Source: Isurus oxyrinchus (lineage: Eukaryota). From it: a stretch of DNA of 64,000 nucleotides. Shown here in pieces: positions 1 to 64,000 of this stretch. The position numbers were made by a program, and so were the translations under genes. The notes under the pieces are model-generated. The model was given only the letters and a program-made list of their open reading frames with translations. It made no database searches and was not told the DNA's origin. Positions within the stretch are counted from its first letter, which is position 1. Every line of letters starts with the position of its first letter. The stretch lies in contig JANJGN010000032.1 in the NCBI GenBank assembly GCA_026770705.1, forward strand, positions 18,600,001 through 18,664,000. The letters are read 5' to 3'.

Positions 1-1648
1 CAGACATGCATGCTTCTGAGCTGCTCTTTCATCCGTGGTGCTCACAGTCAATCCATCTGTTTTTATGCAGGACAAGATTTTCCACAACAAGAGGGAGAGA
101 TCCTATGCAGATGACACTAAGGTTGGAGGAGTTGCAGATAGTGAAGAGGATTGTCAAAGGATACAACAGGATATAGATTGGTTGGAGACTTGGGCGGAGA
201 AATGGCAGATGGAGTTTAATCCGGACAAATGTGAGGTAATGCATTTTGGAAGATCTAATACAGGTAGGAATTGTACAGTAAATGGCAGAACCCTTAAGTG
301 CATTAACGGGCAGAGGGGTCTGGGTGTACAGGTCCACAGGTCACTGAAAGTGGCAACGCAGGTGGATAAGGTAGTCAGGAAGGCATATGGCATGCTTGCA
401 TTCATTGGCAGGGCTATTGAGTATAAAAGTTGGGAAGTCATGCTGCAGCTGTATAGAACCTTGGTTAGGCCACACTTGGAATATTGCGTGCAATTCTGGT
501 CACCACATTATGGATATGGAGGTGTTGGAGAGGGTGCAGAGGAGGTTTACCAGGTTGCTGTCTGGTCTGGAGGTTATTAGCTATGAGGAGTGGTTGGAGA
601 AACTCGGATTGTTCTCACCAGAGCGACAGAGATTGAGGGGCGACTTGATAGAAGTTTACAAAATTATGAGTGGCATGGACAGAGTAGATAGAAGCTTTTT
701 CCCAGGGTGGAAGAGTCAATTACTAGGGGACATAGATTTAAGGTGAGAGGAGAAAACTATAGAGGAGATGTGCGGGGCAAGTTTTTTACGCAGAGGGTAG
801 TGAGTGTCTGGAATTCGCTGCCAGAGGAGGTGGTGGAAGCAGGTACGATAGTGGTGTTTAAGAGGCAGCTTGACAAATACATGAATAGGATGGGAATAGA
901 GGGATACGGACCCCGGAAGTGCAAAACGTTTTAGTTGACGGGCAATGTGATCGGCACAGGCTTGGAGGGCCGAAGGGCCTGTTCCTGTGCTGTACTTTTC
1001 TTTGTTCTTCTTTATCCCAGACTGGGGGTGGGGGGGAATGCTGCAGTTGAGGGCACTCTCCCCCTACAAGGAACAGACAGCAGAACTTGCTGGAGAGGAT
1101 CGGGATCGCTCCTGTGTGGAAGGCAAGATCGGCCTCCCCTAAAAAGCCAGTGAGGGTCCATCCAGTATACACATGGACAATGACTGTGAGTGACTTATAA
1201 TGCAGTCAATCACTAATTATTTCTTTTCTCTATTCCATCCACCAGCAAGAAAAGGAGGGAGACCACCAGCCAGCATCTCAGCCCCAGCCCCCAGACCACC
1301 TCGGATGAGGATCCTGAGGAAGCATCTAATGAAGCCCATCACTGCATTCACTTGCACCCTCCACCAGCGCAGATACACGCACCTTGGTGGGTCCTAGTTC
1401 TAGAGTAGTCTTGGGGTCACTATCGGTGATCGCCTTATGGACACGTATCCACAGCAGGTGGAGGCAGTGACAGCCGAGGTATCTGCCACGCAGAGGATTC
1501 TGGAGACCAGGCCCCTGCAGACTCTGAGTCTGATGATGAGCCTCTGGAATCAGGCCTGAGAGAAATGTTGAAGATGCAGAGATGGGCAGGAAAACATCAG
1601 GCAGAGTTGTCAGAGATTGTCAGCAGATTAGAACAAAGAATGGAGGAG
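1..1648 (+). mobile_element. Harbinger/PIF-like DNA transposon remnant (Myb/SANT-gene half, downstream exons), interrupted by a CR1 insertion at 104-1013
   Basis: 55-103 joined to 1018-1030 (ccatctgtttttatgcag gacaagattttccacaacaagagggagagatcc|cagactgggggt) parallels 63811-63872 of the Myb-encoding element at the window end. Confidence 0.65.
104..1013 (+). mobile_element. 5'-truncated CR1 LINE (RT C-terminus plus 3'UTR), frameshifted
   Basis: YADDTK...WQMEFNPDKCEVMHFG...[19 protein letters not shown], then [13 protein letters not shown] and TRGHRFKV in shifted frames; ATCC duplication at 100-103 and 1014-1017. Confidence 0.95.
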
Positions 1649-1838
1649 AGGCAGTGGCATTGTCATTAGACTGGTAATTCAGAGACTCAGGGTAATTCTC
1701 TGAGGACCTGGGTTCAAATCCTACCACAGCAGATAGTGAAATTTGAATCTGGAATTTAAAGTCTGATGATGCCCATGAAACCGTTGTCGATTGTTGTAAA
1801 AACCCATCTGGGTCACTAATGTCCTTTAGGGAAGGAAG
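1648..1838 (+). mobile_element. tRNA-derived SINE fragment
   Basis: B-box-like gggttcaaatcc near 1710; related reverse copies near 33110-33225 and 62160-62335. Confidence 0.6.
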
Positions 1839-2139
1839 GTCGGATACCTACTGGACTAATTGGTTTTAATGTCCAGCTGATTTTCACTGCTTTTCTTCAA
1901 ATATCTGCTCTCAAACTTGCTTGACTTGCAAAATGAAAGTTAAGTTTCAATCCTTGTTTCCATGCAGAAAAATTCAATTTGTAGAGTAAAAGTAACTCAG
2001 TTATAACAAAAATAGAAAATGACGGCAATTTCCAGCACAGTTGGGCAGATATTTCTTGTGGGCTTATCATTCTGTTATTATCATGGATGAAGTGCAAGGA
2101 GCAGCGCAGAATAGAATTCAGGAGAGTCAAGTATTATTT

Positions 2140-2512
2140 AAAAAGGACGGAGGAGGGCTGACCTAACAGAGGTCTTTAAAATTATGGAAAGGTTTGATAA
2201 GGCAAACAATGTTTCCACTGGTAAGGAAACCCAGGCTGGGGGTCTTACATATAAGATAGTCACTAATAAATCCAATAGGGAATTCAGGAGAAACTTTTTT
2301 AACCAGAGAGTGGTTAGAATGTAGGAGCAGTTGAGGCAAATTGTGTAGATACATTTAAAGGGAAGCTTGATAAACACATGAAGGAGAAAATAATTGAAGA
2401 ATGTGCTGATAGGGTTAGGTGGAGAGGTAGGAGACAGCATAGCAATAAACACAGGCATAGATCTGTTGAGCTGAATGGCCTGTTTTTATGCTATAAATGC
2501 TATGTAGTTCCA
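2140..2512 (+). mobile_element. CR1 LINE 3' fragment
   Basis: Degenerate RGDL-EVFKIM and FFTQRVV coding plus CR1-type 3'UTR (gctgaatggcctgttt). Confidence 0.8.
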
Positions 2513-5384
2513 TGTATCCTACCCCTTGTGAGCAACCACATTGGAGCTCAAGGGTTCTGAACTGTCCGTTGTTGGTTTAAGTCTCATTTATCATGCAATT
2601 CCCCATTTCCTACAAACCGCACCCCCTCAACACCCCAGTTCCTCCTAAGAAAACTGGAGTTACTGGAGGAAGCCACTGAGAAAAAAAATGTTAGTGTGAG
2701 CTAGTAGCAACAGCTTTTACCAAAATGAAACACTGAACTTTAATGGGGTATTGTCTTCTTGTGACACTTTATTAGATTTGTGAACAGGAAATAGCAAACA
2801 ATGGCATCAACACATCACCAATCACATCTGCTGCTGCAAATTTGCAAAAGTTAATAAGAGCAACACTTGAAAGCCTTCAGAAAATAGGTACAATATCTAC
2901 TGCAAGGCAAGCTGACGTTTGAGTGCAGTGTTTTTCTTTGACTTCTTGTTTCGGCTTGACTTTTTCAAGAATTTGGTTCTCTAACTGCCCCCGCACCACA
3001 ATTCAAATTTTTCTTAAAAAGCGTACCTTGCCATAGAAGACCCTTCTTGAAAATCAAAGAATTAACTTTCCATTAATTATTGTTCAAATAAATTTTCTCA
3101 TCTCTCTTTCCCTTGATCTCCCTGTACCACGCAATAACTGTGGTTAAGCAGGTAAGCCACATGCTTTCTGCTAACAGTGAGTACAAATCATACATTGGTG
3201 TGCTATAGCAATCAATGATGGTCCAAGGTGTTGTGTTGCATTTCTTTATTTAAAAAATTAGTTCAGAGCTTTTGTCGGGAGATCTGACTTGTCCTCATGG
3301 TTCATAGGAATTAAATCAACATTAGCAGATACAATAATCAGGGCCAGGTGTTTCAACACTTTTCACCATTTAAACTCTGTTGTTTCACTCTGTTGAGGTC
3401 AGTAACTGCTCCATGCTATTTTCCCTTTTGATGGAATAACCAGTATTAATTGTATGTAAAGGAAAATTTTTCAACACAAAAATCTCTCAACAAAGATATC
3501 ATGGCTAACAAAATGGAGGAGCAATCTCAATGAGCCAAATGATCTGCCCCTCCTATGTCATGAAATTAAGCTCTTTAATGCTGTGATTTATAAAAGGGGA
3601 GGGGAGAAGACTAATGAGGAGACTCCTTCTTTCAGATTGATTTTTTTTCTGGCAAGTTACAATTGATGTTAGAAGGAATGCACTGCAATTTAAATTATTG
3701 ACCAAAAGATGGGGCTCAAATGATTTGTCACTTAGCTTCTTTCTTTATCATTCCCAAATACAAAGGAATCATGCATTTATATTATGAGGTGTGTGAGCAA
3801 TAAATTGATTATTACAGAATTACATCCATTCCTTTTAGAAAATCTGCTGAACTTTATGAAATTGAAAGCCAGTGTTTTCTCTCTTTATCTACATAAACAA
3901 TCAGTCTAGATCTAAATTAGGCAATTAAAATAGTCCTATCTCCATGTTAACAGACCTGGAATATTACTAAGTGCCAGTTCCCATCCTGAGGTTTATTATT
4001 ATTTTCGCTTCAAATTCACAATTTCTATTTACATGCAACAGAAATATCTAATGGGAAGAAATCATAAATATCCAACACCGTATTGTATTCCTTGGGTCCC
4101 CAACAGGTCCCTAACATGTATTAGACACTAACTGTTCCCTGTCATAAATATTGGTGCATTTTGAGGAACACATATGAATGTCTTACTGTGCAACAGCAGC
4201 TAGGAGTGAGATCTGAAAAGAATGCTTTTCCCCCAGTGTCTAAGGAATAGGCAAGAAGCTGTCAAAAGACTGTGTTTATCCCTGATTCAGGCCCCTTTTT
4301 TAAGCAGCACCTCATTTGTATTTCAGCTGTGCTGCCTGTACCTGCTGTTGAAATAAATTGATAGATTCTATTTTACATGGGCTGCGTGTCAGGCCATCCT
4401 GGGATCTTATTAAAAAGTGCACAGGTTTGACTGACGACTCACATTTCTTCATCCACATCCTTGCTGGGCGAGTGTCTGAGGAATAACTTTATGGAATTAT
4501 TCAGAAAAAAAAATCAATGTGCAGGCTTGTCACACACAGGTCAATCCTCCCTGCAAGTAGGAGTCTCTTACCAAACTGTCAATATTTTTCAAATCCACTG
4601 CATAAATCATCTCTAACAAAATATGTGCAGACTTCTGCTTTCTCTTACACCTGGATTTAATACTTCCTTTCATCTCTATTTGCGCAGATTGAATAGAAAC
4701 AAATTCAATGGATTTTTTTCTTCAAAGTTGCACCAGAAGTATTTTACAAACTAATCACCCCCTTTTTTTGTCAAATGTACATTTGCCCCTTTATTATTTT
4801 GTCTGTCTGCCTACACCCCCCCCCCCCTTCATTTACCTCTCCAGATCTTTGTTTTATTATTATCCTTGGTCAAGGTGAGATGTCCTAAACAGCTTTTCAC
4901 TCTCCAGAAAATGTTTGCGCTGCTGTTAAATGATCCACAAGGAGGTGCTCATGAGCTAAAAGCAGTGGGGAGAAGGAGACCAGGAGTCTGTCTTCCACAC
5001 CTCACCAGTCAAAATTCCACTGGGCTGCATATGACTAATTTGAAAGTTGCAAAAATTTGTCTTCTTTGGCAGCTATTTTCATGTCAAAACTCCCAGGGAC
5101 CCATCCTAACTTCTGAAAGGCAGTATCAGCTGCACAAAGGGAAATGACCCTACCATTGCTGCAAGTTTTTTTTTTAAACTAGCAAGCAGCCTCAGAAGTG
5201 ACACAAATAATTCAGCGAATACAGAAAAGTAGAAGAATATGGAATTCTCAAGACACTGCTCGCAGCATATAGTACATGCAAACCAGCAGAAATCTGGTGA
5301 CCTTGTGGATTCCCTCTTGTGGAACTAAGGGATACATTGGCACCCACTTTCAAAACACATGTTCTATTGAAGCTTATGCATGAA

Positions 5385-6545
5385 TCATAGAAAGGTTGCA
5401 GCACAGGAGGAGGATGTTAGGCCCACTAAGTCCATGACAACTCTCTGCAAGAGCAATTCACCCAGTCCCACTCCCCTGCCTTTTCTCCATAGCCCTGCGA
5501 ATTTTTTTCTCTTCAGATAATGATCCAATTCTATTTTTAAAACCACGATTGAGTCTGCCTCCACCATACTCAAGCAGTGCATTCAAGATCCTAACCACTC
5601 ACTGTATAAAAAGGTTTTTCCTCATGTCACTGTTCCTTCTTTTCCCAATCACCTTAAATTGGTATCCTCTAGTTCTCGATCCTTACACCAATGGGAATAG
5701 TTTCTCCCTATCTACTCTGTACAGTGTGACGAATATCTAGTTCATGGTTCATGTTAATATTTTGGAGGTAATGTTTAGTTTTGGGAAGTTTAAAGTTTAA
5801 CTGTAGAAAATGGGATAAATGCAACTAAAGCAGCTTGGAGTCTATTACACTTAAAGGTTGAGGGCATGTTGACTAAAGGAGTTAACAGCTAGAAAGGTAA
5901 GAGCCATAAAACAGCAAGTGGCCTGACTTAGCTGGAGACGTAATGTCTACACTGCTTGCAAAGAAACGCAGTCCAAACAGCTGTTTTGTTTTGATAGTGC
6001 TAAATTAATTTAAAAGTGTTCAGCAAACCTTGAAGACCAGGTCATCACGGAGACAGTTTGCCTATTAATTCATATTTACCTCATGTTAATTCTGAATGTT
6101 AGGGTATAAGAGAGATATTGTAGAATGCTTTATTTTTCTGATTTTGTATAGTAAAGTTTATTTTGTTTGTTTTCAACCGTGTAATCTTGTGGCCTTATTC
6201 TCTTCACAGGTAACTGAGATTTCAAACTTTGTCTACTTTAAACAAAAAGTTACTAGTACCGGATCATAACACCAGATCCCTCATAATTTTAAACACCTCT
6301 ATCAACTCTCCTCTCAACTTTCTTTTGTCAAAGGAAAACAGCCCCAGTTTCTTCAATCTATCTACATAACTGAAGTCCCTCAGCTCTGAAACCATTTTCA
6401 TGAATTTTTTCTTCATCCCCTCTAAAGCCTTCACATCCTTCCTAAAGCGTGGTGCCCAGAATTGGACACTACTCCAGTTGAGGCTGAATTAATATTTTCC
6501 AAAGGTTTACTATAACTTCCTTGTTTCTGTACTCTATGTCCCTAT
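5385..6545 (-). mobile_element. CR1 LINE 3' fragment split by a solo LTR
   Basis: 5385-5720 and 6272-6545 are contiguous minus-strand CR1 sequence (ctatctactctgt|ccagatccctcataattt). Confidence 0.8.
5725..6271 (+). mobile_element. Solo LTR (Gypsy-like), 547 bp
   Basis: TGTGACGA...TCATAACA termini; 4-bp target duplication ACAG/CCAG (one mismatch); TATA-like gtataaa near 6104 and AGTAAA near 6149; cleanly interrupts a CR1. Confidence 0.7.
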
Positions 6546-6949
6546 TATTCCCTCTCCAATACACAGAAGATGTTGCAGTGATATTTTCTCAGTACGTAAA
6601 TAAGAAATATGAATTGGAAGAAAGAATGGGGCACTGGAAATCACATTTGGACTGTTCTAACACAGTGCTGTAACAGGCATAATGAGACAAATTCCTCGCC
6701 TTGTGTTGCTAAACTACAATGATTCTAACATGCAACTGTTCAGTAAAGAAATCTGATAATGTAGGATCAACCCTGCAATACCACTTTCAGGGTGGAATGT
6801 GGTGAGCACTCCGAAAGGCATAAAACCATGTTGGACAGTAGCACAAGACAAGTGACAGTGAATTGGCACATTGCCCAATTCTCTTTGCAAAGGGATTCAA
6901 GACAGGGTGTAGAACAGGCAGCTGATTCGATATCGCCTATGTCGCATTA

Positions 6950-7062
6950 CTGCAGTCCACACGGTGTAGGTACACCCACAGTGCTGTTAGGGAGTGAATT
7001 CCAGGATTTTGACTCAACGACAGTGAAGGACGGCGATATAGTTCCAAGTCAGGATGGTGACT
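6950..7062 (-). mobile_element. Short 3' fragment of a non-LTR retrotransposon, same family as 57698-58632
   Basis: gtacacccacagtgctgttaggga...ttccaggattttgac closely matches 57772-57860. Confidence 0.75.
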
Positions 7063-7299
7063 ATCTATTAAAATACTTAAGTTGCTTTTTAAATAGCAAA
7101 GGGCAATTTACAGCAAATTGTCCTTTATGCACTCAATGGCAGTGAGTTCTTCTGTTTTTTTCTTATGTACCTGACAATCACAAGATTAGAATTTAGGAAA
7201 CAAGCACAGATGGCAGTGTCAGGAATACACAAAGCACATGCTCCTGAAAGCCAGTCTCCACTGCAAATACTTGAATGGCACTCAAAAGAAAATTTCAGT

Positions 7300-7710
7300 T
7301 GTAGCACTCTACCCTGAAAGTCAGAAAATTGTGGGTTCAAGTTCCACTCGAGAGTTTGACCACACATAGTATATAGGTTAACATTCCTAATGCAGTGCTG
7401 AGAAGTGCTACACTGTCAGAGGTCTTTTACATGAGACATTAAACTGAGGCCCCATCTGCCCTCCCTGGCAAATGCAAATAAAAAAAAAAATCCTTGGCAC
7501 TATTTTGAAGTAAAGCAGGGGAGCTATCCTAGCCAATATTTATACCTCAACTAACACCCTAAAAACAGATGATATGGTCGTTATCACGTTGCTGTTTATG
7601 GGAGCTTGCTATGCGCTGCGTCTCCTACATTACAACAGTGACTACACATCAAAAAGTACTTCATTGGCTTTGGGCACCCTAAAAGATGCTATATAAATGC
7701 AAGTCTTTCT
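7300..7710 (+). mobile_element. DeuSINE (SacSINE1/AmnSINE-like)
   Basis: tRNA-like head (gggttcaagttcc), Deu-type core (cactgtcagagg...ttaaactgaggccccatctgcc), L2-type tail (gctatataaatgcaagt). Confidence 0.75.
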
Positions 7711-8019
7711 ATGTGAATATTTCAGTATTTGAAAAGATGGTGGGAATGAATTTCACTGAGGCTTCTCCAACTATGCTGCCGTAACCGCAGTGGAAGTTCG
7801 GTGGAAACCCTTTTTTACACACGCATGCAAGGCATCAGCTGAAGTCAGGATGGCGGAAATGTCAAAGTCCTGAAGAAATGCACCTCCTTTTACTCATCAA
7901 GCCTATTTGTTCCATAGACCATGTCCAATTTGTTTCTTTTTCCCATGAACACTATCCAACTTACTTCATTTCCTGAGGGAGGTAAGTAATTAAGGGTGAA
8001 GCAAACAACAAGGACTCTT

Positions 8020-8855
8020 TGACAAAAACAGCTGGAAAATCTCAGCAGGTCTGACAGCATCTGTGGAGAGGAATGCAGAGTTAGTGTTTCAAGTCTGTAT
8101 GACTCTTCATCAGAACTAAAGAGAAATAGAAATGTGATGAAATATAAGCCATTTAAGGGGAGTTGGACAGTGAAGCCGGATAGAGGGCCAGTGATAGATG
8201 GAGGCAAAGGAGAGATTGCCAAAGATGTCATAAACAAAAGGTCAAAGGGGTGTTGACGGTGCTGATATTAGCTAAAGGATGAGCTAATGGTGACATTAAG
8301 GATATAAAGCAGGATGAGCAAGTGACAGATAGCCCTTGTGGGGGTGGGGTGGGGATCAAAGTAGGCTAAAAAGTGGGGGTAAAACAATATGGAAACAAAT
8401 TGTAAAAACAATAATGGAAATAGGTGGGAAAAGAAAAATATATTAAAAAAAGTATAATAATTATTAGAAAAAAAGGGGATAAAAAGGGGTGGGGACAGAG
8501 GAGAGAGATCACTGTCTGAAGTTGTTGAACTCAATGTTAAGTTCAGAAGGCTGTAAAGTGCCTAGTCGGAAGATGAGATGCTGTTCCTCCAGTTTGCGTT
8601 GAGCTTCACTGGAACAATGTAGCAAGCCAAGGATGGACATGTGGGCAAGAGAGCAGGGTGGAGTGTTGAAATGGCAAGCGACAGGGAGGTCTGGGTCATG
8701 CTTGCGGACAGACCGAAGGTGTTCTGCAAAGTGGTCACCCAGTTTGCGTTTGGTCTCTCCAGTGTAGAGGAGACCACATTGGGAGCAGTGAATGCAGTGG
8801 ACTAAATTGAGGGAAGTGCAAGTGAAATGCTGCTTCACTTGAAAGGAGTGTTTGA
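8020..8855 (-). mobile_element. Penelope-like element 3' portion with GIY-YIG endonuclease
   Basis: ORF 8509-8838: FTCTSLNLVHCIHCSQCGLLYTGETKRKLGDHFAEHLRSV...RKLEEQHLIFRLGTLQPSELNIEF; terminal region carries a hammerhead-like CTGATGA...GAAAC. Confidence 0.9.
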
Positions 8856-9453
8856 AAGAAAGGATTCTCTGACCCTGGGCTTTCTTGTCCAGTTTATGTA
8901 TAAGCTGTATGGAGAAGCATCAGAATGAAATAATGGCAAAAAGCTAGAAGAATGTACAGATAGTGAGATGGCTAAGTTAAGCAATGTTACAGAAAACCAG
9001 CCTGAGGAATGAAAAGAGATGTGCCCATTGAAAACTGTGACACCTTTTCAGCACTCGAAGGGTTCAGAGGAACCGTGAAATGGTTACACAGGTTTCTACT
9101 GCCCCCTAATGGTAAAATCTGCTGGGTACAATCCTCACAACCTTTTAATTCAATAGAAAAATCAGCAGGTTTAAGGGACAAAGTGTCCAGGTGCAAAAAA
9201 CCTAAAGGCTTGAACTAAGAGAAATTACATTGCATATATCTAAAGAAGTCACAAAGACAGAGTTTATGGCACAACAATAGCAATGGTGAGATCAATCACT
9301 ACTGGTACTATAATTTTTTTCATAGAGTTTACAACACAGAAACAGGCCATTTGGCCCAAATGCCAGTGTTTATGCTCCAGATAAGCTTCCTCTCTTCCCA
9401 CTTCATCTAATCCCATCACCATATCCTTCTATTCCTTTCTCTCTTATGGGAAA

Positions 9454-9816
9454 TAGGTTTGCCAAGTTTGGTTGGAGGTAGTATTCAAAATTTAATCACA
9501 TGGACCACCCATTTCCAACTGGCCCAGCTCCACACTCTTGTCATTGGTTGGCCAACGCACGAAGCCCTCCTTTGTCACCTGGAAAGTGAACAGACACTTC
9601 CTTACCAGATTGTATGATTCATGACCATCAGTCAAAATGCATTTTAACCATTTTCAATATTTCTATAACAACTGAGAATGTTCAAAGAAAATGAAAAGAA
9701 AAAAAGCTTTTTTTCAATGTCTCTGATTTTTGTCCTAGGTTGCTCACAGCAATGTCTGGGAAATCAATCTTTAATTCCTGGAGATTCCAGGACAATCCTG
9801 GAGGGCTGGCAACTTA
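9454..9816. mobile_element. Putative non-autonomous DNA transposon (MITE)
   Basis: Imperfect terminal inverted repeats taggtttgccaa / ctggcaactta. Confidence 0.45.
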
Positions 9817-10369
9817 TAATTGGGAAAACATGCAAAGTTCTTGAGTCAAACAGAGGGTGATCAACACATAGAATAAACTTGCAGGAAGAGCAGGAGGTGA
9901 CAATCTTAAACCATTTTGGTCCAATTCTGTGATCTGGCACCCTGTATGTACACTGCAATTCCACACTCTTATCCCAACGCCAGAATTGTAGACCCATCTT
10001 TTTATGATAGGCGACAGAAATTTAGTAATGCAAACATGAGGTACTGGTTCGTGGACGTAGGTCATCTGGATTGCCAATATAATAGCAGATTAAATCATTC
10101 AAATGCTGTTGGATGCTCTGCTCGGCAGAACTACCTCCCCTCATTGGGCTTGTGTAAATCTACTGTACTCTAAATGAAACGAAAATACTGCAAAGCATCT
10201 GGATAAAAGACTGGGGCAGATGACCACCTACCTATTGCAACAGACTCCTCCTACTCTTCTCTGGTACCAACTAGGATTACTTTAATGAGCAATCAAAATT
10301 AAAGGGACACAAACAATAATCCACATTATAATTAAAACACAAAGAAATTATATCGAATTAAATAATATT

Positions 10370-10920
10370 ATCATTCCGTGTGCACTACGTACGGAAAACT
10401 CTGGTGCCCACCTGTCAAGGAAAACCTTAAACAGAACTCGCGCAGACATCGCTCTCGCGCTCTGTCGCAAGCTGGAGCTCGCACGAAGTCTCGCAAGAAC
10501 GGACGAGATCTTGTAGGTTGCCCCGGTGATGTTTTTGCTCCGCGGTGACTGATTGGACGGTTCGGCGGAGGAACGGACCAATCGAACACTTACTATTTTT
10601 TTACGAACTGGACAGGAAAATTCAATATCGCCACGGAGGGAGCGAGTTGCCTGGATTGGAGTAAAGCGAGAGCGGGATCGGCTGGCAAAGGCAGAACAAA
10701 GGGCTACGATCAGAAATAAATAAAGTTGGAGAAGTTGTGCAGAGAGCGAAAAGCAGAGGCCTTATTTGCAAAAAAATAATTAACCGAGAATGGCCGCCGC
10801 TACCGTGAGGGGAGCGTCGAATTCGATAGTCCCCAGGTGAGTATATCCAGTAGGGCCGATAGGGAAACGAGTGACCCATCTTTATATTCAGATAGCTCCT
10901 GGCCAGAGATGGCGAGGACA
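10370..10920 (+). promoter_or_regulatory. CpG-island promoter of the TROAP-like gene with three CCAAT boxes
   Basis: Sharp CpG enrichment against a CpG-depleted background; ATTGG 10552, CCAAT 10578, ATTGG 10655; TCTCGCAAGA (one mismatch to TCTCGCGAGA) near 10489; directly upstream of ATG 10790. Confidence 0.8.
10790..10836 (+). CDS. TROAP: TROAP coding exon 1 ([15 protein letters not shown])
   Basis: gagaATGG in the CpG island; donor cag|gtgagt; phase 2 fits exon 2. Confidence 0.75.
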
Positions 10921-13900
10921 ACATCCCACCATTCAGGTCAACCCTATTCGCTTTTATACTTTATCTACTGTGTATCACTCATGGTAACATGTGGAAAATA
11001 ACTGAAACTGGGGAGACCCAGCAGGGAAGTATTGACACCAAGATGGCCATTTAAACAGTAAGCATATTGTGCCTTCCCTCTGTAAAATCTAATCTTGCTT
11101 CATTATAATTTAAGTTCTGACACAAAGGCATTGTGATTTGTGCACATTGTTACACGAATTGTGTGCTTGGGCTTAGCTCTCAAAGTTAAATGCTCCGGGA
11201 GGTACTGATAGGGATGGTAGAGGGAGCTTCTGTCAGAGTGCTGGCTTGTGTGCCTTTTAAAGTATATTTAAGAGCAGCATCGACAGAAGTTTGGCATCAA
11301 GCCACTGTTTCTTGGAGGAGTTTCCTGAGGGAGGGTGGGTGATGAAGAAAATGCAAATCTGTAAGATGAGAAATGAAAGCAGAAAATGCTGGAAAAACTC
11401 AGGTCAGGCTGCATCTATGAAAAGAGAAACAATTAAAGTTTCAGGTCAATCAGTTAGTAGAATAGCTTAGTGTTTAGATTTGGCAACTGTGTGTTCATTC
11501 TGTAGTCTTGACCAATCAAGTGGCAGAAAAGAGACCAGTGGAATTGATGCCTAAGACACCCAGATGCCTTGTTGGCCTTCCAGGCAAAAACCTGTGCAAC
11601 ACCTCTCCAATCATCAACTACTATTAAACATCTGTGAATGCTGAGGGTACACATACATGTGATTAGTTTCACTACACTACTTGTTACCTGATAGAAAAGT
11701 AATTTACCATCGTTTTGCTTAGATATTGTATGCTGAGTAATACACCACAAAACATGGCACACTAAATAATTGTTTGGTTTCTTGGCAGAAATGAATGTCT
11801 CACTCAAAAGGCTCGACCCATAAAGCCAACTGTGGCCAACAAAGAAAACCATCCAAGATTAGTGAGGCCAGAGAAAGCTGCTATGAGTGGCAGTAGACTA
11901 CCAATACCAGTGAAAAAGTTGAAAATAAAATCTGTTCCAGACTTCAAAAAGTTGCATCAAAATTGGGATCAAAAATTCCAGAAGGTAAGGTTGTTATCCA
12001 GCACACATGGCATTGCTATGCATTGGAGAGCTTGCTGACCTTTAATATAAGATTGGGCAAAGTTCTGCATTGCAATATCAGGACAGTGAGAGATGTTTCT
12101 GTACAGATTAAACAGGTTGGGACTCTTTTCTCTAGAAAAGAGAAGACTTAAGGGGCGAGCTGATAGAGGCCTTTAAGCTAATGAAAGCATTTGATAAGGT
12201 AGAAGTAGAGAAGATGTTTACACATGGGAGAGACTAGAAGTAGGGTGGTCATCAATATAACATAGTCACCAATAAATGTAATAGGAAAATTCAAGAGAAA
12301 ATTATTTATCTAGGGAGTGATGAGAACATGGAACTCATTGCCACAAGGAGTAGTTGAGGTGAATAGCATAGACGGATCTAAGGGGAAGCTAGCTAACCAT
12401 GTGAGGGAGAAAGGAATAGAGGATATGCTGATAGAATTAGATGAAGAGGAGTGGGAGGAGGCTCATGTGGAACATGACCTATTGAAAGCAGAAAATGCTG
12501 GAAAAACTCAGGTCAGGCTGCATCTATGGAAAGAGAAACAATTAAAGTTTCAGGTCAATCAGTTAGTAGAATAGTTTAGTGTTTAGATCTGGCAACCTGT
12601 GGCATAGACCTATTGGGCTAAACACCCTGGGCAGAATCATCCCAGATTTGCACAAAGTGCGATAATGGGCAGGAAAAAGGACGTTTTGCCCGCCGGCAGC
12701 AATTTAGGCTTTTCACGCCATATAATCCCATTTCCGGCGCATCCCACTTCAATAATGCATTCCTGGGAAATACGCCAGACCACTGGCAGGACGGCCTCTG
12801 ATTTTCCCGCCCTGCCATCACCTCAGGCTGTCAGTAATCCAGGCGCCAGGTCACAGCTTGGGCCTCGTTGTACTGTTTTTGTGTTGCAGTCTGAGGCTGC
12901 TGCATAGGCATCATCAGCCACGTCCTCTGTGGATAGCTCTTGTCTTTGAGGAGCCAACCCTGCAGCCTCTGTGCACCCTGGAAGATGTCAGGGATCATGA
13001 GACCTGCTAAAGATGTAGGAGTCATGGACGCTCCCTGGGAACTGTGCGCAGACCTGTAGGATGAGTTTGTGGTGGTAGGACACCAGCTGAACATTCAGCA
13101 AGTGGTTGACATAGTTGACTGCTTGTTACCAACACATGAGTGCATTTGATGGCATCCTGCACCTGTGGAAGACCAGAGATCTGTGCAAATTCCACTGCTC
13201 TTCCTGGCTTTGTTGATCCCGGGTGAAATGCACAAAGTTCTGTGCCTTCGCGAAGATGGCATCTGTGACCTCCTCAATACACTTGTGCGTGGAGGCTTGT
13301 GAGATCCTGCACAGGTCACCTGTTCAGCCCTGGAAGGAGCCACTGATGTAAAAATTGAGTGCCGCGGTCACTTTCACGGCCACTGGCAGTGGATGCCCTG
13401 CATGCCCAGTGGTGCCAAATCCTGCAGCAGGTGGCATATGTGACCAACCAGTTCCCTAGACATGTGCAGTTTTCGGCAATACCGGTTCTCAGTCATATGC
13501 AGGAATGACAGACGCCGTCTGTAGACCCTGGGTCTAGCGAGGTGTCTACGAGCGATGGCTCTCTGTGGATCTTCAGCTGTGTGTGCAGCAGGCTGCCCCT
13601 CACCTTCATCTTGAGGGAAGTGATCCTCCCTTTGCCAAGCCAAAAGCCTCCGTCGTACTCTTCTCCTTGTTCTCTGCTCCCTGTAAGCCATGAGGCATAC
13701 CACTAACTCACCAGGCTCCATGATCCTGATGTTCTCTTCCTCTAGGATCAAAGAGAGAGACATGTGGGTTAGCATATGTGTCCCAAGAATCTCTCTTGGT
13801 TAAGTCTGAAGGCACTTTCATGCATACAGAAGAGTGTTGGCCACCACTTAGATCGCCAGTGTATATAGTGCGCTCATTGGCTGTCTGAAACCCCACCCAC

Positions 13901-16900
13901 CTCTGCCCCACTCTGTGGGGGGATGATTCCAACAAGCAGGGCTTATAATTAGATGCAAATGTATTAAAATAACGTTCCCAATGTGCAGCGGTGGGAAACG
14001 CGGCCCGCCGTTGATGGGTGGAGCGGATGATCGCAAACTGGTTTCATGACGGTGTAAAACCGATTTTTGGCCTTCCCAGCATATTGTTCCCACCCACCCT
14101 GATGCCTGACGGCAATGGAGCTGGAAAATTCCAGCCCTGTTTCTGTGCTGTAAACATGATGTAAAGGAAAATGAACCTCTTGATGAATTAATTTTTACTT
14201 TAGTTCCCCAATTGTGCCTAAGAGAAAAGATTGAATGATCATCTCCTGAACCTGAGGGATCATTGAATTTTGGCAATCAGTCACTCTGAGGGGTTCTGGT
14301 CACACTGTTCTGTAGTAGCAAAACTTGAACAATTTTTTAGCGTTATCCCAAACTTCAGGTGCTCCAACCAGTTCATTTTGCATACAAATCAGAGATAATT
14401 TTATGACTTGGTGCTCCTGGTGTGGAACTACGCTTGTTGAGAGCGCCTATCACCTGAACAACTGTTTGGGAATCCAGGCACATGCATCACCCAATGTACT
14501 CTTGGTGGGTGTAGATCCCCACCATAAAGGCAAAATTGGGAAAGCTACCCCAAAGAAGCATGAAAAGGCAGGTAATTGCATCCCTCTTTCAGCAAGCTTT
14601 TCTGTGGCACTGGCTGTACTGTAATTGATCCATGTGACCAAACCAGCAATGATCGTAGTTTATTTCACTATATGTTGTCTTGGGAAATGTATTCTGAATA
14701 TGCCATTTCTGTATATATTTTTCATTTTGTGTTCAAAGTGAGGGCTATTGGACCTGAGAATGACAATTAAAATTCCACTTTGACTTCACCGTGTTGTGAT
14801 TGAGCACTCCAAGATCAAATCCAGAATGATGTGCCTCTTATACACCTATGTGAATATCACACACCAATCATCCTTCCGGTTGTGACTGCTTAGTGAAATT
14901 GTTATAGAACTTTTATGCTCTCGTCTATATCCAATGAGAGCTAGGTGTACATTGCCTCAAACTCCCATACAACTTTAGGTGGATTTTCATCTCCAAGCCA
15001 GGTTGGGTCAGAAGTGAATAGATAGTCTGTGTCAGCTGTGGCTCAGTTGGTAGCACATTTGCCTGTGAATCACAAAGTTGTGGGTTCAAATTCCAATGCT
15101 TGAGCACAAAAATCAAGGCTGACACTCCAGTGCAGTATTGAGGGAGCATTGCACTGTCAGAGGTGCCATCTTTCGAATGAGATGTTAAACTGAGACCTCC
15201 ATCTACCGGCTCAGGTGGATGTAAAAGATCTCATGCCGCTATTTCAAAAAGCAGCAGAGTTATTACCAGTGTCCTGGCCAACCTTTATCCTCAATCACCA
15301 TCACTAAAACAGATTTTCACATTGCTAATGGTGGGAGTTTGCTGAGTGCAAATTACCTGCTGTGTTTCATACATTACATTTCAAAAAATACTTTGGCTGT
15401 AAAGCACTTTGAGATGTTCGGTGGTCGTGAAAAGTGCTATATAAGTGCAAGTCTTTATATGTCTATTTTTAACCAACTAAGTTACTCAGCCTCCATAAAT
15501 GAAAGCAATATCACTACATTTCAAACTATGTAATTTGATTTCACAAGCCCAACATCAGCAGAGATTGAACTTGAGGTGCTGCAGACTTCCACAGGTACTG
15601 GCTTATAAAATTTCATGTAGCTCTCTTCAACTACAAGATTTTCTAAAATACCCATCAGTTTATTGAATACCATATTGTGAGATTAAGTGCTATGTTTTGG
15701 CATCAATTCAAAATAAAATTGTTAAAGTACTAATCTCAAAGCACCTATTAGGCAAATGTTTTGCGCTTTCCTAGTTGGGTAACTCAAGAGACACTAATGG
15801 AAGCTGTGTGAATGAATTTTGGTCATGCATAGTTGCAAACTGTAATGATCTCAAAAGGGACTTCAGTCATTATTAAAACCAGTTATAGAATTTAATCACC
15901 CTCTCAGACTAATTGCTTCTTCTGTTGTGCTCAGAAGAGAATTGTAAAAGTCCAGTGTATTAGTCAGACCTATGACTTGTACCATGCAGTCAGGAAAAAC
16001 TTCCTTTTTACCAATTTTATCCTCAAGGCTCATGATAGCTAGAGGTTCCATGGCTGCCAATATCCTTCTGATACCTCAAGTAGGTAGCCATTTAAGTGTG
16101 AAGCTAAGCAGGGGTAGGAAGTTGTTTGAACATGGGAAGGAAAAAACAATCATAACCAATCTTGTCCTGGTGTTGATACCGGCACACACACTTTCCAGCA
16201 GGAGTGGGAGCCCTGTCATGTCTCTCCATCAGCCCCTAGATATGGAGATGCAATGTAGCACACCCAACGCTATCCTAGCTGGGTTAGCTAACTGAACAAA
16301 GATGGCAAGGGATATCATTTAGGGCTTTTTTAAATTGTTTTGTGAATTGCTGCACCCCATGCTTTTCAGGTAATTTTAAAAATTTGCAATGTGTTTTACA
16401 GTAATTAAGTTGACATGGAGCTGGCTTGTGTTCATTGTTCTGATTCACTAGGTTGAATTTAGTACAAATGAGAAATAATTCCAACAGTTGTTTTGTAGTA
16501 CAGAACTTGAATATTGCTGAATATTATTATTGTGATCATTTGAAATTTGGCATTCTTGCATTTGTCCTGATGAGCGCAAGATGAAAAGCTTTGGCACCGT
16601 GTCTCGCTTTTCAGAAAAATGATTCCTAAACAAAACCTTGTAAAATGAGACATTTTAGATTTTACTCTTAAAAAGTTTATTGCTATGTAGCTAATTCAAC
16701 ACATTTCAGAACCTTTATAACTAGATGCTCTCCTCCAGCACTCAAAACTGTTTTCCTGAGTTAGCTCTACTCCAGTCCAAGCCACATATTTGTTTACTGG
16801 ATTTCAAGACTATTTCAGAAAATATCACTGTCCATTAACGATGGGAAATTCCTCCCCAATTATGATTGCTTAACATGTGCCTGACTGAGTCTGAAATTGA

Positions 16901-19900
16901 CAAATTGAATCATTCATTTCTTGCTAAACAGCACTGAATTGAGTAAACTTGCATTGCCAGTGTCTTTGTTTGTCATGTTTTAATTTGAATGTTTTTATTC
17001 CAAAGGCAGTTGATCACATCTTGGATATTATTGTTTTATATCATTTTAGAAACAAGCAATTGCCAAAAAGGCCTGCACGCAGCCAGTTCCGTTTAACTTT
17101 GGAACATCCAGAGGATCCAAGTCAACTCTGTTGATGAGCACAGATCAAAATATACAAGTGATTTCTGTGGTAACCAGGAAAGAGTCAGCTGAATCCGAGG
17201 AAAGTTATCCAGTTCATGCCAAGTGTGTGATGGCAGCTAAAGATCAGGCTGCAGTTGAATCAAAACCAACCCAGAACCCAGCTCACCAAGAGTGCAGAGA
17301 CTTGGCTCCTAGCATTGCAACCCTGAAACTTGACCAAAATGAGGTGGTGAACAAAGAAAATTAGTAAGTATAAAATTAGTTTCACTCTCTTCCTGCCCCC
17401 ATTGTGAAAGAAGGAAAAGGGCTGGTAAAGTAAATCAAATATAAAGGAACCTATATAAAGTTGGATAACGAATCAGAGTTTCATAAAAGATTTTTTTACT
17501 AATTATGTATGCTCACTTTTTTAAGTGAGGTTAAGGTGTAAAATGATGTACAAGGCTGGCTGATGATGAAATGGCTGGAATGTTGCACTGTGACATATTG
17601 TTCTTCTTCCAAATACTTCTACTCATCATGGGGGTCAGTTAGCTTGGTTGGCTAGAGGGTGGAGCAGGATGACGCCAATGGTGCAGGTTCAATCCCTGGA
17701 TTGGCTGTGGTAGTTCATGGAGGGCAGCCTCCTTGCCTTGCCCCACACTTGATGTGAAGTGGTGCCTGTCAAGCTATATAACCACTTGCCTCTCTCTAAC
17801 AGAGAGATTCCTATGGTCCCTTGTGGACTATGGTTAATTACCATCTACTCACTGAACAGGCTAGCTGAAATGTGGTTAACAAGAGACAAAGTGCCAATTC
17901 ACAAACTATTAGAGCAATATAATTTTGTGAAAATACAAATAGGAACTGTCATCTGTTATAAAAAGTCTTGGAGGTTGATAACTGTTTCCCAGTCTGCAGC
18001 ATTTACCTCTGTTTTTTTCTTGATTTATTGACTGAGACATTACTTGAAGGATTTTCAATTAACCTCCTTTATTTTTTACAAGTGAGCCTGAGCAGGTAAC
18101 CTGTTCCTTAGCTAATAGTTGGAGAATGGAATCCATTGTTTTCTAATTATGCAATTGGGAAAGAGGTGATGTATATATCAAATTTTCTTGAATCTGTTTT
18201 AAGCTGCCAGCATTATACACTTATTAAGATTGTGTTTACTCAACACTGAAATCGTTCTAAATTTATACTACAAACTCATATTGTTCTAATCTCCCCTAGT
18301 TGGTTGTTGTATGAAAAGTATTTTTAAGTGTTGAATCCTCAAGTCATCAATAGTATTCAATGATCTTGAACTTCTGTTCTGTCTTACGGTTTAGTGCTTA
18401 TGGTAATAATGTAGATTCACTATTTTTATCTGTCTCCAGCTTTGTTCCTTGGCAGGCAAATGCCACTCCAAGTAAAACTAAGACCTTCTACATCCAGAGC
18501 TCAGCACCTGAGATCAAACTGCCTTCGCCACCAGAAAAAGCAAAAATAGAGATCGTACAGAATGAGAACATTAAACCAAATACAGGTGCTTGGAATAAAT
18601 CCTTCGATGCAATCTTAGAGGGTAGAATGCGTGTGGGGGCATGTGCAATCAATGTTCTGTTTTAGATGAGTGAATGTGAGCCAGTTGACTCAATCAACCC
18701 AAATATACAAAACCAAAGCCCAGTTTGACTAAAGTATGCAGATTGCTTGTCTCTCTATGTTAAAACATTGCTAAAATCACATATGTTGGTAGTGTGGAGA
18801 GAAGAACTATGGAAGCTTTACCCTATCCTTATGCCTGTGACCTCCCTTGAGTCACAAAACACATCTTTAGTAAAAGATAAAAATGGCTTTACCGTGCAGC
18901 TGCCTTTAGGAAAAGCAGAGCTACTGCTTTCTGGTAATTGTCAGTGTTGTTCCCTTCTTACTTGACTGAAGGTGTGGCCATTTTCTCTTTCTGTTCTGCA
19001 GGAAAAAAGGGGAAAATGGTTCAAGGTTATTGGTGAGTTTAAGCATAAGATCCATTCTTGTGGTAAATGGAAAGATGGAGCAAGATTGTAAAATTGAAGG
19101 CTGTAACGTATTTAGAATAATAATATAGATTAAAATGGAGGGTGTGTTAACACTTCATTTCAATCCAGATCAAAGATTGACTTCAGTTGGCAGAATGTCT
19201 ATCCCATTTCAAGTCTTTCAGTCTCATGGACTGCAATGTAGCCCTGGGAACTAGATGAGTTGAACATTGTCTGAAACTTGAAAACTTGTGACTCGTTCTC
19301 TACAAACTTTTCTTTATTTCTAATAAATAGTAAAATGTCCCAAAACAAATGCAATACCATGGTTTGGGATGTTCACTTGAAATCTTTGAATTGGCATGCT
19401 TTGCACAGATAACTAACCAAAGAGAACACGATAAAACCACTTGTACAGTGAGTAAAGAAATTTAGATAGTAAAAGATCTAGTGGAGAATTTCCATGCCAT
19501 TTTGACATAATTTCAGTGCATAATCGGGACAAGGCAGGACAATGGGGCAGATGATGTTTCTGCCTCACACTTGATCTTTTTCCCACATGCTAATTCCCGT
19601 GAGCTTTTTGGCCCTTTCCACGATGTGTCAGCCAAATCCCAATAGACCTAGTTTTCATATGCAGGAACAGTGTCTCAAAACCAGCAACCTTGGGACTGAG
19701 GCCATACCGGATTCAGATCTTTCTAGATTTGGGGTTGGTTTGATTCAGGCCATGGGTGATCTGGGCCAAACCGGGTAGGGAGGGATCAAGGGTTGCTTGG
19801 AGTGCGGGAATAGATCAGCACGCAAAGCAGCAAAGCTGATAACTAATCAGGCCCCACACTGCGCCAATGTAGTGCCTAGCCAAATTGTCCAGGTAAGTTT

Positions 19901-22900
19901 TTTTTTAAAATATATTTTTCAATTAAAATTGATATATGGCACATGATAAAAATGCCTGGTTTTCGGACAGCTCCGGTTTTTGGACAGCTGCATTTGAAAC
20001 ACTGTACTGTATTAAAATGAGGGTCATTGGCACTGCAGCACCCAGTTTCCTGCTTTTACACTCAAAGTACTTGAGGTAAGTTAAATCGAGAATTCACCTG
20101 GACTTGCTTCTGTTAGGATGAGACCACCAGGAAATTTTCACTCTCCTTCCCACAGTGAGGGTTTCTCAGGTGCACTGTGGGTAACATTCTCGCCTCTTGA
20201 GTCAGAAGGTTGTAGGTGCAAATTCCAGAGACTTGAGCACAAAATCTAGGCTGATACTCCAGTGCACAGAGTGACTGTGGGAGTACTGCATTGGCAGAGG
20301 TGCCATCTTTTGGTGAGATATTAAACCAAGTCCCTGTCTGTTCTCTCATGTGGACATGAGAGAGCCTGTGGCACTATTTCAAAGAACAGCAGGGGAGTTC
20401 TCCTCTATCCTGGCCAATATTTCTCTCTCAACCAACATTACCAGAAACAGATTAGCTGGTCATTATCACGTTGCTGTATGCAACTTGGCTACTGTGTTTT
20501 TTGCATTACATCAGTGACTGCAAAAGTGTTTCATTCATTCACTGCCTCCAGGTGGAATGACTGAGATTTATGGCAGATTTGCTCAAGGCGGGCTTACTGG
20601 TAAAATTGCGGCATTTTGTTCACTGCCTATGTGCAATGCCCTGCTGCTTTGTTTGGCTGCATGCAACTTCTGCTCCTATGGTAGATATTCTTGAAAAGTG
20701 GCGCAAACAGATTAGTGAAATACAAGTCAAGTGGTCCCTCGTCTCAGATTTTCACAAAGATGGAACACCATGTTAGCTTGGACTTATTCTTCATTCACAG
20801 ATGGATGCCAGTTTCCATCTGCAAAAAATCTTCTGTGAACCCAAATTTTCCAATTCACTGCCATGTGTGGGGTATCATAACATGTCTTGGCTAACAACTA
20901 ATCCCTAATCACAGTATGGAGAATCGGTGAAATGTTCATTGTGTCCTCCCATTACTTCTGTAGGTGGAAAATAATTTAACCAATGTGTAAAGACTAAAAC
21001 TACTTTCAATCAAACAATCCTCTTTGGTGGACCCTCAAAAAGTGATATTGTGCATGTATGACAAATTTCATGTTTCTGAAGGAGTTTGAATGCATCATCA
21101 GATCTAGAGCTGTGCTGTATGTCATTGGACATTTTTCATGCTCTTTTAAACTTCTTTTAAATGCTGAATAGTTCACCAAATGTAAAATCTGTTCATCATC
21201 TGAATACTGTTGTTTCCCACGTGCATTTCCCTTTTGCATTTATTATGCAATTTCTTATTTTCTTTAAATAATGCAAGATTAGGAGCAGCTCCCATCATCA
21301 TCAAGCATATGAACATTTGCAAAGTTGTTTGCAGCAAGCATATTTTACAGGTCGCTTTCCACATGCTGAATCTGCCATTTTATAACTTAGAAGGTATCGG
21401 TTTCTATGTTTAACCCCAGCTATTTTAAAATCTACAAATTTTCCAATTCAAGAACAAGAACAAAGAAAGAAAAGTACAGCACAGGAACTGGCCCTTCGGC
21501 CCTCCAAGCCTGCGCCGATCATATTGCCCATCAACTAAAACGTTTTGCACTTCCGGGGTCTATATCCCTCTATTCCCATCCTATTCATGTATTTGTCAAG
21601 CTGCCTCTTAAACACCACTATTGTACCTGCTTCCACCACCTCCTCTGGCAGCAAATTCCAGATACTTAGTACCCTCTGCGTAAAAAAAACTTGCCCTGCA
21701 CATCTCCTCTATAGTTTTCTCCTCTCACCTTAAATCTATGTCCCCTAGTAATTGACTCTTCCACCCTGGGAAAAAACTTCTGATTATCTATTCTGTCCAT
21801 GCCACTCATAATTTTGTAAACTTCTATCAAGTCGCCCCTCAATCTCCGTCGCTCTGGTGAGAACAATCCGAGTTTCTCCAACCTCTCCTCATAGCTAATA
21901 ACCTCCAGACCAGGCAGCATCCTGGTAAACCTCCTCTGCACCCTCTCCAACGCCTCCATATCCTTCTGATAATGTGGCGACCAGAATTGCACGCAATATT
22001 CCAAGTGTGGCCTAACCAAGGTTCTATACAGCTGCAGCATGACTTCCCAGCTTTTATACTCAATACCCCTACCAATGAATGCAAGCATGCCATATGCCTT
22101 CCTGACTACCTTATCCACCTGCGTTGCCACTTTTAGTGACCTGTGGACCTGTACACCCAGATCCCTCTGCCCGTCAATGCACAAGGGTTCTGCCACTCAG
22201 AAACATCTGGATAAAATTAGGTTATTTATACAAATGGCCATTTATGCTGCAGATTCATATATTCTGTAATAATTTTACAATGGAAGTTAAGCACATTGGA
22301 ATTCTCCCAACAAAGGGACAAAATGTATTCCTAACTGTTTTATATTATGTTTCTATGTAGGCAGTGAGTTTGATATTCTTTTGAGCCTCTTGAATTACAA
22401 CATGTGGCGTTGTGCTCATATACTACATTTTTAAGGTGATGTAACATTTGTGTGTAGTGTTTCCATCAGAGGAGATCTAAAATAACTATTTTTCTGTACA
22501 ATTGTAGGCAATAGTGATGAAGATTTTGAGAGTAATCCAATGGCTCTGCAGAGCATCCTATCGAATGTTGGAATTAATGCTTTTAATGTTATCAATGGCA
22601 AACTCAGCCTGGCACACACACTATCTATGAAAACGAATATCCAAAATTATAAGCCGTCTAACCTAAATCCAGGTATTTTCCCCATAGAGCATTTTTAACA
22701 ACTTTGAAATTATTTCAAACTGAAAACATTGTTTAGATTGGAAGCTGTGAAGAGACCATGGCTGTAGGTTTTATTTTATTGTCTGGATTTTCTTGGTGTA
22801 GGTAATAACGATGGTATGGCACTGCGGAATGCCCCATCGACTCTTGATGACGAGAATACTTTCAGCAACCCCTCTGGCAAACCTAGCATGGCAATGCGAG

Positions 22901-25900
22901 CCCCTGTGAAGGACAATGCACTTCATTGCAAGTATCCTGCGCAAAGCCCATATGTGGTAGGTCACTTTGAAAAGAATGCAAAAAATAATTGCTGCAAGAA
23001 ATCGCACAGCCTATGTTTGTAAGCAATTTAAATGTTATGGCGATGATAGGTCTTTGTCTTCAATTGATGCTTGCACTGATTACCGAATCATCTTAGGGAA
23101 AAATAAAACATTCCTCTTTTGAACTTTGACATTTTAAACCAGAGCTGCTCACCTACAGTAAGTCTCCGTTATGTCTCATTTTAACGTCAGTCAGTTAATG
23201 GGACCTGTATTCTCGTTTAGTGTCGCAAGATTCGTTTTAGTCATTACTGCCAATCTGTCATAAAGCTGCGTGACCCAATTGGCACCATATTGGAACAGCC
23301 TCTCCCGCTCCCTAACCCACCGTCTTTGTGCCAACCCTGTGCCGCTCCCTGACTCACCCTCTTGCCGGACCTTGCTCTCCTCGAATCTCCCACACCCTGA
23401 CTCTCCCGCTTGTGCTTCCCTATTCCTGAACCTGAATTCCCATTCAAGGAAGGTTCTAGGTCCAGTTCCAGGTCCAATCCAAAGCCAGAGCCCCAGTATT
23501 GTGAAAGTGTGGGTCCTGACCATGCAGAAGTGCTGAGCTGGGGCTGTTATAACTGATGGGTGGGATTTTCCAGCCCCTCCCACCACCGGGATTGTCCGAT
23601 CCCGCTGAAAGTCAATGGACTTTTGATTGGGTCACCGGATCTTCTGCGGCAGGTCCCGCCATGACAGTGCTGGAAAATCCCGGCTGATTTCTTTATTAAT
23701 GTGTATAGTAGTATCTGAAGCCAGGAATGAGCTTACTTTTGCACAATATCGCTGTCTGCTGCGCACATTTCCAACAGTCCTCACTGCAATCATGTCCCCA
23801 GAGTCTTAACGCTGGCACTTTTTTTTTTAAGTGATTTGAGTCAAAGACTTAAGTCAAAGCTGTTCCTCCTGCCTTTCGCTTGCTCATCTCCAAGCTCTTG
23901 ATCACAGTGAGGGTTCAGCAGAGGGAAGTGGTGAGTGGGAATGATTTTTAAAAAAAAACATTGATTATAATAGCCCCAGCTCAGCACCTCTGCACCACAC
24001 TTAAGGACCCGCACTTTCACAACCCTGGAGCTCTGGCTTCGGATTGGATCTGGACCTTCAAGAGATGGAGAGTTGGGGAGTGGGAGGTTTGGTGACAGGG
24101 TGAGCCAGGGAGTGGTAGAGGTCACAAGTCGAGGGGTGAGCAGCAAGTATGTGGGTTGGGGAGTGGGAAAGGCAACAAGCCAGAGGGTCGGCAGCAAGAG
24201 GATGGGTTGGGGAATGGGAAAGGCAGCAAGTTGGAGGGTTAGTGAGAGGAAGGGTCCGTGGTGATCAGGAAGGTCAGAGAGCAGGATGTGTGACGAGCGG
24301 GAGGTTTGAGAAGCGGGTTTGGTGGCAAGCAGGATCAGTTGCGAGCAGGAAGTTAACATATTTCTTTCAGATTTTAAAATTTGTTATTTCAAAAGTTATT
24401 TCATTTACCAATATAGGAATTTAGCAATGTAAAGTATTTCAACTTACAGGGTATATTGTTTTATTTATTTTTTCTGATGAGAAAGGTTCTGTAAGGCCTA
24501 ACTACAGCTTTTACATTGATTTTAATGGGAAAATCTGAATTGCTTAAAGTCGCGATTTTTAGAAACGCAACTATCACTTTAAGTGAGGACTTACTGTAAT
24601 CTTTGTGCATCTCTGCCAAACTTGTGCACTACTGTACTATATTACACAGTTGTTCAGAGCACGCTGTATTTTTTGGCTCTTGTACAAGATTCAAGACCAA
24701 GCTGTGAAGCAGATTTATGGGGAAAGGGAAACTGTAAGAGGGAGCTAAGGCTCCCTCAAAAGAGTCGAGCTAATCGTAGGTATGACTGTCAATCTACGAG
24801 CCTTGTATTAAGGAGTTGGTAGAATAGGCCTGATATAAGGCATTGAACTTTGCCATTTAGAACACTGAAGTGGCTAGCATATCACAAGCTTTGATTCATC
24901 TTTACACAGAGTAGGGACATCTGTCATATAGCTGATGAGGTGACTTAGGATGATGTGTGTTGAAAGGCATTACCAAGAAGCTGGTATATTCAGCTCTGGG
25001 TGTCTACCTTGTTTGGGTTGCAGAGTCAAGCACTTTTGTGACTGCAATTTGTGTAATTGCCATCTCCTGGGATATGAGATGTACCCAGGCTGTATTCAAG
25101 GGCATGTGCTATTAATTACAAATGTTATGGTCTTTTGTGCTGATCAAGAGGAATTTCTGATGCATGCTATCCACCTCGTGAACTACATCCTGTACTTGTC
25201 ACTAAAACACTTTGTTGTGGGATCTCCCTGTGTGCAAATTGGCTGCCATGTTTTCTACATTACAACAGGGGCTGCCCTTCAAAAGTATTTAATTGGCTGT
25301 TGGGCACTTTAGGACATCCTGAGATCGTGAAAAGCGCTGTACATAAATAAGTTCTTTTTGTCAGTGTCTAATGATCAACTGGCAACTACATTCCTTAGAG
25401 AAAAATATTCCCTTTGAAATTGTTTATGGGAGATTGAAATAGAGTCAATCCTTTGTGGCATGCTCCATAACCTGATGGCTGAGCCAGACAGCTCATATTA
25501 CTTCAATGATTGATCAGCCAGCTTGGCTCATTGGGATCTTCAAGTATCTTGAGGCACAGATATCACTGTGGGCTAGCGTTCTTCCCAGTTGGCTCCCAAT
25601 AACTCTGATACAAAACAACTTCAGATAGGCAACATGCAGTTTTCCTGGTGTTTTGTGCTGAAAAGCTGCATTTTTAGCTATTTAAATTCCAACAGTACCG
25701 AGCAGCACAAATGGGAGTCCCTGAGCCTTGACTTTTTCTCCCTTGCATTCAATTTAACTACGAAGGGTGTGTGCCAAATGGAGAAGAATTACGTGGAATT
25801 ACATGGAATGTACAGCAAAGAAACAGGCCATTCGGCCCAACAAGTCTGTGCTGGTGTTTATGCTCCACATGAGCCCCTTTCCTTCCCTTTTCACCTCATC

Positions 25901-28900
25901 CCTGCAGCCCTGCAATTTTTTTCTCTTCTGATAATGATCTAATTCTCTTGAAATCAACGATTGAATCTGCCCCCACCACACTCAGGCAGTGCATTGCAGA
26001 TCCTAACCACTTGCTGAGTTTTTTAAAAAAATTTCCTCATGTCACTTCTTTTGCCAACTGCCTTAAATCAGTTATCTGGTTCTTGACCTATCCACCAATG
26101 AGAACAATTTCTCCCTTTCTTGAAATATTGATGCCTATTTTAAGTAATCCAGCGTTCAGGTCAATTTATTTTGTTGCGTAAACATCACTTACTGCAGATT
26201 GTCTGAAAAGCACTGAACTGCTTTTTGGCGAGGCTTTTGATGCAGTAATGAGAAAGTAATGCAACTTGAACCGCAGATCTTGAGGGGCTATGTCTCAATG
26301 GTTCCTCACCATGAATTCCAAGCTGTGAGAACCACATTTGAAGAATCCTGTGTTTTTTTTTAAATCTTGACCAAATGTCTGAGGTTATGCAAATCTAGTA
26401 TGCAAGTAGACCTAATATTTCTGTTAAAACTGCTAAAAACTTTGACCTTGCAAGACCCTATAGATAGCTCATGAGACGTCTGGATTTGGATCCATCAACC
26501 CCCCTCAATTCCCATTGTGAACTAGAATCATTTTTGTTTGACATCTGCACCATAAGCTCTAATTTCAATGTTAGAAGAATCTTGACTCAACTGAGTGTTT
26601 TCTTGAGGGTTAACCCTTCAATTGCACATGAGCAAGTGGCAATTGACAAACAGCAGGATGTAAGTGTGCTTCCCTACTAACAACTGTTTTAATAAACTTG
26701 TTTTATTTCCCTTTTCCAGGTGGTTTTAAGATCCTTGGAAGACATTCCAACATTGTATTAGATAAAATCTACAAAACAGTCTGATTTTTGATAAATGTTA
26801 TACACCTTACATTAGTTTATTATGATATTAAAACTACAGCAATGCAGACAGCTGTTTTGTGGGGGAAAAAATCAAGGTCACTAATGTCCTCACTTCCTAT
26901 GTTGCCAGCCTTGCATTTTCCATCACCTCTAACACAATTCCATCACCAAACAAGTTTTCCTACCTCTCTCCACGATGCCTTGATTCACTCTTCCACCACA
27001 CCATCAACAAGCACCTTCTTATGTGAACAGAGCAGGCCTCAGTGGCACAGAAGTCTTGCAGAAGAAAGCAGGTTGATGCGAAGGTTGCCCTGCCAGCATG
27101 GTCTTCTGAAGGAAGGTCCCCACCAGAAGCACCAACCCATCCCACCTCTCTATTTTCCCCCTCCCAGAACCACTGCTCACTCATTTTAGATTGCCATCAC
27201 TTCCTGTGGAAGAGGAAGTGGGAGTTGAGGTCTGAGCTAATGGAATTTATCACATCCAAAATTTCCAAATTCATATCATGTATTTTTCTTTGGAAGTTTT
27301 CTTCATTCAGCCAACTCCATGATTACAGACAGATTACACACGGCACTATGTTTTGGGAAGCCAGATTCCCATACCTGAAACATAATTCAATCTGGAAAAC
27401 AACTATGAATCATTAGAATAGTACAGCATAGAAAGACAGAAACACAGAATTTGGCCCATTGAGTCTGCACTGGCTCTTTCAAAGAGCAATCCAGTTGGTC
27501 CCACACTCCTGCTCTTCCCTATATTCCTGCAACTTTTTCTCCTGTGATGTCAGTTCAACAAACAGCTGCTGGCTACTGAATACACACATTAATAATTTAA
27601 ACACACAATGTTTCTCATTCTCTTTCTCTCCCCACCCCCATATCCTACCAGCCAATCACCTTTGATCTTTATTTTGAACCATCATTGTTTCTGTCCCCAA
27701 TAAACCCTAAAATGTACCAGCACGATAATAAATTATTTTATAATCTAATCCTCTCCATATCAACACGTTAAATACAAATATACATGCAGTCATGGAACTT
27801 GGGTCTGAAAATCCCATTAACATTGACTAAATACTCTGAATAAGTCAAATTATGTTTTTATTGCAACCTCTTTAAATGAGTACCCTGATAATGTATGGTA
27901 CATGGGATAAAAGAAGCAATTGTCTCACTCAATGTGAGCAATGCCACATGAGGTATACTAAAAACCTTTAAACATTTACAAAACTACTAAGACAACGCCC
28001 TTTTTTTGTGTAACTGTTCATGTTTCGATAGGCATGCTGTGCATTAACTACATGCGGAACATGCCAACAGTCTAAGGTACCTGCCAACAGTGAAGTTTGC
28101 AAAATTTTGAACTGCTACAAAATTATATTTTTCTGGATCCAGTGGCTTGTTTTCCTGATATATTTTCTATAAATGTAATCACTGTAATATTGCCTTATTA
28201 TATTTTCCTTTCTTGCAGATGGGAAGATCGTCATACATGCCCTGCAATCGTCCCACTCTACCCCTTGCCTGGGGCCGTGCCTCCTGCATTGCTAAACTGG
28301 GTACCAGAGGTAACCTGCTGTAAAGAATTGCCATATTCCATGTGTAAAACTTGGCACTTTGGATGCGGAATGACAGTCCATCGTAAACATGGTTTTATCT
28401 TGAACCATCTCCTTAGTTTTCTTCTCCCGTTTTGTCTTGACTTGTCTATCTGCATAGGAGAAAGCCTATGTACAAAACTCATCAATGTTGTATAAAAATA
28501 TAGTTTATATTCTTAAATTGATTTTTTCCATCTTGTCTTCCTATCCTATTTATAAAAACGTCCAAGCACTTCTTTCAAATCGATAGTTTTGATCATTTCA
28601 AGAAGTACACCTATATCTCTGCATGAAGAATAATCTGGCTCAGTTAGGGATTACTCTTAGATGTAATCCAGAAAAGAAGCATTAGTTAACCAGTGTTCTG
28701 TAATGAACCACTGTTGTAGAGAAGGTGCTGAGGCCTCTGGTTATACTGTGGTGCGGCCTGATGCTAGGACTGACATGCACCAATCTTCTTGCATAGATGG
28801 TGATATCAGTGCCTTTATGTTACTGTCTCCAGCCTGGTAATTGTAAAGATTCCCCTAATACTCTTATACCCAGTCAGGGCCAGTTTTAACTGACAAACTT

Positions 28901-31900
28901 TCCAATTGATGCATCTTTTGTAAATGCAGGAGACAAGCTGTTAACTTTGTATATACTATGTATTCTTGGACATGGACTCTTTGAGAACATGTGGTGTGTA
29001 ATGTGCAGATGGCAATTTATAGACTTGCCCTTCATTTCTGAAACTGGTTTGGTACAGGCATTCACAGCATCGCTGGTAGAAAATCACTGTGCTTGCTCCT
29101 TCCATTGTTAGCCTTTTAATACCAACCAACTTCCCAGACTGGTAAGAATGTGAATTCTATTTGGAATTAGGAAGGGTGAACTCATTATTCTGGCACTTAG
29201 GAATCTAGTACCCATCTATGTTGACCAACTCCTGCATAGTCTCATAACGGAGGCGTATCTCAGAAAAACAAGGTACCAGTAGGGAATCTCTTCTGGACTT
29301 GGAATTCTCCTCAGTGCAGCTATTTATTACTATGGGCCTGATTTTAACTCAGTGAATAGGTTTTCAGTCAGTTAAAATATATGATTCTAAGGCTATCTTC
29401 CTTTTCCAATGTGACCTTCACTCAAAATAGTGGGGGAAAAATAGAGAGCTGAACAAGGTAGTATTCTGGACCCTTGGATGCTGGAAAGCTATAGCAGATG
29501 ATTATGTTCTCAAGGTACCTTGAGAATGTCATTGACGCAGATTCAAATGGACTGTGGCAAAGTATCTATGGATTTTTTTCCCTTCACTGAATAGGGACCT
29601 ACTCTATTTTTGGACATGTTTTTCCCTCCTGCGTAGCATTTGTTTGTAGTTTTCACTTTTGAAAGAATGAAGACCACTCCCATAACAGAGAATGCAACTT
29701 TTTTGATCAATGAAGTAATTTTCTAGCCCTGCTCCTTTACTAGTTGTATAACATAATTTGGGCAAGGTGTCAGTCAGGCCACCAGGTTCAAACTTTCACT
29801 CATTTTGACTTGACTGCAGACCAAAAGCCCAAATTATGTTAACATAGAATTCATTTTCTGCTATAGACCAGCCTTTTTTTTTATTTTTCCCAAGGTTGAC
29901 CGCATGTACTTAAAGGTATGTAGAATCGAAATACATTGTGCTTCCCGGCTTTGTTCAATCTCTATGACACTACAAATTATGAAGTGTTCAAAATTACTGC
30001 AAAAGTACATTCATTTTCTGTGTTTTCTGGTACTTACTATTTTAGCTTTGAAAGATTTAATACTTTGCCATTTGCTTTCCCTTTCAGGCACAGGTACTGA
30101 AATAAGTTCTCCAAGCAGCATTCTTCAGCCAATCAAACTATATAACCAAGTTAGCAGTAGACAGCATTTCTCAGCCCAGAAATCAGCCAGATGTAAACCT
30201 GATGGCCTGGACTTCAACTTGGTCTGTATATGTCTCTGGATAGTGGTGATAGCGTATGAAGTGTCTTGGTATTCTTTGCAAATGAGCAGAACTATAGTTT
30301 GTGCAAACATTTCTTTTCCACCGCGCACCTCCCCCAAATAACCAGGCTCACTAGAGCAATGTGTTGAGATGGTAAGATAGCTTTGTGAATTATAAATTTC
30401 TTTTCTTTACTTCCTTCCCTTCACCCTCCACCCCCAATCCCCAAAACACAGGGATATCTAATCTAGTTGGTGGCTATTTACAGTGTAAAGTTCTTTATTA
30501 AATGAAGCTATTCATGTTAGATGCAATCTCAGTCAAACTATTTGGGAAGCCAAGTATCTTTTCACTCTTAAAGTGGAGTCAGTTAGAGGCGTTCTTTCCC
30601 TCCCAGTAGCTAATCATGAAGTGACTAGGAATAAGGTTGATCATCTTGGCCATCGAGTGGCACAGGATCACCAAAGGAGGGAGAAATTATAGTCATTTAT
30701 TTCTTTAGCCCCCCCTGTCTCTACTTGCTCAGCCCATAGGAGATACAAACTTAGAATGCAGCAGGAGTGAGTCAGACCATGAAGTGAAAAATTCCATACT
30801 AGAGCAACTGTTTTACTACTTGCCTATTAGATAGAAACATAGAAAATAGGAGCAGGAGTAGGCCATTCGGCCCTTCGAGCCTGCTCCACCATTCATTATG
30901 ATCATGGCTGATCATCCAACTCAACAGCCTGCTCCTGCTTTCTCCCCATACCCTTTGATCCCTTTTGCCCCAAGAGCTATATCTAACTCCTTCTTGAAAA
31001 CATACAATGTTTTGGTCTCAACTACTTTCTGTGGTAATGAATTCCACAGGCTCACCACTCTCTGGGTGAATAAATTTCTCATCTCAGTCCTAAATGGTCT
31101 AGCCCATATCCTCAGACTGTGATCCCAGGTTCCGGACTCCCCCAGCATCGGGAACATCCTTCCTACATCTACCCTGTCTAGTCCTGTTAGAATTTTATAG
31201 GTTTCTATGAGATCCCCCCTCATTCTTCTGAACTGCAGCGAATATAATCCTAAACGACTCAATCTCTCCTCTTGTGTCAGTCCCACCATCCCAGGAATCA
31301 GTCGGGTAAACCTTCACTGCACTCCCTCTATAGCAAGTACATCCTTCCTCAGATAAGGAGACCAAAACTGCTCATAATATTCCAGGTGTGGTCTCACCAA
31401 GGCCCTGTACAATTGCAGAAAGACACCCCTGTTCCTGAATCATTTGTCTCTCAATTAAATTAACCTTTTCAAGTTCTGGCAAACTTGGGTTTTGTGAAAT
31501 CTCCTTTGAACTAATAGCTCCTATTTATCAACCTTTTGCTTTGTGTCCTCACTAACCGATTACTTGGGATTTATGGGTCGTTTCACTAAATAAAATTGAG
31601 ACAGTCAGATTCTGTCGCTTTGGGATAACGGCTGTGCAATTCTGAGATTGGGTTTGAAGCGTAGTCCTGGACTACGTATACTCAAGCTTTGCATCCTAGG
31701 TGATCCTATGGCAGATGCAAAGTAGGGGAAACAGTGTATGGCGTGTATGAACAATTGATTTGCAAAGTATATGGGCAATAGTCTCAATGAACAGGCAAGT
31801 TGATTTTGTCTTCCTAACACTGAATAATTTTTCGCATGTTGAAGAATTAAACTGTGGGAATTGTAAAACATTTTGTTTAAGGAAGAAATTGGAGAAGGAA

Positions 31901-34900
31901 GGAAGAGCATATATGGAATGAGGTTTGTTTTTCCCTCATTCCAGCTATTCTACAAATACACCTCTTGTTTCAGTTCCGCCTAGTTCAAATAAACTGAGAT
32001 AGATTAATAGCAGCTGTGCAAGCGAAGTTACCAGGTCAAAATGGTACTATTAAAATCTTAATCCCTGTAGCCAAATTTACCTAATCTCCTAATTTGGCCA
32101 TTTTTCTCTCTCTTTGTGTATATTTTTCCCTCCCCACTTAAAATCTGAATATTCTAGAACATAACGTTTTCTTCATCTCTCTCTTCAGATGGATAGAGCT
32201 TGTGAATCCAATAGTTCTGTTGCTTCCACATTTGTTTCTGCTGGAGGTCCTGGCACTTTGAAACCAGATGCCAAAGGTAGATAGAAAAAAATCTTGTACT
32301 TATATTGCGCCTTTCAAGACCTTGGGACGTCTCAAAGTGCTTCCCAGCTAATGAAGCACTCTTGAAGTGTAGTTGCTGTTGTAACGTTGATAAATACAGC
32401 AGCAGTTTTTTGCACAGCAAGTTTCCACAAACAGCGATGTGATAATGACGCAGCAGGTTGGGTGACCTGATCCCAGCGCTGTCCTTAACTGAATGTTAGG
32501 AGTCAAATGAGTGACCTAGCGGTGACTCCCCATTCATTTTTTTCCTTTTGCAGAATGGCCAGGAATTGCTCAGCAGAATTCTGTTTAGTACCCACCAGTA
32601 ATTCAACTCTAAGTAGGATACAGATCAACATTCAAAGTAACTACATTTCGCAAACTAGACTTGGTGCAAGTTAGGATATGGAAAGCAATGTTTTAAATGA
32701 GCTTAAGCTAAGTTTATTGAGTGTGCAAGATAGGAGGCTGATCTGTTGTGTCTGGAACATGGATGAGCATTTCAGCAGCAAATGAGCTGAGGCCGACGGG
32801 GGTGGTTGGGGGGGGGTGGGGGGGGGTGGGGGGGGGGAGGGGGGTGGTGGTGGCTGCAGTTGGTAGACAGGTGGAAATGGAAGTAGGTGGACTTTGACGG
32901 AGAGGATGAAATCTCAATTCAGCATCAAATAAGACGCAGAGGTTGCAAACAATTTGGCTTAGCCAAAGATGGTAGAGGCAATTCAGGAATGTAGCATGGG
33001 ATGTGGGTGACACTGGCTAGGCCAGTATTTATTGCCCATCCATAATTCCCCTTGTTCAGAGGGCATTTTTAAGAGCCAACCACAATGCTGTGGGTCTGGA
33101 GTCACATGTCACAGCAGATTTTCTTCCCTAAAGGACATTGGTGAACCATATGGGTTTTTATGACAATCGACAATGGTCATCATTAGACTTTTAATTCCAG
33201 ATTTTTATTGAATTCTGCTGTGGCAATATGAACATATTGTGCCACAGACATGTCAATATTTGTATCGCCCTAAGATGAAACTAATATTGTGAAAACTTCT
33301 TTTTCAGATCTAGAAATGCAAACACCCAACAGAGTGTTACAACCACCTAACCATCACTTCAGCAGTACTCGGGCTCCATCATCTCAAAACCTATGGCATC
33401 CAAGATATATGCCAGCTCCCCCAACAAGTGTGGTCAGTACACATCTAAGGTTGTATTTGAACTGGTGGTTTGTGTATTAGATTTCATAGAAATCATTTTG
33501 AGCATCAATGATCAAAAGGTAGTAGATTTGTACAATAAATTAGTAATTGAAAATGTCCTATCTGAGGAAATTGGAAACTTTGTATATTAATACGTATTCA
33601 ACCTTAAGGTTAAGGTATGTCTTTTCTTCTTTCTCTTCCTGCTAATTTCTTATCTTCACCCTCACCTAGTGTCAACTGTTCAAGCCTTTTGATTGTCACT
33701 TGTGTATGTGGGGCAGGGTTGTGGTGCATTGGGGAGGGTAGGGAAGTCTTATCACAGCCACAATGATTCATTCTTCTTCCTTCCTCTATTTTTCTTTTCC
33801 TACCCAGGCCAACTGAGGCCAATTAAAGTGTCTCTTTGAGCGCTGTGGCTAAGATCAGCTAACCCAGCACAGACTGGGTTAGAACACAAATATACGTGTG
33901 GTCCCACTCCCAAAAAATAAGATGACTAGCCTGCCGACACTTGCAGTCTGGGGTCACATATAAAGAATCCACATTTAGGTGAGGTACTGCAGAAGTGTAA
34001 AACGATACATCAGCATGAGTTACCATCTTTACAAGAAAGCGGTTGGGGTGAATAAAGCAACTTGCTGGAAACAAAATAGGAATTCATGTTCAAGTGTACT
34101 GTCTAAGATTTTAACTCTTGACAGTTAATTGTGTTAAGTAAAAAGAGTGGTGTTTTCCCTTGAACACTGCATTAATTGTTAGTTGAATTGCATTTACAGC
34201 ATAATTGTAAACTCAGTTCAGAACAAGTTTATTGAAGTAAAATCAATTAAGTTCTAAAATACTGCATACTCAAATGCTGCCACTAATCATGAATATTTAG
34301 TGACCATGTGGGCTCAGAAACTTAATAAAGAATTTGTTCTTTAAATGCCATTAGAGGTTCAAAAGGAGGTCATTACTGGTTCAAAATTAGTGTTCATGCT
34401 TAATGATGTGACTAAAAATCACAATGTCGGTTTGACTTCAAAATGAGTAGTTAAATGTTTTCCTGTTGCTACTAATATTCTTAATAGATTTGAAAATTCA
34501 TACTAATTTGTCGTGTCCCATCTCCTGTATGTATGTGTTATTCAGAAATCTGGTCTAGATTCTTTTGTCAAACTAACTTTATTCATTCCTACAGGTTTCC
34601 ACTTACAAACCTGTGAATTGGTCAAATGTTCACTCTCTTAAGAGCAAAACAAATGAAGATAGTGCCTTGAACCATGTAAAGGATGGTGAATATCTGCCAA
34701 TGGTGGGTGAAGGATAGTGAGACCTTATCTGTGTTACGTAGCACATTACCAGTTTAACCAATGGAAAAAGTTGTAATGATCATTCTAAGACTACTGTATA
34801 TACTCCTTGTACGACAAGAATTTATGTCACTGGGGTTGAAAGAACTGTCTTAAAACCTATCTTTTTGGCCAAGCTGTCAGTCACCTGTTCTAACTCTCCT

Positions 34901-37900
34901 ATTGTGGCTTGGAATCCATTCCTTTTTCTCTCCCTTTGTAAAGTGCCTCAAAGTTTTTCTCTATTAAATTTGTTATATTCAACAACAACTTGGATCCATA
35001 AGGTTGCTAAATATGCTAAACCACCATTGTCCAAATAGCTGGTCACTTCTCAAACAAAATGTAGAAATTGCCATTCTCAAAATTAAAGAGGAGTGGCCAC
35101 ATTGGTTACCTATTTTTTATTTCAAATTAGGTGGACCTCCTGATATTCTAGATTGTTAACTGTCTTAATTACAACTTTTAAGTAGTCTTGTAAACACAAG
35201 AAATCAAAGCTGAAAAGAAAAAGACGTGCATTTATATAGTGTTTTTCACAACCAGACATCTTGAAGCACTGTACAACCAATGAAGTACTTTTGAAGTTAG
35301 TTTTGTAGTTATTGTTGCATTATAGGAAGCATGGCAGCTAATTTGTGTACAGCAAGCTCCCACAAATAACAATGTGATAACCTGTCTTTTGTTATGTTGA
35401 TTGAGGGTTAAATATTGGCCAGGACACCGGGGAGAACTCCCCTACTCCTCTTCAAAATAGTGCCAAGGGATCTTTTACATCTATCTGAGCAGGCAGGTGA
35501 AGTCTTGGTTTAATGTCTCATCTGAAAGATAGCACCTCCAGCAGTGCAGCACTCCCTCAGTACTCCATTGGTGTGCTAGCGTAGATTTTTATACTCAGGC
35601 TAGGAGCTTGAATTCAAAACCTGGTAACTCAGGCAGGAATATTACCTATTAAACCACAGCTAACACTATGACCTTCAGTGTTGTTCCATCATCTGTCGCT
35701 AGGAGGTGCACTCTCTGGGACTGCCACCAGTGTTTCCCAATTCTCTAGTAGTGTGCATATTAAGTTGTGAATAATAACATCAAAGTAAAGGTGTGATGAG
35801 ATTTTGCACTGCATATATAATGCGTATGACATTCCCTATTTTAGGATCAGATAGTACTTCGTCTTTTTAATGATTCAGAAGATCCAAATGAAGTAGAGAA
35901 AGCAACAGAGACGCCAAGCTTAAAGGAAGAATTGGAAAGACCAAAGTCCAAGCAGGATCCGAGCCTGGTTGATTTAAAACTGGTAAAGCTAAAGGTACAA
36001 GAACCAGCGTTTAATGGCTATAATTTAAACAGTAGTTACAATATAGAATATTTTGTTGACTTTCTATCACTTGAGTGTTATAAATCCTTGCTCCTTTCAC
36101 AGGCTCATTAACTTCCTTCCCTTTTCCCCCCAATTTCATATGGGAGGTGGGTGGGGAAAGAAAGAAAAAAGTGGAACTCTGTCTGTTCCCCGTCTCTCCT
36201 CCAGCATCCTTATTTTTTAAAAACTGTGAACTAATAGTTATTGTAATTAATTTATAATTCTCTCAACCTAAGGTACTAAGACTAACAGGAGTGTTTTTTT
36301 TTTAGTATTCTCTTGGTTTTAATTTCTACTGCTAATATTCCTCTTCTGCTTCTGTTTCCTGGCTAAAAGAACAGGCAGAAGAGCTGCTCAACTCTTTGCC
36401 AATACTTCTCTCTCCACTACTCACAATGACATGGCTGAGCTTTCACTGTCTCTGCATCTTTCTTTGCAATTCATGATTTAAGAGTGGAGTACTACATCAT
36501 CAATAAGTTTCATTTCCTCCAGGTTCTTGAGATGTTGTGATTTTTTTTTAATATATTTTACAGAACATTGAACTTCTTTCACAACAGCTTCAGAAAGAGA
36601 TGCAGGAGGTAAAGGTGATTGAAGAGACGCTCATAGAAAATGGCTGTGAAGCAAATGCACCTGTCTTCCTGGAAGAACATCCCAATTTGGCTGGTGCTGT
36701 CTTGAAAAGCAGACCAATTGCCACAGCCTTGAAACAGCAAGAAGCTGAAGAACGTGTTCTTCCTTCACATTGTACAGCCCTGACTTCCAAGCCAGCACTT
36801 AAGCCTGTGGACTGTTCAGTACAGACTAACAGTGTTTCTGGAGCTGCAAATAGTTTTCCTACCATTGCCTGCCAGTCCGAGATGTTGCTTCCTTCTACTG
36901 AGCTGGCTTTGAATATGATGGACATGTTGCCCACACCCATTTTCCATAGCTCTTCACGCTTGTACACAACTGCCCAAGGGTTGAAATTCCAATCCCCTTT
37001 TTGTAGTGGAAGCAGAGGTGAGCTATTTATCATAGAATCATTTATATATGTAGATTTGGGAAGTTAGGTAGCTTTTATAATGAAAGGATTGTTGTATGGT
37101 ATTACTACAGTATAATCTCCTCAGCAAGGTGGCATATAGAATTGTCAGAGCAAACTTAGCATTTGCTTGTTTATGCATGAGACTGGTGTAAACAAGGTAA
37201 CAAACTTACAACAAAATTTGCTGTGTACAAAGCTGTGGTAATATCTACCCTCCTATATGCAAGTGTGACATGGACTACTCCAGACATATTAAGCAGTTGG
37301 AGAGGTTCCACATGAGACGCATTCGGAACATCATGGGCATCAAATGGGACAGGATGAGAAATGCCATGTTATTAAGGTAGACAGCAACTCTCTATTTATG
37401 GTCTTGGACAACCTTGCCGATTAAATCAATTATCCTTCCTTCAGCACCTGCCTTCCACGTTGAAAATCCTTTTAAACTTAGAATTTAAATTAAATGACTT
37501 GTGCTGTTTCATTGTTAGTCTGATAGTTGGTTATAAAGCTAGTGAAAATGTTTCAATTCTAAGTGATTAAAGATTAAAATTACAAAGTGATTGGGATTTC
37601 CACATAAATAATGATATTGAAATAAATCACATTGCAATATCCATCACTTTGTGAGAATTTACAGTGTCTATTTTAGAGTGAGATACATAGCACCCATCCC
37701 ATCTGATTTGAATCCCTGTTTAGTCTCTGAACTAAAAGTGTCCAGCAGAAACTGGAATGTTCATTCCAACAGCTAGATCTCTAAAGAGGAACACAAGTCC
37801 CTCTAGATGTCTGGAATTATTTAAAACATTCCATATCACCTGCAAAAGCAGCATTTTTTAAAAGGATAAAGACTTGCATTTGTGTAGCACCTTATTGTAC

Positions 37901-39573
37901 ATCTCGCCAACATCTCAAAATGCTTCACATACAAAGAATTACTTTTCAAGTGCAAACAATGCTGTTATGTAGGTAACCATAGAAAATCATTTTGCACAAA
38001 GTAAGATCCCATGATAACAATAATATGAATAACCAGCTGTGCTGTTTTCGTGGAGCTGGTTGAGGGTGAAATTTTGGCCAGGACATTTTAATGAATCTTT
38101 AAACTCCACCCAAACAGGTGAATGGAGCCTTGGTTTAACATTTCATTTATCACGGTATCTCCAGCTGTGTCTGTACTACAATCGAGTACAAGCCTAGATT
38201 GAGTCCTGGACTGGTGCTTGAACACACAATTTTCTGACTTGGAGATGGGAGTGTTATCAACTGAGCAAAGTTGATCGTTGATCAATGAATAACTACTGCA
38301 GTTTGATCCCACTACTTTTATTTATGAATTGTAAAATCTGTTCATGGGTCCAATTGAGAAATGGTTCTTCCCCCAGGGAAATATAAAAGGGCAAGTTGTG
38401 GATACTATTGAAAACAAAAAATATCTCACTTGGGTACAAGTATTCATTCACCAAAAAACAGTTAATTCTAGATTTTTTGGAAAATATTTGCGTACCAAAA
38501 GGTTTGCACTGTGAATTTTCAAAACTGTTTCTTCTGACCTCCAGACAGAAGTACCCTGCTCTGGGCCAGCATGAAGCAGAGGTTTAGCCAGGTTCTTCCT
38601 GGATGTCGAAAACCTTCCCAGGAGGCATTTTTGGACGAAGAGGTTTCCTGCTGTCTTGCCCGTGCCTTCCAGTCACCTCAGATGAGAATAAATAGGGAAA
38701 GAAACTGCACCAATCCAGTAGCCAAGATACTTGAGCAACAAGAAGTTATGGTGAGTAATACCACTGCCAAATAGGAATTTCTGCATCTTATCCCTTAATC
38801 AAGTGTGAATTTTGTTCCTGGGAAGGGAAAGGTCAATTTTCCGTACAATAACATTTGTGATTAGAACATATCAATCTAGATTTGTGACTTGTACAAACAT
38901 ACTTCAGCAATAGTTACAAGTTGACCAAAATATCTCTAAAACATTGACATAAATACATAGCTTTCAGAAAATGAGATGAAAGCCCCCATGAGAAATGGAA
39001 GAGCTTCCACGTCTTAAATTCCATTTTAATCTTTTTCAAATTGGCTGAGACCAAAATGAGTGAAGCAAAGATGCTACTTTTTATAGTGGATTTCAGTTTT
39101 GGACTGTAAGCACAGTTAGTTGTGTTGTAACCATTCAACAATATGTACATGCCCCTCCAAAGTATTTTTGTATTTTTTTTTCACAACGCCTGTGTAACTG
39201 GCTTAAATTAAAATCTGTCTCTGGTGCTAAAGGAACCTGAGCACAAATCTGTGTCAGCACTTCTTTAAGACAAGGTTGCCTTTCATCCTCCTTTAAAATT
39301 TGAATAACTTTATAAAACTTTCCAGCGACCTACATCATCATCTATTGAACAGATAGGTGTATTACAAGAGTCTAGCTGGAAGGGGCAGTTGATTTTCATT
39401 CCATTTTTCATAGCCTTTCAGATTTCTTTGCAGCCTGAAACTGACCCCAGAAGCTTTTTAATTGGTATTGTCTTGGATTCTAACGCTGTATTTCTGCTCT
39501 GCAGCACTTTGTCCCAATCGAGCTGCATCACCAGCCAGAAGTGTCTCCAACAATTCCTGTTGTCCGTTTATGA
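10790..39573 (+). CDS. TROAP: Tastin (trophinin-associated protein) orthologue, 15 coding exons, about 811 aa
   Basis: Exons 10790-10836, 11789-11984, 17050-17363, 18440-18585, 22508-22672, 22802-22956, 28219-28309, 30088-30221, 32189-32276, 33308-33432, 34595-34702, 35845-35982, 36564-37017, 38545-38750, 39505-39573; all GT-AG, phases consistent, no stops. Blocks match recalled human tastin: [112 protein letters not shown]. Confidence 0.85.
11789..11984 (+). CDS. TROAP: TROAP exon 2 (NKEN, SRLPIP, PDFKKLH)
   Basis: Acceptor cttggcag, donor aag|gtaagg; overlaps ORF 11832-12038. Confidence 0.85.
12115..14165 (+). mobile_element. CR1 3' fragment hosting the Harbinger insertion and a templated duplication
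   Basis: [13 protein letters not shown] and [13 protein letters not shown]; the 3'UTR resumes at 14137 (ctgtttctgtgctgtaaa). Confidence 0.75.
12630..14136 (-). mobile_element. Harbinger transposon deletion derivative with decayed HARBI1-like transposase, in TROAP intron 2
   Basis: ORF 13374-13775 [35 protein letters not shown] resembles the N-terminus of Harbinger transposases; ends ggcagaatc...aattccagcc; CTG duplication 12627-12629 and 14137-14139. Confidence 0.85.
15030..15457 (+). mobile_element. DeuSINE, near full length
   Basis: A box tggctcagttggt, B box gggttcaaattcc, Deu core, tail gctatataagtgcaagt. Confidence 0.8.
16490..16618 (+). repeat. Short copy of the hammerhead-motif element family (see 40202-40522)
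   Basis: cttgaatattgctgaa end plus tgaaatttggcattcttg...tgtcCTGATGAgcgcaagatGAAAagctttggca. Confidence 0.75.
17050..17363 (+). CDS. TROAP: TROAP exon 3 ([17 protein letters not shown]...NKEN)
   Basis: Acceptor cattttag, donor ta|gtaagt; includes ORF 17131-17364. Confidence 0.8.
17630..17850 (+). mobile_element. tRNA-derived SINE
   Basis: A-box-like tagcttggttgg and B-box-like ggttcaatccc. Confidence 0.55.
18440..18585 (+). CDS. TROAP: TROAP exon 4
   Basis: Acceptor tgtctccag; phase 2 in, phase 1 out; donor cag|gtgctt is weak and could instead lie at 18621. Confidence 0.65.
20160..20535 (+). mobile_element. DeuSINE
   Basis: Same head and core as 15030-15457. Confidence 0.75.
21451..22195 (-). 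mobile_element. 5'-truncated CR1, same young subfamily as 104-1013
   Basis: ORF 21666-22196 nearly identical in protein to the 35-934 ORFs; 3' tail (ttcttgttct) at 21451. Confidence 0.95.
22508..22672 (+). CDS. TROAP: TROAP exon 5 (conserved [13 protein letters not shown] block)
   Basis: Acceptor ttgtag, donor cag|gtattt; phase 1/1. Confidence 0.85.
22802..22956 (+). CDS. TROAP: TROAP exon 6
   Basis: Acceptor ggtgtag, donor gtg|gtaggt; ORF 22816-23022. Confidence 0.75.
23156..24596. mobile_element. Tc1/pogo (Tigger-like) non-autonomous fold-back element
   Basis: TA|CAGTAAGTC ... GACTTACTG|TA termini; internal inverted arms about 23460-23552 versus 23966-24056. Confidence 0.75.
23558..23684. 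mobile_element. Small Harbinger-type MITE nested in the pogo-like element
   Basis: Inverted ends gggattttccagc / gctggaaaatccc. Confidence 0.7.
25795..26120 (-). mobile_element. CR1 3' fragment(s)
   Basis: acagcaaagaaacaggccattcggccc and attgaatctgcccccaccacactcaggcagtgc. Confidence 0.7.
28219..28309 (+). CDS. TROAP: TROAP exon 7 ([27 protein letters not shown])
   Basis: Strong acceptor tttcttgcag, donor gag|gtaacc; resembles human RASAYL..PARASCFSRL. Confidence 0.85.
30088..30221 (+). CDS. TROAP: TROAP exon 8
   Basis: Acceptor ttccctttcag; donor ttg|gtctgt uncertain; phases fit the neighbours. Confidence 0.65.
30828..31425 (-). mobile_element. CR1 LINE 3' fragment
   Basis: ORF 30921-31289 [14 protein letters not shown]...[14 protein letters not shown]; atagaaac tail repeats. 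Confidence 0.9.
32189..32276 (+). CDS. TROAP: TROAP exon 9
   Basis: Acceptor ctctcttcag, donor aag|gtagat; phase 0/1. Confidence 0.75.
32798..32853 (+). repeat. G-rich tract (G-quadruplex potential)
   Basis: At least five runs of 5 or more G separated by short linkers. Confidence 0.7.
33308..33432 (+). CDS. TROAP: TROAP exon 10
   Basis: Acceptor ttttcag, donor gtg|gtcagt; ORF 33289-33480. Confidence 0.75.
34595..34702 (+). CDS. TROAP: TROAP exon 11
   Basis: Acceptor ttcctacag with upstream ctaac branch motif; donor atg|gtgggt; 36 codons. Confidence 0.75.
35215..35665 (-). mobile_element. DeuSINE
   Basis: Reverse complement of the Deu core (aatattggccaggacaccggggagaactcc). Confidence 0.8.
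35845..35982 (+). CDS. TROAP: TROAP exon 12 ([13 protein letters not shown])
   Basis: Acceptor ctattttag, donor ctg|gtaaag; 46 codons. Confidence 0.8.
36564..37017 (+). CDS. TROAP: TROAP exon 13 ([15 protein letters not shown]...)
   Basis: Acceptor ttttacag, donor gag|gtgagc; ORF 36600-37067. Confidence 0.85.
37150..37350 (+). mobile_element. RTE-clade LINE fragment
   Basis: Translates to [21 protein letters not shown], typical of the RTE ORF C-terminus. Confidence 0.65.
37865..38272 (-). mobile_element. Degenerate DeuSINE
   Basis: ttggccaggaca and ccttggtttaacatttcat match the reverse Deu core; L2-like tail at 37870. Confidence 0.65.
38545..38750 (+). CDS. TROAP: TROAP exon 14 (conserved C-terminal block)
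   Basis: EAFLDEEVS...[15 protein letters not shown]; donor atg|gtgagt. Confidence 0.9.
39505..39573 (+). CDS. TROAP: TROAP final coding exon ([22 protein letters not shown])
   Basis: Acceptor tttctgctctgcag; HFVPI completes the motif equivalent to human CFIPV; TGA 39571-39573. Confidence 0.85.
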   Translation, partial: HFVPIELHHQPEVSPTIPVVRL

Positions 39574-40201
39574 GGAGCAAACAAGGCTTACCCCCGTTGT
39601 TATGAAGTTCAGTATTTTCGTTCCTTTTCTTCATCTGTATCAATGCCTCTAATTCTGGTGAGGAGACAGGTTTAGTTGTGGACGCTTCAAGATCTTGATT
39701 GACTGTGCTTCTGGGTATATTACCAGTAGGATAGCTGCTTTTCAATATCCGTGGTGATTCCTTGCTAAAACAGAAAAGCTGTGCTTTATCTACGCAATAC
39801 TCAAGTTGTCCCACTTGTAGAAGGGAACATTTTGTGATCAATCAACTATATAAACTACCTAATTAGCACAAGTATCCTAGTGGCATAACCTGCTGTCTTA
39901 TGGTCAGTTTCATCACTGTAGAAATTGTCTAATATTTAAAATACATTTTCACTTTCATCAGAAATGATGCGCTCTCTGACATTGAAGACTTTTGCTTTTG
40001 ATTGTGAGTTCCAGCATTAATTACTTTTTTGTCCTGCTATCCTTTTAAAGGTCTCTAGCTAAAGACGACAGATTAAACTTTACTCCTAATGCGTGTACTC
40101 TCATAATTAACACTAACACTTTAACCAGTTGGTTCAGATCTTTTTGTGGGGCTTTGTTTTCTCAAATTTGTGATGTGAAAAAGATAAGATTAGAAATGTT
40201 C

Positions 40202-40522
40202 CTTCAATATTGCTGAAACCTTTTGTCTTGTACTCATCAGGACAAACACAAGAATGCCAAATTTCAAAATATCACAACAGTTTATATTACTGGAGAAAAG
40301 GGTGCTGATTGGTTAGCAAGTCAACTCTGGCCAAGGTGTTGCCATGGAGAAAGCGATGGGAAACTACAGGCTCCCCAAAGGTCAACTTGCCAACCAATCA
40401 GCACCCTTTTCTCCTAAAATATATATTGTGATCGTTTGAAATTTGATATTCTTGTGTTTATCCTGATGATTGCAAGAGGAAATGCTTCGGCAACATGTCC
40501 TCTCTTTTCAGCAATATTCAAG
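40202..40522. mobile_element. Palindromic element of about 320 bp with a hammerhead-like motif in each arm
   Basis: Arms are reverse complements (cttcaatattgctgaa / ttcagcaatattcaag; ggagaaaagggtgctgattggtt / aaccaatcagcacccttttctcc); CTGATGA..GAAA cores at 40219-40244 (-) and 40459-40492 (+). Confidence 0.8.
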
Positions 40523-41369
40523 AAATGTCACTGCAAATTTTTTGAAGTTGTTTGTTTAAACATCACGGAACTCTTGCAGTTTCACAATCTTGAATTGTAT
40601 CAGTTAAATGTAATATTCTCTGTAAACAGAAAGCAGGGGTGGCAACAATATGACTACTGCCACACAATTAAGGGAAGGTATTGGCAGTTTTCCAACTGAA
40701 GACCTTAAGTGTATATAAGTGTATATCAGTCACATGACTGATCCTGCAGTATAAGGACAAGATTTTTTTTTCTAACTGTCCCAAAGATGTAAAAATTTCT
40801 CTGTAAGTTGGATTGCTGGCCAAATGTAAAATAACCTGTTAATACTGTTCCCAAAGTCATTTGGAGTTGAATCAGATTCAAACAGGAGTGTTCAACTTTT
40901 AAGATCTAACCAGAATTTGTCTTTTGTGCCACCACTAAACCATGCTTACGAATGTTTTAAAAAGTACCTGTCCTACATCTCTCTATTGTTTGGTGTCGCT
41001 ACAACCTAATATGAGGCATCATATTTTCACCAGTGCTAATCTTCATTAAGGAAATATGGCCTGACACAAATTTAGTGATGTCTTGGTTTCCTGTTCCCCG
41101 TTGAAAGGAACATCAGAACGCTTTCCTCTCAGCCAGGGTTGAGTTTTAATACTTGATAATCCCAGTTAATAATTTACTGATAAGCAAATGACCTGAATTT
41201 GAATATCAGTAAAACTGTTCCACTACACTTTTTAGGCAGAAAATATTTGGGTCCTGAGTTCATCCCTTGATTTTGGTTAGGCACTTATAGAGCCCTACAA
41301 GTTACACAACAAATTGAAGCCCCACTTAATTATTTTTAACTTTAAATGGTTGGCTCCTCCTTCAGCTTT

Positions 41370-41628
41370 TTCCATATTACATGGGGTCACCTCAATGCTG
41401 GTTGATTACCCTTCATATCAACCATCATTTTTAGATTTAGTGGTTGGTTTTACAGCCAGATACCCTTCCTGCTGCTAATCCTCCCATTTATCCAGGCTGG
41501 GATCTGGCACCATTACACACTGGCCTGCCTGCACCAGTGGCTGGGTTCTTTCATAGCCAACCAGGAGCAGGATTTGAGCCTGAGGACTTCTGGCTCAGAG
41601 GCAGCTACCCCCTGAGCCACTCCAGCTC
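41370..41628 (-). mobile_element. tRNA-derived SINE in the putative 3'UTR
   Basis: Reverse A/B-box-like head (ggatttgagcc...ctgagccac), similar to the head at 57310-57365. Confidence 0.55.
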
Positions 41629-41919
41629 CTATTTTGAACTTTAAATAGTTTCTGTAGGTGAACCATTCCAATCCTGGATATTCTGTTTTTGGTTTTAATT
41701 TTTGCCTTACAGGGAAAACTACACTGTAGCCTGACTCACTATTGTAGGATAGATTTAGAATTTCTTAATTGAAACATTCAGATTTTCCATTAAAATTATA
41801 ATACTTTACTGTAAATGTCTCAGCTAAATCTGGCAATGTATCTGTGAAGTTTATCTTTAATCTTTAAATGTCTAATGAGTGCCTTTGTAGTCCATTCTGG
41901 CTATACTGGTCTATTAAAC

Positions 41920-42000
41920 ATTTTGTATGCCTTGTACATTTTTGTATATGTAACTACTATGCAAATAAAGCTTTATTATGAATACTTCTGTGTTTCTTTT
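41920..42000 (+). terminator. Polyadenylation region of TROAP
   Basis: Cluster of TGTA motifs, AATAAA 41964-41969, downstream GU/U-rich tctgtgtttctttt. Confidence 0.65.
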
Positions 42001-42156
42001 GAAATGGGATGTATTTAACAAAGAACACAGTGAAACTTAGTTTATATCATTGCACCTGCACTAATCGATGGTCACGATAAAGAGACATCAAATTTACCCC
42101 CCCCCCCCCCCCACGGCCTGGAAACGTGCCAGTGGCAGAACGTAAAATTCTGGTCC

Positions 42157-42353
42157 AAAACAGAAAATGCTGGAAAAACTCAGTAGGTCTCAGTGTCTGT
42201 GGAAAGAGAAAGAGTTGATGTTTTGAGTCCACATGACCCTTATGAAACGTTAACTCTGTTTCTCTCTCCACAGATGCTGTCAGACCTGCTGGGTTTTTCC
42301 AGCATTTTCTGTTTTTGTTTCAGATTTCCAGCATCTGCAGTATTTTGCTTTTA
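42157..42353. mobile_element. Palindrome of two Penelope terminal segments
   Basis: aaaacagaaaatgctggaaaaactcag / ctgggtttttccagcattttctgtttt; homologous to 8022-8100. Confidence 0.8.
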
Positions 42354-45159
42354 TCATTAAAATTCTGCTCAATAGTTTATTTTCTACTAATCACTCCAAA
42401 AAGTGCTGACCTTTGCTGGGATTCCTGAAATTTAGTACCTCGCCCAAGTGATCTTTGCTGAGGTGTGATTCTCACGGGTAAATGTTGGTAGGTTATTTGG
42501 CTATGGTTTCACATCTGAACCCAGCTGCATTCTCTCATCTGAACTTCACATGTGCTCTTTCCAACAAGAGTCAAGTGGAAACACTGGTTGATTTCCTTGC
42601 CGCTCCCCCCCCTCCAACCGCCAGCCAACTTGGCTGAGGGACAGCTCTGACCAATATGGTGGCCCCACCACTACCCAACCTGAAACTAATTCAACACAAA
42701 ACAACAATCAAAGTTCCATTCTGTAGTGTTCAGCTGCTTGCCTATGTGTGTCTAGTATCTGTTCTTTGTGTGTGATTGGTTAAGCCTGGATGTGGTGACA
42801 GAAAAAGAAACTCAACATAGGCAAGCAACTGTATGCATGACAGCAGACATTTTAAAGCATCATTTCTGCATATCTCCAAAGCTCAAAACCCAACACATTT
42901 AAACAGCCAACACAGAGCCCTGATTTAACGGAACTCCTTAACTTATATTGGTTCAATCAAAACGCCTCATTACTGCACTAAAGGGTAGCAGTCCATTGTA
43001 TAACATGATATATCTTTATAGTATGGCCCGTGGAGTAAAACACATGGCCTTTTGAGCTGAATGACCTGCTATTGTACTGTACATACAATGTAATCTATTT
43101 CCTGACTCTCTGGCCTACTGTATCTCAAGGCAAATTCTTGTGTGCATTACTAATGCTGTAACTTCAGGTCCCTCTGATAAAAGCAGCAAGATTAGTTTGA
43201 GAAAGATACCTGATCAAAGTGGCAACACAAGGCAGCACATGAATTTCAAACAGATGGTATTCTTGGCTGTTTCCAAGGATTATGAATGATTGCAAATCCA
43301 TTTTACATGGGGAGATTGTACTTTAGGGTGAAGACCAACCATCAGTAGCTAGTTAACCGTCCCTCTCTCGCCTCTGCAATGTGTATTAGGATTTCATTTA
43401 ACCTCCAACCAATTTATTTTCTCCTAAATAAAACAAATTTTATAATAGTTCTGGACATAAAGTGATTGCAGTTATCAATCATGTGCTATCGGGACTTGTC
43501 TCTACATCCTGCTAAGGTTTGGCCATGTTTTGTTTCTCGTAGCCATATGGATCTTTTACATAGGAATTGTCCGCACACTAATTACAATCTCCACATATTT
43601 TGAAATGGAACGGGAAGTTGGGTTGCCAGAAGATGGTGCTGTTCACAATTTTTTTTAACTCGCTGGTCTCTGCCCTGTTTCTTTTTTACAACCTGGGTGT
43701 TGCCAACACCCTCCGTATTAACTTAAATTTTTCAATATTCAGTAATTAGTATAAATGGTTGTGTGTATAATTTGAGTAACTGTCTAACAGAAATTTGTTT
43801 CAATTATTTACATGAGAATATATGATTGCAAAAAGTGGCTAATGTTTTTAATTGACTTAAATAAGATTTAAAAAAAATAAAAGCTGTATCTATCTCAATA
43901 CTATCTCCCATAACTGTGCTACTATGAAGATGATCAGATATTTACCACAGAATAACTTCTGCTCTGTGTTGTAGATTAGAGGTTTCCCCTGGGTCCATTG
44001 TATATATTTGTGCGATGTGCTTCTACCGTCCAGAAACCTGATGTTGGAATACACTGGTAGCTGTCGGCCATTTCTCGCATCTTTTATCATTAGTCAGCTG
44101 TCTGCCTTGAAATTACAAAGTGAGGTCTTGGTTTTAGCAGAGGTATTTACCAACTTTAGAAAGATTTCACAGTAACCTGTTATCCCACAGTATCATTTCA
44201 AGTACCACAGTGTATTAATTACATGGTGTATTAAATAAACTCTGTATCTAAGAATAAGGGTTGAAAAAGGACATAATTATGCCTGTGTTAAGCTGCAACA
44301 TATGTATGAAAATTTATGATTAAGATATTTAATAAATAGAATATTAGCCCCTTAATTTCTCTAACAGACTTTCACATTTGTGGAAACTTCCTTCTATTGT
44401 TATGATACCAATGATGGTGCTTAATATTGTACTTTAGTATCAAAACAACAATAGAAGTACTATGGTGAGGTGAATGTGACCAGGACTACATTTCTAGAAA
44501 TATTCTAGAGAAGTTGGATTATCTATATTGTCTCATCAATACCCTGGAACCTAATCACAGCTACATAGTGAATCCATATCATTGGTAGGAAAATGTTGGT
44601 AGTCATTCAGTGAGGAATGAGTGGTTGTATTGCAATGTTGGGTTCTTCCTCCTCTACTTGTGGCCTCTGGAGTATTATTTATAGCCAGCCAGTCCAGTGG
44701 AATACCTGTAATACAATAGGTATCCCATATTGTTAGGGCAACCAGAGACCTTTGTAAAATTGAAGAGACACCTCTGAGAGGGTGATTTGCATTTACCTGC
44801 TGACATCTTGTGCCAGACCTGGCAGAGACCAGATGTTTATATGCTGCCTTCTGGAGGATGGTCCCTTTAAGCAACTTTAGGGACCAGACTCCTGCAGCAA
44901 CAGAGATTTTCCAACCCCCACAAGCAGAAACCTTCCAAAAATATTTATATTGAGATTACCCCAGGGAATTTGTTGAGGTCAACAGCACAGCTATGTGTTT
45001 TTCATTTGCTGCTTGGCAATGGAGTTTAAGCAAAGTTTCAGCTGGAGGTAATTGCTTTGACTAGAAGATTGGTTTCGCCATTGTAGGGGATACACTCTGA
45101 CTCTTGACTTTTAACAGTTAGCTGTTCTCCTTGGTGATAACACCAACTTCTACAATGCA

Positions 45160-45510
45160 GTTGGAACCATATAATAGCACAGCACAGAAGGAGGCCATTC
45201 TGCCCACTGAATCTGTGCTGGTTCTTTCGAAGAATAATCCAGTTTGTCCAACTCCCTGGCTCTTTCCCTATGTGCTGCAATTTTTTTCTCCTTCAAGTAT
45301 TTATCTAATTCCCTTTTGAAGGCTACAATTGAATCTGTCTCCACCATCCACTCAGGCAGTGCCATCCAAATCCTAATCACTCATTGCATTAAAAAAAGTT
45401 TTTCCTCATGTCGCCTCTGATTCTGTTACAATCACCTTAAATCTGTGCTCTCTGATTATTGACCCTTCAGTCATTGGAAACGGTTTCTCTTTATTTACAC
45501 TATCTAACTC
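45160..45510 (-). mobile_element. CR1 3' fragment
   Basis: ORF 45150-45380 IWMALPEWMVETDSIVAFKRELDKYL. Confidence 0.8.
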
Positions 45511-48079
45511 CTTTTTGAGTGTAGAACCTTTGTCAGAAACCAGTCATGACCATAGTTGATTAAAAAATACTGGCAGAAAACTAGGAAAGCAACTTGACCC
45601 TACTTGTCACTGATGGTAGCTAAAGTGTTTTACAAAATTCTCCCACAGCTCAAAAGCACCATTTCCAGATTCTCACCTCTTCCTCTCATAACATTGCTCC
45701 CAGTTTCTGCTCCCTTCTCTATCGACATCCATATCTCCTTAGCATGCTTTGATCTTAGTCCTCCTGTGAAGTGCTTCCAGCTAATGCATGCTGTAAACAG
45801 GAACTCCTGTTCTCATGAGGACCCTCACCCACTGTACACAGCAACTGGAGCCATTTCCATATGAGCAACAAGGTGCCCGTTGCACACTGATTCAGCAAAT
45901 TCGGAAACACCAATGGTTGGCATGTATGTAAAAACACTGGATTACAGTACAATTTTATAAGGTATTTCAGTCAGTGTTTTTGAAGGGTGGAAAGCTCTAG
46001 AGCTTTCAAAGTCCAAGGGATTCAGACACTTTCACCAGCTATCTCCTTAGACTCTGATCTGTTTTGAACCTTATGTTGAATGAGGAAAAGGACAGGATAC
46101 AAAGTAAACCATTAAATGTGTGTGGGACGATTGGAGCTCTTTCAGAGAGCCATGGCAAGCAGAGTGGGCTGAATGGCCTCCTCCTGTGCTGGATGATTCC
46201 ATGAAACTCTCAAAACTAAGGGTTTCTCATTATATCATAGTTTGCCACCAATTTTAATGTCACTCTCCACTTTTGCTTCTGTCAAGCAATGATAGAAAAC
46301 AGTCCTCTCTATCTTTCTCATTCAAAGAAGTGGGGAGAGAATCCAGAATAAGATCATGTGGCTCAGAAGAAATAGTTCCAATTTTCTTTTTGTAGTTGCA
46401 AGTACATATTCAGGTAGGTAAACACAAGCGATGAATAGGCTACCAACAATCACTAGACACAGTGTTGGTAAATGATTTAACTGTAGTTCTACAGCTGAGT
46501 CCGATTCTGGATTTCTCAGCAGGGTCACTCAACAGGCATCAGGAATGGGAATTATAGATTATGTTTTCTATGGAGCACTTGTAGACTTTCATTGCCGATC
46601 AGCTATCTCAGCATAGACCAGGGATTGAATGTGAGACTTTCCTGGTCTATATTACTGGGGGACTCATTATACAGCTCAGGGCTGATTTCAGTTCCACGTT
46701 AAACTTGCTTTAGGAAGCAGTTTGGAATTGAATCAAATTTTGAAGTTGCATGTAAATTGAGAAAATGTTTGGTGGTTGGGAAACTGCAGAGCAGCACTAA
46801 CGAATGTCTGCAACACATGTTTCTTGTTAATGTTTTTCCTGTCTCTGACAAGTGGTTCATGACAGAAACAGCTGTTAATCTAATAATTAATAAATGAAAC
46901 AAATGTAAAGAAAGTGAAGCCAGGCTTTCCGTAGAAATCGGGTCCTCAGACAAACACGAATGGATAATTGTCTGGAGAATATGCATGACATTAAAGATGA
47001 ATGAGGCTGCCTTGGAGAATAATGCAAGTTTACTATTCTCTCTTACTATTTCATTTCTTCCTCTCTGTACTTTTCTATGTCATCTGTTTAATATTTTCCT
47101 CCCAGTTTTCACCCCACTCTTGCTGGATATGGCTCAATTGATACTAGCAGCCCTCTTTGTGTGTAGGACTAGTCTGGGAATTCAACTAGTAAGCCAATAT
47201 GATGTCCAAATACTTCTTTTTGATGCCTCAGAGTATCAGCCTAACTTTCATGGCATGGACAAATCAATGTTGATGCAAAGTTGAAACAGCTTTGAATTCT
47301 TGCAAAATGTGTAATATAACTCAGCCCATGAAACAGTCCTAGTGTTGAGGGTTTGACAATCCCTCACTGTTAATATAGTGACTTTAACGGTAATTCTGTG
47401 CAACCTAGGAATACTCCAATGACATAGGGTCAGCATACTGGACAAAATGTTGATTTTAATATAATGTGACAAGTGGCACATGGCACGATTTAGGAAACAA
47501 TCTTTCAGAGACCTTTCTTTTGTTAGAAACTGTTTGAACACGCAGCGTATCAATTGTTTTTCTTTCTCTGAGTCAGCAAACTAGTTGGAAAGAAAATAAA
47601 AATGCAGTGGACTTTAAGCAAAGAGAAAAAAAATCATTCCAGAAATCAGAGCTGTCAGAACAATGGGGATGACACACAGGGTCAGAGGAAAGTGGTGTGT
47701 CTGGATTTAGCTGATGCGATTTTTAAAAACTTTTCTTTGTTCTGTTTGCAAAAGGGGGATAAACACTGAGTTTATCAAGAGGTGGTTAAAAACACTGGGA
47801 TTTTGCTGATCTTGTTCATGCTGGAACTCAAAGCTCAGCCAGCACAGCAGATCTGTGAGTGATAGTTACCATTCATTGTTCATAATGGTGGCCTTGCATT
47901 TCAGATGCTGATGCTGAGAATCACAGCTCCATGACAACAGTCAGCACATAACATAGCTGTGGAAGCAGCATGGACACCAGTAAAGAGACAGTTTTATATT
48001 ATAGCCACTTCACGTTGTAAAGTAAATTTTCATCTCTGTTTTAAGGTTAACAAATGTTCAAGAGAATTGTCAAGGTCAG

Positions 48080-51000
48080 TATGTTTCCAGTCCAGCAAAG
48101 GGGGAGACATTGCTGCATCTGGTTCTTGGGAGTGAGGTGGATCTAGCAGATCAAGTGTCAGTAGGAGAACATTTAGGGGACAGTGATCACTGTATCATAA
48201 GATTTAAGTTCACTGTGAAAAAGGACAAGGAGCAATCCAAAGTAAAAATAATTAATTGGGAGAGAGAGAGCCAATTTCAATGGGGTCAGAATGGATCTAG
48301 CCCAGGTAAGTTAAAATCAAAGATTGGAAGGTAAAACTGTGATGGAACAATGAACTTCCTTCAAAGAGGATTTGGTTTGGGCACAATCGAGGTACATTCC
48401 CACAAGGGGAAAAGGTAAGACAAAAAGCCAGAGCTCCCTGGATGATGAAAGAGATAGTGAGTAAGATTAGGCAGAAAAAGGGTGCATATGATAGATGTCA
48501 GGATAATATTACAAGGGACAACTAGGCTGAATATAGAAAGTTCAGAGGGGAAGTGAAAAATAAGAGAAGCAAAGAGAGAGTATGAGATGAGACTGTCAGC
48601 TAATATAAAATGGAAGCCAAACATTGACACACAAAGAGTGAAAGGGTGGCAAATGGAGGAGTGGAGTCAATTAGGCACCAAAAATTAAATTTATGCATAG
48701 AGGCAGATGGCATGACTGAGGTACTAAATGAATGCTTTACATTTATCTTTACCAAGGAAGAAGCAGCTTTCAAAATCATAGTGAAAGAGGAGGTAATTGA
48801 GACACTGGGTGGGCTAGAGGAGGTATTAGAAAGGCTGAACGTACTTAAAAGTTGATAAGTCAGAATGACTGGATCAGATGCATCTGACGATACTGAGAGA
48901 AGAAAGGCTGGATTTTGCAGAGGCATTGACCATAATCTTCCAATTCTCCTTAGATACATGGGTGGTGCCAGAGGACTGAAGAATTGTAATTGTTGCACCT
49001 TTGTTCAAAAAATGGTGTAAGGATAAGCCCAGCAACAAAGGTCTAGTCAGTTTAATCTTGGTGTTGAAAAGATTTTAGAAATGATAATTCAGAAGAAAAT
49101 TAATGGTCACTTGGACAAATATTGATTAAGTAAGGAAAGCCAGCATGGATTTGTTAAGGGCAAATCATGTTTAACCAACTTGATTGAGGTTTTTGAAGAG
49201 GTAACAGAGAGGGTTGATGAGGGTAATGCGGTTGATATGGTGCACATGGACTTCCAAAAGGCATTTGATAAGTGCAACATAATAGGCTTGATGGCAATGT
49301 TAGAGCTCATAGAATAAAAGGGACAATAGCATCATAGATACGTAATTGGCTATGACAGGAAACAGAGAGTGGTGGTGAACAGTTGTTTTTTGAACTGGAA
49401 GAATGTATATAATGGGGTTCCCATATTAATGACCTGACTTTGGTGTATAGGACATAATTTCAAAATTTGCAGATGACACAAAACTTGGAAATGTCGTGAA
49501 ATGTGAGGAGAATAGTGATGGACGTCAAGAGGACTTAGGCTGGTGGACAAGTGGCAAAAGAAATTTAATGCAGAGAAGTGTGAAATGATTTATTTTGGTA
49601 GAAAGAATGGGGAGAGACAATATAGAGTAAAGGGTACAATTCTAAATGGGTGCAAAAGCAGAGAGACCCTGGGTATATCTGCACAAATTACTGAAGTTGG
49701 CAGGGCACATTTTGAAAGCAGATAATAAAGCATTTGGGATCCTGAGCTTTAAAATAGAGGCTCAAAGCCAGATTTTCACAGAGCTGGGCTGACTCCAGAG
49801 ACTTTTAAAAATGGTGGGTGGGACCTGAATGCAGAAGTCCCACCCCCTTTTCTGGGAGATCCCATTTTTATTTGCAGGGGAAAGGGGCAGGGTGTGAATT
49901 ACATAGATGGGAAACCCAAACTCAGCAGGGCCATTCAAAATTAGTACTAAGTTCAAACAGACCCTATTTTATCTGTTCTATGGGCCTTAACTTGCAATGT
50001 GGGATTGATGGATTTACCCACTTAAACGGCAATAAGGTCTGTTTAGGTGCCATGATTGGAAGTTATTTAAATCCCCAGCTCTTTAAAAGTGAAAAAGTCA
50101 AAAAATAGGCTGCAGCTTTCAGTTGGAGTAAAAAAACAGACACCTGCTCCTGGAGTGCAGGAGTGCATTGATTCACAGGCCATCTGGTATAGCTTAGAAA
50201 AACTATTAGCCATCTGTTCCTAGAATTTCAATGGACTTCATTGTTGACATTTTCCAAGGGTTGTTATTACAGCTGAGCCCATTTTGAATGTTTGGCTGAG
50301 TTTCAAAAGCTCCAAAATCACTTATCTCTGCAGGGGGCTGATTGACAGTTTTAAGAGGCTACTAAAGGATTAGCTGTTTTGCACGTGTTTAGTGATTAGA
50401 AGTTCAGCTTTTCAAGAGATTGAAACCTTGAGGGGATTTAAATTTTTTGAGTGGGTTTCATGAATGCGGGTTTTTTTCAGTATCAAGTGTGCATGAGTGA
50501 GAGATTGTTAGTTTAAATTTTTTCATCTCCATGAGGTCTGCCCATGGTGGATACTGGGTGAGTGACATGGAGATGTCATAGAGGATAAGAGGGGACATAG
50601 AGGTAGCATGCGTGTATGAGAAAGCATGGGGGGTATGATGGGCTATGAGGGGGCATGGGGGTATGAGGGGGATTGGGAGGGATGGGTGAGGCCTACAGGG
50701 TCTAAGAGCCTTTTATACAAGGCTGAAGTCTCAAAGAACCAAGGCAGGCCTTCTAACCAGCCTACTTCAGCACTGGCCTGCCTCTGTGGCAGGGTCAGTG
50801 GGCCCGACTCAATCCCTCACTTGCCTTCCCAGAGTGAAAATTGCATGTAATGGGGCCATTTTAAATCTAGACAGGTCTGCCGAGTCGGGAAATTTCCTCA
50901 ATCGAGTTAACTATCTCAGTAGCAAAAATCCGGCCCATAGAGTACAAAAGCAAGGAAGTTATGATGAACCTTTATAAAACACTGATTCAGCCTCAACTGG

Positions 51001-51500
51001 AGTATTGTGTCCAGTTCTGGGCACCACACTTTAGGAAGGATGTGAAGGCATTAGAGAGGGTGCATAAAGGATTTACAAGAATGGTTCCAAGGATAAGAGA
51101 CTTCAGTTGCAAGGATAGAGAAGCTCTTCTCCTTAGAGAAGGTTGAGAGGAGATTTGATAGAGGTTTTCAAAATCATGAGGGGGTCTGGTCAGAATAGAG
51201 AGAAACTGTTCCTGTTGGCAGAAGGATCAAGAACAAGATTTAAGGTGAGTGGCAAAAGAACCAAAGGTGACATTTATGAAGTGAGTGTTTAGGATCTGGA
51301 ATGCACTGCCTGAGAGTCTGCTGGAGGCAATTCAATAGTGGCTTTCAAAAGAGAATTGGAAAATTATCTGAAGAGAAAAGATTTACAGGGCTACAGAGAG
51401 AAGGTGGGGGAGTGGGACTAGCCGAGTTGCTATTGCAGAGAGCCAGCATGGACACAGTGGGTGGAATTGGCTCCTTCAGTGCCGTGACCATTCTGTAATT
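48080..51500 (+). mobile_element. Long decayed CR1 ORF2 (endonuclease end to 3'UTR) split by a MITE
   Basis: [57 protein letters not shown] in order; many stops and frameshifts. Confidence 0.9.
49762..50936. mobile_element. Non-autonomous Harbinger-type element, about 1.17 kb
   Basis: Ends gccagatttt / aaaaatccggccc; host CR1 rejoins as aaatagaggc|atagagtacaaaagc. Confidence 0.65.
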
Positions 51501-52197
51501 CTCTAAATCTTGGCTTCTGCATTTTTCAGGTTCTGTATCATGAGGCAATCACTGTAGCCAACGGACAAAATGCTAGACTCCTGTGGTCTGTGTTCTAAAG
51601 CGGAGTGTAGTTTTAAAAACAGCCCATGATGAAGGTAGGTAGCTCCACACTGAGAGTTTGTTCTCATGGTTTCCTTCTGTGCTTTAGAAACATTAATCAA
51701 AAGTAGGATTGAAATAAGCCATAATCAACATGTATCCCTTTTTTCTATTTCAATTTCACTTTTGGAAACCTTTTCTAAAATGTCTCAAACAGGAAGATTG
51801 TTTTCTCACCATTTGAAAAGATGTATAAATTTAATGGAAAAAAAAATCTCAAGTGCTGCTTTCCAAGATGAAAGCCTAATAGTGACAGTGACCATGGAAA
51901 TGAATGTGCAATATATTTTAGACTTCCCACCACGCAAATTAACAATAATAGCTGAGATTTGTAACATGCATCAAGTATCACATATTCAATAATGTACCTC
52001 TTATTATGTTGTAAGTAAATCTTTGATGTCACAAAATCTTTCTCATAGGAGTGCCACCATCTAATAAGGGCTGGACGGTTCAGTTTTTAATGGGCTATCA
52101 AGAAATGTAAATGGACCAAAAATCATTTTTTTAACCACCACATGAAATTTATATGATGCCTATTTTAAAAAAAATTCCAAGGCTCTTTAAAATAGAA

Positions 52198-52462
52198 CAA
52201 AGGCAAATACAGTGAATGCTGGAAATTTGAAATATAAACAGAAAATATTGGAAATACTCAACAGGCCAGACAGTGTCTGTGGAAAATGAAACAGTACACA
52301 TTCCAGGTCAATGACCCTTCATCAGAACTCCAATGGGATGATGATGCAAGCCAAAAGGGGGTAGTAATGGACAGATAAACAAAAAATGGCTCTGAAACAT
52401 AAACTCCATTTCTCTCCACAGATGCTGCCTGACCTTGAGTGCTTTCAGTATTTCCTGTTTAA
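52198..52462. mobile_element. Second Penelope-end palindrome with hammerhead remnant
   Basis: Arms homologous to 42157-42353; minus strand AGTT CTGATGA AGGGTCATTGACCT GGAA at 52301-52329. Confidence 0.7.
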
Positions 52463-54864
52463 TCCTTTAGTATAGACCTTATGTTTCCACTTACTTCTGT
52501 GTATTATGATGTGAGGGAAGTAGCTATTTGTTAAGACTGGTAACATTTTCAATGACTTTTCCTCAGCGCAAAGCAAACCTCAAACCTTAAGCCAAGATCT
52601 CAGTCCGCCCCCTCCTAATCTGTTTGCTCATTTTTGAACTTGGCAAAATATGGTAATTCTAGTTAATACATAAAGAGGACTAAGTTATGTGTTTTTATGT
52701 TTTCAAACTATTGTACATTAGGTGGATAGTTTAATCAAGTAAGAAGCTATGACTCACCCTTGCTCATCTAATGAGGATTCATGGAGACAAATGGCCTTAA
52801 GTAGAAGGATAATGAGAAACATGAAGGAGCAATAGCGGACTTGATTTGGAACAGAACTCCAAAACTGCTCACGAGTCTTTAATGAAATGTACAACTGTCA
52901 GTCAGTGAAAGGCACAATGAGGGAGCTCATCTTCCCTGCAGTTGCCAATTTGCAGTCTGTGTCTAATTATCACATCCAAGTAATTGAAGGGGCCTTGGGT
53001 GGCTGAATGTTAAACCTGAGCACAGCTTCTGATACCATGATACTTCAAGTCTTTATTTGATGCTCATGTTTATTAAATGAGCTTGCCAATTTGGAGTTGC
53101 TATTCATAAAGCAGTGCTTTCTCTCCCTTGTAAATTCAGTGGATATTTCTCTAAATCTCAATAAAAAAAAAGAGGTGGACAACAGTTGCCAGGGTAACTG
53201 CAGCTTGTGAGAGAAGGAGCTTCTCCTGTGCTTTGAAATGAAAATACCTTGTCACCATGACAACATGACATTCAATTGTACAGTACTTCAGAAGGCTACA
53301 AACATAGTGAAAACAATTTGTACAGACCTTCAACTGCTTTTGCTTTGTCCTCAAAATGCTTTTATCCCTGCCCATCGACCCTGACTGAAAACTAGCACAG
53401 TGCCTAGCATCTCTTCTCATGGACAGTGATATCACAAACTAATTTGAATCTCTTCTGTAATTATCATACAGCTGGTTCACCTCAACACCGTATCCTGTGT
53501 CCAAATATATTAGAATTATAAACTTAAAAAGGGAATGAAAGTCTATAGGGGAGAAGTTTCAGTTTGAGAAACTATCCCAATTTATCTCCATATGATCACT
53601 CTGGTTAGGAATAGGTGGGTACCCACTCAGTTCCAGCCAGAATTAGTTTCTGTCATATTATGTGAAAATTGTTTGTATAGCTAATTATTATTCAGGAACC
53701 TTAATTAGACCCGTCAGTTTGTAAGGGAAAAGAGATTTAAAGTGAAGAGTTATTGGCAAACTCATTTAAATTGGTAACAGGTTAGAAAAAATATTTGAAT
53801 TGCCTTACGTTTGCTGAAAGGTAGTGTCAAACTGCACGGCTAATTCATGAGTGGAAGTGTTACATTTCTGGATTCTGGATCCCTTGGTTCAATGTCAACA
53901 GTCACTCCCACCAGCAGATCTCACATCTCCTGAAAATCGGAATATGCCTTTACTCACTCAATATCTCGGTAAATATAACAAGGCCCAGGAATCAAACCCT
54001 TGCCACTGTAATGCAATTTACTGAATAGATCGCAGACATTGATGTTGGGTGGGGACAGGATTGTGGTTAGTTGTGATATACTACATGTTCAAGGCCTGCT
54101 GACCTTGACTGACTCAGCTCACACACGAAGAACATTTGCTTGGGTGAGGTTTTGAACCAGAGCCCAACACAAGAAGGAAGAAAAGAGGCAAACTCGGCTA
54201 CCAAACAATGTGAATGCTGCATTCCAGTCAGGCTGGTGCCTGCTCTTATTATAACATACACAGAGGTTATCGACAAATACAAATTCATATAATTGTAATT
54301 AAATAGAGCTTCTAAAACAGTACCTAATCCTTGCAATGTAAGCCTTTATTTTTGAGCTCCATTCACATTGCAGGCTTTGTTCTACTTCATTAGAACCATG
54401 TGATTCAGCATAGGGCAGATCAAACACTGATCATGTATTTGTGTACTTCAAAGGAGGCAATGGCTGCTTGTTGTTTGCTTTTGGTTGAAAAAAACAGTGC
54501 ATTAATTCAATATTTGGCTTTAAATCTACATTTTAACACAATTTCCCCTGTTCAAGACTTCTCATCTTAATCATGACTCACTCAGCCACCTCAAACTGAG
54601 AAGCTTAGGGAATGAGTGATCTCTTTGCTTTAAGTTCCATTTTAAAGTATTGCCAATATCGTGAACATTAACACTCATTTTGCAATCACAATAAAATTGG
54701 GGCTGTACACATGTGTCTCGGGGAGGTTGCAGGCAGCTCGCACCGAACTTTGCAATCTAAGCACCCCACCCCTGCCCTCCGCCCCCTGTTTTGAACAGAC
54801 TACAAGTGCAGGGAAGGACTTCCCAAAGATTTTGGAGCACATTTGGCTGGGGAACACAGAATAT

Positions 54865-55592
54865 TGTATGGTTGTTCACAACCTTGGTGTCACCTTTGAT
54901 CCCGAGGTGAGCTTCTGACCTCATATTTGCATCACCACTAAGACAGCTTATTTCCACCTCAGTAACATCACTCAACTTCACCCCTGTCTCAGCTCATCTG
55001 CTGCTGAAACCCTCATTCATGCCTTTGTTACCTCTAGACTTGACTATTCCAATGCAGTCCTGCTGGTCTCCCACATTCTACCCTCAGGAAACTTGAAGTC
55101 ATCCAAAACTCTGCTGCTCTTGTCTTAACTCACACCAAGTCCTGTTCCCCTATCACCCACTGTGCTCACTGACCTACATTGGCTCCCAGTCAATCAACAA
55201 CTTGATTTTAAAATTCTCATCCTTGTTTTCAAATCCCTTAATGGTCTTGTCTCTCCCTATTTCTGTGCTCTCCTCCAACCCAACAACCTTTCAAGATATC
55301 TGTGCTCCTCTAATTCTGGTCTTTGTGCATCCCCAATTCCAATTGCTCCACCATTGGTGGCTGTGCCTTCAGTTGCCTTGGCCCCAAGCTCTGGAATTCC
55401 CTTCCTCAACCTCTCCACCCCTCCACCTCACTTTCCTTTTTTGAGACACTCCTTAAAACATATGTCTTTGACCAAACTTTTGGTCACCTAACCTAATATC
55501 TCCTTATGTGACTCAGTGTCATACTCTTGTGAAGCGCCTTGGGATGTTTCATTACATTAAAGGTGCTATATAAATATAAGTTGTTGTTGTTG
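54865..55592 (+). mobile_element. L2 LINE 3' fragment
   Basis: VHNLGVTFDPE, LIHAFVTSRLDYSNA, LTDLHWLPV..FKILILVFKSL; tail gctatataaatataag(ttg)n. Confidence 0.9.
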
Positions 55593-55964
55593 CAGGCACC
55601 ATGAAATGCCACACAATAAAGATGTCATGGCTGCTTCTTGGATGACAGTCACTAATGTTCATAAATGACGTTTCTATGCTCAGATATCATCTCAACATTG
55701 TGCAAACCCTTCTTTGCCATGAAAACTATGGGGTTGGCATGAAGAGCCCTGATGCCCACTTGAGTACCTACTTTGAATCTTTGCACTCAAGGGAACTTTA
55801 TCATCCTGTTCAGCTATCTCTCCTTTGCACAGGAAAGCTATGACAGCCTGTGTACTAGCATGTCTGGTTACATGTCAAAGGCTCTGGAAGCACATGTTCA
55901 AGGACAGTGATGGGTGTGGCCAAAGCACCTCAGCAGCCATTGCCCCTGTGATCATTCAGGAACT

Positions 55965-56172
55965 CCTTAGCTCAGTGGGTAACACTATCACCTCACCTCA
56001 GATTCAGAAGGTTGTAGATTCCAGGGTAGCACATGTCAGAAGTGCCATATTTCAGATAAGGTGATAAACTGAGGCCCCATCCATCCTCTCAGGTATGTGT
56101 AAAAGATCCCAGAGTACTATTTGAAGAAGAGCAGATTTACCCCTCAACCAACATCACGAAAAACAGATTGAT
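55965..56172 (+). mobile_element. Partial DeuSINE
   Basis: tagctcagtgggtaacac head; aaactgaggccccatc...aaaagatccc core. Confidence 0.7.
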
Positions 56173-57068
56173 GAAGTGACATGAGTGTGAGTTGACACGC
56201 ACAGAGACTGAACTGTAGATTGTGGCATCTTTTTGGTGGGAAAAGGAAAGATGTGAAAAGGACTGTTTGATGGGAGAGCAAAGGGATGAGAAGAAAGTTA
56301 CACCAGTCTTGTCCTTCTCCAGGTTCTTAGTGGATCTGTGAACCAGGATCTTTTTCATTACATTGTTTCTTACTAGTTCCGTACTGCACTGTTAATTATA
56401 ATAAATGTTGTCAACAGTTATTGTGTGCTCTCTGTATAGAATTTCTGCTACACTAATGTTGCCTTAAACATTAATAGATTATAAAGAGTATTTAGCTGAT
56501 CTGTGTCCTGCCATCATTTCTATCCTATTCAGATTAACAGCTTGGGGGATGGGGCAAAGGTCATCGACAGAGGGTGTCTATTTACATACTAAAACTGACG
56601 GAAAGCTGTTCAGCCTTTCTTGCCTGAGATCCAAGACAAAGGTGTGCAAAGTCCTCATCAGAGAGTTGCTCTACACTGACTATGCTGCACTAGCATCCCA
56701 TACTGAGGAACAGCTTCAGCGGCAAATGGACAGACTTTCTCACATCTGTAAAGAGTTTGGTTTGACCAGCATCAAGAAGACAAATGTCATGGTTCAGGAT
56801 GTTGCCATCCCGCCATATATTAGCATTTACAATACGATGCTGGAGGTTGTTGGTAGCTTCACATATCTAGGCTCCACAATCACCAATATCTAGGCTTCAC
56901 AATCACCAACAATCTAACAACACCTGCATTGCAAAAGCTGTTATGTCCAAGCTGAGTAAGGGAATGTGGAACAACAGCAACCTAACTGAGAACATCAAAA
57001 TATGAATTTACCAAGCCTGTGTCCTCAGCACTTTCCTCTACAATGGTGGGACTCAGACAACATATATT

Positions 57069-57372
57069 CTCCTCCTCCTCCTTAGGTGCCATGTCTTAAG
57101 AGAGCATTGGTGACCATGGACTTCCATTGGATTGGTCCATGATTATGCTTGACAAAGTACTGCCATTGCCTTCTGCAGGATGGCTGATTAGGAAACTCTC
57201 CTGCTCTTTACCACATGCCATCAGGTGTATTGGAAGATTTTACAGGCTGATAATCAACCTGTTTGGCCACATTATGCATGCACCTTCCACGGCCATCAAG
57301 TCCTGAGGTGTGACTTGAACCCGGAGCTTCTGGCCCAGAGGCAGGGGCTACCACTGTGCCACAAGATCTCTC
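57069..57372 (-). mobile_element. tRNA-derived SINE inserted in the RTE element
   Basis: Reverse B box (gacttgaaccc), (CTC)n tail; flanking acaacat repeats at 57057 and 57373. Confidence 0.65.
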
Positions 57373-57697
57373 ACAACATGTGCTAGGCAGGAGAAAAGGC
57401 TGAACGGTTTCCACTTTGCTGTCTCAGATATATCCTCGGCATCGCTTAGCAGGAGAAGGTCACCAACTCTGAGGTCTTGGAGTGTGCTGATTCTATACAC
57501 TCATTACTAAGCCAATGATGCCTGCACTGTCTCGACCACGTTCATCAGATGGATGATGGCCATACACTCAAAGACCTTCGGTACGGTGAACTGGCCACTG
57601 GGTCACGACCTCATGGACATCCATGCCTCCACTACAAGGACACCTGCAGGTGAGATATGAAGATGCCGGGCAATGACACTGACAACTGGAAGGCAAT

Positions 57698-58632
57698 TTT
57701 TTTTCCCTAATTGCCCTTGAGAAGTTGGTGGTGAGCTGCCTTTTTGAACTGCTGCAGTCCATGTGGTATAGGTACACCCACAGTGCTGTTAGGGAGGGAG
57801 TTCCAGGATTTTGACCCAGCGACAGTGAAGGAACAGCGATATATTTCCAAATCAGAATGGTGAGTGACTTGGAGGGGAACTTCCAGATGGTGGTGTTCCC
57901 ATCTTACTGCTGCCCTTGTCCTTCTAGACGGTAGTGGTCGTGGGTTTGGAAGGTGCTATCGAAGGAGCCTTGGTGATTTCCTGCAATGCATCTTATAGTT
58001 GGTACACACTGCTGCTACTGTGCGTCGGTAGTGGAGGGAGTGAATGTTTGTGGATGGGGTGCCAATCAAGCAGGCTGCTTTGTCCTGGATGGTGTCAAGT
58101 TTCTTCAGTGTTGTGGGAGTTGCACTCATCCAGGCAAGTGGGGAGTATTCCATCACACTCCTGACTTGTGCCTTGTAGATGGTGGACAGGCTTTGGGGAG
58201 TCAGGAGGTGGGTTACTCATTGCAGGATTCCTAGTCTCTGACTTGCTCTTGTAGCCACAGTATTTATATGACTAACCCAGATCAGTTTCTGGTCAATGGG
58301 TAACCCTCAGTATGTTGATAGTGGGGGATTCAGTGATGGTAATGCCATTGAACATCAAGGGGCGATGGATGGATTCTCTCTTGTTGGAGATGGTCATTGC
58401 CTGACACTTGCATGGCACATATGTTACTTGCCACTTGTCACCCCAAGCCTGGACATTGTCCAGGTCTTGCTGGATTTGGACATGGGCTGCTTCAGTGTCT
58501 GAGGAGTCGCAAATGAAGCTGAACATTGTGCAATCATCAGTGAACATCCCCACTTCTGACCTTATGATGGAAGGAAGGTCATTGATGAAGTAGCTGAAGG
58601 TGGTTGGGCCAAGGACACACTCTGAGGAACTG
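57698..58632 (-). mobile_element. CR1/L2-group LINE 3' portion inserted in the RTE element
   Basis: VLGPTTFSYFINDLPS..MFTDDCT..IQQDLDNVQAWGDKWQV; MEYSPLAW..LDTIQDKAACLI. Confidence 0.85.
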
Positions 58633-59091
58633 ACAGCCGTGACCTCCAAAGGTTGTCTGTTTAGAAGGGCATTGGAAGAGGTGAACAGAAACAAAAAGCT
58701 CAGCTGGCTGAGAAGATGGCCCAGAGAAACCAGAGGCTAGCAAATTCTGCACCTTCTCAGACCACTGTCTTCCTTGCAGCAAATGTGGTAGAGACTGCTG
58801 TGCCAGAGTGGAGCTCCTCAGCCACACTAGGTGAGATTTAACAGAATTGACCAACACAGCACAAGGCATCGTCTTACAACACGGAAGGCTGCCACAGACA
58901 GAGGAGGAGGAAGTTGGTTGGAAAATTAAATGGATTAATTTGTTTCATTTGAGAGCAATAGGCCTGCCAGTTTGTGTCTATTACTCTTGAGCTCTTTGAG
59001 GATCCCTTGTGGTTCTGTTAAAAGACACAGCTCAGAAAATATATTCTGGAGTGAGATCAGTCACCAGAAGCATCTCTCCTTGGCACTCAGC

Positions 59092-61889
59092 ATGTCCTTC
59101 CGAGAGGTAAGGAAAGGGGTTTAATTCTCCCCACCTAATCAGTCAATATTAGCAGCTTGATGGCAAGTAGTGTTTGCTTATAGTTTGTTCATCATAGAAT
59201 CCTAAATGATCTTGTTCAAGCTTATTTTAACAAGTGATTTGAAGTGTTCACTGTTTTTCTGCAGGTTACGGCTTTTAAGCATGCATTTTTGAACTATCCA
59301 GAGATTTGTTTTAGTGTGGCAGACTAAAAAAAAGGGGGAAGAATAGATCGATAGAGGGTAGTGGAGTGACATCAATAGGTGAGTCAAAAGACAACTAAAA
59401 TTAGATACTTTAGCTTGAAAGGCTAAAATAATGAATAAATACAGGCAGATGGGTTGCAGGAGAGAGAAGTAGCAGAATATGTAGTATTGTGAAAGGACAT
59501 AGATAAACAAAAAACAATGGATGGATGTTGAAACTTACATTAAATCTGACAAATTAACAATTAAATTTAATTAACAATTAAGTCTGACTTAAATGGATAT
59601 AAAGAAGCAACTCAGAGACAGTAAAACACAAAAGGATTGGCAGAAGTGATATTTGTGTAAATGAATACGATGCACATAAATTTAATGGTTAAAAATTCAT
59701 ACAACTGTTAGTTTGAGTTTTTTTACAAGGTTAATATAATGTATACTTTATCCTTTTGTACTGTGTAATTGGGTAAAACAACTCAATTTTCTTTGTATAT
59801 TCATTTCTCTCCAGTAAACAGATCAATTGACATGTCCAGCTTAGCAGAGCTAATATTTAGTTATTGAATTAGATATTTTAATGATGGAGAGGCTGGCATT
59901 CATTTTCCAAGTTCTCAGATGGATGCAGAAGTGGCATAGATCGTGCACATATCCGGTAAAAATTCTGTAATTGTACAGATGGTACGTAGCTCCTGTAGGA
60001 TAGCTTAAGAGGTTTACCTTTCATTGTTTAATCTTGACCCCATCATTGCTGCTGAGCTGACAGATTGGAATTCAGTCATAGTAGTAATCGGTATACATTG
60101 TAAGTTACATAAACCTCAACATGGGACAGTGAGAGCTTGAAGGTCTGTACTGGAGAATCTGCTATTTCCCTGTGTAGTGCTTAAAGCAGATATAAAACCT
60201 GTCTAATCAATCTGTGTATGTCTTCTGTAAAATGGTTCTGTGTTACATGTGTAATGACATTGCCTTTCATGATGTTTGTAATGTAGATAGAAAGAAGTGA
60301 AGCAGAGAGAGAAAAAAAAGATGGAGAGAACAAATCAAATTTGTAAAGATGTCAAGAGAAAGATAGACAGAACAAGGGAGTGATAGAAAGAACAAAGTAA
60401 AAAGTAGAAACCCAGGGATATAAATTCATTTTGGGATAGCGAATCAGCTGCCTATTTTATGATCCAACCAATTTTCTGTCTGACAGGCAGACGATTTATA
60501 TCGCACAATATTTCTGATTTATCTCAGTGGTGTAATAATAACTCACGGACAGTACAACCACAAGTGTCTACTGGCATGATGGGCAAGTCATCTTGCTGCT
60601 GGTATAGACTCTTCAGGAAAGAGAGAGAAAGACAGAAAGTGACATAGAAAGAGAAAAAGATAGAAACAGAACATCACTGGCTGATGTGAATTGCTTAAGC
60701 ACCTGGGTGAACAGAGAACCAAACCAAAATGTTGGATTGTACAAGACCAGAATTGAAACGTTTCCCTGTAACTTTGTGCGTAATATCTTTAAGCCATTTC
60801 TTAACTGAAATATCGACTATCCAAAGATTTCACTTATCTTGCAAGATAACATCAACAATTTACTGATCAAAAACTTGCATGTTCGGGCAGAAAGGCCATT
60901 ACAAGAAGCTTGGAGTTAACATCATTCTTAGAGCTATCCACGTGTAGAAATCCAGGATTTGTCCACTAGGGCACTTAAGACATCATCTGGTATCTATAGA
61001 ACATTTATGTGGGGGTCTCGGGTCTGGGCTGCATTCTTGTGAAAAAACCTGCAGGCTTCACGAGATATATAAAATATTTTTTGTGAGGAAGGCCATAGTC
61101 CTCATTCAGGAATCCATTCAAAATCACTCTTGTAAGGAAGTGTGAAACCCACTGCTAATAACAGAAAGTTTGTGTTTTTGGTGGGGCAATGGGAGAGGGC
61201 AAGATCATATATAAGTAATGATAGCAATAGCAGCAGAAGTCAATGGAATGAGTGTTGAAATTAGCTGAAATGTCATCCTTGTGGTGAAATGAAGATTAAG
61301 GGGAAGCTTGGTGAACATTTGGGTGGAAGGAATAGAGATTATGCAGATAGGGCTAGATGAAAAAGGGTGGGAGGAGGCTCGGGTAGAACTTAAACACAGC
61401 CACAGACCAGTTCAACCAGATGTCCTGTTTCTGTGCTGTAAAATTCTATATAATTCTACATAAAGTTTGCAAGGAAATAAAATCTAAAAGGGAAAAGAAC
61501 TTCCGCAGTGAGACTGTCTTTCTTTGTCTTAGGAGTTGAGGAGTCGCAGGTTCTGGCGTTCAGTCTTAGCAGAGCTGGTTGGTTCCCTGGTCTTGGTCTC
61601 AGTTATTTTGGGTGCCTCTGCCCCTGGACAGGAAGATGGAGTTCCAGTACTGATGCAGGTGGCTGTAGCTGCTGGATTTTCTGCTGTCAGCCTGATCCAC
61701 TGTTTTGGAGAGATTAGCGGTGCCCAGGTAAACCCAGCTGTCACACTCGCATTCTTGTGCACCAGGAAACTGGATTTCCTCCAGTTTGTGTCCTACCTTT
61801 TGGCTCAGTGTCTTGGAGCTGTGATTGGATCAGGGATAATCTACATGTCATTGCCAATCAAGTCAACATCAAGGTATTTAGTCAACATG
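59092..61889 (+). CDS. AQP14: Aquaporin-14-like channel, first two coding exons (59092-59106 and 61533-61889); gene continues beyond the window
   Basis: MSFRE|ELRSRRFWRSVLAELVGSLVLVSVILGAS...HCFGEISGAQVNPAVT...AQCLGA; first NPA motif; splice sites gag|gtaagg, gtcttag|, atg|gtgagt. MIP family is certain; the AQP14 subtype rests on recalled similarity (GASxPG, HCFGEISGAQVNPA). Confidence 0.8.
61270..61462 (+). mobile_element. CR1 3' end fragment
   Basis: ttaaggggaagcttgg...cctgtttctgtgctgtaaaattctat. Confidence 0.7.
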
Positions 61890-63134
61890 GTGAGTCCATT
61901 TCTGTTACTGCATTTCCTATAATATTTTTCTGTTGATTTCCAATAGAGATGCATTTTCCCAAAATGGAGAATGGAAACCAAACAATAAAACACACAAAAA
62001 AATCAATTCACCAGGGTTGTTGCAAACAAAATTTTGTTTTTTGGCAGGTGGCTGCTTTTAATGCCTATTCCTATGAAGATGGAAAGCCTTCAGGCCAATT
62101 CAATAAGTATTAAGAGTCAATCATGTCCTAAGGACTACGGTCACATGCAAGCCAGACAGGTTCCTTTCCTGAAGGGCATTTGTGAACGATGAGGATTGCA
62201 GCACCAATCTGGCAACTTTCATAGTCATTTTCCCACAAAGTACTAGATTTATTCAATTCTCAATTTACTACATTGGGATATGAATTTGCAATCTCTGGGT
62301 TAAATAGTCTAGTGCCATAACCATTGTACTACTGTGCCCTTGTAAACTACATTAACAGTCAAGGTTTTGGGTCCCTGATTTCCTTCCATTAAACTTCCTC
62401 CAAGTGGTTTTTCTACCCGCTCTTCCTCAGTCCCAATCTTCAATTAAATATTTTCATGTCACATTTTCTCTACTCATTCCCCCTCCTCTCCTCTCCTATA
62501 TGCTTCCTTTAGATTAAAGTTTCCAATAGATCAAAGATAAAAGATTAAAGATAAGGATAAAATTAGATTAAAGTTTCCAATCTACTCTGTTACGTTTTAA
62601 TGTAATACACTCTCCAAATAAGAAAATGGCAGCGTCAATCGCTCTGTTTTGTTGCCCTCACTAATGTTCATTATGCACATTTATGCAGCAAAGAGGAGCA
62701 GCGATATACTCCAGGAAAATCCCTGGGAAAATATGCCCTCAATCTTCAATTATACAAACAACATCTACCATCCAAACCAGTCCTCAGTGACACTAAACAA
62801 TTTAAAAGCAGTAATTTAACATGAATTTACTCAAGTGAGAAGCAAAAAGTGAGACTGACTCAATGTGGGAGTTTGGTTTTGAACACGAGTTCAGTTTAGA
62901 TGTTGATTACCTTTTAGTTGTTAACTCACAGAAACCAGCAACTGGTTTAAACCTGTAAGTGAACTTGGAACTGAGGGACTGGTGGCTAGTTGTTAACTGT
63001 TAAATGTATAAGTACAGCTGATTAAGCTGGGAAAAGGGCAATTCAAACTCTGGCACTTGGCTACATATTAAACAGGACGCGAAGAGATAAATTAGTGAGA
63101 GCACCCATAAGTTATATATATTTTATAGTATATA

Positions 63135-64000
63135 GATTTGCGCAAAACCACCGGCCACAATGGGGGCTTCTCACACCATATTGTCCCAAACCTGCCGCAT
63201 TACTTATGCATTCCTGGGAAACATGCCTTTCGATGGCGGGTGGGCTCCCATTCGTCTGCCACTCCATCATCTCACCACTTCATCATGCCGGGCACCATAT
63301 TTAAAGTTTAGCCACATGCACACCTCTCAGTGCTTCCAGCCCACGGCTGCTGCAAAGAAGACATAGCCCTGATAGGCCAAAAGACTGCAGCCCCCGAGTT
63401 TTATGACGTGTCCCTCGAGCGTCTTTTAGACTCAGTGGAGGCTCACCGTGATGTCCTGTACCTTCACTCTGGCCACAGGATGGGCAGCAATCTCACTAAT
63501 CTAGCTTGGGAGGTGGTGGTCAGTGCCAAATCCCTGCAAAAGAGGGTGGCCACCCAGTGCCAAAAAAGGATGAATGGTCTCATCCGCTCCGCCAATTCAC
63601 TCTTCTCATCACACTCAACTCACACACTCACAAACCCATCACACATCCACAGGGATGTCACACCTCAAGGGACAACACCACTAACTCTCACACACACTCA
63701 CATCTCCATCAGGCTCATACCCTCTGGAGCTTGTGTCCTCAGCCTATCCATGTCTCCACTCGCCACACAAGTATTCCTTGCAGTGTCGTGTGTCCTGCTC
63801 ACACTCTCTCCATCTGTTTTCATGCAGGAGAAGCTGGCTCACAACAGCAGGGAGACGTCCCAGACTGGGGGTGGAGTGGCCCACGTTAGGCCCCTCACTC
63901 ACTTTGAGGAGTGAGCCATCGCACTGACTGGTGAGGACGTGGACAGTGCCTGTGGTGATGGTGAGGTCAGCGGTGAACACCCACGTGAGGATCCTGCACC
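63135..64000 (+). mobile_element. Harbinger element, Myb/SANT-like DNA-binding gene half (runs off the window)
   Basis: ORF 63330-63914 APEFYDVSLERLLDSVEAHRDVLY..AWEVV..QCQKRMNGLIR; 63135-63230 resembles the left end of the 12630 element (atgcattcctgggaaa shared). Confidence 0.8.

Follow-up and report, generated by a model that had tools for sequence, protein, structure and literature searches.

The window analysed here, a stretch of 64,000 nucleotides of an Isurus oxyrinchus contig, contains a palindrome of about 320 bp, each arm of which carries a sequence resembling the core of a hammerhead ribozyme. How this structure arose, whether its hammerheads were or still are ribozymes and whether it has a role in the transcript of the host gene are the questions raised by this locus. 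A sequence-only reading had placed the palindrome in the putative TROAP 3'UTR and had taken it for a member of a non-autonomous, MITE-shaped family with a ribozyme on both strands, possibly partnered by Penelope-like elements (PLEs). Sequences related to the palindrome are referred to below as family A, and a second family found in the same window as family B; the features are collected in Table 1.

Table 1. Positions of the features discussed in the text, numbered from the first nucleotide of the window.
Feature	Position	Strand	Basis
Family B 5'-truncated PLE with endonuclease C-terminus	8020-8865	-	protein similarity, 3' end match
Inverted 16-nt family A 3' end	16506-16521	-	exact match; best of 9024 control stretches, 10 nt
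Second family A locus, troap intron 2	16528-16620	+	82% identity over 94 nt, E 3e-20
troap last coding exon and stop	39505-39573	+	protein mapping
Direct repeat, left copy (probable target-site duplication)	40192-40199	+	exact 8 bp
Family A whole insertion, head-to-head pair of element 3' ends	40200-40520	both	folding, arm alignment
Left-arm hammerhead relic	40207-40244	-	core 40240-40234 intact
Mirror of the CCAAT/TATA-like block	40277-40321	-	read from sequence
Centre of the palindrome	40322-40384	both	arm alignment: 15 identities, 9 mismatches, 9 gaps
Block with CCAAT box and TATA-like stretch, 5' of right hammerhead	40385-40429	+	read from sequence
5-nt stretch complementary to loop II (40472-40476)	40451-40455	+	kept in 3/3 copies
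Right-arm hammerhead relic	40459-40492	+	helix, core and descriptor analysis
Direct repeat, right copy	40521-40528	+	exact 8 bp
Best polyA signal, AATAAA	41964-41969	+	4 UGUA upstream, most GU-rich downstream, 7 candidates scored
Family B head-to-head mini-palindrome	42153-42357	both	same 3' end (42243-42312) as the 8020-8865 copy

The assignment of the host gene to TROAP is borne out by protein mapping: the Carcharodon protein maps to the window as 13 exon matches between 10790 and 39570, followed by a stop codon at 39571-39573. At the exon 36612-37028 identity reaches 96% with a Carcharodon and 95% with a Cetorhinus protein, as befits a lamniform shark, and the catshark orthologue of this gene carries the name troap. 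The N-terminal part of the shark troap proteins (11787-11984 and the next exon) gives a weak Pfam match to FAM161A/B, below the cut-off. The palindromic element lies approximately 630 nt downstream of the troap stop codon and upstream of the best polyA signal, AATAAA at 41964, which among seven polyA-like hexamers scored combines four upstream UGUA motifs with 61% G+T downstream. An early transcript end at ATTAAA near 40072, named beforehand as an outcome that would leave the element out of the mRNA, has the weakest context of the seven (no UGUA, 44% G+T). These sequence signals make it plausible that the element is part of a 2.4-kb troap 3'UTR, as it probably is. Elsewhere in the window are the first exon of an aquaporin/MIP gene (61533-61922, + strand; Pfam MIP, E 8e-26), two inverted LINE reverse transcriptase fragments of 95% identity (283-1006 and 21463-22195), which belong to a young family and which we take to be CR1/L2-like, and two ORFs that by eye resemble Harbinger-type transposon proteins (13374-14276 and 63312-63914), although a Pfam search with 13377-13799 of the first gave no match.

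The palindrome at 40200-40520 is a real and old insertion. Its arms are 82-90% complementary in blocks, and its minimum free energy (MFE) of -150.9 kcal/mol (z -15.3) was equalled by none of 100 shuffled sequences, so that the imperfect palindrome described by the sequence-only reading stands; the letters that it quoted for both arms are likewise present at their coordinates. The motif shared by the termini extends to 40202 and 40522. An exact 8-bp direct repeat flanks the element; repeats of at least 8 bp occur at 0.17-0.2% of 3000 random position pairs (p about 0.002) and repeats of at least 6 bp at 1.7-3.3%. Because the right copy shares 2 nt with the terminal motif, the duplication is read as 6-8 bp long. 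The element ends are asymmetric about it, with four extra nucleotides on the left in the 8-bp reading and two in the 6-bp reading, for which decay could account. Both hammerhead motifs face outward, i.e. the two halves are arranged head-to-head, and the arms measure about 145 nt (with a further 21 deleted) and about 170 nt. On the inner side of each motif lies a block with a CCAAT box and a TATA-like stretch, a possible pLTR promoter as judged from its letters; the CCAAT block is identical between the arms at 29 of 31 positions. The arms diverge in the centre, the tip of the hairpin being formed by a short imperfect palindrome near 40334-40360.

Both hammerheads of this insertion are damaged. 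In the right arm, helix I (40459-40462/40489-40492) contains one mismatch (A-C), the core at 40463-40469 is followed by a helix II of two pairs (40470-40471/40477-40478; U-G and U-A), GAAA occupies 40479-40482 and H17 is C40488. The pair at 10.1-11.1 is U-G, G10.1-C11.1 having been lost, and the helix III palindrome is broken, such that helix III of a homodimer would pair at four of six positions. In the left arm AAAA stands in place of GAAA through a change of G12 to A at 40224; G12 is the general base of the hammerhead. The left arm has also lost the 3' strand of helix I, together with its cleavage site, to a 21-nt deletion, which falls between two 11-nt near-repeats that are identical at nine of 11 positions in the right arm. 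The description of a ribozyme motif in each arm is thus not confirmed, the left lacking G12 and a cleavage site and the right bearing lesions in all three helices.

The folding of the whole palindrome points the same way. Read-through RNA of 40200-40520 is predicted to form 112 pairs, with a longest helix of 23 bp, in which the left arm engages the right-arm core (40463-40469; probability of being unpaired no higher than 0.03) and the pairs of helix I have a probability below 1e-5. With both arms crippled and the sense one sequestered, the idea of ribozymes on both strands is not supported for the present locus, and the ribozymes at 40.2-40.5 kb are almost certainly inactive today. With both motifs facing outward, transcription from either side always produces the antisense arm before the sense one; it would therefore be only an internally started transcript that could fold the ribozyme, and the internal CCAAT and TATA-like boxes would fit such transcripts. 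Provided that the 3'UTR reaches 41964, the long double-stranded RNA proposed earlier is upheld as a predicted hairpin of about 112 bp. This hairpin, a possible substrate of ADAR or of dsRNA-binding proteins, would be the only likely effect in the mRNA, where it would also bury the sense core, the antisense arm being transcribed first, and it is probably incidental.

A better preserved relative is found in troap intron 2. The similarity at 16528-16620 contains the third motif copy claimed by the sequence-only reading, 16563-16596, which is the best-preserved hammerhead of the family: its core and its perfect 6-nt helix III palindrome are intact, H17 is U, and the lesions comprise a G-U pair at 10.1-11.1 and a C-A mismatch at 10.2-11.2. 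Without any correction this copy, whose core starts at 16567, combines a complete core with a helix I of 4 bp, a UH site and the palindromic helix III. An inverted 16-nt family A 3' end sits 6 nt upstream of the locus, which on this match reads as a very unequal head-to-head pair of 16 nt inverted and about 93 nt direct. Two further candidates at this locus were rejected: a target duplication, AAATGAGA, 30 nt outside the ends (p 0.12, not significant), and a 3' tail of the 30-40 bp type beyond the terminus (similarity p 0.14-0.16). Searches of the 64-kb window with the three arms (nhmmer) returned no further copy below E 1.3, and the evidence on family A consists of two loci and three arms, all within this one window.

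Whether the ancestor of these three copies carried a hammerhead was judged at the level of the family. The invariant core, C3-U4-G5-A6-N-G8-A9 with G12-A13-A14, is intact in two of the three (40463 and 16567). A strict descriptor, with minimum lengths of 3 bp for helix I and 2 bp for helix II, is passed by none, and a relaxed one, which accepts a 1-bp helix II but demands the palindrome, by the 16567 copy alone; the latter descriptor matched four times in 24 Mb of simulated sequence, i.e. 0.17 per Mb or about 0.02 per window. Helix II begins directly after A9 in family A and has 2 bp at most. The pair at 10.1-11.1 is G-C in one copy and G-U or U-G in the others, position 10.2 is U in two and C in one, and the helix III palindrome is perfect in the 16-kb copy and broken in the other two. 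Three helices around the core come together with A15.1-U16.1 and an NUH site only in the reconstructed ancestor. The CpG-corrected consensus proposed by the sequence-only reading is reasonable in that two copies show TG/CA at 11.1-12, as CpG decay would leave it (the CpG observed/expected ratio of the window is 0.24), but positions 11.1 and 15.2 are three-way splits among the three copies. When the uncorrected majority consensus was scanned with the descriptor, no match emerged, two columns of the motif having no majority, and an exact-pattern scan of a prokaryotic genome collection returned none. The covariance-model scan that had been suggested likewise gave no Rfam hammerhead match, at the gathering threshold across the window or at E up to 10 across 40100-40650, a test that is insensitive here, as it also misses the family B motif at 8.1 kb; an Rfam match to MIR821 was set aside as a generic long-hairpin resemblance (42.6 bits against a cut-off of 249). 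Covariation is not significant with three sequences: 30 of 33 cells are paired, but 116 of 500 shuffles reach the same value. The core columns vary at one of 11 positions and the others at nine of 31 (Fisher p 0.25), which gives no sign of selection on the core. Taken with the rarity of the relaxed descriptor by chance, the 16567 copy supports the earlier proposal of a type I hammerhead whose helix III is palindromic, and the family A ancestor very probably carried one.

One further element of structure is shared by all three copies. The five nucleotides at 40451-40455, 3 nt upstream of helix I, can form 5 bp with loop II, and 15 of 15 cells are paired across the copies. By chance such complementarity has a probability of about 0.01 in the case of the two copies with Watson-Crick pairs throughout, and of 0.06-0.1 in that of the third, values to be read with the non-independence of the copies in mind. 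The MFE structure uses this pairing as a hairpin that buries the core, and the contact could be either a pseudoknot or an inhibitory hairpin.

The main reason for the reading of family A that we prefer is supplied by a neighbour. Family B is a second family in the window for which an enzyme is at hand: the endonuclease C-terminus encoded at 8865-8515 on the minus strand shares 59% identity across 122 aa with a whale shark protein whose GIY-YIG match exceeds the cut-off and whose partial reverse transcriptase (RT) match falls below it. The 8.5-kb ORF itself has no Pfam match, and its identity rests on these homologues. The hammerhead of this copy (8113-8082) is of the standard PLE type, with the extra A and a 5-bp helix II, and its 3' end lies near 8020. 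The same 3' end recurs in a 205-bp palindrome at 42153-42357, 1.6 kb from the family A palindrome and just past the troap polyA signal. It carries a 3' tail on one arm only and is flanked by a 10-bp duplication (42143-42152/42358-42367), a length reached by none of 2500 random pairs. Another inverted pair of family B, at 52199-52461, has a tail, a decayed hammerhead core on its left arm and no convincing target duplication (best 5 nt). A PLE family in this window thus makes MITE-shaped palindromes flanked by duplications, and with one of them only 1.6 kb away we read family A in the same way. Neither this second family nor the 8-bp repeat around the family A palindrome nor the inverted 16-nt end had been noticed in the sequence-only reading. 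Two solo family B 3' ends (11370-11491 and 12483-12601) flank troap exon 2; they are 97% identical including their flanks, which would mark them as a recent local duplication or conversion.

On balance we consider it probable that the family A palindrome is an old insertion of inverted PLE pLTRs, the membership in PLEs, the promoter role of its boxes, the cleavage by its ancestor and its inclusion in the mRNA being inferred. Two heavily 5'-truncated copies of the 3' end of the element, the pLTR, with promoter-like boxes, type I hammerhead and terminus in that order, would have been joined head-to-head in a single event, and the pair would have become flanked by a target duplication of 6-8 bp. 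The hammerhead of the active ancestor would have depended on a second copy, with which its palindromic helix III would pair in tandem transcripts. Neutral decay would have followed insertion, CpG changes and a single deletion at a microhomology accounting for most of it. Published PLE insertions match this layout: an inverted 5'-truncated copy beside the 5' end is typical and a tail of 30-40 bp optional according to the accessible text of PMC8557442, and PMC3846280, in the part available, describes inverted pLTRs with duplications of 8-10 bp and junction palindromes, head-to-head being the most frequent inverted arrangement. An inverted, 5'-truncated copy joined head-to-head is seen at both family A loci, and a duplication within this variable range of about 8-10 bp at one of the two (8 bp). 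The ATG within the core (40466 and 16569) opens a frame towards the 3' end of the element, interrupted in the 16-kb copy by a stop that arose through a CpG-type change; this ATG counts in favour of a PLE because the start of PLE ORFs is placed at the hammerhead in the available portion of PMC11167929. The same source links the tail to the use of two start sites by the RT, and describes hammerhead cleavage as protein-assisted and unnecessary for insertion in vitro. The Penelope-like link drawn by the sequence-only reading gains from the head-to-head layout and the duplication; its appeal to a special non-autonomous family does not, as head-to-head truncated PLE pairs suffice for a MITE shape, family B has the same structure at 42153-42357, and no new kind of element is needed where PLE truncation gives the same layout.

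Several observations count against a PLE. Helix II has 2 bp, there is no unpaired base after A9, no tail has been demonstrated, and the similar arm lengths at 40 kb would also fit a fixed unit. The expectation of a Penelope partner sharing the family A ends was disappointed in the window and in protein searches: tblastn with 12 proteins tied no RT or endonuclease remnant to family A, the only PLE sequence being that at 8.5-8.9 kb, but truncated copies would in any case lack the ORF of EN+ PLEs, which encodes a telomerase-like RT and a GIY-YIG endonuclease. Translated arms, used to look for an autonomous partner, gave one match among 117 candidates and one among 1.84 billion representatives, both to the same 191-aa protein. 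This protein, which has no Pfam domain, is matched internally, at residues 121-151, which suggests that it is another family A copy read through by a gene caller.

The strongest competitor, which we nevertheless regard as unlikely, is a fixed palindromic unit that is non-autonomous and mobilized by PLEs, the 16-kb locus then being an internally deleted copy. Such a unit would account for the similar arm lengths (about 145 + 21 deleted versus about 170 nt), the same terminal motif at three of four ends, the arm-divergent centre beside a block identical at 29 of 31 positions and the lack of a family A ORF in the tblastn search of the window and in the protein searches, and non-autonomous pLTR derivatives are known from the accessible parts of bioRxiv 10.64898/2026.07.22.740005 and PMC8557442. 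Against it, a PLE family of autonomous type in the same window yields the same shape by mere truncation, neither ribozyme is predicted to fold in the full palindromic transcript, leaving no benefit to the unit, and the animal non-autonomous retrozymes published in the available text of bioRxiv 10.64898/2026.07.22.740005 are tandem direct repeats. A bolder form of this idea, which we hold to be distinctly doubtful, would make family A an undescribed shark non-autonomous retroelement: a fixed hairpin unit that uses PLE enzymes and carries a hammerhead new to PLEs (2-bp helix II, 5-bp loop II pseudoknot and dimer-forming helix III), active only from internal outward-facing promoters and switched off in host read-through RNA by the antisense arm. 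If this were true, the switch-off would explain how such a unit is tolerated in 3'UTRs.

That the palindrome is instead a DNA-transposon MITE, with long terminal inverted repeats, an 8-bp duplication and a hammerhead likeness due to chance, seems very improbable. The long inverted arms and the 8-bp direct repeat would suit it, as would the empty Rfam scan, insensitive as this is here, and the non-significant covariation (116 of 500 shuffles). Yet the 16567 copy has the palindrome, the UH site and a helix I of 4 bp along with its core, a combination expected by chance at 0.17 per Mb, and the terminal repeats do not abut the duplication symmetrically, with 4 extra nt on the left. The termini also do not, as we understand those superfamilies, start like hAT, P or Mutator ends, which speaks against a MITE.

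We give very little credence to co-option of the element as a regulator in the troap 3'UTR, be it through a ribozyme that can be switched or through a dsRNA or editing element under selection. Its position past the stop codon and ahead of the best polyA signal and its 112 predicted pairs would allow such a role, for which the hammerhead of Clec2 3'UTRs is a precedent (PMC6155905, in the part available). The arms, however, differ at nine of 57 nt, about as many as separate each of them from the unlinked copy (9/57 and 8/57), so that there is no sign of maintained pairing; the sense motif is damaged in helices I, II and III; and its one candidate dimer partner on this strand is intronic, at a distance of 24 kb, with pairing at five of six positions. 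Identity with Crypton or Eulor/UCON elements was considered as well, solely by the descriptions in the accessible portions of PMC3212892 and PMC5753468.

As a probable old insertion of inverted pLTRs, the palindrome can be set beside known systems. The minimal PLE hammerheads described in the available text of PMC4209133 lie in pLTRs and resemble family A in their CUGANGA...GAAA...UH core, short helix I, U-rich 5' flank and palindromic helix III in need of a dimer; their cleavage is weak and dimer-dependent, and dual minimal hammerheads on opposite strands, 100-700 bp apart, were already reported there. Their consensus has an unpaired nucleotide between A9 and G10.1, which family A does not have, and a G10.1-C11.1 pair in a helix II of 3-8 bp (never under 3 bp in 56 examples), whereas helix II of family A has 2 bp; family A further differs in its possible Watson-Crick loop II contact and in having no linked ORF. 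As there is no unpaired base after A9, we class family A as working like this consensus and not as belonging to it. No chondrichthyan is among the 56 hammerheads aligned in that part of PMC4209133, and none of the titles and abstract openings covered by our literature search described family A or a shark PLE hammerhead, nor did any paper in it name both the hammerhead ribozyme and Callorhinchus. PLE hammerheads of sharks thus appear to be little described, although family A may already bear a name in repeat databases, the usual record of such families.

With EN+ PLEs (Penelope/Poseidon and Neptune; accessible parts of PMC3846280, PMC8557442 and PMC11167929) family A shares the head-to-head truncated copy, the junction palindrome, the duplication of 8-10 bp in those elements and the ATG at the hammerhead; it departs from them in that both of its halves are shorter than 200 nt, and the PLEs have an optional tail of 30-40 bp. 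Family B is alike in its mini-palindrome with duplication, its outward 3' ends and its hammerhead about 30-60 nt from the terminus, and unlike in its unrelated sequence, standard hammerhead, linked endonuclease ORF and visible tail. Non-LTR retrozymes, reported from one chondrichthyan in the available text of PMC7229834 and bioRxiv 10.64898/2026.07.22.740005, are also short non-coding repeats with type I hammerheads and a relation to pLTRs, but they lie in direct tandem arrays from which monomers or circles are released, whereas family A at 40 kb is one inverted pair and its copies are either inverted or 24 kb apart. In its most likely reading the locus is one more decayed end pair of PLE type and of little weight, of a kind easily mis-filed as MITEs. 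Natural hammerheads often have a stem II of only 2 bp, and a pseudoknot between stems I and II is predicted in about 40% of them (Perreault et al. 2011, PMC3088659, in the portion available); as both features are so common, the loop II contact of family A could be a pseudoknot too, although unlike theirs it is predicted from three decayed copies and could be an inactive hairpin. Should such a hammerhead cleave, its 2-bp helix II and possible pseudoknot would add a compact natural architecture, and it would bear on the role of PLE hammerheads, which cleave poorly alone (PMC4209133) and are dispensable for insertion in vitro (PMC11167929) according to the accessible parts of these two reports.
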